DNA from: Eledone cirrhosa
Taxonomy: Eukaryota
Assembly: GCA_964016885.1 (NCBI GenBank)
Contig: OZ024741.1
Coordinates: 77,190,001-77,254,000 of the forward strand
Direction of reading: 5' to 3'
DNA: 64,000 nt
In this document: piece after piece, positions 1 through 64,000 of the stretch
Numbering within the stretch: position 1 is the stretch's first letter
Layout: each line of letters begins with the position of its first letter
The notes under the pieces: generated by a model
The model's input: only the letters and a program-made list of their open reading frames with translations
Database searches by the model: none
Told to the model about the DNA's origin: nothing
Program-made: the position numbers and the translations under genes

Positions 1-985
1 CTTTTTCTGTGTTTTCCATTTCAGCAGTAAATGGGACTTCTGAAATTTGTAGTCCATTACTGTATCTTTGTGCATCTTTTGTAATGGAATATGATCTTTT
101 GATGCTTTCGTGTTTCAAAACGAGTTTGATCATCCAATCATGTGATTCCCTTAGATATGTAGATAATCCAATTGTTGCAGTTTTCAACGCAATGTCTAAC
201 TGGATTAACCCACGTCCTCCTTCTTTCCTAGGGAGATATATTCTATCTATACCTGCCTTAGGGTGATGCATTCTGTGCATGGTTAAGAATTTTCGAATTT
301 TTGTATCGAGCCTACGGATCTCTGTGCTTGACCAGTTGATGACATTGTAACTGTAGGTTACTACTGGTATGGCAAACGTGTTTATGGCATCGATCCTATT
401 CCTTGCATTCAATTCCGTTCTTAAGATTGCTCTTACTCTGCGGTAACATTCCTTCCTTATCCTTTCCCTCATTGTCGAGTGCTTGATTCCGTCTCCTTCA
501 CAAACACCTAGATATTTGTAAGTTTTTTCTTGATCAAGTTCTCTTATCACGTTCCCCCGATCAAGATTAATGTCTGAACTCTTCAGCAGCTTTCCTCTGG
601 TGAACTTTGCTTTGGCGCATTTATCTAGTCCAAACTCCATTTTAATGTCATCACTGAACTGCTCCACAGTGGATAATAGCCCTTGCAATTGTTCATCATT
701 TTTTGCAAATAGTTTCAGGTCATCCATGTAGAACAAGTGATTAATGGTTTTCTCATAGACTTTATATCCATGTTTTCTTTCATTGAGCATTTTACTTAAT
801 GGTATAAGTGCGATGCAGAATAAAAGCGGTGATAAAGAGTCACCCTGAAAAATTCCACTATTAATATTAACTTCTCCAGCTTCCAGTGATTTTGTTTCAC
901 TATTCAAAAGGAGTGTCGTTTTCCATGTCTTCATACTGAATGACAAAAACCTCCTGACAACGGGGGATATTTTGAAAATCTCTAA
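1..985 (-). mobile_element. R4/Dong-type non-LTR retrotransposon, family 1, copy C (5'-truncated, runs off the window start)
   Basis: Roughly 99% identical by eye to about 4057-5041 of copy A (RT region with IFQGDSLSP and YMDDLK), with several private substitutions. It abuts the (TAA)n tail of copy B at 986. Confidence 0.9.
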
Positions 986-1013
986 ATTATTATTATTATT
1001 ATTATTATTATTA
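986..1013 (-). repeat. (TAA)n tail/target tract between R4 copies B and C
   Basis: About 9 TTA units on the + strand, directly adjoining the 3'UTR end of copy B. Confidence 0.95.
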
Positions 1014-3076
1014 CAGTTGCATTTATCTTGCTTTATGTTCATACGAGTTATCACCAAGTCACAACCAGTGACCTCAAGAGACAACAAGGTCCGCCTTGTT
1101 CAAGAAAGAACATACATATTCACACATGCATCCTTAGTGTTTAGACTTGTGATGTACTTATATTGACAGGATCTTCCTTAGTATATGGGCAGTTCCCATT
1201 AGTACTATCTTTTGTATTTCTCCTATACGCGGGTTTCCTGGGATTTGCGATAAGTAATCATTAGACCCCTTAGGTATCATTCCCAGAGCGCCTACAACCA
1301 CTGGTATTGTTTTAGTTCTCAATTTCCACATTTTTCCAATTTCTATCTCCAGGTCCTTATACTTGCTCAATTTTTCAAATGTTTTTATAGATACATTCTT
1401 GTCTATTGGAACAGACATATCAATTAGCAGGCATACCCTCTTTTGAAAGTCCTTCAATATTATATCAGGTCTATTTGCATCTATTTTTCGGTCTGTTTGG
1501 ATGCTAAAGTTCCACAAGATTGAGATGTGATCTTTTTCAAGTATGGGAGGTGGTTGATGCTCCCACCAATTCTTTTGATGGGGCAGGTCAAAATGCTTAC
1601 ACATTATCCAATGTATGTATTGTGCAGCTCTGTCATGCCTGTTTAGGTATTCGGTTGGAGCTATAGGACTGCACATTGAAATTATATGGTCAATGGTCTC
1701 TGGTTGTTTTTGGCATACACGGCATAATGGGCTGCACCCATTTTTTATTATGTTGGCTTGGTAATTTTTTGTTGGCAGACACTGATCTTGTGCTGATATA
1801 ATCAGTCCTTCAGTCTCTGATTTCAGTCCAGAGGATGCCAACCACTGATGGGTTAAAGTTTTGTCAACATCAGGATTGTTAGCTCGCTCTGGGTATTTTC
1901 CATACAGAGGCTTTTCTTGCCATTTCTTAGCCAGTTTCTGTAGCAGTTCTTTCTTTGCAGTTACTTTTACCTGCTTTGCTTTTTCTGTGTTTTCCATTTC
2001 AGCAGTAAATGGGACTTCTGAAATTTGTAGTCCATTACTGTATCTTTGTGCATCTTTTGTAATGGAATATGATCTTTTGATGCTTTCGTGTTTCAAAACG
2101 AGTTTGATCATCCAATCATGTGATTCCCTTAGATATGTAGATAATCCAATTGTTGCAGTTTTCAACGCAATGTCTAACTGGATTAATCCACGTCCTCTTC
2201 TTTCCTAGGGAGATATATTTTATCTATATCTGCCTTAGGGTGATGCATTCTGTGCATGGTTAAGAATTTTCGAATTTTTGTATCGAGCCTACGGATCTCT
2301 GTGCTTGACCAGTTGATGACATTGTAAATGTAGGTTACTACTGGTATGGCAAGCGTGTTTATGGCATCGATCCTATTCCTTGCATTCAATTCCGTTCTTA
2401 AGATTGCTCTTACTCTGCGGTAACATTCCTTCCTTATCCTTTCCCTCATTGTCGAGTGCTTGATTCCGTCTCCTTCACAAACACCTAGATATTTGTAAGT
2501 TTTTTCTTGATCAAGTTCTCTTATCACGTTCCCCCGATCAAGATTAATGTCTGAACTCTTCAGCAGCTTTCCTCTGGTGAACTTTGCTTTGGCGCATTTA
2601 TCTAGTCCAAACTCCATTTTAATGTCATCACTGAACTGCTCCACAGTGGATAATAGCCCTTGCAATTGTTCATCATTTTTTGCAAATAGTTTCAGGTCAT
2701 CCATGTAGAACAGGTGATTAATGGTTTTGTCATAGACTTTATATCCATGTTTTCTTTCATTGAGCATTTTACTTAATGGTATAAGTGCGATGCAGAATAA
2801 AAGCGGTGATAAAGAGTCACCCTGAAAAATTCCACACTCAATATTAACTTCTCCAGCTTGCAGTGATTTTGTTTCACTATTCAAAAGGAGTGTCGTTTTC
2901 CATGTCTTCATACTGAATGACAAAAACCTCCTGACAACGGGGGATATTTTGAAAATCTCTAAACATTTTTCAATCCAACTGTGTGGCAAACTATCGAATG
3001 CTTTTTTATAATCTATCCAAGCAATCGATAGATTTTTGTGTCTATTATGACAATCTTCCAGTATCATTTTGTTAAC
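1014..3076 (-). mobile_element. R4/Dong-type non-LTR retrotransposon, family 1, copy B (5'-truncated inside the RT)
   Basis: ORFs 2183-3076 (RT: WIDYKKAFDS, IFQGDSLSP, YMDDLKL) and 1158-2165 (CRVC..ETIDHIISMC zinc motif, RHD, NRPDII..IDMSVP..KY RLE endonuclease) are split by a 1-nt deletion near 2195. The 3'UTR is 1014-1157. Confidence 0.92.
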
Positions 3077-6000
3077 ATTATTATTATTACAGTTGCATTT
3101 ATCTTGCTTTATGTTCATACGAGTTATCACCAAGTCACAACCAGTGACCTCAAGAGACAACAAGGTCCGCCATGTTCAAGAAAGAACATACATATTCACA
3201 CATGCATCTTTCGTGTTTAGACTTGTGATGTACTTATATTGACAGAATCTTCCTTAGTATATGGGCAGTTCCCATTAGTACTATCTTTTGTATTTCTCCT
3301 ATACGCGGGTTTCCTGGGATTTGCGATAAGTAGTCATTAGACCCCTTAGGTATCATTCCCAGAGTGCCTACAACCACTGGTATTGTTTTAGTTCTCAATT
3401 TCCACATTTTTCCAATTTCTATCTCCAGGTCCTTATACTTGCTCAATTTTTCAAATGTTTTTATAGATACATTCTTGTCTATTGGAACAGACATATCAAT
3501 CTGCAGGCATACCCTCTTTTGAAAGTCCTTCAATATTATATCAGGTCTATTTGCATCTATTTTTCGGTCTGTTTGGATGCTAAAGTTCCACAAGATTGAG
3601 ATGTGATCTTTTTCAAGTATGGGAGGTGGTTGATGCTCCCACCAATTCTTTTGATGGGGCAGGTCAAAATGCTTACACATTATCCAATGTATGTATTGTG
3701 CAGCTCTGTCATGCCTGTTTAGGTATTCGGTTGGAGCTATAGGACTGCACATTGAAATTATATGGTCAATGGTCTCTGGTTGTTTTTGGCATACACGGCA
3801 TAATGGGCTGCATCCATTTTTTTATTATGTTGGCTTGGTAATTTTTTGTTGGCAGACACTGATCTTGTGCCGATATAATCAGTCCTTCAGTCTCCGATTT
3901 CAGTCCAGAGGATGCCAACCACTGATGGGTTAAAGTTTTGTCAACATCAGGATTGTTAGCTCGCTCTGGGTATTTTCCATACAGAGGCTTTTCTTGCCAT
4001 TTCTTAGCCAGTTTCTGTAGCAGTTCTTTCTTTGCAGTTACTTTTACCTGCTTTGCTTTTTCTGTGTTTTCCATTTCAGCAGTAAATGGGACTTCTGAAA
4101 TTTGTAGTCCATTACTGTATCTTTGTGCATCTTTTGTAATGGAATATGATCTTTTGATGCTTTCGTGTTTCAAAACGAGTTTGATCATCCAATCATGTGA
4201 TTCCCTTAGATATGTAGATAATCCAATTGTTGCAGTTTTCAACGCAATGTCTAACTGGATTAACCCACGTCCTCCTTCTTTCCTAGGGAGATATATTCTA
4301 TCTATATCTGCCTTAGGGTGATGCATTCTGTGCATGGTTAAGAATTTTCGAATTTTTGTATCGAGCCTACGGATCTCTGTGCTTGACCAGTTGATGACAT
4401 TGTAAATGTAGGTTACTACTGGTATGGCAAGCGTGTTTATGGCATCGATCCTATTCCTTGCATTCAATTCCGTTCTTAAGATTGCTCTTACTCTGCGGTA
4501 ACATTCCTTCCTTATCCTTTCCCTCATTGTCGAGTGCTTGATTCCGTCTCCTTCACAAACACCTAGATATTTGTAAGTTTTTTCTTGATCAAGTTCTCTT
4601 ATCACGTTCCCCCGATCAAGATTAATGTCTGAACTCTTCAGCAGCTTTCCTCTGGTGAACTTTGCTTTGGCGCATTTATCTAGTCCAAACTCCATTTTAA
4701 TGTCATCACTGAACTGCTCCACAGTGGATAATAGCCCTTGCAATTGTTCATCATTTTTTGCAAATAGTTTCAGGTCATCCATGTAGAACAGGTGATTAAT
4801 GGTTTTGTCATAGACTTTATATCCATGTTTTCTTTCATTGAGCATTTTACTTAATGGTATAAGTGCGATGCAGAATAAAAGCGGTGATAAAGAGTCACCC
4901 TGAAAAATTCCACACTCAATATTAACTTCTCCAGCTTGCAGTGATTTTGTTTCACTATTCAAAAGGAGTGTCGTTTTCCATGTCTTCATACTGAATGACA
5001 AAAACCTCCTGACAACGGGGGATATTTTGAAAATCTCTAAACATTTTTCAATCCAACTGTGTGGCAAACTATCGAATGCTTTTTTATAATCTATCCAAGC
5101 AATCGATAGATTTTTGTGTCTATTATGACAATCTTCCAGTATCATTTTGTTAACCAGAAGCTGATCCTTACAGCCATATGAGCTTCGTTTACACCCTTTC
5201 TGCTCAATGGGAAATAGGTCATTTGTTATCAGGTGGTCATATGTGTATTCAGTTAGGACTGATGTTAAAATTTTATACATTGTGGTCAAGCAAGTTATCG
5301 GTCTGTAATTTTTGGGATTGTTTGTCTCATCATTCTTCGGAAGCAGGAATGTAATGCCGTTAACTAGCCATGATGGTATCTTTTCTGGCTCCTTAACTAT
5401 TTCATTGTAAAGTTGGGCTAACAGCTCATGAGACTCTGTGAAGGTATTTATCCAAAAGTTTTGTATTTTGTCTTTTCCTGGGGATTTCCATTTGCTGGTT
5501 TTTCTTAGAGCCAAGCGCAACTGTTCAACTGTTATATTTTCCCATATTTGTTCCTCAAGGTGAGCTGTATCTTTCATTTGTCTGTCTATCCATGGGGCAT
5601 GTATGTTATGAACTTTTTCTCCGGCCCAGATCTTTTCCCAGAATTCTTGCACTTCCTCCTTGGGTGGTATTGATTTAGCAGTTATTGTTGACTTGCCAAT
5701 TTTTCTGTAGAAGTTTCTTTGGTTGTTTTTGAACATATTATTGTCCTTATAGAATCTAGATCGTTTTTCAAAGCGCCTTATACGACACTTTTTGCTTGAT
5801 TATTTCTATCAGCATGTCTATGTCACATGTTGATTTTATACTGTACTTTTTTTTCAATTTTCTAAGTTTAGTTTGTTTAACATGTTCACCTACTTTATAG
5901 TTTGTTAAAATTTCTATGTCAGATCGGAGAAGGTTTATTTGGCGATTGATGTTCTCTTGCCAAGTAGATTTCTTGTGGGAATTCCTTTGTTTTTTCATCT

Positions 6001-7035
6001 TCACTCCACATAAGTGAGTGGTGACTTTAGCCGATGCATAATAGAGATGATTTAAATCAGTAATGTTTAGTTTGTTTGTGATGATAATGTTTTTGAGAAT
6101 TATGTTAGTCTTGTGTATTATCTTTTGGTTCTGTTTGGAGTTCTGGATCTTAGGGAGGGTGTCTCGTTGCCCCATGTCAGATTCTTTCATTTTCATCCAT
6201 TCGATCATAATTTCATCCTTCAAGTTGGCAAGTTCATTCTCATTCATTTCTTTATCATTTACGATCTCATTATTTTCATTTGGAGTTTCATCCTGAGCAT
6301 GCACTCCCTCCTCTTTTTCGATCCTTTCTTTAATTTGTTCTGTTGCCAGTGATTCCGCCCCAACCCTGGGGTTCGAAGTGTTACAGTTTACCTCGTTTTC
6401 ACTGACACATGTTTCATTTTCCCTTCGCTGACTTTGTGCTAATAGCTTGATCTGATCAATTTCTATATCAGTTAGTAACTTTTTTCTTACAATATTTCTT
6501 CGTATATTGGCTAGTTTGTTACTGTCAATATAGCCTCTGTTTTCGGGATGTTTCTTTTTCCAGTTGATATATGTCTGTTCTGTGTTCGATGTATTTGATG
6601 GGTAGTACATGGCAGTGTAGAAAGCCTCAAGGACTTCTTTATTATCTTCCCTTGACCATTTTTCTCTCTTTTTCTTTGGATTTCTTGGTGGTGAGCATGG
6701 AGGGCCAACAGTAGGAGTATTCCGGTTATGGGAGGTCTCCAGCTCCGAAGTGATGGGAAGGTTTGAACCATTAGCTGATTTTTCGACCCCAGTCTGGTTC
6801 CTCTCTGAGGGACGCGGCCCTTTTTTACCCGGGTGACGGCCGATCCGGTATGAGATTTTATCATTAGACATTTACTTTATTTTGTTGCGTTTTATCCTTA
6901 TCCGCCAAGGGGTAATCATTTCGTGTTACCACTTCTAGAACGAGTGTCAACCAAGACTAGAGGGGTCGTTCTCCCCTAGAGACACGGCTATTCCCCGTCG
7001 GCCGCCATCCCGGTATTTCTTGGTCACGGGGTTTT
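3077..7035 (-). mobile_element. R4/Dong-type non-LTR retrotransposon, family 1, copy A (apparently full length, about 3.95 kb)
   Basis: Single-ORF RT plus C-terminal RLE architecture, a GC-rich structured 5'UTR at about 6872-7035, 3'UTR at 3090-3233 and (TAA)4 tail at 3077-3089. The 5' boundary is approximate. Confidence 0.92.
3234..6871 (-). pseudogene. RT-RLE polyprotein of copy A, broken by two frameshifts
   Basis: Segments 5768-6871 (N-terminal, KWSREDNKEVLEAFY), 3766-5736 (RT: WKSPGKD, NYRPITCL, EQKGC, YMDD) and 3234-3752 (RLE). The frameshifts are a small deletion near 5785 and an extra T in a T-run near 3820 relative to copy B. Confidence 0.88.
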
Positions 7036-7111
7036 CTTTTTGTTGTTTTTTTAAATTGTTATTATCATGAGTGGTTCCTTAATGTGAGCATTGCGTGGCT
7101 TAAGAATGAAA

Positions 7112-7170
7112 TTATTAATAATTGTCTCCACTCCAGGCACAAGGCCAGCAATCACCCAGTGCATTGCAAT
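7112..7170 (-). mobile_element. SINE 3' tail fragment (same family as 46261-46458)
   Basis: The stretch aattgtctccactccaggcacaaggccagcaatcacccagtgcatt matches the tail of the SINE at 46275-46322. Confidence 0.7.
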
Positions 7171-8009
7171 AATATAATATACTTTTTGTTGTAGTTGGCT
7201 GTTATTGTTGTTGGCTATGTCGGTGGTGGTGCCGGAGCTTTTTATATTGTTGGTGAGGAAGGGGTGAGCCAGCAGTCCCATAGTTGTTGATGTTGACGTT
7301 TGGCCGGTGGCCAGGTCACTAAGTCAATCTATTTATATATTTTGCTAGCCTCTCCCTTGTCTAGTGATACCGCCACCTTCCCCTTTCTCTCTCAAGTTAA
7401 CAGGGGAATAGTGGTGGTAGCATTGAAGGAGTGGTGGCGGCGACGATGGGATAGTGGTAGCAATGATGGATGGGGTGGGGTGGTGGCAGCGGTGGCGTTG
7501 TGGTTACTGATATGTAATATCTATGAGTTTGTGTTCGTATGTTTAATATATATTTTTATTATATTTTTTGTTGACATATTCCCGTAAAATTGGAATTAAA
7601 CATTTTTTTTAAATTTGAGACAATAATAATAGTAAATATTATTATGATGCTGGTGAAATTGCCGTTATCTGGCTGTTATATTTAGTGTGATGGGATAGGT
7701 GGTGTATCAAGTTTCTGGTGTTGGTGAAATTGCTGTTATTTGGCTGTTCTATATAGTGTAGACAGAGGGTGTTTTTTTCCCATTTATAACCATTTTCTTT
7801 TTTTGAATACAAAATATATAATACAAAATTGAATATTTGAGCGATACAACAATATAATATGGATCCGAAACTTTATGGGACCTGATTCGGTGGTTTATGC
7901 AACATTTGTACTAAGAATTGTTATTTCACAATTGATTTAAATATGTTAAAAATCAAAAACTTACGGGAGCGATTTCATGACCTTCTACCACCTCGTGCGT
8001 CTTCTTCCC

Positions 8010-8132
<123 letters not shown>

Positions 8133-11100
8133 TTGTTCTTTGAGTCTCAGTCATTGATGTTAGTTAACTGGAAAGTTTGTTGAAATGAATATCAAGCCAC
8201 TACCTGCAGCCTCAGATATTCAGGACGTATCGGAGGGTTCTTGCTGTTCCCAGCAAGCATGCCTTTTGAAGTGTTCCAAAAAGTGGGGCGGGGCCAATTT
8301 TCTTTAACCATCCCTGGAAACTTTTTGGGATAGTAGTTAGTGCGCCTATGACAATCGCGACCACTTTGACTTCATGGCAGTTCCAAATCCTTTTTAACTC
8401 CCACTTTAAGTCCTGGTATCAGTTAATTTTCTCCCTCTCCTTCTCTTGCACTCTCGTGTAGAATGGGCAGGCCACATCCACAATCAGGCACGATCCTTTT
8501 TCCTTGTCCAAAACCACCAGGTCAGGCCTATTGTGTTCCAGTTTCTTGTCCGTTTGTATCCTAAAATCCCACAGCACCTTCACCTGATCGTTTTCTATCA
8601 CCGACTCTGGCTTATGCTCATACCACTTCTCAGAATGTGGTAAATTGTTTACTTTGCATAGGTGCTAGTGGATCACCCTGCCCATCACATCATGTCTCCA
8701 GCCTTTATAGTGAGTCTGGGCTAGGTGTTTACACTCGGATACAATGTGAGCCACATCTCTTCTCTCTCTCCACAGATCCTGCACAGTGGGCTAGCCTCCT
8801 CCTTGTAAATATGGTGTTTCAGCCACTTCGTTTTGAGGGCCTGCTCTTGCGCAGCCATTAGCATTCCTTCTGTAGCCTTTTTAAGGTCTCCTCTTTTCAA
8901 CCAGTTCCATGTCTGTGGATCTCTGAATTCAGTTTTCTCAAAGAAGGTACTATGAAGGGATTTTTCATGAAGGCTTCTCTTTCTCCTTGTTGTTATTTCC
9001 TCCTTGGACATCCCCTGGTCTATTGTCCTCTCCTTCAGTACAATTCTGAGCATTGGCTCCTTACTATCAGTCACGTATTTGTGTAGGTTGTTTTTCTCCA
9101 TCTGAACATAGTCCTCTATGCTGATAAGACCTCTTCCACCTTCAGATCTCCTTAAGTAGAGTCTATCGACATCACTCCTCTTGTGGAACATGTTGTAGAT
9201 AGTCAATAGCTTCCTAGTCTTCCTATCCATTTCTTTTTGTTCAGCAACATTCCATCTCAGAATTTCCGCACTGTACCTAATAATAGACACAGCTCGGGAA
9301 TTTACTGCACTTATGGCATTCCTACTGTTCAGATGTGACTTTAATACGCTCCTTACTCTCCGAATGTATTCAGATCTTATCAATTCCTTCATTTTTTTTG
9401 TTCTTGATGTCATCAGCCTCCAGAACACCCAAATACTTGTATCCTTCTTCAGTGTCAATTTCCTTTATCATCTCACCTGTTGGTACCTGGATTCCGTTGC
9501 TTCTGCTCAATTTATCCCTCTTCATCACAAGGACTCCACACTTACTAATACCAAATTGCATACATATATCATTGCTGAAAATACGGACAGTGTCAACAAG
9601 CACATCCAACTCCTTCTCACTCTTCCCGAAGAGCTTAAGATCGTCCACGAAGAGGAGGTGATTGATGGTAAGCTCTCCCTTTCCCAACTTGTATCCTGCT
9701 CTCACTTTTTGCAGTATAATGGTCAGAGGCATCAGGGCAAGGACAAACAACAGAGGGGACAGACTATCTCTCTAGAAGATATCTCTCTTGATCTTCACGC
9801 CTCCCAATGATTCTCCAGCTGATGTCAACTCTGTTTTCCAGGACTTCATACTTTTGCTCAACAACTGTCTGATGTTATCTGCCACCTTGAAGATCTTTAG
9901 GCTTTTGGTGATCCAAGAATGAGGCACAATGTCAAATGCCTTTTTGTAGTTTATCCATCCCATGGCAAGACCAGTGTGTCTCCTCTTGCAATTCCTCATT
10001 ACTATCTTATCAATAAGTAACTGGTCCTTTGTACCACGGGACTTCTTTCGGTATCCTTTCTGTTCGTCCGGTAACAAGTTGTTTGTGTGGAGGTGATGGT
10101 AGATTTCCTCAGACACAATGCTTGTCAACAGTTTCCACATGCCGGACAGACATGTGATAGGTCTATAGTTGGTAACATCATTACCCTTGATTCGGTCTTT
10201 CATTACCAGAACTGTGGTACCTTTTGTCAACCACTCTGGTACCTCACCTGACATCAAGCAGTCATTGAACATGGTTGTCAGTTTCGGGTGGAGGGATGTT
10301 ATATTTTTAATCCAATACTCCTGCACACCATCTGGGCCTGGTGATTTCCAGTTGGTTAGTTTTTTGGCCTGCCCCTTAAGAGTTTCAACTGTGATACTCA
10401 AATCAGTTTGTTGGTGTGCCTGTTCACTAATCTCCTTTTGTACTGTCTCAATCCACACTGCCTGGTCATTATGTTTAACATCCTGCTCCCATATTCCTCT
10501 CCAGAATGTCTTAGTTTGTTCCGCCTCAGGGATCAAGTCGTTGCCTCTTTCTTTCCCTTCAAGCTGTCCAAAAAACATCTTCTGGTTGTTGTCAAACATG
10601 CGGTTCTGTCTATACTGACTGACTCTGCTCTCGTATCGCCTAATTTTTGCACTCTTTGCTACAGTGCGTTGCTTCAGTTCCTCTATGATAATATTTAGCT
10701 TTTTCCTCCTAGTTTTGTACTTTATTTCCAGTCTATTTTTAGTGTCTATATTTTTTAGTGTCCCATTCAGTAGGGACTCAAGCTTTCCAATGTCATTTCT
10801 CATTTCCCTGATTTGACCCTTCAATCGTTTCTTCCACCAAGGTTCTGATCTTTCTTGTTTGCTGTTTCCTCTCGCTTTTATGCCAAGTAATTTCCTCACC
10901 GCATTTGCTGTTGCTTTGCGGATATTGTTGCACTGGTGAAGTCTCCTCGCCTCAAGGTATGGGATGACTTTGTTTACCTTAGCTGTTGTTTCTTTTAACT
11001 TTTTCCTGTCTACAAATCTTAGGTTCATAGGTTTCCCACTATCATTGTTCATTTCATCTACCACTAAGTTTAGGATATCAACCAAATCTTGTCCTAGCCC

Positions 11101-11750
11101 GTCAGCATTCATCTCCTCAATGGCCGTATCTTTGTTCCAGTTATTATTTATTTCAGCATTCAGATCATTGTCTGCTTCGGATGGTTCCTCCGTTCTCTCA
11201 ACCTCTTCACCTTCATTTCCCACTGGCTCGTTTGCCTGGCATACTCCACTCTCCATTTCCAACCTAATCTCTCTGCTCAGTTCCTCTAGTTCCAGCTCGC
11301 TTATCCACCCATTAGTTCTTATTGCCCGAGCCTGCCCGGCCAATTTTTGTTCATCTAATTTAAATAGACCAATCTCGTTCCAGATGTTATGCATCCTTTT
11401 CCTATACCCTTTTTCCTTGGGGTTACTCTTCAGGTAACATTGCATAACAGTTCTATTCAATTCTTTCGTCCAGTTGGTTCTGGTCCCTTTCCTTCTTCTT
11501 CTTCCTCCGACACCAGCAGTATTTGGTTGACAGCCAGGTCCCTGCTGCTGAGCCAGGGAGCACCTGCTGAGAGTCTGTCACATGACATTCCAGTCTCCAC
11601 TTCACCGTTATTCGAACTGTTCGACATTTAAACATTTCGACATTTAAACTGTTCGACATTTAAACACTCTTATCGAGGATTGGTGAATGTATGGTTACAT
11701 AACCACCGGTGATTTCATCACCACCGGTGATTTGATCAGCCCCGGTGATT
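8133..11750 (-). mobile_element. R4/Dong-type non-LTR retrotransposon, family 2 (near full length, degenerate)
   Basis: Frameshifted ORF pieces: 9772-11460 (WKSPGPDG, NYRPITCL, WINYKKAFD), 9370-9750 (FVDDLKL, YKYLGV), 8721-9458 (GGRGL, CRICG) and 8419-8601 (WDFRIQTD..NRPDL..VDVACP). The reading ends ACLLGTARTLRYVLNI with the stop at 8212-8214. The 5' boundary is uncertain, with short 16-18 bp tandem repeats at 11615-11751. Confidence 0.88.
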
Positions 11751-12101
11751 TTAGCGTGGCACTATCACGCTGTAGACGAACATAAATAAACAAACAAACA
11801 AATAGGTAAAAACCCCCCAAATAAGCATAAGTTTCATTGTAATGTAATGTTTGAATGTCTGACTTAGTTTTTTTTGCTTGTCTGTCGGTGTGTTTGTTTT
11901 TCTTTTCTTTTTTCTTTTCTTTATGTTTTTCGTTGCTGCTGTGCTGTTTTGATTCTGATTTTTGATTTTTTGATTTTTTGACCGGGTCATCAAATCAGTC
12001 TATTTATATATTTTGATGCCTTCCTCATTTAGTTGGAATACTATGATACCTGGGGGCAGCCATCATGTGTATATATATATATGTATGTATATATATATAT
12101 A

Positions 12102-12653
12102 TTTAGCAGTATTAGTTATAGATGTTACCGCCACTTTAGCGGGGTGGTAGAATCAGTGGTCGTTAGTTGCCAGTGTGGTAAGTGATAGTATCCTCGTTGG
12201 ATTATCTTGTTGACATAGACGTGAGGTAAGGTCCCTCGATCTATTTACCATCTATTTACAATATTCCTTTCGTCAGGTCGCCAATTCCAGCAGCATGGAT
12301 TAAAGATGTCATTGAGACACGAGTAAAATAACAACGACTTCAACCGCAGTAATTAGAGATGCAATGTTTGTTTATTTATATGGTTGAAGTTACAGATAAA
12401 AAGAGGTTACAAAATGGAATGTGCCATTGCGCCGTTAAGCCGGCGAGACTAGGGTGCAATATCTCACTGTTACATTATGCGTGTTGCTGGCTTGAAGTTT
12501 CCGGTACAAGAGCGAGATTCTTCAAATCTTCGCGGTGAATTTCTTCCTCAGGGCGCGTAGGGATACATCCTCTTCTACTGGCGCTGATTGGCTGAACTGA
12601 GCCAAATCACGCACAGAGAATGTATGTGAGCCCGCGGAATGTAGGTCACTACA
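12102..12653 (-). repeat. 3' LTR
   Basis: Minus strand reads TGTAGTGACC...ACTGCTAAA and is preceded by the purine-rich TTGGAGGTGA (PPT-like, 12654-12663). Confidence 0.92.
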
Positions 12654-14217
12654 TCACCTCCAATCAGATTTTCAGCCGAAAATCGATAACGAAGAAACCA
12701 AGGACTCACATATTAAATCAGCAAGAACAAATGCTGAAAGAGCACATAAGTGAAAAAAATAATTGAGCAGAAGGTTGCATGCAAGAACAAAAAATGAGGC
12801 GCTACGGGCCGTGTTGAGCCGCTGTGTCAAATGACCAATTGTTTTGTTGTTTATACGTGACCGCCAAAGGTCTAACAAAAAACGGATAAAGTCTGACATG
12901 GGCGAAGTTGCTGTTCTTGCATTAAATGTTAATGGTAAGCGTTGTACCAGTAGCTGTGAACGAAGCTATTATGGTAGTTTACCAGTGCTGGCGAGAAAAT
13001 GATGGCCCGCAGATGTATTGTCGAATGTGCTGTGGAGCCAGGAAAAAATGGCTGGTTGCTTTGTAAAGAACAAAAGGCAAGTTTAATCTGTAGGTGGGTT
13101 GCAGTGTAAATTCCATAATTCGGGCGAATCCACAGAAGTGGCCGAAATGCTAACAAGTCCAGTTCAATTTGTTGCTTTCCCAGCGAGTCGGGCAAAAACA
13201 ACTAGACGGATGGCCGTCATGGACGATCAGTGTGCAACGAGATGCGAAGCTGTTTGAGTTCAGCGGCAATTAGTATTCTCGTGTTGCGGTGACTGTTTGA
13301 ATCCAGTGGATTAAGCTCTGTGAGCTGCCAGCATCTCAACCAGGTGAAAAGGGACTCGCAGAATATTACGTTTGAAGAACATATTCCAAGAACAACATGT
13401 TGGTGTGTGATAAAAAAAATGTGTGCATATGCAGGCATGTAAAACAGCAAAGAATGTGAATGAACAAAAACCATGAGCAAGCAAATAGCAAAAGAGCACA
13501 AAACAAGTAAATGCATCCTACAAAGAAATATGTGAATGTAACAAACTGATAATTCAAAGTCAATCTAGGGGAGCAGAGAAATTGCTCAATAAGTTCAAAG
13601 TTTTTCAAAGTCAAATAGTTCACACATCACCAGTGTACAGACACTAGTTCTATATGAAAACTGAAAAAGAAGTTTGTTAATGCCGTTAGGGGTTAGATGT
13701 ATGGTGTTTTTGTGAGATTTCGTGGCCATTTTCCCGTCCCGCCACACGGTTGTGTTGCTTCTTGTTAAAGCAAAGTCAAAGAATCTTCTGTAGAGTAGGA
13801 GTCACCAAATATGGCAGTCACGTCTGGCGCCATAATGGTGAGAAAACTACTGTCTCAATTTCTCGCGTCCCTGTGGTAACGAGACAGAAAGTATGGTGGT
13901 TGCGTCGGTAAAGTTACAAGTCGTTTTGAAATTTCCGATGTGTGGTGGTTGGCGTTGGTAAAGTTATGAAGCTGCCACTCACTGTTCCCTGTATTGGTCA
14001 GTGGTTAAACAACGCTGTCGCTGCTGCTGTCATTGTTGTTGTCAAGCGTAGTCATGACATGTCGGTAGCCATCTTGAAATTTTTTTCGTGGCGAAAAAGT
14101 TTTTGAAATACTGCTAATTTTTCAAAAATCTTAAAAGGAATATTCTGGATTTTCGCAAGTTGCGACGTGGCAATAAAAGTTAAACTGAATGAATAAGAAG
14201 GGCTGCGTGATATTCTT

Positions 14218-14232
14218 ACGTCGGGGTCACCA
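14218..14232 (-). promoter_or_regulatory. Primer binding site complementary to the tRNA-Trp 3' end
   Basis: TGGTGACCCCGACGT lies one base downstream of the 5' LTR on the minus strand and matches the canonical tRNA-Trp PBS. Confidence 0.88.
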
Positions 14233-14233
14233 C

Positions 14234-14785
14234 TTTAGCAGTATTAGTTATAGATGTTACCGCCACTTTAGCGGGGTGGTAGAATCAGTGGTCGTTAGTT
14301 GCCAGTGTGGTAAGTGATAGTATCCTCGTTGGATTATCTTGTTGACATAGACGTGAGGGAAGGTCCCTCGATCTATTTACCATCTATTTACAATATTCCT
14401 TTCGTCAGGTCGCCAATTCCAGCAGCATGGATTAAAGATGTCATTGAGACACGAGTAAAATAACAACGACTTCAACCGCAGTAATTAGAGATGCAATGTT
14501 TGTTTATTTATATGGTTGAAGTTACAGATAAAAAGAGGTTACAAAATGGAATGTGCCATTGTGCCGTTAAGCCGGCGAGACTAGGGTGCAATATCTCACT
14601 GTTACATTATGCGTGTTGCTGGCTTGAAGTTTCCGGTACAAGAGCGAGATTCTTCAAATCTTCGCGGTGAATTTCTTCCTCAGGGCGCGTAGGGATACAT
14701 CCTCTTCTACTGGCGCTGATTGGCTGAACTGAGCCAAATCACGCACAGAGAATGTATGTGAGCCCGCGGAATGTAGGTCACTACA
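14234..14785 (-). repeat. 5' LTR
   Basis: Differs from the 3' LTR at only two positions that I could find (gaggtaag/gagggaag and attgcgcc/attgtgcc). Confidence 0.92.
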
Positions 14786-14813
14786 TCTATATATATTTAT
14801 ATATATATATGTG

Positions 14814-14851
<38 letters not shown>

Positions 14852-15076
14852 TGTGTATATATGTATTATATATATACGTATATATATGTATGTATGTCAT
14901 TGTATGTATATATATATATGTATGTATATATATACGTATATATATGTATGTATGTGTATGTATGTATATATATGTATGTATATACATACATATATATATA
15001 TATATGTATGTATATATATATGTATGTATGTATGTATATATATGTATATATGTATATATATATGTATGTATGTTTG

Positions 15077-15108
<32 letters not shown>

Positions 15109-15124
15109 TGTATGAATATATATG

Positions 15125-15163
<39 letters not shown>

Positions 15164-15193
15164 GTATATGTATGTATGTATATATATACCGTA

Positions 15194-15258
<65 letters not shown>

Positions 15259-15270
15259 ATGTATATATAT
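14786..15270. repeat. Compound (TA)n/(TATG)n microsatellite
   Basis: Read directly from the sequence. Confidence 0.95.
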
Positions 15271-15271
15271 A

Positions 15272-15745
15272 AGGGTCTCAACCCCACCAAGTTTACTTGG
15301 TGAGGAGGGTGTTTTTGGACACCCTGCAGGACAAAAAACAAAACCTGACAAAGGGCGGAAGATCTCATAAGAGTCAACGGCCATCCAAAAGTGTGTAAAT
15401 ATGTATATACACATGTACATATGTATGTATATGTATATGTGTATATACATGGGTGCATGTGTATGTATATGCGCGGAGGCATAGAAATAGTTGGGCTGGA
15501 CTCCCGATCGCGCGGTTAAACCACTGGAAGTGAAGGACCCCTAGCCTTTGTCAGGGCATTCTTCTAGGAGAAGGCAACTCAGGAAACTGGGATAACTCCG
15601 ATATAAAACCTGCGGCTCAGTAGTTACCGATGATGTTGATCTGTTCTTCTTTTCGGGTTATAGCTACTGTCGCTCAGAGAGTGGGATTGGCTCAGTGCAC
15701 AGTATTTCCTCACTTTAAAAAATATCTTCACGCACAGGCATTGCA
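15272..15745 (+). mobile_element. Probable RTE-related 5'UTR or non-autonomous element fragment
   Basis: The motif gggcattcttctaggagaaggcaactc resembles RTE-clade leader sequences (from recall). There is no ORF. Confidence 0.3.
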
Positions 15746-16073
15746 CGATAGAATTAATTAATAATTATTAATAATGTTATATCGTGCAATGGCCATACTC
15801 GATAACGAGGGGTCAGCCATTATGTATGTATGTATTTACTTACTTATCTCAGTATCAACATGTATAAGTTTTTTTTTTCATGGCTGGGCTTCGCAAAGGA
15901 AGATTATGAAGGTGGTGGTACACGTTGACTGCAGGCACGCTCGTGGAATGTCCTAGAAGCTCGGAAAATGTTTGTGCATATTGACGACTAACATTCACAT
16001 AAAGAGGAGTCCGAATAAAACTTTGTTCTCTCCAATAAAATGCTCTCAGATGCATTTATATCTATCTATCTAT

Positions 16074-19000
16074 AGGAAAGTGTTCCTGCCTTTTCTCTCC
16101 CTAACTCTTCTTCACCAACATGGCGACTATACAAGTTGGATGTTTGAATATACGTTCCTGGGCATGCCCTGGAAACAGGGCCAGCTTTTAAATGATCTCA
16201 GGTCACATTGTATAGATGTGATAGCCATCACCGAGTCCAGGATTCACGACAAGCAGCAGCTAACCCCCATGTTCGATGGCTTTGAGATCTACGCATCTCT
16301 CTGTCAGCCAGGAGGAGGAGGGGGAGTTGCTGTTCTGTTGCGAAAAAACTTGGATCTCAAAGCACAAACGATTCACTTGGACCCGGAGGGCAGCTTGGTG
16401 GTCCTGGACGTGAATGGTAGTGAAGGTGGAGCTTTCAGACTGGTGGCGGCATATGCTCCGACCGAGTTCTTCAAGCGTCTGGAGCCATTCCTGGGAACGT
16501 CTCGCTCCTTAGTGTTAGCGGGGGACTGGAATGGTATCTTAGATGCACGTTGGGACTATGTAGGAGCTTGTGATAATAGAGGGGAGTATAATAGCCTAAA
16601 AAGTCTCATCAGCCAATTCCAACTGGCTGGTAGATATCGACTAGACTTCCCAAGTGTACCACTGTGGACGTGGAGCAACCGTACTGAGTCTTCTATATCG
16701 TATTTAGATAGATTTTTAATTAGACAGAATGATAAGGAAACATTAAGCAGTCCACAAATGCACATGGTTGCCTATTCAGACCACAAATTAGTCACCTGCG
16801 TAGTCAACCTTGATAGAACACATAGACAGGGACCCGGATACTGGAAGCTAAACATGTCGCTTCCGGCGCGTAAGGCCTACAGTAAACGGATTAGCACCTT
16901 AGTTAAGTGCCAGTTGACGGGGGCGATCGTCAACAACAGGTGGTGGAGCTCTCTCAAGAGAGCAATTAGAATAGAATCGATAGCATTTAGCAAGGAAGTA
17001 GCTTTAGAAAAAAACAAAACCGAAAAGGAACTGGTAGCTAAAGCAGAAGAGGCACTTAGGAATGGCAGTACAGCTGACGTGCTAGCCGCGATAACAGCAC
17101 TAGACCAGTTCTTCAACGTGAAACACGAAGGTTGTATTGTCAGAAGTAGAACACGTGCTCTAAGAAACGCAGGAGCCAAAGCTGTTAGCTGGGCCCGAGT
17201 GGCAGAGGTGAAAAGTGGCAAAAAATCCACAATTCGGTCCTTTCAAGACAAAGATTGGCGCATTCTACTTGAATCCAAGCAGATGCGCACGGCCTTCCAG
17301 CAGCATTTTGCACAATTGTTCGGGAAAAGCGGTACATCGTACGAGGTGATGGACTTCAGCTCCTACCTCGACGGCGTACCACGACTCTCGAGCACGGATG
17401 CGGAGAGCTGCGAAATGCTGATCACAGCGGGCGAAATAGAAGATGCCCTAGGCCGCTGTGGGAAACGCAAATCACCCGGTTTAGATGGTCTACCCTATGA
17501 GTTTTACATAGGCATACCAGACTTGTTCTCTGGTGTCCTCGAAGCGGTCTACTGCAACTGGCAGCAGAACGGGAGGATTCCCAGTTATGTAAGCAAAGGC
17601 GTAGTAACGCTGATCAGGAAAGATGAGAACAAGGGGGATGAGATAAGCGATTTCAGACCCATAAATCTGCTCAATACAGAGTTAAAGATTTTGGCCAAGG
17701 TGTTAGCAGCGAGGCTGGCGCTTGTCGTTGAGAACCTGGTAGGGGAAGCGCAAACTTGTGCAATCTCGACCAGGTCCATACACGAAAACCTCCACTCATG
17801 CGATACATCATAGAGAGGGGAGGGTGTAAACCTGGCTTCGGTGGGGCTCTGATCAATTTAGATCAGTCTAAGGCATTTGATAGAGTTGTCCATCAATACT
17901 TGGAAGCGGTTCTCAAGGCGGCCGGATTCGGTCCGGTCTTCAGAGGTTGGATCGCTGCCATGCACACCAGCATCTACTCGACAGCCAAGGTGAATGGCTA
18001 CCTATCGGAGCCATTCCAAATCATGCGTTCCATCCGTCGGGGGTGCCCTCTCTCCTCCATTCTGTATGTACTGGCTCTGGAGCCATTACTGCGGAAGTTG
18101 GAACTGTTGCAGGGCATCCCAATCGAACCAGGACTGCGGAAAGCAGCGTCGGCCTATGCCGACGACATAACGGTAATGGTGTCGAAAACCTCGGACATCG
18201 GGGTAATCGGCAACCTATTACAAGAATACGAAACGTTGACAGGAGCAAGACTAAACTCAAACAACTCTGTCGGTTTGCAACTTGGCACATAGAGAGGCAA
18301 ACCCATGCCTTCTGACAGTGTCGTTGGACGCTGGACTGAAGGACCGGTGAAATTGCTCGGGGTCTGGTTTGGTCCAGACCTCCAGGTGGACAAGAACTGG
18401 AACGAGGTCACGGCGAAGGTGTTTGCACTCACCCAGAAGTGGGCTGAGTGCAAACTCTCCTTGAAAGGTCGAGCGGAGGTGGCGAACACTTACATAGCGT
18501 CCGTCATCTACTACCGCTTGACAGTTGTGCCTTGTCCCCGCGAATACCTCACCAAAATGGAACGCCTACTCTTCAAGAAACAGGCTCCATTGGTGAAACA
18601 GGCTCCATTGGTGAAACAGGCTCCATTGGTGAGGAGATCCATCTGCTGTCAACACCCTTCTAACGGAGGGCTGGGCATGCCGTGGCTGATGATGCGCAAA
18701 CATGCGCTGAGGCTACGCCATCTCCAGGTGCTCCTGACCGGCGAACCGGTGTGGCTCTCGTTTGTGAGACGAGCTCTTCCACAACTCGTCTCACTAACAG
18801 AGCTGCAGTCCTGGGTCAAGCGAAGACCGAAAATGGGCGCCTGGCACCTCGAGTGCGTTCAGGCGCTTACAGCCCTCTACCAAGCGGAAACGGCAATCAA
18901 CGGAGACTCTACTTCGACATTCTATAGGGGATTAGTGGAGGATAAGTGCGACGACGTTCTCGAGGAAACTCTAGGCATCGAGGAAACGAACTGACCAGTC

Positions 19001-19790
19001 TGTTCGGGAGGACTTTCCGTCCAGGGCCTATGGATAACTTCCAGAGGTCTCTGGCCTGGCAGTGCTACCGAGGAGCTCTACCAGTTAGAGACAAAATCTA
19101 CAGGCACGGACGCCCTGGCAGAGATCCTGCCAAAAGGACCTGTCCAAGATGCGAGCAGGACATCGAAACCATTTTTCTCAATTGTTCAGTGTCCAGGGGT
19201 TCAGTGACTTGTGGAATTATGTCGAACAGCTACTGTCACGTGTAGGACGCATCCAGTTGTCAGCCGAATCCATCGTGAGGATCACCCCGCCGCCTTTATT
19301 TAAGAATGAAGGAGAGGCGGTCTTCCTCTGTCTGGTGGCTATGGCGAAAGAGGTAATATGGTGGACGAGGTTAAAGGGACCGAGGGCAAGCACCTTTCTC
19401 TCCGGACAACAACTCATCTCCTTCTTTAAGTACACTTCAGAAGGAAGGTGAGAGTGGAGAGAGAGGTGCTACACCCCAGTAAATTAGCTGAAAGGTGGGT
19501 GAATGGGCCTTCTCTGTTTATAAACCTGTAGGTTGAGGAAGATAAACAAAGGGAAGACGGGAACACCTACAAAACGTGTTCCTGGGGTTGAGGGTTGTTC
19601 TATCCACCAGGTGTAAAACAACCCCGCAGTAGCGTTACCACCCCACCCCCCTAATGGGGTTTCAATTGTTTTATTTTTATATTGTTTATTGTTATTTATC
19701 ACTGTTAAAGATTTTATGTAAAACCCCCGCCGTCACGTCTTGTAATGTTCCATTTTTGTACGCCCCTGTGGAAAATAAAGAAAGAATCTA
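16074..19790 (+). mobile_element. L1/Tx1-clade retrotransposon copy 1 (5'-truncated at the ORF1/ORF2 spacer)
   Basis: Starts right after (TATC)3 and ends AATAAAGAAAGA followed by TCTATCTA. It carries a degenerate ORF2. Confidence 0.9.
16120..19531 (+). pseudogene. ORF2 (APE endonuclease, RT, zinc finger), with several stops and frameshifts
   Basis: Motifs GDWNGILD, SYLDRFL, YSDHKLV, GPGYWKLN, KSPGLDGL, FRPINLLN, LDQSKAFDRV, GCPLS, AYADD and CPRC. An in-frame 18-bp triplication (KQAPLV x3) lies at 18578-18631. Confidence 0.9.
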
Positions 19791-19797
19791 TCTATAT

Positions 19798-19880
19798 TAA
19801 TGTTATATGATTTTTATGTAAAACCCCCGCTGTCACGTCTTGTAATGTCCCATTTGTGTACGGCCTTGTGGCAAATAAAG
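19798..19880 (+). mobile_element. Tx1-family 3'-terminal mini insertion (about 83 bp)
   Basis: Diverged second copy of the last ~85 nt of copy 1, ending AATAAAGA and followed by (TATC)n. Confidence 0.75.
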
Positions 19881-19881
19881 A

Positions 19882-19976
<95 letters not shown>

Positions 19977-19977
19977 A
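19881..19977. repeat. (TATC)n/(GATA)n microsatellite, about 24 units
   Basis: Read directly from the sequence. Confidence 0.97.
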
Positions 19978-20212
19978 TTGGAATCTAGCTGTCGTCTGTT
20001 CTACAGCGTAGATGTAATTCACTTCGCGCAGAAGTTTTGTTCAAATTTATTGCGGAAATTTTGTAAGTTCAAATTTAATTTTGATACTATTGTGTAGCTT
20101 GACCCCCCGTCTGAACTGTCAGGAGGTGGGTCAGCTCATCGTTACCCCTCCTAGGGGTGAAAAACCTGTTTTTAAAAATTTTGTGGCAAAAAATTTCAAT
20201 CGTCTGACAGAA

Positions 20213-22123
20213 ATGTTAAACGAAGCGAACGAAAATAGTGGTGGGGGGACAGCGGTAAGAGTTGTAAGCTCGCACGCTTTAGTCCCCTCTTCCTTCCCAA
20301 CTAACGTCATAGAGAAGGAAGGAAGAAATAAAATAAAAACAGACGAATCTGCGGAGAAAAATGACGAAAACACAAATCTGGACATGGATTCCAACAACGA
20401 AATAAAAAAAATTTGAAAAATTGCATGACAATATTAATACCACAAACAAAGACACAACAAACACAAAAATAACATTTGAAAACAACATCATAACAGAAAG
20501 CAAAGCAGACGACAAAGTCAATACCAACAAGATTTCATTTGCACAAACAACAAAGAAATCTTTGACATATATACCTGAAAATATTTCAGATGTGGCACAA
20601 AGAATCACAGACGCCAAACAATACATAAGTGAAGGAGAGAATGGTATTTTATCGGTAAAAATGCCTCAAGAACTCACCAAAGACATTGAAAGTCGAACGG
20701 TCGTGTTCCGCACCATCAACAACACTTCTAAAAAACCTGAACAGCCTTCTCAAACAGATATCAAAACAGTACTCACAGAAGTACTGAATGAAACCACTTT
20801 CATAAGAAAAGACAGACTGTATGGAAGCCTAGCAATTATTATGAAGAACGAATCGGCGGCAAAAAAATGTGCTTTGTCACCGATTCGTTCAAAATTGTTT
20901 ACCTTTTATCCATCTTATATGGGTAAAAGAACTCAACGCATATGGCTGGATGCAATGATGCCAGATGTGGACTACTGCTGGCTCATAGCTGGCTTCATCG
21001 ATCCAGTGAATGACAACGTGATTTCCATTGGGAAAACCACAGGCAATGCGTTCAGTGGAACAGGTATAGAGCTTGTAGTGCAAATGAAGCCTGAACGTAT
21101 CACCCAAATACCCGACAGAATCCTATTAGAGGGCCACGGGTATATAAACATTAGCGTGGAGGGGAGAAGGCCGTCCTGTCATATCTGTGCAGGAAGAGGG
21201 CACCTGAAGGCCGCTTGTCCCCAACTCAACAAAAAGAAAACCCTGCTACCAACACCAGCTCCACCACCACCACCACAACAGATGAACAAACAACAAAACT
21301 CAGTCCCACCCAACCCGTCCCTCAGTAAAACTACACCACCACCACAACACAAACAGTCACAACACATTACCCCAAAACAAAATACAGGCCCACCCAACCC
21401 CTCACTCAATAAAACAACACAACCACCGCAGCCACAACACACAACACAGTCTAACATAGTGACATCCATCTCCTCCACAAAGAAAACCAACACAGAAACA
21501 TTACCAGCAAACATACCTCTTCCCTCCAACACTGAAGATAACCCAACGAATTCGGAGGAAGAAACGGAGTCCTTCAGACAGATTAAAAGGAAAAAAGAAA
21601 ACATGTGCAAAACACACAAGGCCAAACAACTCCCACCCAAATGTCAACACAATCCAACAAAACACAAAACACTCCTCCAGCAACAAACAAAACCAAACCT
21701 GCCCCTCCCCTCTTCGAAACACTCACACCATCCGAAAAAAAGACATTACACTATACTTACATCAACAGAAACAATAATAAATTAAATGAACTGATAAACA
21801 ATAATCCTTCGGTACAAACCGAAGGTGTAAACTTTGTTTCTTCAGAAAACTACCCACATTTAAAATTAATAAAGATCCCAATGAACCTCTACCAAAAACT
21901 AAAAAAGGATTTTAAGGAGGACGTAGGACCACCCTCTGTCAAACCCATAAACCGCGTCCTACTAAAAAGCTTTCCCCCTCCCCTTCCCCTCCCCAACACA
22001 ACTCCAAACACCCCAACCCCACCACACACTGACGACCCCACACCACCACAAGACACCCCTTCACCCAACACCCCCGACCCCATGGAAGTCGTGCGACCCG
22101 AACCCCGGGAAGCAGAAAGGTAG
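20213..22123 (+). CDS. ORF1 protein (Asn/Thr-rich N-terminus, CCHC zinc knuckle, Pro/Thr-rich tail), frameshifted at A-runs
   Basis: Knuckle VEGRRPSCHICAGRGHLKAAC. Pieces 20213-20416, 20421-21785 and 21605-22123 are collinear with ORF1 of copies 3 and 4. Confidence 0.8.
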
Positions 22124-22156
22124 GTCTCTACACTCTCCTTTGGCTCTGCCGCCCAC

Positions 22157-25100
22157 ATGGATGTGTTAAGAGTAGGATGTTTGAATGCACGTGGCCTGGG
22201 CTCAACTTGGAAGCAAGCAAAGCTTCTAAATGACCTCAGGTCATGTGGTATAAATGTAATGGTTATCTGTGAGACTCGGATCAGCGTCGTGCGGCAGCTG
22301 GCCCCTACCTTCGATGACTTTGAGGTGCATGCATCTCTCTGTCAACCTGGAGGTGAGGGTGGGGTTGTCGTACTGCTGCAAAAACACCTGGGTCTTGCCG
22401 TACAGGTTGTGCACTCGAACCCGGAGGGTCGTTTGTTGGTGCTAGACGTTGGCAGTAGTGAAGGTGCGGCCTTGAGACTGGTCGCCGTCTACTCCCCTTT
22501 CGGAGCTGAACGGCCCGACTTCTTCCAGCGTTTGGAGACTTTTCTGGGAACGTCGCGTTCCCTGCTTCTAGCGGGGGATTGGAATGACATCCTAGATGCA
22601 CGTTGGGACTATGCAGGAGCATGTCCTAATAGAGGGGGGTGTAACAGCCTCAAGGGGTTACTCGACCGTTTTAACTTGGTCGATAGATATCGACTAGATT
22701 TTCCAACTGTGCCTACCTGGACTTGGAGAAACCACAGTGGTCAATCTAGATCGTACTTAGATAGATTCTTAGTTAGAAGTAAGGATAGGGACATATTAAG
22801 CTGTCCAGAAATGCGCACGGTTGGCTATACGGATCACAAATTAGTGACCTGCGTAGTCAATCTCGAGAAAACACACAAACAGGGTCCCGGTTACTGGAAA
22901 CTTAATTTGTCTTTACCGGCAAAAGAGACTTACAGAAACCGGATTAGCAGATTAGTTAAGGAGAGGTTGACGGGTGCAATCGTCAACAACCGATGGTGGG
23001 CATCTCTCAAAAGAGAGATTAGAACAGAATCAATAAGTTATAGCAAGATATTAGCTGCCGATAGGAATAGAAACGAGAAAGAATTAACAGGTAAATTAGA
23101 AGAGGCAATCAAGAGCGAAGATGTGGCCAGAGTGCTGGCATCGAGGACGGCCTTGAACCAGTTTTTCGATGCAAAGCACGAAGGCTGCGTCATTCGAAGT
23201 AAAATACGTGCTCTAGGTAATGAGGGGGCCAAAGCCGTTGGCTGGGCCCGCGTGACAGAAGCTAAGAGTGGAAATCGATCCACCATCCGGTCGTTGCAAG
23301 ACGAGGATGGTCGGGTGATCCGGGAGCCTAAGCAGATGTGCGAGGCCTTTCAAAGGCACTTTGCCCGATTATTCGGGGGAGGCGAGGGTCCGGGCGGGGA
23401 CGTGGATTTCGGTCCATACCACGACGGCCTGCCGCGTCTCTCGAGCGAAGAGGCAGAGTCCAATCTCGGCTGATGAGATCGGAGATGCGCTGAGCCAATG
23501 CAGCAGACGCAAATCTCCAGGTCTCGATGGTATACCTTACGAACTTTATTTAGCAATGCCGGTCTTCTTCTCCGAACTCCTCGAAGCGGTCTACTGCAAT
23601 TGGCAGCAGAACGGGAGAATTCCTTGTTCTGTAGCCAAGGGCGTAGTCTCGCTGGTGAGGAAGGACGAGAACAAGGGGGATAGTATAAATAATTTTCGGC
23701 CCATAACCCTGCTAAACACAGAGGTAAAGATTTTGGCCAAGGTGTTAGCAAAGAGGTTGGCGCTTGTCGTGGGTGGCCTGGTGGGAGATGCGCAGACATG
23801 TGCTATCCCATCCAGATCCATTCACGATAACCTCCACCTCATGCGATACATCATAGAGAGGGTTGGCAACAAACCCGACTTCGGTGGGGCCCTGATCAAC
23901 TTGGATCAGTCTAAGGCCTTCGATAGGGTCGACCATGGTTACCTGGATGCGGTGCTAGCGGCGGCTGGGTTCGGTCCTGTTTTCAGAGGCTGGATCACTG
24001 CCTTACATAGCAACCACATCTGTTCTAGGATCAAGGTGAACGGCTACCTTTCGAAGCCGTTCGAAATCACACGATCCATTCGACAGGGGTGCCCTCTCTC
24101 CTCCCTTCTGTACGTATTGACTCTCGAGCCTTTACTGAGGAAGTTAGAGTTGTTGCAGGGTATCCCCCTGGAACCAGGATTGAGCAAAGCGGTGTCGGCC
24201 TACGCCGATGACGTAACAGTAATGGTATCGACCGACTCGGAAATCGAGGCGATCGGTACCTTACTGGAGGATTACGAAAGGTTGTCAGGAGCGAAACTGA
24301 ACCGGGAAAAATCCATCGGGCTGCAACTCGGAACGTGGAGAGGCAGACCGATGCCTCCCGACGGTGTCGTCGGACACTGGACGGAGGGCCCGGTAAAGTT
24401 GCTTGGGGTCTGGTTTAGACTGGACCTCCAGGTGGAAAAGAACTGGGACGAGGTTACGAACAAGGTGTTTGCACTAACCCAGAAATGGGCCAAGTGTAAG
24501 CTGTCCCTAAAAGGCCGGGCGGAGGTGGCGAACATTTACATAGCGTCCGTCACTTACTACCGCCTGACTGTCGTGCCTTGCCCTAAGGAAACACTCACCA
24601 CCATGGAACGCATGCTCTTCCAATTTCTTTGGAAGAAGCTCCCTCTTATGGTGAGAAGATCCATCTGCTGCCAACAACCTTCGAAAGGAGGGCTGGGGAT
24701 GCCGTGGTTGATGATGCGAAGGCACGCATTAAGGCTACGGCACCTACAGGTATTCCTCACTGGTCAACCGGTGTGGGCTCCGTTCGTGAAACGAGCCTTT
24801 CCGAGACTCGTCTCGCTCACCGAGCTGCAGTCCTGGGTCAAGCAAAGATCCGGAAAACTGGGAGACTGGCACACTGAGTGTGCTCAGGCGCTCAGGGCTC
24901 TCTGGCAAGCGGGCCAGGCCATCGGTGGAGAATCCACCTCATCATTCTATAGAGGGCTGGTGGCTAGCAGGGGCGATGACACCCTTGGAGAGTCGCTGGA
25001 CATGGAAGAGGACGAACTGGCCAGCCTGTTCGGTAGGACTTTCGGCCCGGGACCAATGGACAACTTCCAGAAGTCACTAGCCTGGCAGTGCTACCGGGGG

Positions 25101-25583
25101 GCTCTACCCGTTCGAGAGAGGCTCTACAGACACGGGCGCCCGGGCAGGGATCCCTCAAAAAAGATTTGCCCTAGATGCGTGCGTCACGAAGAAACCATTG
25201 CGCACGCATTGGTGCAATGTCCGGGCGTGGCTGATCTGTGGGGCTACGCCGAACGACTGCTGTCGCGGGTGGCGCCGATTCAATTGACCGCCGAGTCCGT
25301 GATGACAATCAAACCGCCTCCCCTCTTCACAAAGGAAGCAAAGGCGGTTTTTCTGTGCGTAATAGCCATGTTGAAAGAGGTTGTTTGGTGGACACGATTG
25401 AAAGGTCTGAGGTCAGGCAACTTCCTCTCTGGCCATAGTCTGGTCTACTTCTTCCGATATCACTTCGGAAGAAGGATAAGAATGGAGAGAGAGGTGCTTG
25501 GCCACAGGCAGTTTTATGAAAGGTGGGTGACAGTGGCGAGAATGGCTCGTGTAAATGGGCCTTCTCTGTATACCATCCTGTAG
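22157..25583 (+). CDS. ORF2 APE-RT-zinc finger protein, one frameshift near 23460
   Basis: Motifs CLNARGL, CETR, GDWN, YTDHK, YWKLN, KSPGLDG, FRPITLLN, QGCPLS, YADD and CPRC..ETIAHALVQC. Confidence 0.9.
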
Positions 25584-25799
25584 GTAAAGAAGTGAAGGAG
25601 AGGGGAGCACCTTCTGCATGTGCTCCCCGGGCAAAGGATTGCACACTTTTTCGGGGGTGTGTGCAACCCCCATCACGTCCCCTCCCTTTTGAGGTTATTT
25701 TCGATTATTTTCATTTTATACCCTTTTTACTCGATTGCATGTAAACTCCCCCTTTGTATTTGTCCCTTCTTTTTATGCCTTTATGGTAAATAAAGAAAT

Positions 25800-25800
25800 A

Positions 25801-25880
<80 letters not shown>
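25800..25880. repeat. (TATC)n microsatellite, about 20 units, between Tx1 copies 2 and 3
   Basis: Read directly from the sequence. Confidence 0.97.
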
Positions 25881-26097
25881 AGACGTGTGTAACTTCGCGG
25901 AGAAGTTTCCGTTAATTTATGTCAGAAAAAAACGTGAGTTTTTAGTTAAATTTTATATCATTGTGTAACTTGACCCCCCGTCTGAACCTTCAGGTGGTGG
26001 GTCAACTCATTTTCGCCCCTACAGGGGCGGAATATCCATTTGAAAATTTTTTCTCCATCGAATCTTGGAAAAAATATTGTAAAATTTCGATTACGTT

Positions 26098-27945
26098 ATG
26101 AACGCTGCGTCCAACGATAATGGTGGTGGAGAGGCGGTAAGACTACAAAGCTCGCAGTCAACGTCTTCTTCACTAGATACTATAGAGATGGAAAGACGAA
26201 ATGAAAATGTAAAAACGAATTCAAATTCAAACAACACAAATGACACCAAACAGTTCAATGACAACAAAAATAACAGCAACACCAATAATGATGATAAAAG
26301 CAACAATGATAACAACAACAAAGAAAAAAATAAAGACAACACCAATAATACCAGCATCAAAGACAACAACAACACCAAGGAAAATACGAACAATACCAAC
26401 ATCGGTGACAACAAGAATAACAACAAGAATAACAACAATAATGACAACACCAACAACACGGATTCCACAAAGAAACCAAAAATCTCCTTTGCAGAGAAAG
26501 TTAAAAAAAAGGAAGAATTGATATATCTCGACATAACAAATGCTGAACAACTTTTAAAGGACGCTAGGAGATATGTCAGTTTCGAAAAAAAATGGTGCTT
26601 TCAGCATCAATTCTCCGGTAGAAATTCGCATGGAAACTGCTCTCAAAACGATAGTTTTTAGGACAGTTTCCAATTCTACCCGAAAACCAGTCCAATTGTC
26701 ACAGAAAGAAATTGACTGGTTTTCAAAAATTCAATGAATGATATTGCATTCATTCAAAGAAGCAAACTTTTTGGGAGTATTTCGGTACTCATGAAGGATA
26801 AATTGACGGCCCAAAATTACTCTGTGTCGCCAATTGTATCCAACCTGTACACCTTTTTCCCTACATACATGGGAAAAAGGACACAAAAGATCAGAATCAC
26901 GAGTATCACACCAAAGGTGAACATATGGTGCGGCTTCATCAATTTTGATGAAGACAGAATACTGTCAGTAGGCAAGTCCCCCAGAGATGTATTCAATGGG
27001 ACTAGCATTGAAGTTCTGGTGCAAATGAGCCCAGAGCGAATAGCTATGATCCCACAACGTGTACTCCTGGACGGACTCACCTACATAAACTCTTCGGTTG
27101 AGGGTAGGCGGCCTTCATGTTACCATTGCTTTAGCAGGGGTCACCTGAGGGCTTCCTGTCCTAAATTAATGAATAAAAAAAAGGCTCTTCTGCCGACACC
27201 CATCAAAACAACACAACCACCAACACCACCACAACAACAACACCAACACACAAAAATAACCACAACAAACACAGTCCCACCCAACCCCACTCCACCTAAA
27301 ACCACTGCAAAATCACATACAGACACAACAGCTCCCCAAGACATACCCCTCCCCAATCACACAGACGATACAACAGATGAGGCTATCTCGCCATCACCCA
27401 GTGAAGACGAGGGAGAACCCCATCGCTCGAAAAGAAAGAAAAGACATCACAAAAGCAAAAAAACAGTAAACACTACCACAAACATACAACCACCAACACA
27501 AACAACAAAAACATCACAAACAAAACCCCCACCTCCTGAAAACAAAATACCTACAACAAAACGAAAGCACACACAAGAACTACAGACAAAAACAAACACA
27601 ACACAAGAAAATTACACTTACACTTACATAAACACTGAAAACAAAACACTAATGGAGACCATCACGAACGACCCTTCGGTTTTCACCGAAGGGAAAACTT
27701 TCGCCCACTCTATTAAAAATAGCAAAAAACTGAACCTAAAACTGATTAGGGTCCCTATACAAACTTATAGGTCCCTAAAAGAAACATTTGAGAAGGATGT
27801 GGGGAATTCCTGCGTGAAACCACTCAACAGCGTCCTTCTCAAATGTCTCCCCACCCCAGACACCCCCATCCCACCAGACCCCACCCCACCAAACATCTCC
27901 GTCCCCACCCCGCCGGAAACCACCACCCATCCAGACAACCCCTCC
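26098..27945 (+). pseudogene. ORF1 of copy 3 (frameshifted, C-terminus deleted)
   Basis: Asn-rich N-terminus, KISFAEKV, and knuckle CYHCFSRGHLRASC. Confidence 0.8.
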
Positions 27946-27949
27946 AACA

Positions 27950-30900
27950 GTTGCCGTTTTGCTGCGGAAACACCTGGGCCTCGTAACACAGACGGTACAT
28001 CTGGACCCGGAGGGTCGACTGGTGGTCCTAGACGTTGACGGTAGTGAAGGTGGAGCCTTCAGGCTGGTGGCCGCATATGCCCCATCCGGGACACCGCGGC
28101 CAGACTTCTTCAAACGTCTAGAGACTTTTCTGGGAACGTCCCGCTCCTTGCTTTTAGTGGGGGACTGGAATGGATTCCTAGATGCACGTTGGGACTATGT
28201 GGGAGCATGTCCCGATAAAGGGGGGTGTAACAGCCTCAAACAGTTAATCGACTGATTTGACTTGGCCGATAGATATCGACTAGATTTTCCGACTGCGCCA
28301 CTGTGGACGTGGAGTAATCGTAGCGGAACATCTAGATCGTACCTAGATAGGGTTCTAGTTAGAAATAAGGATAGGGACATGTTAAGCTGTCCACAAATGT
28401 TCATGGTTGCCTATTCAGATCACAAACTAGTGACCTGCATGGCCAACCTTGATAGAACCCATAGACAAGGACCCGGCTACTGGAAGCTGAACTTGTCGTT
28501 ACCGACAAGCAAAGCCTACAGTAGACGGATTAGCACTTTAGTTAAACAGCACTTGACAGGGGCCATTGTCAACAAAAGATGGTGGTACTCTCTCAAGAGG
28601 GCAGTTAGATTAGACTCGATAGTTTTTAGTAAAGAATTAGCTTTAGATAGAAATAGAACCGAGAAGGAACTGGTAGATAAAGTAGAAGAGGCAATTAGAA
28701 GTGGCAACGTAGCCAGCGTGCTAGCAACGAGAACGGCCTTGGACCAGTTCTTCGACGCAAAGCACGAGGGCTGCGTTGTCAGAAGCAAAATACGTGCTCT
28801 GGGAAACTGGGAAACGAGGGAGCCAAAGCTGTTAGCTGGGCCCGAGTGACGGAGGCAAAAAGTGGCAACAAGTCCACGATTCGGTCTTTGAAGGACCAAA
28901 ACGGACGCGTGATACGTGAGCCGAAGCAGATGTGTGCGGCTTTTCAGCGGCACTTTGCTCGGCTGTTCGGGGGGCGGGGGGCGGGAGAGGCTATGGATTT
29001 CGGTCCATACCTCGACGGCCTACCGCGACTCTCGGACAGCGAAGCAAAGTTCTGCGAAAAGCCGATTTCAGCCACTGAGATAGAGAATGCGCTGAGCCAA
29101 TGCGGCAAACGCAAATCTCCAGGTCTCGACGGTCTACCCTACGAATTTTACGTAGCAATGCCGGACTTATTCTCCGGTCTCCTGGAAGCGGTCTACTGCA
29201 ACTGGCAACAGAACGGGAGAATTCCCAGTTCTGTAACCGGGGGTGTGGTCACACTAATCAGGAAGGACGAGAATAAGGGGGATGACATAGGCAACTTCCG
29301 GCCCATAACTCTGCTAAACACAGAGTTAAAGATTTTGGCCAAGGTGTTGGCAAAGAGGCTGGCGCTTGTCGTCGAGAACCTGGTGGGAGAAGCGCAGACA
29401 TGCGCAATCCCGACCAGGTCCATACACGACAACCTCCACCTCATGTGATACATCATAGAGAGGGTAGGGTGTAAACTCGGCTTCGGTGGGGCCCTGATCA
29501 ACGTGGATCAGTCTAAGGCTTTCGATAGGGTTGACCATCGTTACCTGGATGCGGTGCTCGAGGCGGCAGGCTTCGGACCCGTGTTCAGGGGCTGGATTGC
29601 TGCAATGCACAACAGCAACATCTGCTCAAGGGTCAAGGTGAACGGCTACCTCTCGGAGCCGTTCCGTATTACGCGATCCATTCGACAGGGATGCCCTCTC
29701 TCCTCCCTTCTGTACGTACTGACTCTCGAGCCACTACTGCGGAAGCTGGAGCTATTGCAGGGCATCCCTCTGGAACCGGGACTGCGGAAAGCGGCGTCGG
29801 CCTACGCCGACGACGTGACAGTAATGGTGTCGAGCGCCTCGCAAATCGAGGAAGTCGGCACCTTACTGAAGGAATACGAAAGTCTCACAGGAGCGAAGCT
29901 GAACCGGGACAAGTCCATCGGTTTGCAACTCGGATCGTGGAGAGGCAAACCGATGCCTTCCGATGGCGTCGTCGGACGCTGGACGGAAGGACCGGTAAAG
30001 CTGCTCGGGGTCTGGTTTGGTCCGGACCTCCAGGTGGAGAAGAACTGGAACGAAGTCACGGCCAAGGTGTTTGCACTCACCCAGAAGTGGGCCGAGTGCA
30101 AACTATCTTTGAAAGGTCGAGCGGAGGTGGCGAACACTTTTATAGCGTCCGCCATCTACTACCGCTTGACCGTCGTGCCTTGTCCAGCCAAAACGCTCGC
30201 CAAAATGGAGCGCGCGCTCTTCCGATTCCTTTGGAAGAGGCGGGCTCCTTTGGTGAGAAGATCCATCTGCTGCCAACACCATTCTAATGGAGGGCTGGGG
30301 ATGCCGTGGTTGACGATGCGCAAACACGCGCTCAGGCTGCGGCATCTCTACGTATTCCTCACCGGACAACCGGTGTGGGCCCCGTTCGTGAGGCGAGCCT
30401 TCCCACGACTCGTCTCGCTGACCGAACTGCAGTCCTGGGTCAAGCAAAGACCGAGGAAAATGGGCGACTGGCACATCGAATTTGCTCAGGCGCTCACAGC
30501 CCTCTGGCAGGCGGACCCGACGATCAGTGGAGACTCCACTTCGTCATTCTATAGAGGGTTGGTCCGCAGCAAGTGCGACGACGCGCTCGGTGAAACTCTA
30601 GGCGTAGAGGAAGATGAACTGGCCAGTCTGTTCGGTAGGACCTTCCGCCCGGGACCGATGGACAACTTCCAAAAGTCCCTGGGCTGGCAGTGCTACCGAG
30701 GAGCTCTACCAGTTCGAGACAAGCTCTACATACATGTGTCGCCCGGGCAGGGACCCTGCAAAAAAGACCTGTCCGAGGTGCGTGCGAGACGAAGAAACCG
30801 TCGCGCACGCATTCATACAGTGCCCGGGCGTCACTGACCTGTGGGGCTATGTAGAACGACTATTGTCGCGGGTGGGACCAATCCGGTTGACCACCGAGTC

Positions 30901-31185
30901 CATTGTCATGATCAAACCGCCACCCTCCTTCAAAACGAAGGAGAGGTGGTTTTCCTTTGTGTGATAGCTATGGCGAAAGAGGTTGTATGGTGGACAAGGT
31001 TGAAAGGGCTGAGGTCAGACACCTTTCTCTCCGGCCAACAACTGATTCTTTTTTTCAAATACCACTTTGGAAGAAGAACCAGGATGGAGAGAGAGGTGCT
31101 GTACCCCAGCAAGTTTTATGAAAGGTGGGTGAAAGTGGCGAGAATGGCCCGAGTGAATGGGCCTTCTCTCTATATCAGCCTGTAG
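27950..31185 (+). pseudogene. ORF2 of copy 3 (N-terminal ~68 codons missing, stops and frameshifts)
   Basis: Resumes at VAVLLRKHLG. APE, RT (YADD) and zinc-finger motifs match copies 2 and 4. Stops near 28253 and 29446. Confidence 0.88.
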
Positions 31186-31446
31186 GTTGAGGAAAAGGAG
31201 GAGGAGAGGAAGGGAGTACAAACTCTTCGTACTCCTGGAGATGAGGGTTGCACATTTTTTCGGGGGTATGTGTTACCCATATAAACTGTCTCCATCTATT
31301 GGGGAAAATCGACTAACTTTTTAAATTCCATTTGTGATAACATTTTACACGTTTTTATTGTATGTAAACTTCCCCCTTTGTATTTGTCCCCTTCTTTTGT
31401 GCCCCTGTAGCTAATAAAGAAATCTATCTATCTATCTATCTATCTA

Positions 31447-31706
31447 CCTTCTCTGTTTATAAGCCTGTAGGTTAAAGAAGAGAGAAAAAGGAAGAAAGGG
31501 GCACTTGCACAACACGCTCCTGAAGTTGAGGGTTGTTCTATCGATGGGGTATTAAACAACCCATTTGTGGCGCCTCCCCCCTATTTGGGGATTTCGATTG
31601 TTATATTTGTTTGTTTCATATTTTTACACGAATGTATGTAAAATCCCCGGCATGTGTCTTTGTTTTGTCCCCTTTTCTTGTGTGTCCTTGTGGCTAATAA
31701 ATAAAT
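31447..31706 (+). mobile_element. Tx1-family 5'-truncated insertion (last ORF2 codons plus 3'UTR)
   Basis: Runs from ccttctctgtttataagcctgtag to gctaataaataaa and is of the copy-1 subtype. It is bounded by (TCTA)6 on the left and tatctatctgtct on the right. Confidence 0.85.
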
Positions 31707-32343
31707 ATATCTATCTGTCTTTCTTTCTATAAAAGAATTTGTAGTTATCACACAGTCTCTCACACACACACACATAATTATTCGTCAAGCATGCCATGTT
31801 ATGGCATTTTTTCGGAAAGATGAGCTGAACCAGGTTGTAGTTCTCTCTGGTGCCGTATTTTTGTTGTTTGTTGTGGATAGGTTGTATGATATTCAAAAAT
31901 TCAATAACATATAACTCATCCCTTATAACCACATCCCCTCTTTCGCATGAGAAAGATAAATATGTTGTGATTCAATATGCCATCTAGAAACTATTTCTTT
32001 CATTCATCAACAACCTTTGGCAACAAAAAATTCATAAGTGATTCAATTCAACAGAAGCAACATGAAAGCCAGTTGTTGTACAACTCTAGGATAAAAGAGA
32101 ATACAAAGGCGGCGGAAAATTTCTGAATTTGGGCAAATTTAGTCAATTTAATTGTAGTGATTAGCTTAGCTCTTTGCACTCCAAAATGGTCAGAAAACTT
32201 CGATATCCGATAAACATAACATGTACATATATTGAAGCGCATATCCAAATAGATGTGTGTTTTGGTAGTTTGGGGAGAAAAACATAATTATTGGTGGGAG
32301 GGAGCATGGACACCTACCCCCTCTCCCAGTTTCACCACCCCTG

Positions 32344-32488
<145 letters not shown>

Positions 32489-32619
32489 GGATACTATTTA
32501 TAGTTATGTATATTTTAAACCTTAAACAGTGAAGGTCAGTAATTTATTACTACCTTATTACCAGTAAGATAAATAGCTCAATGTAATAACATCAGTTGTT
32601 CTACAGAGCAGTTATATAG

Positions 32620-32759
32620 AATTCACAAGAGTCAAAGCTATGTTCAAAGCATTTATTCACTTACAATTGTTTCATCCAGACCTAGGCTTGGAGTCTTCGG
32701 ACCATTTTTCAATGTTTGTACATATAATTGACCTCCTATCCAACGCAAGAGACATACAG

Positions 32760-32839
<80 letters not shown>

Positions 32840-33827
32840 ATGTATAGTGGAGTGACATATATTATACTATACTATATTTGTACAGTAATTCAAATTCAAA
32901 ATCAAAATCAAAATTAAAATTAAAATTAAAATACATTCGGCAGATAACACAGATAATGCAAGAGGATAGTTTGATAGTCAGATCTAGTAGGTAGTGTATG
33001 CGTTAGTTACACATGGAGCATGCAAGTGTGTCTCATTTATATACGATTATTGTGTGACAAGGTGTTACATGTAATGCAAGCACTTTAAGCGGGTAAGCAA
33101 GAGTATTATGGTGGTTGTAGTGGTAGGGTATTTTTTGTATAGATCAAAAAAGTATGTGTGCAGAGAAAGAAAAAGAAAAAGAATGTTATAGTTTTCGCAT
33201 CCACCACCATTTTCACATTCAGAAAAGGAAGATATAGTTTTTACATCCATCACATAAGTTACGATGATTCCGTATTGAATGTTTGATGCATTAAATTATT
33301 GTAGCGTATTGAGGCTCAGTGTTGCTTAATCCATATTTATAGAATAGGTTCTTTCTGCTGCCAGAATTTACAGTGGTTTATTACCCGGAAGTAGGTGTAT
33401 AATTAAGGGGAGGTAACTAGCTGATTCTCATAACTAAATTCATTGTTCTAACATACATTATATGGTGCCTCAATTGAGTCCCTTATATAAAAGATTATAT
33501 ATTTATATCTAATTTTCAAAAACGCATACACTACCTACTAGATCTGACTATCAAACTATCCTCTTGGATTATCTGTGTTATCTGCCGAATGTTTTTTAAT
33601 TTTGATTTTGATTTTGAATTGCTGTACAAATATAGTATAGTATAATATATGTCACTCCACTATACATCAATATATATATATATATGTATCTGTATGTCTC
33701 TTGCGTTGGATAGGAGGTCAATTATATGTACAAACATTGAAAAATGGTCCGAAGACCCAAGCCTAGGTTTGGATGAAACAATTGTAAGTGAATAAATGCT
33801 TTGAACATAGCTTTGATTCTTGTGAAT

Positions 33828-33828
<1 letters not shown>
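32620..33828. mobile_element. Foldback element: inverted arms 32620-33004 and 33521-33828, probably Penelope pLTR-derived
   Basis: The arms are reverse complements apart from TA and AAAATC repeat lengths. Each carries a hammerhead-like CCGAAGA...GAAACAATTGTA motif, and the element lies between (TA)n tracts. Confidence 0.75.
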
Positions 33829-33921
<93 letters not shown>

Positions 33922-33962
33922 TTCATTTCTTATGGCTATTGGTGAACTTTGTTACTCTAAAG

Positions 33963-34261
33963 CAGGGGCGTGCAACAGGCGGTCCGCCAGACCAGTCAGA
34001 GTGGCCCGCGATGACGGTTTTTGATTTTTACCTTGTAGGCTTATTTAGAATCTTTTTCGTAACCGTAATACAATTTTCTGTTAGTTGACCTATACGAAAG
34101 GGCTTCACTGATAGGGTAATGTGTGTTATAATTTCCCAGTTCCATGCTATGGAAAGAAGTTGTGGTGAATCTTTGGAATAGTGCTTAATAAATATTAATG
34201 GCCCTATAATTGTTCCAATGTTCAAAAGTGGCCCACCAATGGAATATGTTGCACATCCTTG
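33963..34261. mobile_element. hAT (Charlie/Buster-type) MITE, 299 bp
   Basis: TIRs CAGGGGCGTGCAAC / GTTGCACATCCTTG and an 8-bp TSD CTCTAAAG / CTCTAAGG with central TA. Confidence 0.8.
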
Positions 34262-34309
34262 CTCTAAGGTTTCACTTGTACACTCATACAATCACCAGTC
34301 TTGTATGAT

Positions 34310-35106
34310 GATCCACCTTACTCCCCTCCTCTCTATGTCTGTCACACAAAACTCTCTTTTAATCCCCCTCTCTTTATCTACTAAAACCAATCTCTCCCTC
34401 TCTATATATCTACTACGACACCACCTCTCTATAACTAACACAAATACACTCACCCCTCTCTATAAATATATACACTTATCTCTCCCAATCCCCCTCTCTA
34501 TATCAATCACCCTTAAACTCTCCCCCTCTCTATATCTACAATACGGCACTCTCTCATTATCCCTCTGCCTATATCTACAATCATGAAATTCTTCCCCTCT
34601 CTATATCTAACATGCAAATCACTCTCCCAATCACCCTCTTTATATTAATCATCTACAAACACTCCCCCTCACCATCTCTACCACGCTCTCTCATTATCGT
34701 TCTCTGTATCCATCACAAATTCCCCCTCTATATCTTTTGCGACAATGTCTCACCAGGCCACCTCTATATATTTAACAATATTTATCTCTCCCAACCCCCT
34801 CATTATATCTACAAGCATTGAAATCATCCCCTCTCTATATCTACTACACGACATACTCTCTCTCTTCCAATGCCCCTCTCTATATCAATAAACATCAATA
34901 TCTCCCTCGCTATATATCTACTATACAACACTCTATTTCATTCCTTCTCACTCTATCAATCACTACCAAACTCTCCCCCTCTATACATCAACCATACAAC
35001 ACTCTCCACCAACCCCCCTCTCTATATCAATTATAACCAAACTCTCCCTCTCTCTATATCTACTTTACGAACTCTCTTCCAATACCCTCTCTATATCAAT
35101 TACCAC
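34310..35106. repeat. Degenerate pyrimidine-rich satellite related to the 30/31-bp array
   Basis: Recurrent ctctctatatc(a/t)a...aaactc units. Confidence 0.8.
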
Positions 35107-35304
35107 TTGATATAGACGTGATTCACTTTGCTCCGGATTCTTACGGATTGTTGTAAAAAAAAAACTGTGAGTTTATTGATCAATTTAATAACATTGTTTG
35201 GTTTAGCCCCTTGCCTTGGCCGTCAGACGTTAAGTCAACAAACTTTCGCCCCTTTCTGGGGCGAAATTTTCAATTTTCATCTAAAAACTGTAGACTTGGT
35301 AGCA

Positions 35305-37080
35305 ATGGATGCCATTTCCACCTCGCACACTGTCGTGAGTGCCACGCCCACTAAGAAAAGTGGTGGAGGGAAGGTAGGAGTGCAAAGCTTGCAGCCGTCC
35401 CCCTCGCATCATCGAAAAACGTGGAAAATATCGAAACCGCGAAACCAAATCCGGCAAATAATACCAGCACCAACAACAAGAACAATGACAACAACACCAC
35501 AACCAACAACTGCAACAATAGCAACACCAATATTACCAACAGTGACAGTAATACGAAAGACAACAACAACAAAACAACATTTGCACAGACCGTAAAAAAA
35601 AAAAGAACTATACACGCCAATAGACATAACAAATGCTAAACAACTATTACAAGACGCAAAACAATTCGTGACTTTTGGCGAAAACGGTGCTTTTAGCATT
35701 AATTCTCCACAGGAATTACGTAGAGAGGCTGTCCTGAAAACCACAGTTTTCAGGACAATATCGAACGTAACAAGAAAACCAGCTCAATTATCACAAAATG
35801 AAATTGAGATGGTTCTAAAAGACGCAATGAAGGACTTAACCTTCATACAAAAAGGTAAACTGTTTGGTAGCATTTCGGTGCTGATGAACAACCAGTCAAC
35901 AGCTCAAAAGTACTCGATAGCACCCATTGTGTCCCCCCACTTCACCTTTTACCCCACATACAGGGGAAAAAGGACACAAAGAATAAAAATAATGAGTATC
36001 ACACCAAATGTAAACATTTGGTGGATACTATGTGGAATAATAAACTTTGACGAAGACAAGATAATTTCAATAGGAAAGTCCTCCGGAGGTGTATTTGGTG
36101 GGACCACAGTAGAAGTTCTGGTGCAAATGAGCCCAGAACGAATAGCGAATATCCCACAACGCGTGTCTCTGGACGGGCTAACTTATATAAACATTTCAGT
36201 GGAGGGAAGGCGGCCGTCATGTTTCCACTGCTTAAGCAGGGGTCACCTGAGGGCTGCCTGTCCTCAATTAACGAGTAAAAAAAAAAAGGCTCTTCTGCCA
36301 ACCCCGAACACAACAACACAACCACAACCACCACCACCGCCACCACAACAACAACACGGAAAAATAACAACACAAAACACTGTTCCACCCAACCCCTCCC
36401 CACCTAAAACAAATACAAAAGCAACCACAACAAAACCCCAAAATATACCCCTCCCCAACAACACGGAAGAGGACTCCGTATCAACGTCACCCAGTGACGA
36501 CGAGGGAGAACCCTTTCAACAGGTGAAAAGAAAAAAAAAAGGCACCACATTAACAAAAATGCCACAAACACACAGCCACCAGCACAAACATCACAAACAT
36601 CACAAATAAAAAACCCACCTCTCCCCAAAACATAACACGTACTATAAAACGCAAACACCCGCAAGAACAATAAACAAAAACAAACACAACACAACAAAAA
36701 CTCTATACATACATTAACAAGAACAATAAAACGTTGATGAAAGCGATATAAAATAACCCTTCGGTGGAAACCGAAGGGATCACTTTCACCTACGCAGCGA
36801 ACAAACCGCACCTAATGATTATTAGGGTCCCAACGGAAACCTATGTAACTTTGAAAAAGAACCATCCAATGCATGTGGGGACCAACTGCACCAAACCACA
36901 TAACAGCGTCCTATTGAGATGTTTCCCCACCCCCACACCAGACACCCACACCCCACCAAACACCCTAATCCCACCACACACTGATGTCCTCACCCCACCA
37001 CAAACCACCACCCCATAAACAACCCTTCCAACACCCCCATGGAAATTGTGCAGCCTGGCCCCCAGGAGACGTAGAGGTAA
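35305..37080 (+). pseudogene. ORF1 of copy 4 (frameshifts and stops)
   Basis: TTFAQTV, knuckle CFHCLSRGHLRAAC and a Pro/Thr-rich tail. Confidence 0.8.
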
Positions 37081-37122
37081 GTAATTTCCTTTCCTCTTCC
37101 TTTTTACCTCTTCAGCACCAAC

Positions 37123-40100
37123 ATGGCCAATATAAGAGTTGGATGTGTGAATGCACGCGGCTTGGGGATGTCCTGGAAACAGGGCAAACTCTTAAATGAC
37201 CTCAGGTCGCACAGAGTGGATGTAATGGTTATTTGCGAGTCCAGGATCAGCAGCGAGCGCCAACTGGCCCCCATTTTCGACGACTTTGAGATCTACGCAT
37301 CTCTCTGTCAGCCGAGGGGTGGGGGTGGGGTTGTCGTTCTGCTGCGAAAATACCTGGGTCTTGCCACACAGAAGGTACACCTGGACCCGGAGGGTCGACT
37401 GGTGGTTTTAGACGTCGGCAGTGGTGAAGGTGGAGCTTTCAGGCTGGTGGCAGCGTATGCCCCATCGGGGACACCGCGACCGGACTTCTTCCGACGCCTG
37501 GAGAATTTCCTGGGAACGTCCCGCTCCTTGCTTTTAGTGGGGGACTGGAATGGTATCCTGGATGCACGTTGGGACTATGTAGGGGCATGTCCCGATAGAG
37601 GGGGGTGTAACAGCCTCAAACGATTAATCGGCCGATTTGATCTGGCCGATAGATATCGACTGGATTTTCCGACTGTGCCACGGTGGACGTGGAGTAATCG
37701 CAGTGGAACATCCAGGTCGTACCTAGATAGGTTCCTAGTTAGAAATAAGGATAGGGACATATTAAGCTGTCCACGAATGTTCATGGTTGACTATTCGGAT
37801 CACAAGTTGGTGACCGGAGTGGTCAACCTTGATAGAACTCATAGACAGGGACCCGGTTACTGGAAGCTGAACTTGTCTTTTCGACAAACAAAGCTTACAG
37901 TAAGCGGTTTAGCACACTAGTTAAGCAGCGTTTGACGGGGGCAATTGTCAACAACAGGTGGTGGGGCTCTCTCAAGAGAGAAATTAGAATAGAATCGATA
38001 GGTTTTAGTCGGGAATTAGCATCAGATAGGAATAGAACTGAAAGGGAATTAACAAATAGAGTAGAAGAGGCGATTAGGAGTGGCAACGTGGCCGGCGTGC
38101 TGGCGTCAAGAACGGCTCTAGACCAGTTCTTTGATGCGAAGCACGAGGGCTGCGTTGTCAGGAGTAAAATACGTGCTCTGGGTAACGAGGGAGCCAAAGC
38201 TGTTAGCTGGGCCCGAGTGACAGAGGCAAAAAGTGGCAACAAGTCCACGATTCGGTCTTTGAAGGACCAGGATGGACGCGTGATCCTTGAACCTGAGCGG
38301 ATGAGCGCGGCCTTTCAACGGCGCTTTGCACGACTGTTCGGGAGGGGCGGCGGGCCGGCTGGGGCCATGGATTTCGGTCCATACCTCGACGGTCTGGCGC
38401 GGCTCTCGGACGGGGAGGCGAAGTCCTGCGAGAGGCCGATTTCAGCCGCTGAAATAGGGGAAGCGCTGAGCCAATGCGGCAAACGCAAATCTCCGGGTGT
38501 CGATGGTCTACCATACGAACTTTATGTAGCGATGCCGGGCTTGTTCTCCGGTCTCCTCGAGGCGGTCTACTGTAACTGGCAACAGAACGGGAGAATTCCC
38601 AGTTCTGTGACCAAGGGCGTAGTCACGCTGGTGAGGAAGGAAGAGGACAAGGGGGATGACATAGATAACTTCAGGCCCATAACTCTGCTAAAGAGTTAAC
38701 TGAGTTAAAGATTTTGGCCAAGGTGTTAGCGAAGAGGTTGGCGCTTGTCGTCGGGAACCTGGTGGGAGAAGCGCAGACATGCGCAATCCCGTCCAGGTCC
38801 ATACACGACAACCTCCACCTCATGCGATACATCGTAGAGAGGGTAGGGAACGAACCCGGCTTTGGTGGGGCCCTGATCAACTTGGATCAATCTAAAGCGT
38901 TCGATAGGGTTGACCATCGGTACCTGGATGCGGTGCTCGCGGCGGCAGGCTTCGGACCCGTTTTCAGGGGCTGGATTGCTGCAATGCACAGCAGCAACAC
39001 CTGCTCGAGGGTCAAGGTGAACGGCTACCTCTCGGAGCCGTTCCAAATCACGCGATCCATTCGACAGGGATGCCCTCTCTCCTCCCTCCTGTATGTGCTG
39101 GCTCTCGAGCCACTACTGCGGAAGCTGGGGCTGTTGCAGGGCATCCCCTTGGAACCGGGATTGCGGAAAGCGGTGTCGGCCTACGCCGATGACGTGACAG
39201 TAATGGTGTCGTGCGCCTCGGAAATCGGGCAGATCGCCACCTTCCTGGAGGAATATGAAAGGTTCACAGGAGCCAAGCTGAACCGGGACAAGTCCGTCGG
39301 TTTGCAACTCGGGACGTGGAGGGGCAAAACGATGCCCTCCGACGGCATCGTCGGACGCTGGACGGAGGGACCGGTGAAGCTGCTCGGGGTCTGGTTCGGA
39401 CCGGACCTCCAGGTGGAGAAAAACTGGGACGAGGTAACGGGCAAGGTGTTTGCACTCGCCCAGAAGTGGGCCGAGTGCAAACTATCCCTGAAAGGTCGAG
39501 CGGAGGTGGCGAACGCTTATATAGCGTCCGTCATCTACTACCGCTTGACCGTCGTGCCTTGCCCAGAGAAAACACTCGCCAAAATGGAGCGCGCGCTCTT
39601 CCGATTTCTTTGGAAGAAGCGGGCTCCTTTGGTGAGAAGATCCACCTGCTGTCAACACCCTTCGAACGGAGGGCTGGGAATGCCGTGGCTGACGATGCGT
39701 AGACACGCATTAAGGCTACGGCACCTCCAGGTATTCCTCACCGGTCAGCCGGTGTGGGCCCTGTTTGTGAGGCGAGCCTTTCCGAGACTCGTCTCACTCA
39801 CAGAGCTGCAATCCTGGGTCAAGCAAAGACCGAGAAAAGTGGGCGACTGGCACATTGAATGTGCCCAGGCGCTCACGGCCCTCTGGCAAGCGGATCCGGC
39901 AATCAGTGGAGACTCAACCTCAACATTCTATAGAGGGTTGGTGCGCAGTAAGTGCGACGACGCTCTCGGAGAGGCTCTGGGCATGGAGGAAGACGAGCTG
40001 GCCAGTCTGTTCGGTAGGATGTTTGGCTCGGGACCGATGGACAACTTCCAAAAGTCCCTGGCTTGGCAATGTTACCGAGGAGCTCTACCCGTTCGGGACA

Positions 40101-40564
40101 AGCTCTACAGACACGGGCGCCCGGGTAGGGACCCCTCGAAGAAGATCTGTCCAAGATGCGTGCGGGACGAAGAAACCGTCGCACACGCATTCGTACACTG
40201 CCCGGGCGTTGCTGACCTGTGGGGCTATGTAGAACGACTACTGTCGCGGGTGGGACCAATCCGGTTGACCACTGAGAACATTGTCACAATCAAACCGCCT
40301 CCCCCTTTCAAAAACGAAGGGGAGGTGGTTTTCCTCTGTGTGATAGCCATGGCGAAAGAAGTTGTATGGTGGACAAGGTTGAAAGGGCTGAGGTCAGACA
40401 CCTTTCTCTCCGGCCAACAACTGATCTTTTTTTTCAAGTACCACTTTAGAAGAAGGATCAGAATGGAGAGAGAGGTGCTCTACCCCAGCAAGTTTTATGA
40501 AAGATGGGTGAAAGTAGCGAGAATGGCTCGAGTGAATGGGCCTTCTCTCTATATCAGCCTGTAG
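37123..40564 (+). CDS. ORF2 of copy 4 (APE-RT-zinc finger), frameshifts near 37880 and 38695
   Basis: Three collinear ORFs (37123-37920, 37932-38699, 38714-40564) together contain all APE and RT motifs. Confidence 0.9.
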
Positions 40565-40963
40565 GTGAGAGAGGAGAAGAATGAGAAGAGGAAGGAAGCA
40601 CCCGCTCTTTGTGCTCCTGAAGGGGAGGGTTGCACATTTTTTTGGGGGTGTGTGCGACCCATGTCAACGCCCCTCCCTATTGAGGACATCGATTGTTAAA
40701 TTTAATTTGTTATATGTTTTTTACACGTCTTTTTAAATGTATGTAAACTCCCCCCTTTGTATTTGTCCCAATCTTTGATGCCCTGGTGGCAAATAAATAG
40801 AAATATATATCAATTAGCACCAAACTCTCCCTCTCTCTATATCTACTACACGGAACGCTCTTCCAATACCCCTCTCTATATCTATTAACACCAAACTCTC
40901 CCCCCTCTCTATATCTACTACACGGAACTCCCCCCCCCCCACCTTTCTATATATATTACCACT

Positions 40964-41204
40964 TCTTCTTTTCGTATCTTCGAAGCATGTGGTTATATGA
41001 CAGTTTCCTATTTCTTTACACAGTCCTTTGCATTTTTATTAAATTCTGCGAGATCTTTTAAGCTGCACTGGTTGGGTAGTAGAGGGCAAACAAGGCAGTG
41101 CCGCATCCTATGGTCCTCCTCTCCGTATTTGCAGATGGTTGGGCCCCGGTCTTGTAGCCCCATCTGGCCATAGCAGCTTTTGATCGCCCCATTCCTCTTC
41201 TCAG
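40964..41204 (-). mobile_element. Ingi/Vingi-like LINE 3' end, 5'-truncated
   Basis: Translates GMGRSKAAMARWGY..ICKYGEEDHRMRHCLVCP..CSLKDL and ends in ACGAAAAGAAGAAG. Exact 11-bp TSD ATATTACCACT at 40953-40963 and 41205-41215. Confidence 0.7.
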
Positions 41205-41335
41205 ATATTACCACTAAACTATCCCCTCTCCATATCTACCATACGACACTCTCTTTCATTCCCTCTCCCTCTATTCATTACCACCAAATTCACTCCCTCT
41301 TTTCATCAACAATACACCACTCCCTCGCAATCATC

Positions 41336-43400
41336 CTCTCTATATCAATTAACACCAAACTCCCCCTCTCTATATCAATTAACACCAAACTCCCTCCTCT
41401 CTATATCAATTAACACCAAACTCCCTCCTCTCTATATCAATTAACACCAAACTCCCTCCTCTCTATATCAATTAACACCAAACTCCCTCCTCTCTATATC
41501 AATTAACACCAAACTCCCTCCTCTCTATATCAATTAACATCAAACTCCCTCCTCTCTATATCAATTAACACCAAACTCCCTCCTCTCTATATCAATTAAC
41601 ACCAAACTCCCCCCTCTCTATATCAATTAACACCAAACTCCCTCCTCTCTATATCAATTAACATCAAACTCCCTCCTCTCTATATCAATTAACACCAAAC
41701 TCCCTCCTCTCTATATCAATTAACATCAAACTCCCTCCTCTCTATATCAATTAACATCAAACTCCCCCCTCTCTATATCAATTAACACCAAACTCCCTCC
41801 TCTCTATATCAATTAACACCAAACTCCCCCCTCTCTATATCAATTAACACCAAACTCCCCCTCTCTATATCAATTAACACCAAACTCCCCCCTCTCTATA
41901 TCAATTAACATCAAACTCCCCCCTCTCTATATCAATTAACACCAAACTCCCCCCTCTCTATATCAATTAACACCAAACTCCCCCTCTCTATATCAATTAA
42001 CACCAAACTCCCTCCTCTCTATATCAATTAACACCAAACTCCCCCCTCTCTATATCAATTAACACCAAACTCCCTCCTCTCTATATCAATTAACATCAAA
42101 CTCCCTCCTCTCTATATCAATTAACACCAAACTCCCTCCTCTCTATATCAATTAACATCAAACTCCCTCCTCTCTATATCAATTAACATCAAACTCCCCC
42201 CTCTCTATATCAATTAACACCAAACTCCCTCCTCTCTATATCAATTAACACCAAACTCCCCCCTCTCTATATCAATTAACACCAAACTCCCCCTCTCTAT
42301 ATCAATTAACACCAAACTCCCCCCTCTCTATATCAATTAACATCAAACTCCCCCCTCTCTATATCAATTAACACCAAACTCCCCCCTCTCTATATCAATT
42401 AACACCAAACTCCCCCTCTCTATATCAATTAACACCAAACTCCCCCCTCTCTATATCAATTAACACCAAACTCCCCCCTCTCTATATCAATTAACACCAA
42501 ACTCCCCCCTCTCTATATCAATTAACACCAAACTCCCCCCTCTCTATATCAATTAACACCAAACTCCCCCCTCTCTATATCAATTAACACCAAACTCCCC
42601 CCTCTCTATATCAATTAACACCAAACTCCCTCCTCTCTATATCAATTAACACCAAACTCCCCCCTCTCTATATCAATTAACACCAAACTCCCCCTCTCTA
42701 TATCAATTAACACCAAACTCCCCCCTCTCTATATCAATTAACACCAAACTCCCCCCTCTCTATATCAATTAACACCAAACTTCCCCCTCTCTATATCAAT
42801 TAACACCAAACTCCCCCCTCTCTATATCAATTAACACCAAACTCCCCCCTCTCTATATCAATTAACATCAAACTCCCTCCTCTCTATATCAATTAACACC
42901 AAACTCCCTCCTCTCTATATCAATTAACACCAAACTCCCCCCTCTCTATATCAATTAACATCAAACTCCCCCCTCTCTATATCAATTAACACCAAACTCC
43001 CCCTCTCTATATCAATTAACACCAAACTCCCCCTCTCTATATCAATTAACACCAAACTCCCCCCTCTCTATATCAATTAACACCAAACTCCCTCCTCTCT
43101 ATATCAATTAACACCAAACTCCCCCCTCTCTATATCAATTAACACCAAACTCCCCCTCTCTATATCAATTAACACCAAACTCCCCCCTCTCTATATCAAT
43201 TAACACCAAACTCCCTCCTCTCTATATCAATTAACACCAAACTCCCCCCTCTCTATATCAATTAACACCAAACTCCCCCCTCTCTATATCAATTAACACC
43301 AAACTCCCTCCTCTCTATATCAATTAACACCAAACTCCCCCCTCTCTATATCAATTAACACCAAACTCCCTCCTCTCTATATCAATTAACATCAAACTCT
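41336..43400. repeat. Homogeneous 30/31-bp minisatellite, about 67 units
   Basis: Unit CTCTATATCAATTAACA(C/T)CAAACTCCC(T/C)CCT. Confidence 0.97.
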
Positions 43401-43610
43401 CCCCCTTTCTGTATCTACATGTATATAAATTGTAGCGCATATTCAAATAAATGTTTTGGTAGTTTGGAGACAAAAATATAATTATTGGGGTGGCCATGGC
43501 CCCTTGACCCCCACCAGTTCCACCGCCCATTTGCAATTGCCAAAACATTAAGTTGTATCCCTTTTGTAACCCACGTATGCGTAATGTTCTACAACGATAT
43601 GGCAGAAAAC

Positions 43611-43721
<111 letters not shown>

Positions 43722-44659
43722 TGGGGCAAAGTAGCTCTTGAGAGTTTTCTTTATAATTAATTTTTTCCCGATGACTTTTAGTAAGTTTTCTACGAATCTG
43801 ACTTTTAAAACCATTGGAAATATGTTTTTTTAGTTAACTGTGCCTCCCGACAAATATTGGGGCAAAAATAAAAGTAATGGTGGAAATTAAAAGCATTGGA
43901 AATACCTTATGCAATTGTAGGACTTACCTCGTATTTTGCCTCAGAATGTGAGTCTTTCTGGATTCTAACACGATGCTAGCGATCTGGGAGAAGTGGATAT
44001 AAAGAAATAGTATCACAGGTTTTCTTCATTCCCATAGAAGACCTAAATAAATATTTGGTCAGATACTAATGTAGATATTTTGACGGAATACCCGGCTTTT
44101 GCACTGACTCTTAAATCTTTCTAAAATCTTTCAATATTGTGTGTATTTAAATATGTTTGTACACTTTTTATCTATAAAATTTTCAGAATGGTTAATAGCA
44201 AAATACTTAAAACTCTCCTACTTCTCTGGTTTCTCAAAATAAAGAAACAAAAAAAAAAACGAGTTGTTTCCAGTGGATTTGAATTATATTCGTTTAAAAC
44301 ACACGAAATACCCAGGAAAAAAAAACTTATGGCATTTTCAGTGTTTTTCATTTCCACAATTACTTTCATTCTTACCCCCTCCCCTCGTTGCCCCAACTTT
44401 CCGACATTTATCGTGAGGTACGGTTAACTAAAAAACAAATAATTTCTAATTGTTTTAAAAATCAGATTCGTTGAGAACACACGAAGAAATCTTCCTTTCT
44501 TTGGGCAGAAATCACTTTTATTTCTAACTAGTGAATCGTCTTCATTGAGATTATTTGAGAAAACTTCTGCTAGTTAAGTTTTCGACAGAATTCCGTGATG
44601 TCGGTTTTCATTTCGGGAAAGATTGATTTTTGTAGGAAGGCGGTTATTGAGAGGGCCAT

Positions 44660-44945
44660 GGTGGGGTGAGAGGACTGTGTTTCGGTCCGTTTCACGAGCG
44701 CGGGTGAGAGCAGCTTAGATCAGAGTGGAGGATATCCGCGCTGGATGAAGCGGGTGGCCATGAGTTGGGACTAGGTCTCGAAATGGTGTTCCTGACTACA
44801 GAGCTGACAGAGTAATTGGGGGTAGAGTATGGAGAGTTTGGTGTGGGTGGTATGGGAAGAGGAGAAGTCGAGGTAGGAGTGGGAATCAGTGAGCTTATAG
44901 AAGATGGAGGTAGAGAGTGTGTGTGTGATGAGCGTGGTTGATAGA
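44660..44945 (-). mobile_element. Penelope-like (Neptune-type) RT thumb fragment
   Basis: Translates STSIFYKLTDSHSYLDFSSSHTTHTKLSILYPQ...MATRFIQRGYP, matching the PLE KPTD..YL...S.HP...RGYP pattern. It abuts (TA)n. Confidence 0.7.
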
Positions 44946-44955
44946 CAGAGAGATG

Positions 44956-44992
<37 letters not shown>

Positions 44993-45424
44993 TGCGTGTT
45001 TATGTCTGTAACGTTGTGTACATACACTTATACATCCCTCGATTGACAATTATGTCAGCTGTTGTTTTTGTCAGAGTATCAGTTAATTAATTAATTCCGT
45101 AATTAATTTTTTGTTTCCTCTCAGCAATCATTGTTGTCTGGTCAACAAACGGCTATAGTATAGGCCTTCGATTAATCTGGGAAACAACAATTTTGTCACA
45201 AGTGTTTTGATGAATTTTCTAAGTGTAATTTTGAATATTGAATCTAAATATGAAATAAAAATGTTCGTATCAGATATAATTTTTTTGAGAGGCTATGTTC
45301 ATATTTGTTTTCATTTAACGTAATCATCGGATAAAAAATTCATATTCTATTAGTATAACTACAAATAAAGAGTTTAATATCAATATGTTTGTTGCATGAG
45401 TTTTATGTAAAATTAGTATACGAA

Positions 45425-45560
45425 ATAGGTTGCAAAACGTCGAATAGAATGCTTTCCAGTATTCATTCAGGTTCTCTGCGCTGTGAGTTTAAATCCCATC
45501 GAGGTAAACTTTATCTTTTATCCTTCTGAAGTCGATAAAAAAAGTACCAGTCCAGTATTG
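45425..45560 (+). mobile_element. Degenerate tRNA-derived SINE
   Basis: gagtttaaatccc (B-box-like) followed by gaggtaaactttatcttttatccttctgaagtcgataaaa..agtaccag. Confidence 0.65.
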
Positions 45561-45743
45561 GAATAGATTCTTGCTCTCTGTCACTCTCTTTCCTTACTCT
45601 GGAAGAAATTGGCTGTATTTTAGATCTGGAGAGGGGATGGGCTCCGCCAGGTTGAAACAAAATGCCCAAGAAACGCCATATGTCCCTACATCGTCCTTAC
45701 GACTCTACTAGGAGTTACGGGTTAAAGAAAAAATAAATAAAGT

Positions 45744-45792
<49 letters not shown>

Positions 45793-45994
45793 CTTTGAAG
45801 AGAAAGTTCTGATATTGCTGGTAGGATAAATTTAGTCAGGTGGAAATACGTTTAGACCTGTTTTGACATGTCCCTTGTATCTGTCTGTAGAGCAGCTCCA
45901 AGTCAGTTTGCATGCAAAGGCTACGGTGTTAACAGCTAGTGTGTGTTGCTCCTTGTTGATTTTACACTAGTATTGTGTTCATATAGCTGCTTTG

Positions 45995-47370
45995 TCATGC
46001 TACGGAACTGTCTGAACCCTCCTAATTCCTTCTACTATACGTAACTAATTATTTCTACCAACGTAACTTTGAACTATTAGTAAAAATACTATAAACTTTG
46101 TTTCGGATATAAACTGAGTGATTAGTATGTGTTGGGAACCTTACATTTGTTGTCTAACATGTAGCTAAATGATTAAAGTCACATGCCATTTACTTTTCCA
46201 CTAATTTTGAGGAAACACAAAACACTATCTAGTGAGTATAAAAGAGATCACTAAAAAAAAAATAATAATAATAATAATTGTTTCTACTTTAGGCACAAGG
46301 CCAGCAATTACCCAGTGCATTACTGGTACTTTATTTTATCGACCCTGTAAGGATGAAAGGCAAAGTCAACCTCGGCGGGATTTGAACTCAGATCGTAAAG
46401 GGACGTAACTATGCTGGAAAGCATGGCGTCCGACCCTCTACCGATACTGCCAATCCATAATAATAATAACCCGAACTAAACACTCTGCAATGCGAATTAT
46501 TCTCAGTGCTCAACTTCAGAACTGAATACCCTTGAATTTGCTGCTTTAAGCGAAGAAGTATCAAACGAAACTGAACATATCTCGAGAAAAATTATGACAC
46601 TTCTGATACGACTTTCCAGGCTAACTGTTCCTTCAATGAATCCGATTTACTCTTTCTCAGTGAGATCTAAATGACAGTTTGCGATCTGAATTCATCTAAG
46701 AGGCAAGTTAAACTTTTAGATTCAAAATTCAAGGATTGAAATCTATTGTAATATGATATCAAATTTTGTGTTTTCTGCAGTGGTCATGATAAATTCAAAG
46801 AATGGTTCACTCATGAAGATGGACTTGTGCTTTGCAACGTTATTAATTCAGTCATGGAGTCTCTTGGTCATCAGAATAAAGTATTGAGTGAATTTTTCAT
46901 TGATTCCTCAAAAGTCAGCTTAAAAGCAGTCTTTCGTCATAACGGAATTAAATTTCATTCTGTACCTATTGCACATGCTGCAAATAAGAAAGAATCATAT
47001 AACAACGTCAAGTTCGTTTTAGAAAAAAAATCAGTATCGAAAATATAATTGAGATAACTGTGGAGATCTGAAGGTTACTGCACTTTTGTTAGGGTTAAAG
47101 CTAGGTTATACCAAGTACTGTTTTTTATGTAAGTGGGACAGTAGGAATAAGCAAAACTTCTACATTCATAAAAATTTATCAAAATGTACCTCACTTTTAC
47201 CAGACTAGAAAATTATTTTGAGTGGTTCACTTGTTGACCACAAAAAGAGGTTTCTTCTCACTTTTCACACCAAGCTTGGACTTATGAAAACTTTGTTAAA
47301 GCGATAGATCTGGATTCGGATACTTCGGAAATAAGGTTTCACCGGAACAGTGATGTCAAGATTAAAGAGA
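45995..47370 (+). pseudogene. Degenerate DNA transposase, probably CMC/Chapaev-3-like
   Basis: Translated fragments RNCLNPPNSF, FFIDSSKVSLKAVFRHNG..SVPIAH..KESY, CGDLKV.ALLLGL.LGYTKY, KWDSR and H.KLGLMK. It is interrupted by a SINE. The superfamily assignment is from recall. Confidence 0.65.
46261..46458 (-). mobile_element. tRNA-derived SINE with Nin-type central domain, in an (AAT)n tract
   Basis: Minus strand shows an A-box-like TGGCAGTATCGG, B-box GAGTTCAAATCC, core GAGGTTGACTTTGCCTTTCATCCTTACAGGGTCGATAAAATAAAGTACCAG and an (ATT)n tail. Confidence 0.85.
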
Positions 47371-48681
47371 GATGGAGAGAGAGAAAGGGAGGAGGTGTGT
47401 GGAAAAAGATAGAGTGTGCATCGGGAAGAGAGGTGGAAAAGGTGCATGGAGAGAAGACGAAAGTAGTTTGTTTCTTATTCGTTTAACATCAAAGAAATTG
47501 GACCGCAAATGTCCATGAAGATAGAGACCGACAAAGACCGACAAAAATTGTGTAAGATTGTCTGACGGTGACTGACAGAGATTCAGAGAGATTTTAATGG
47601 GGTAGGTCTAACGTTCAGCGCAGCTTAACACCACTGCTTGAATTTTGGGGTGCTTTTAGCGTGTATGTCTGTGACTACGTCCATGTATTAGTATATTGAC
47701 ACCCGTATATAGGTGTTTATTTCTGTATGCGCATATTTGTACTTGTGCATGTAGATATATCTGTAATTCCATAATGGAAACGGCGATGAGATATCCATTG
47801 ATATTACATATCTATATTTTCTGCATGTATTATGTAAGAATGGATATAAATTTGTATGCCCAATTGCACTCGCTTCTGTATATATTGTATACAAATGTGC
47901 ACATGGCCATACGTGTATGCTGGACATGGTAATGGGTTCCCTTAAGGCTCTAAGATGTTAGTAATATTGCTGAACATTAGCTTCTGTTGACAGGCCCAAT
48001 GTATGATATGACGTTATGAAGGGATTCTTGTATAACTGTGTTTGGGTTTCTGGGACAATGGTCCATCGTCTTCATCATCCTCACTATATCTGTGTCACCA
48101 ACGAGAGCTTTCTCTTTTATTTCTACTTCTGTTAACCCTCTATATCTAGGGAGGATTTTAAGTACCGACTAGAGTTTCAGTTGTTTGTGCCTTTCGTGCT
48201 AAATTGAATGATGCGGACATGAGACTGTAGTTTTTGTTACTGAGAATTATTTCTTCTTGAAGTCTTTTCAAAGATCATCCTCTTCTATCATCACAAGAAC
48301 TTTGTTTAAAATATCTTCGTTGGCATATCTTGTAGGCTCTAATTATAACTTGATCAATTGGCTAGATCGTTGAAGTCACAATGGTTGGCATAGACATAAA
48401 CCTTATTTTACCATCCTTACTGACAAACTAGTGAGCATTTTTGTGAATAGGTGTGTTGTTTAAAATTAGTAGAACTTTCATTTCACCATCGGGACGGGAC
48501 CGTTGAGCACATTTACTAGATATTTACGTACTGCACTGACTGCCGGGGCTGTGGGTGGGCCCCATCGCGTACCAATACATTAGTTAAATACCATTCTTTC
48601 ATCTGATACAACACAATAAAGACTAAAGTGTTGGAATAAAAAATATGCATGTTGAACCACGGTTTGCTGGAATAGAAATGA

Positions 48682-48892
48682 TAATTGTTTCTACATTTCG
48701 CACAAAGCCAGTAATTTGAAGGGAAGGGAAAAGATTAAATTGACCCCAGTGTGTTACTGGAGCTTTAATTTATCGATCCCGTAAGGATGAAAGTCAAAGC
48801 TAACCTCGGCGGGATTTGAACTCAGAACATAAAAGGCGGTAAATCTGTGCCGTAAAGAATGTTGTCCGACGGTCGACCGATACTGACAATGG
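48682..48892 (-). mobile_element. tRNA-derived SINE, related subfamily
   Basis: Same B-box and core (cctcggcgggatttgaactcag on the + strand) with a variant tail. Confidence 0.8.
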
Positions 48893-49182
48893 TAACAGGT
48901 AATTTAGTCTTTCAAAACTCGTAGACGTACTGATCATTTCATCACTACTAATTTCAAAGTGTACATACCATCTGCGTATGTGTAACACATCGCTAAAAAA
49001 AATGTTCCTTACGCGTATGAAGACTTCATTCTTAAAAGCTTAGCAAACCCAGAACATACACCCTTACAACACTGACGCTCAAAAATGGCGACTGAAACAA
49101 CTCGGGCAGCCATTCACCTCGCCCAGCTTTCATCTGCTCTATTCAATATCGGACTTAACGAGGTCTGGTTTAACTCGGATTC

Positions 49183-49329
<147 letters not shown>

Positions 49330-49799
49330 AAACCAACTCTGCTGCTACTTCTCCGTGTTCTCTTTTATTAACTCTTCTCCCCTTCATTCTTTTTTTTCTT
49401 CTCTACTTTGCGCTTAGTTTCCTCCACCACCAATACAGACCATTGCATCTTTCACTCATAAATCACTACCAACAGTGGCCGATAGGTAGAGAAGGTTTCA
49501 TTAATCAATGTTGTGAAAGGAAATATGTCGGTGGCAACGGGCAGGGTTGCTGTAGGCAGTGACGTTGGTGGTAACAGTGATGATATTGTTGGTGTTGGTA
49601 TTGATGGACGTAATGATAGTGGTGATTATCATGTTATTGTTGCAGTAGTTTGTGTTGGCCGTGGTAATGTTGGTAGTGGTGATGGTAATGTTATTGTTGT
49701 CATTGATGATAATGGCGATGGCGATGTTATTGTTGTTTGGTGGGGTTAATGGTGATATTGATTGAAGCAGTGGTAGTATTATTGCAGTTGTTTGTGTTG

Positions 49800-50100
49800 T
49801 TGTTATTTAGCTCCATGTCAACCGCTATCGGGCAGGCCTTTAATTATAGGTCTTCTGACCACGGTCACCCAACCTTTTTATGGCTATGAAGGTCTACATT
49901 ATGTAATGTGCCGTGTCCTATATTAAACGGTGATGTGTGATTTGAGGGAAATTTGGCTGCTTCTACAAGCAAGTCGAACGACCAGGTAGAAACTTTCTTG
50001 TAATCTCATGATGTAGTAATCGTTATTTAGCCCAAGGTTAATCCTGACCGAGCAGTCATATGGTCAAAGGCATTCCAGCCATGACCACCCAGTCTTTTTA
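49800..50100 (-). mobile_element. Two fragments of a short interspersed repeat
   Basis: The pattern gttatttagc.cca.gt.aa.c..(g/t)a.cg.gcag....cacccaa/g.ctttt occurs at about 49802 and 50022. Confidence 0.5.
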
Positions 50101-50119
50101 TGTGAAGAGAATAGGTATT

Positions 50120-50175
<56 letters not shown>

Positions 50176-50202
50176 ACTGTGATTTACAATGTTCACCACC
50201 AT

Positions 50203-50240
<38 letters not shown>

Positions 50241-50878
50241 GTAGTTCACAATCAATATTTTGCTGTTATATTTATATTATCGCAGTTGCCAATGGCGATG
50301 GTCCAAACACGACCGAATTTTCCGCGTTCGAACATGCGCATTAGCTTTCAGTTCCCACCTACCTACCCCCTCTCTCCCACAAACACACCTACACGTCATG
50401 TCAAACCTTAGGAGTTTCTGTTTAGGTTTGACCGTCGCGTTCGTTGCTAGGTTATTTAATTATGTATGTATTTGTTTAGAAATTTATTATATATTTATTT
50501 GATTCTTTGTTTGTGGCATAAAATAGTTAACGGAGAAGGAGAGAGAGGGGGGGGGGGGAGAAAGAAAAGAATGCATAAAGAAGAAAGAAGGAAAGAAGAA
50601 ATAAAAGAAAGCATAAAGAAGAAAGAAGGAAAGGAAGAAAACAAAGAGAAGATAAAAACAAATAAAGGGGTGGTGGTGATAACGGTAGTAGTAGTGCTGT
50701 TGTAGGTGGAGGTGGTAATGGAGGAAGTGGTGGTAATGGTCTTGGTGGTGGTGGTGGTTGTGGTGGTAGAGGTTGCGGCGGCAGTGGTCATTTATCGCAT
50801 CTATTATAATTTACAGCGTGTAATCTGTTTGTTCGTCACACCTATAGTACCAAAACTATTCTCACCACTGCGTGCATG

Positions 50879-50974
<96 letters not shown>

Positions 50975-51334
50975 GTAGAACACCGGAAGGTAATATCCGT
51001 AGTGGTAGAGCACTCAGCCCATGGGACGAGTTAGGTAGAAGTGGTTACACAACAGTTAGTTCAGCATACCGAGAACAATTGTTTCACCTTAGACAGAAAC
51101 AAAAAATCAGAGAGGCAGTACAAATGGTAGTTTATTAGGTTCACGCTTTTAAGAGTGGGGGTGTATATATATATATATTGGAAAATGTGTGAGATCCTTG
51201 GTACAGTTAGGTATATTTGAAAAAAAGGAAAAGAATGACTTCACTTATAGTGTTAAAAAATCTTTTGAATTAATATTATATTAAAATAATTTTATATAAA
51301 ATGTAAGTTTGAATATATATATATATATATATAT

Positions 51335-51385
51335 AGATTCCTGATGATTTCTAATGAATGAAACAGTTCTAGTCCTGTAGAATCT
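51335..51385 (+). ncRNA. Type I hammerhead ribozyme motif
   Basis: AGATTC-CTGATGA-t(ttc taat gaa)t-GAAA-CAG ttctagtc CTG-TA-GAATCT. Stem I is 6 bp, the predicted cleavage is after GUA (51379), and (TA)n flanks both sides. Confidence 0.8.
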
Positions 51386-51387
51386 TA

Positions 51388-51428
<41 letters not shown>

Positions 51429-51430
<2 letters not shown>

Positions 51431-51607
51431 GATATATTAACAAATGGAAACTATATTTATAAAACCATATTTATTTCATTATAGATATTTCAAGACACCA
51501 AGTTAAATTATGGTGTGCTTTCATCAGATAAAATGGTGTCCTTGAAATATGTATAATGAAATAAATATGGTTTTATAAATATAGTTTCCATTTGATAATA
51601 TATCGTA
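51429..51607. repeat. Inverted repeat with ~72-bp arms enclosing a hammerhead
   Basis: 51429-51500 is the near-perfect reverse complement of 51534-51607. Confidence 0.9.
51474..51533 (-). ncRNA. Minimal type I hammerhead ribozyme motif
   Basis: Minus strand: TTTTAT-CTGATGA-AAGcACACCA...TGGTGTCTT-GAAA-TATCTA-TA-ATGAAA. Confidence 0.75.
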
Positions 51608-51694
51608 TTTTTACTCCAATAATTTGTTGAGTGCTTTATATCAGTTATAAAAATATTTGCTTGTTGTATCCCAACAATTTAAATAGAACTACTA

Positions 51695-51824
<130 letters not shown>

Positions 51825-52129
51825 TTATGCAAGAAATGCTTAGGGTTATCCTGAATGCAGTAATGGTTAATTACTACACTAGATAGAGTTGACGTACGGT
51901 GAGGGGTTACTCAACAAGTTATGGAAGAATAGTCAGAAAAATTCAGTTTCTGATCCTTCTGTATTCCGGAGTGTAGATAAAGAATGAATAATAACAGGTA
52001 GACATCATAAAAAGGTAATTTATTCCGAGTGCTTACAAATGTTTCAACAGTAGTTATACAGCCTCGTCATGCTATGTGCAATTGATAATTAATAATTATT
52101 TGATTGCACAACGAAGCATACAAAGTAGT

Positions 52130-53950
52130 GAAGAATCTCAAGATAGACGATAGAACCGAGCCGATTATACCCGCAACCCCCACCTTTCACCTGAAGGACC
52201 ATAAGGTAAATTTTGACTCTAACCCTAACATTAGACTTATATGCCCTTCTAAATCAGACATGAAAAATTAGCAACATATACTTGACAGGGTAATAACTCA
52301 ATTGAAAAAGAAAATAGAAATTAAATTATGGGGCAATTCGCTGGTTTAATAACGTTAAGAATATGAGTAAGTCTAAGTTTATACAATTCGACATTGACGA
52401 ATACTACTCTTCAATCTCGCCCAGTACTTTACGTAAGGCCCTATCGTTTGCCAAAGTTAATTCCGACCTAACAGAGGACGAAATCAATATTATTCTAGAG
52501 GCTAGGAAAACTATTATCAAGTTTGATAACTGCTACTGGGAACGTAGGGACAGACCCACAGACTTCGACACACCATGGGCTGTAACGACTCAGCGGAGGT
52601 CACGGATCTTGTGGGAATTTACATAGCCCACATACTACATGGAACATTTAGTAATCTACAGGGGTGAATATATAGAGATGACGCGCTTTTATTAGTTAAT
52701 AACTTAAATAACCAAAATCTTGAAAGGCTACGGAAAAACATTAGAAATTCTTTTAGTGAACTGGGTTTAAAAATAACGTACGAATACAATCTTAAAGTGG
52801 TAAATTTCCTTGACGTAACTCTTAATTTGAATACTGGACTGATACGACTCTTCCACAAGATAAATGAAACCTTACCTATATTAATTTTAATTCGAATCAC
52901 CCACTTTCCATGATCAAATCGGTTCCCCGTAGTATTTCTCTCAGAATCTCTCGCCTATCGTCTAACTCTGAGATTTTCAGTGAACATGCTGAATACTATA
53001 ATAACGCATTAAGGAATGCAGACCACCGTGATAAAATAGAATACATTGATAAGAATCTCCATAACACACATAGCTCCACACGCAATCAAAGAATATATAA
53101 CAGGGGTACAGAAATACAAGCGCACACATACAGTACCACCAGACATACTAATAGAAAATCATCACCAAATAAATCACGTTGTAGAAAGTATATCTGGTAT
53201 AATCCCATTTTTAATGCTTCGATTAGTACAAAACTATCTCTTTCATTCTTTAAGTTAATTAACAAGCATTTCCCTAGTTCCCATAAATACAGTAAGATTC
53301 TAAACTCTAAGACTATTAAGCTATCATACTCCACCGCACCAAACCTTGAAGCATACATAAAAAACTTAACTTAAAGCAATTATTAAACAACACTACAAAA
53401 CAAAATATTTTAGTAACAGATGAGCATAACGAAATATCGGCCTCCCAACCACCAAATGGGAGGCGGGTATTACACAACCCATTTGAACTGTTATCCCAAC
53501 CTATCCATGGTATACCTGCTACCCACAACAAAAACTGCAACTGCCACCTACCCGAAAGATGCCCATTGAAGAATAAATGCCTAGAGTCCAACATTGTTTA
53601 TCAATGCACCGTTGAATCGAACGACCAGAAATGGTATTACATTGGGTCTACTACTGCCTCCTTTAAATCTCGCTGGTATCGTCATCGATTTTCGATTAAG
53701 CATCCTAAACACCGTCTTGTGACTACGTTCGCCAATAAGACCTGGCAACATCGAGAATGCAACCGGCAGTTTAGCTTAAAATAGGATAAACTATCCAGTG
53801 CTAGTGCATATCGGAGTGGATTGAAGTACTGCAGATTATGCAACCTTGAACTCTTTTATATCTTAAAATCCAAAAACAAATTACTAAATAACAGAATCGA
53901 ACGATCGTTATACTGCAACCACAAACTGAAGGCTAAATTCTCTCACTATA
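52130..53950 (+). mobile_element. Penelope-like element (Naiad-like), degenerate RT plus GIY-YIG endonuclease
   Basis: Motifs LKDHK.NF...P.IRLI.PSKSD, FIQFDIDEYYSSI, IYRDD, VNFLDVTLNL, YIWYNP.F, IKLSYSTAPNL, CNC..PERCPL...CL..NIVYQC, YYIGST..FKSRW..H and C.LC.LE..LLN.R.E...C.HK. Confidence 0.85.
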
Positions 53951-54350
53951 AAATAACTTAACATTTGAACCCGAGACTGCAACATCGCTTTCTCGCTAGC
54001 TAATTCCTCTCAATAACTACTTCCTAATTATATCCCTCACCCCCACACTACAAGCCAATACCCTGCTTATCATTATAAATGGGTACTTGAGTGCGATTTG
54101 CAGACTATCTATCTCTCTTTCTTTCTCTCCCCCGCCCTCTCTCTCTCTCGCCCTCGGTCTACTACACTCCCTCTCCACATCTATGAACCTGCTCTCTGTG
54201 GCAATAAATAATCCCAATCTTGACCACATCAACACAATGCCTAAGCGCTATCACCTTGAGAATAAACAGTAAAATAAAACCCCTACCACAACATTTTGAT
54301 TAAGCTATCTGTATTCTTCAAACCACTCTCTACCACTTCTCCAACCCCTA

Positions 54351-54488
<138 letters not shown>

Positions 54489-54544
54489 GATATTATTATT
54501 ATTATTATTATTAAGATAAGCAGAACAAGTAAAATTCAACCAAT

Positions 54545-54581
<37 letters not shown>

Positions 54582-54671
54582 GGAGGTGAGTTTTATTGTA
54601 GTACAATAAAGCAATGCAGATATCGGATAAGAAGCACTCTACAGTTTGTAGGACTGGAGTATGCATAATAT

Positions 54672-55999
<1,328 letters not shown>

Positions 56000-56036
56000 G
56001 ATAAAGAACACAAGAGCGTCTACAACATCAAAAGAT

Positions 56037-56096
56037 TTTTATTGGCTTACAATGTTTCTTCCTTACGTAACCGTAGGATTCGTCAGAGCTATAAAA
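56037..56096 (-). ncRNA. Minimal type I hammerhead ribozyme motif
   Basis: Minus strand: TTTTATaGCT-CTGACGA-aTCCTACGgttaCGTAaGGAa-GAAA-CATTG-TA-AGCcaATAAAA. Confidence 0.8.
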
Positions 56097-58031
56097 GGGG
56101 TTTGATTGGTGTTATGGACTCTACCAACCAAACATTCAAGAACAAAGAGTAAAGAGAGTAAAGAGCAAAAGCAGGGGACGATAAGTCTAATTTTGGTGCG
56201 GGAGGGTGGGGTGTGGGTCCTTGTTTACTAGCTGTGGTCATATTCATTCCCGGGAGTCGAGTGGTTAGTTGAGCCATAGATGGGGTGGCGTCGATAGTAG
56301 GGTGCAGAGGGTGTGCAGAGGCTACACACACACAAAGGGCATACAATATATATATAACGGAGGAGAAAGTACATGAGGTAATTAGAAATGGAAAAAGAGT
56401 AATAATTATAATCTATAATTAATAATGTATAATAAGGCATGGGGAAGATTACACTATAATAAGGTATAAAAGTAAGAATAAGGTAAAATATAAAGGAGGA
56501 TAAAAGTGAAAATAAGAATAAAGATAAAAAAATTTATATATATATAAATAAAAAAAATATAGAGAGAATATATAAAGAAATATAAGCAAGTATTAGAAAG
56601 GGAAAAACACAATGTAAAAAAACCGATTTTTTTCAAATAAAAAAATTATAAATATGGGGGGAGAAAACGGGATAGAGAAATATAATCAAATGTGATTAGT
56701 TGAGAGAATATAAGATGATAATAGTTATGTCAAGTTTATACATCTTAATAATAAATAATCTGTATATCAGAGTTACACATCCTTCAATTCACTTGCAGGT
56801 TCAACCCACGTGGCATAGTCCATTGTTCATCTGTGCGGTCATGTGCGTTTGTTTTTGACACCACAGCAGATGCACAAGTTCGTAAATTCCAATGCAGATA
56901 GAAATCTATTTTTGCTCACCCAGACATTGACGGAGGATCCAATATTCCTAGTTCAATATGTGTGTGGTGTTATTTTGGTCGCACAAATCAATCACTTGGT
57001 TCAATATTATGGAGTATGGTTTTCTGGTCTTCGTAACAGTGTCAGTGGTTGTATATCTCGAAATCACAAGGATCACAGTACTCCGGTTTGGTGTGATTAT
57101 CGGTCATCCAACTATGTTGTCGGCGGTTGGATTCAATTCTATTGCCCCGAACGTAGAACTTTGGTGTCGATTGAACATTAACGAGGCAGAGTGAGATCGC
57201 ATCTGTGGTACAAAACGGTACGTAAGGAAATTCTTCGTCTTCGTTTCATCCGGGTCCAGCAGTCACGTGCAAGGACCGCTACGTAGTAATTGTGAGGGTA
57301 AGCGGTCAAGATAGTAACTGACCGAAAATTCTCTTAGGAATTCAGACAGACATGACAGGTACATTTAGGTCAGCAGTTTCTTTATGTGTACGTGTGTCCG
57401 ATACACACAGACACATATTTATATCTATTTCAACTCAAAAAATTCAATTGATTCGCTTATTGATATTATATCTCTGTTGCTCCGATGTGCATGTTGTGGT
57501 GTTCTGGTCGTGTTTAGCATTCACTGTGTTTTGCCATTACCTTGGAATGTGATGTTATGGTCATCAATAGTCCGGCAAGCGCATTCCTCTCTTATATTAT
57601 GGAGAATGGTGTTCTGGTCCTCAGTAAACATTTGGGTCAGCAGGAGGGGTGGTGGTTCTCAGTTTCAACTGCGACAATACACATGTGTTACTCTACATAT
57701 CGTGCTCCTCTCAAAGAAGAGTATTATAGGAGGAATTCATGCCAAACACCACATATAGAGAAGACTTCTACAGAAAAAATATACATACATACACACATAT
57801 ATACATATCATACACGCACATATACACATATACACATACATATACATATACACATACATATCACATATACACATACACACAATATAATACACTTGTATAC
57901 AATATACATATATATATATACAATACACATGTATACAATACACGTACACATGCATGCATGCATGCACACACGTACGCACACATATATACACATGTTTGTG
58001 TGTATGTGTGTGTGAGAGAGAAAAAAGGAGA

Positions 58032-58080
<49 letters not shown>

Positions 58081-58201
58081 AACCTTGTAGGGGACTGTTC
58101 CACCCCTAGGCTACCTATCTATCTGGGTTATGGGTTGGGGGGGGGGAGCTATAGTCAAGGAGGGGTATGTCTAGGTGGGGATTGCGTAATATATGTTACG
58201 T

Positions 58202-58915
58202 CTATGTGCTAGGTCTAAAATAGAAGAAGGAACTCAGGATTTTGTGTTGGCAAGAGGAGAAAATTTCCGATTTCCTGTTAAGCAGGTTCAGTTTAGAGAG
58301 TATTATGGCATGGCATTCCAGTAAACACAGGTCACAACTTCCGCTCTGCGGTCGGTATGGCGTGGATCTAGTAAGCTTCCTCCAAAAAAGTTTGTATGGG
58401 GTACTATTATTTTTTAAAAAGGAGATGTATCCCGCCAGTGAGGTGGCATTCTTATGTCTATCGTGTCTAAATGTGCACATATGCGCGTTAAATCTAGTTT
58501 TAAATGTATTGGACGTTGATCCTATATATGTTTTGGTAGAGTTGTGTGTGGTTACGTCACATGCATATACGATGTTTTTTTATGAGGCAATCCCTCCTTA
58601 GGGGACAATTACTACTCCGCCTACAATTGCAACTGCGGGTTCGATCAGTTAGCGTACCTCCCGAACTTTGGTTACTAGCATTATCTCTAGGTGCCCCTAT
58701 ATCATTAGATGGCTCAGTGATGCTATTATGTTGCCCATTTTCCAGTGTAGTCGGTTGCTGGTGGTTAACTGCCATTTTAATTGCTTCGAAACCTTCTCTA
58801 GTTTTCCTAATGTTCGTGCGTGCTAGGTGTGATGCGAGGTTAGGTGTGGTCGAATAGGATAATTTAATCACGTTTTTGTTAATTATGTTGCGATATCTAT
58901 TGCCTGGTGGCAATA
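58202..58915 (-). mobile_element. Penelope-like element (Naiad-like) GIY-YIG C-terminal fragment
   Basis: Motifs IKLSYSTTPNL, CNCRRSSNCPLRRDCL, TYIGSTSNTFKTRF..H, CDLCLLE and LLNRKSEIFSSCQHK. It abuts (TA)n. Confidence 0.85.
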
Positions 58916-58929
58916 GATATATATATATA

Positions 58930-58982
<53 letters not shown>

Positions 58983-58996
58983 TATAATATATATAT

Positions 58997-59031
<35 letters not shown>

Positions 59032-59094
59032 ATATATATATATAATATATATATATAATATATATATATATAATATATATATATAATATATATA

Positions 59095-59273
59095 GGAGCC
59101 CCTACATGGACACACTAGAAGAGGAAGACCAAGGTTAACATATGTTGATGCCCTAAGGACAGACACTGGTCTGTTGGAGACGCAGGATATGGCAGCGATA
59201 ATGAGGGACAGAGACCGCTGAAGAGAACTCGTCCATGGATCTCGGGAATTTTACCCGCCTTAGATAGATAGAT
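59095..59273 (+). mobile_element. RTE-clade LINE 3' end with (TAGA)n tail
   Basis: Translates EPLHGHTRRGRPRLTYVDALRTDTGL...MRDRDR and ends cttagatagatagat. Confidence 0.75.
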
Positions 59274-59890
<617 letters not shown>

Positions 59891-60267
59891 TGTCTAAAGC
59901 GGGTAAAATTCCCGAGATCCATGGGCGAGTTCTCTCCAGCGGTCTCTGTCCCCCATCATCGCTGCCATGTCCTGCGTCTCCAACAGACCAGTGTCTGTCC
60001 TTGCATCAACATACGTAAACCTTGGTCTTCCTCTTCTAGTGTGTCTATGTAGGGGCTCCCAAAGGAGACTTGGACACTGACCAAGAAACTCACTCAGATG
60101 GTGGATGGGTGCTACACGAGAATGCTGAGGATGGCTCTGAACATTAATCAGTATGCACTGAGTATGAAAAACTCAGAGCTGTATGGGAGCATCCCAAAAG
60201 TCAGCTCAAAAGTGACACAGAGGAGATTGAGGTTAGCTGGACATGCTCACCGACATCCAGAGGTTGA
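59891..60267 (-). mobile_element. RTE-clade LINE 3' end with an inverted 5' segment
   Basis: 59891-60063 is the reverse complement of the 59095 copy. 60064-60267 on the + strand encodes the upstream part ETWTLTKKL...LRLAGHAHRHPE. Confidence 0.78.
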
Positions 60268-60282
60268 TATATATATATATAT

Positions 60283-60872
60283 ATATATATTGGTTAACGG
60301 AATAGAAAATGCTGACAAATTGTTCACAGTTGAAAAATGGTTTAATTAGGAATAAAAGAGTATTAGTGATTGTATGGGTTAGTATTCAGTTGTGGTTTTA
60401 AGTTTTTAAGTTTTTACCGGTTGCGCATTTCTAAATGCTTTTCAAAAATAATTTTGAGATAGAGTGTCCGTGCTGTTTGCTCTGATCAGAGCAAACAGCA
60501 CGGACACTCTATCTTACTCTTAATATTGTTTCTACTTTAGGCACAAGGCCAGCAAATTACCCAGTGCATTACTGGTACTTTATTTTATCGACCCCGTAAG
60601 GATGAAAGGCAAAGTCAACCTCGGCGGGATTTGAACTCCTTAATATTATTGATATTATACTTCAGAAGAAACTGTTGAGTGCTTCCAGCTGTTACAAACT
60701 AAATTTGTTGAATAATCAACAAATTAAATGCGCAACCGGTAAAAACTTAAAAACTTAAAACCACAACTGAATACTAACCCATACAATCACTAATACTCTT
60801 TTATTCCTAATTAAACCATTTTTCAACTGTGAACAATTTGTCAGCATTTTCTATTCCGTTTACCAATATATA
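60283..60872. repeat. Foldback element with ~148-bp inverted arms (60283-60430, 60726-60872)
   Basis: The arms are near-perfect reverse complements. The spacer holds a perfect 58-bp palindrome (60457-60514) and a SINE fragment (60520-60638). Confidence 0.9.
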
Positions 60873-60901
60873 ATAACTTGTGTGTTACACCTCTATTCTT
60901 T

Positions 60902-60999
<98 letters not shown>

Positions 61000-61100
61000 A
61001 TATAATATATATAATATATATATAATATATATATAATATATATATAATATATATATGATATATATATAATATATATATAATATATATATAATATATATAT

Positions 61101-61135
<35 letters not shown>

Positions 61136-61397
61136 ATATATATATATATATATAATATATATATATATATATAATATATATATCATATATATATATATAT
61201 AATATATATATTATATATATATATATAATATATATATTATATATATATATATTATATATATATATATAATATATATATTATATATATATAATATATATAT
61301 TATATATATATAATATATATATATAATATATATATATATATATAATATATATATATATATATAATATATATATATATAATATATATATATATAATAT

Positions 61398-61444
<47 letters not shown>

Positions 61445-61650
61445 TATAATATATATATATATATAATATATATATAATATATATATATATATAATATATA
61501 TATATATATATAATATATATATATATAATATATATATATATATAATATATATATATATAATATAAATATATATATATATATATAATATATATATATAATA
61601 TATATATATATAATATATATATATATATATAATATAATATATATATATAT

Positions 61651-61703
<53 letters not shown>

Positions 61704-61731
61704 ATCAAAAGATGGTTAAATGAGTTCCATG

Positions 61732-61802
61732 TATTTTATTATGCGCATTTCAAAAACAAATATCATCATGCAATAACATTTGTGTTTTCATCAGATAAAA
61801 TA
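61732..61802 (-). ncRNA. Minimal type I hammerhead ribozyme motif (paralogue of 54705-54771)
   Basis: Minus strand: TATTTTAT-CTGATGA-(stem II)-GAAA-TGCGCA-TA-ATAAAATA, with an 8-bp stem I. Confidence 0.85.
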
Positions 61803-62704
61803 GGAGGACATGATATGAAGGTTAAAAACACTTGTGGATAGTGCAGTTTTAAATCAACATATGAAAAGTAGTTTTAGATTGATGTGTGATATTGGGGAAA
61901 ACATTTTTTTAGGGGGGGGGGGGATGAAAAATAGGAGGAGATGAGAGTAAAAAGTGGAGGGGGAGGAGTATAATGAGGAAGGATGAGATAGGAGGACAGA
62001 TGGCTGATAGAGAGAGAGAGATAGCTTTTATAACTGAGAAAAATATATTGTTTTACATAGAGAGGTTTAAAAACCGTTGGAAGATAATGTATAAATTAAA
62101 AGAATTTGAAAATTAACGAAGAGAAAAATAATGTAAAGTTAATGTTTGTATATTGAAGGGTTTAATAATATATCCAAAATTAAGATAGATTAAAAGAATT
62201 CAATCAGAATCGAAATTGTGGGTGTCATTCCTTAACAGAATGCGCCATATCTTAATTTTGGATATAGATATATAAATACTGCTCCTTAATTGTAGAGCTA
62301 ACTCTGTTGAAGGGAATTGACTGCTATTTCTAGTTGTCGAATACCTATTCACGCCACTGAAACGAAGCCGCTGTGATGTGTAATATCAACACGTGGTAAC
62401 GGCCAGTTTAAGATTTTGACTCGAAGTGTAAACATGGATCGCTTGATATTATTCTTCCTTGTTGATAATTCAATAATATCCACTTTCCGTGACTTACCAT
62501 CTGATTAATTGGTGAAATATATTTCTTTAATGAAATATATACAGGGAAGATTAAGCATTAAAAGGTATATATTTTTGAAGTTCTAGTTAACTTTATTTAC
62601 TTGTTACCTACTAGCCATGCGTGGTTACACGCTTGTAGAAATTATCTCTTGTGATTTTTCATGTTTATATTTATTTATATATATGTTGATCAATTCCTAG
62701 TTAT

Positions 62705-62841
<137 letters not shown>

Positions 62842-64000
62842 TAAAATAACAGATTAAAGTTTAAGCAACGAATCGCTGCTTTCACCCTTAACGGGATCTT
62901 CTGAAACTAACAAAGTCAATCGTATAACGGAAATTAAGACCATGTGACCTCTGCGCCGCTGAGGCCCTGGAAATACTCTACGCCACAGACCACATCCTAA
63001 ACAAAAAATCTGAGGCAATTTCGGCTTGTAAACATAAATTGCACAACACTTTCCTGTATTACAGCCACACGTTATACCCTAACGGATAGTACGATCTATA
63101 CGTGGATATTTTACGTTTTGATGTGGGAGCTAAGTATATGTTTTGTTTATACCATTACTTATTTGCATAGGTAAGTATATATTACCCGTATGTTTTGTGA
63201 AGGTACTTATACCTTCTCGTACGTATATTTGATTGTTTATGTTATGGCGTATAATTTTATATATTCTGGTACATATGGTTTGGCTATGTGTATACGGGAG
63301 TTTTGCGTCTGTGTGAGTATGCAGGTTCGTACGTCTGTAGGGTGTGTGTATATGTGTACTTCATGTTTTGGTTGACTTACGTCTCCGAACATTCGTGTAT
63401 TTACATGTAGGTATGTGTGTGCGCTTGTTATATACGTATTTATTTATTTATATACGTTTATATAATTATTTATTTATTTGTATACACGCATACACATACA
63501 GACATATTTATATGTGCGGGGTTTGTATACCTACGGTAAGTGTTTTGCGTATGCTTGTGTATGTACGTATTTGTTTGCGTGTATGTATTTATTTATTTCT
63601 ATTACTTCTGTATTGTATTTATTTACTTTGTTCTTATCTCTGTAGCGGAGATTCATTCGGTCTCCTAGTTTGAATTTTAGTCTACGACTTCTGCTATACC
63701 ATTTACGTGGTTTTGTCTTTGCGTGCTATCGTTCTCCACGCGCCACATATGACGTATTATCTTCGTTTTTTTCGTTCATTGCCAGAGAACGTCTCCTAAG
63801 AGAACATTAGTCTACGACCATAAACGTGGTTCTGTCTTTGCGCGTAATTGTGTTTCACCGCTCCTATTAATGACGTATTATATTCGTTTTTTCCCGTTCT
63901 TTGCCAGCGAATGTTTCCACGAACCAAAGTATCGTCTTTCTGTCTTCCTCCGGTTGCAACGTTTTTTGAAATATCCACTTCTGCGTTTACAGATTGACTT

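Follow-up and report, generated by a model that had tools for sequence, protein, structure and literature searches.

Target-primed reverse transcription is established for APE LINEs, and those of the Tx1 clade carry a separate ORF1 bearing a CCHC zinc knuckle. Some of these elements are described as inserting into simple repeats, namely Kibi on (TC)n, Koshi on (TTC)n and crocodilian Tx1 elements on (TTCC)n/(TTTC)n (PMC4494074, PMC3812793), while Xenopus Tx1L targets Tx1D and crocodilian Tx1-Mar targets Mariner-N4 (PMC4494074). By what means APE retrotransposons choose their microsatellites is, according to PMC3812793, poorly understood.

The locus considered here lies in the window, that is, the whole 64-kb stretch of Eledone cirrhosa DNA that was analysed, where five LINE insertions on the + strand are spaced by nothing but TATC runs. 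Like Kibi, Koshi and the crocodilian elements, they are APE-type, Tx1-like LINEs specific to a pyrimidine-rich microsatellite; compared by published description, they differ in their target, (TATC)n with the minimal site C^TATCT, in their mollusc host, and in the sharing of this target by at least four families. With Xenopus Tx1L and Tx1-Mar they share the ORF2 architecture, and a sister family, F, also lands inside another dispersed repeat, although its site is a minisatellite unit and its full-length copies have a constant leader that forms a hairpin and lack a conventional duplication. SART1Bm, an R1-clade element of telomeric repeats, resembles them in its strand-specific insertion into a tandem repeat, in the importance of upstream units and in repeat-like RNA bases that may pair with the target, but it belongs to another clade and ends in poly(A), which the octopus families do at 1 of 196 junctions (PMC7265360). 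RTE-clade elements likewise have a microsatellite at the 3' junction, with tail-target pairing proposed, whereas the repeat of the octopus families is also found 5' of the copies and within the duplication, and their ORF2 is of L1/Tx1 type (PMC6007223).

Our preferred reading, to which we give a probability of about 0.72, is that several Tx1-like families inserted independently at C^TATCT, for the most part within (TATC)n runs and in one orientation, the site being chosen mainly by the APE endonuclease as it nicks the GATA strand.

Composition of the array and classification of its families

The features of the locus are listed in Table 1. As the preliminary description held, the five consecutive insertions share one orientation with TATC runs between them, are mutually diverged (70-87% identity) and unequally truncated, A, B and E being shortened at different points, and carry no poly(A). 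The sixth copy, F, has none either. All four + strand TATC runs of at least three units in the window fall at array junctions. None of the six window copies retains intact ORFs, and an Rfam scan of 15000-45000 returned no match.

Table 1. Features of the LINE array and of the neighbouring minisatellite insertion (window coordinates).
Feature	Position	Strand	Remarks
TATC run	16059..16073	+	target 5' of copy A
Copy A	16074..19785	+	5'-truncated right before ORF2; decayed APE-RT ORF2 and 3' UTR
Copy B	about 19795..19881	+	87-bp 3' UTR piece, A type; 87% to A
(TATC)24	19882..19976	+	B-C spacer
Copy C	19982..25800	+	full length; youngest family; 5' end at 19982; ORF2 (APE-RT-zf) split over two frames, 22124-23473 and 23319-25583
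(TATC)20	25801..25880	+	C-D spacer
Copy D	25881..31424	+	5' end intact, ORFs decayed; about 290 bp present in other D copies are missing where ORF1 meets ORF2 (27949/27950)
TATC run	31425..31446	+	D-E spacer
Copy E	31447..31707	+	3' fragment (261 bp) from another family; two TATC units come next
TATATC minisatellite, upstream part	34260..35086	+	pyrimidine-rich; family F target
Family F 5' leader	35087..35113	+	constant, target-like
Copy F core	35114..40805	+	full length, APE-RT-zf ORF2 broken; sister family, minisatellite target
Minisatellite, resuming	40806..40962	+	3' of copy F

The earlier assumption of one family was not borne out. Pairwise DNA identities (C-D 79%, C-F 80%, D-F 87%, A with the others 73-78%, B-A 87%, E-A 70%) place the window insertions in several related LINE families, to be read as a radiation rather than a single family. 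Copy A represents an older family, whose other copies are about 85-92% identical, whereas the youngest family, that of copy C, is judged very young from the unbroken ORF2 in about 89 of its 150 scored copies.

ORF2 combines an endonuclease domain (PF03372 in Pfam) with an RT and a C-terminal zinc-binding domain (PF00078, PF13966), in the same order as in P14381. Residues N10, E39, Y112, D141, N143, T189, D202, D226 and H227 of the endonuclease, located by alignment to human L1 ORF2 and taken to be catalytic, are kept in C, D and F. ORF1 (604 aa) bears a CCHC zinc knuckle, CX2CX4HX4C, which is also found in copy C, where the ORF is broken; against Pfam nothing scored above the cut-off, and the protein-atlas leads for ORF1 are CCHC clusters, at 0.91. 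ORF2 scores 336 bits with Xenopus Tx1 versus 170 bits with human L1, and is 30% identical to Xenopus Tx1L P14381 over 910 aa. In a quick RT tree, drawn without L1 and named Tx1-subfamily references and with a long-branch root, the octopus families and 40%-identical proteins form their own clade; a metagenome scan for these 40%-identical relatives, with P0008 as query, gave no match. The branching order of C, D, F and A is weakly supported (D+F 49), and family F is read as derived on the grounds of parsimony and of D-F being the closest DNA pair. The families do not fit mammalian-type L1, which is marked by a poly(A) tail and a T-rich target: poly(A) is present at 1 of 196 junctions. By predicted domain content the families are Tx1-like LINEs with an APE endonuclease and an RT, and they do not form a new class.

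Junctions, duplications and the minimal site

Sampling was genome-wide and took the copies most similar to those of the window: each search scored 40 or 150 out of 785-35,657 candidates, and older or aberrant copies are consequently under-sampled. Among these best matches, TATCT lies within 5 nt of the 3' end in 52/60 C, 39/42 D and 30/33 A copies, and within 12 nt in 17/20 copies of family E; it was absent from all 20 control LINE 3' junctions, and its background frequency in 20 arbitrary 10-kb stretches is 0.00125 per position. Target-specific Tx1 elements have been defined by one sequence type in more than 20% of flanks (PMC4494074); here TATCT occupies 85-93% of 3' junctions (C, D, A, E) and the minisatellite 84% (F).

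The flank tabulation proposed in the preliminary description did not yield TATC on the 3' side alone with random 5' flanks. Among best-match copies TATCTAT lies within 40 nt of the 5' end in 29/29 of family C and 27/29 of family D, the corresponding background being 0.6% of positions in the same 20 stretches, while the reverse-oriented motif occurs in none of these 58 flanks; 5'-truncated copies also have same-orientation TATC upstream. Two narrower statements survive in part. Copies do have TATC upstream of their starts, but the supposed 30-bp 'gap' ahead of C belongs to the element itself as its 5' end, shared by 29/30 loci; and TATC does follow the 3' ends, but these do not all close with GAAA (GAAAGA, AAAGA, GAAATA, GAAATC, TAAATA). 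AATAAA stands 6-8 nt from a fixed, family-specific 3' end, and the GAAATC variant has been passed on in 12/12 of the youngest C copies, from which a fixed start point follows. In four families the 3' UTR gave no support for a conserved fold (z from -2.1 to +0.7).

Informative target-site duplications occur in 24 of 100 copies with both ends, against 7 of 2000 mismatched pairs. They are about 13-23 bp long (median 19 bp), contain unique flanking bases besides the repeat and start at the TAT of C^TAT: position -1 is C in 20/21, and positions +1..+5 read TATCT in 19-21/21; since they begin in this way, the TATC repeat is the target, more than a tail. C^TAT is also cut at non-microsatellite sites (L010, L012, L063, L189, L391/L392), and the minimal site is C^TATCT, supplied in bulk by TATC runs. 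Informative duplications are scarce in D (2/30) and A (1/24) because most copies are decayed or lie inside pure repeat. A paralogous unfilled site in the window (59263-59274) holds three TATC units; at L163, contigs of four sequencing runs contained no element-skipping joint that would represent an empty allele. With TATC at both ends, one orientation and unique-base duplications, the earlier proposal of independent, strand-specific insertions into GATA repeats is upheld.

Site choice, the sister family and array growth

Following the scheme of target-primed reverse transcription, ORF2 would nick the GATA strand, reverse transcription would be primed where the element's 3' end is fixed, 6-8 nt past AATAAA, probably aided by a few bases pairing with read-through UAUC, and the other strand would be nicked about 20 nt downstream. 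In the R1 clade, endonuclease swaps alter the target (PMC7265360). We infer, rather than assert, a new endonuclease recognition sequence, because pairing of the RNA tail could share in site choice.

Family F bears directly on this question. The preliminary description correctly placed the sixth copy at a TATATC satellite, but this is no TATC run: the minisatellite is the target of F's own family, occupied by 51/61 best-match copies. The F leader, present at 27/29 loci, forms with the first core bases a 10-bp hairpin (35090-35116, z -4.67), and full-length F copies lack a conventional duplication. F has likely moved to C^TATATC in a minisatellite borne by a dispersed repeat, and its 5' end would likely join via the target-like leader, which would account for the absent duplications. 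The betaB6-betaB5 hairpin loop, the best-known specificity loop (PMC1950540), was ruled out as the cause of this switch: it is identical in D and F, whose targets differ, and C has a loop unlike that of D and the same target. The D and F endonucleases differ at 31/245 positions, and that of F has 17 private residues, six of them arginines.

Guidance by RNA is the strongest competing explanation, although an unlikely one. A loosely C^TAT-preferring endonuclease would nick many sites, among which the read-through tail and the target-like 5' leader would, by pairing with the DNA, select those resembling the donor flank, so that the target would be inherited from the flank and F could have switched without protein change. 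Because AATAAA lies so near the end, the RNA probably reads into the target, and RNA-DNA pairing could then select sites; the shared D/F loop, the C^TAT common to both targets, the F leader and the tail-dependent site choice proposed for RTE elements (PMC6007223) are consistent with this. Mismatches between the two copies of a duplication also favour TATC in the 3' copy (10 vs 5), but the difference is not significant (p 0.30) and includes mis-registered rows. Moreover, L189 primed at the fixed end despite a better-pairing register, L258, the sole poly(A) carrier, nonetheless struck and sits in TATC, and the 17 private residues of F make a protein change available. It is correspondingly doubtful that the target is partly written in RNA, with target-like transcript ends pairing and a lineage switching, from TATC microsatellite to TATATC minisatellite, by one landing in a new flank while its specificity loop stays the same; if true, nature would have supplied in D and F a near-isogenic example of heritable, RNA-assisted target switching in an APE retrotransposon.

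Under endonuclease-led insertion at C^TATCT, each event would regenerate the target, and later copies of any sister family may land alongside; duplication of the target at each insertion leads to head-to-tail arrays. Across 234 flanks, neighbours run in the same direction in 75 cases versus 4 opposite, and the duplications at L168, L185 and L326 take in the first bases of the downstream sister copy, showing that the arrays grew stepwise. Tandem duplication or unequal crossing-over is a very improbable source: same-family C tandems do occur, adjacent L154/L155, with 98.0% identity, come close to the upper limit seen among 40 random pairs (95.3-98.05%), and copy B may have arisen long ago by duplication of A's end, but the members of the window array belong to different families, with 70-87% identity and differing truncation points, and the spacers of the C tandems are unequal, one holding an extra short 3' fragment. 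That TATC is an element-encoded tail (RTE/CR1/L2 style), with random insertion or accumulation in repeat-rich DNA, is scarcely credible, for although TATC follows nearly all 3' ends, and the D 5' flank, in which the last few bases are common to many copies, may be partly element-carried, same-orientation TATC 5' of C and of truncated copies together with unique-base duplications refutes it for C, the unfilled site has TATC units of its own, and the control LINE has no TATC.

Novelty and implications

L1-Tx1 repeats are annotated in coleoid genomes, 13 recently active families having been counted in Octopus vulgaris (PMC13282606, PMC8967140), and the present families probably overlap with them; the available text of these papers contains no target analysis, and the word 'target' is absent from the main text of PMC13282606. 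Microsatellite-targeting Tx1 elements are already known, and no GATA/TATC-targeting LINE was found in the literature searched, suggesting within that scope that the TATC/GATA target is new; further Tx1 targets are listed in Repbase and, for PMC4494074, in its Fig. 3 and supplements.

Alongside its apparently new target, the system supplies dozens of natural copies whose ORF2 is unbroken. As the D and F endonucleases stand so close and share the loop while their targets differ, the question of endonuclease versus RNA is testable by swaps. For Eledone cirrhosa itself, the system shows how GATA runs expand into LINE arrays made up of several families, a point that bears on assembly and on the use of GATA microsatellite markers.

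TATC repeats at both ends of several related families

The five LINE pieces of the window and the sixth, F, had been taken in the preliminary description for a single L1/Tx1-clade family; at 70–87% DNA identity, however, they represent separate families (A/B, C, D, E and F). Intact ORFs are found in none of the window copies and are present in natural copies at other loci, where the 1145-aa ORF2 from L164 (family C) and from L303 (family F) contains endonuclease (APE), reverse transcriptase (RT) and zf-RVT domains with catalytic residues in place, the closest named protein being from Argonauta hians (62%), which suggests an octopod host.

The 3.0-Gb genome, in which the window occupies G000:C2:77190001-77254000, was queried with both ends of C, D and F and, for A and E, with the 3′ end alone; the best 40 of 785–3204 candidates were scored in each end search, and whole copies were then fetched. 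The 3′ end was recovered in 67/69 C, 46/49 D, 49/49 A and 67/69 F loci, giving 60, 42, 33 and 61 unique 3′ junctions, respectively. For C, D and A, TATCT began within 5 nt of the 3′ anchor at 52/60, 39/42 and 30/33 junctions, respectively; for E it began within 12 nt at 17/20 (20 fetched of 39 matches). The background, estimated from 20 arbitrarily chosen 10-kb stretches, is 0.00125 per position. An unrelated LINE of the same window, used as a control, had TATCT in 0/20 cases and TAA repeats behind 19/20 copies.

On the 5′ side, all 29 C loci and 27/29 D loci had TATCTAT no more than 40 nt away (background 0.6%), and none had the reverse-orientation motif. Single-orientation TATC targeting, as originally proposed, is thus borne out by the tabulated copies, which depart from the contrary case of a 3′-only motif with random 5′ flanks. 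Of the copies with both ends, 38/44 in C, 28/31 in D and 16/24 in A had at least two TATC units within 30 nt upstream, and 12 extra C copies chosen by protein match rather than by their ends carried TATC at the 3′ side in 12/12 and at the 5′ side in 11/12. In two RAD-seq runs from another study, the loose-end consensus past the 3′ junction was (TATC)n (1369 and 1242 reads), while ~350 reads per run diverged before it; contigs from two other organisms covered most of a C element, in element sequence alone. The 30-bp gap described ahead of copy C is C's own 5′ end, common to 29/30 loci.

Features of the window
Feature	Position	Strand	Remarks
Two LINEs of another kind	1-11600	minus	3′ ends adjoin (TAA)n at 986-1013 and 8010-8134; TAA repeats follow 19/20 genomic copies of the second
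Repeated part of first minus-strand LINE	500-4620		period ~2 kb; identical short repeats at 528, 2505, 4583
Recurring stretch	~12100-14790		several hundred bases, recurring ~2130 bp further on
Five LINE pieces	16074-31707	plus	nothing but TATC runs between them
C 5′ leader	19982-20015		can pair back onto conserved first bases
Sixth LINE piece (F)	~35087-40805
31-bp minisatellite	41335-43415		homogeneous, 67 copies, F's target type
Dispersed 120-bp tail element	43411-43545		after the minisatellite; also at 32219-32340
Unfilled paralogue of L151 site	59263-59274		three TATC units

Target-site duplications and a probable mode of insertion

Informative duplications, those containing sufficient sequence outside the repeat, were present in 24/100 both-end copies (C 18/41, D 2/30, A 1/24, truncated F 3/5), compared with 7/2000 mismatched flank pairs. 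The count was made after removal of 37 full-length F copies, 9 A copies longer than the reference and 4 rows that were mis-chained. They measured 13–23 bp (median 19, mode 20). Among 21 C/D/A sites, C occupied position -1 in 20/21 and TATCT positions +1 to +5 in 19–21/21. Several TATC units lay upstream at most sites and none at L010, L012, L063, L189 and L391/L392, the last being antisense within ORF2 of a sister element; such sites are still cut in the same way, so that the minimal site is C^TATCT (^, inferred cut point), with C^TATAT used occasionally instead. Most paralogues of the L151 site other than the unfilled one carry (TA)n. Poly(A) was copied at 1/196 junctions, and that copy nonetheless lies in TATC. 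Where the run had at least 12 units, the inferred nick was no more than 5 units from its 3′ end in 17/29 (6.9 expected, p 0.015), a clustering that would equally arise if the upstream run lengthened once the element was in place. As separate observations, a different repeat, present in two diverged copies, has been entered at an identical TATCTGT position by one C and one D copy (L019, L063), and an E copy (L413) bears at its 3′ junction a 12-nt insertion consisting of the 3′ end alone, with a 15-bp duplication.

The best reading of this demonstrated pattern, with a probability of about 0.7, is endonuclease-led target-primed reverse transcription at C^TATCT, drawing on parts of PMC1950540, PMC7265360 and PMC6007223: the endonuclease would nick the GATA strand at this site, reverse transcription would start from a fixed point, a second nick would follow ~20 nt downstream, and every insertion would regenerate the target. 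The main rival, clearly less probable, is site selection by the ends of the element's RNA; when the duplications were examined for bases copied from the RNA, the count was 10 vs 5, a difference short of significance (p 0.30). Random insertion of an element with an encoded TATC tail is unlikely, the duplications in both-end copies showing that TATC is the target rather than a tail.

Family F, its minisatellite and the endonucleases

The flanks of F match a pyrimidine-rich TATATC minisatellite (3′ 51/61, 5′ 38/42), on a single strand throughout, as against 3/135 C, D and A flanks (low-complexity matches) and 8/1660 background windows. The dispersed 120-bp element follows it at 17/29 F loci and 0/87 others. 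By analogy with the oyster Helentrons described in part of PMC7492417, the minisatellite may represent repeats carried inside a non-autonomous element. Truncated F copies have duplications of 15–18 bp beginning C^TATAT. Full-length copies start with a constant target-like leader (27/29) folding into a 10-bp hairpin (z -4.67), and their match to their own 3′ flank is limited to the few bases common to leader and flank. The pairing of C's leader is weaker (z -1.97).

A single clade (99) unites C, D, A and F, its internal branching order being weakly supported. Their endonucleases differ at 31/245 columns between D and F and at 65 between C and D, with 17 residues private to F; C and D share a target, whereas D and F share an endonuclease hairpin loop and differ in target. 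ORF2 scores 336 bits against Xenopus Tx1 ORF2 and 170 against human L1, and the element architecture fits Tx1. Some 80 unnamed proteins (P0007-P0089; 37–47% identity) form the sister group of these octopus families in a quick tree that carries no reference families.

Arrays, age and relation to known elements

A related element within 450 bp had the same orientation in 75 and the opposite in 4 of 234 C/D/A flanks, of which a few may be mis-chained parts of the copy itself. At L168, L185 and L326 the duplication extends into the start of the sister copy lying downstream, making the order of insertions readable, and formation of the arrays by duplication is unlikely. Extra 5′ ends behind TATC runs led, at 9/10 checked loci, to ORF1s 31–70% identical to that of C, and the radiation therefore exceeds five families. 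Since ~89 of the best 150 C endonuclease matches fall within a 1156-codon open frame by our own count (F, 3/150), C is very young. Same-family C tandems occur at G000:C1:168.10-168.12 Mb, C4:285.53-285.55 Mb and C2:144.36-144.37 Mb, with three copies spaced at 5.8–6.0 kb and four at 3.9 kb; at L418, the 3′ flank of an E copy enters sequence that is tRNA-like by eye.

The TATC families work like Kibi, Koshi and the crocodilian (TTCC)n/(TTTC)n Tx1 families (parts of PMC4494074, PMC3812793), and family F in a similar way to Tx1L and Tx1-Mar. The minus-strand LINEs resemble, in their TAA repeats, Dong, for which part of PMC3812793 lists a TAA target, and the ~2 kb period of the first suggests internal tandem duplication. 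Microsatellite targets in the published portions consulted comprise ACAY, AC, TC, TTC, TAA, TTCC, TTTC and TG, without GATA; the corresponding portions of PMC3747384 and PMC8869645 add nothing further on targets, and those of the coleoid repeat surveys (PMC13282606, PMC8967140) count L1-Tx1 families without giving targets. No GATA-targeting LINE was found in the literature searched, which did not extend to Repbase, the 2004 survey, or one figure and the supplements of PMC4494074, and we judge the chance that this target is already catalogued somewhere at about one in three. The observation itself is real: microsatellite targeting is known behaviour for Tx1-like elements, and the (TATC)n/GATA target is apparently new.
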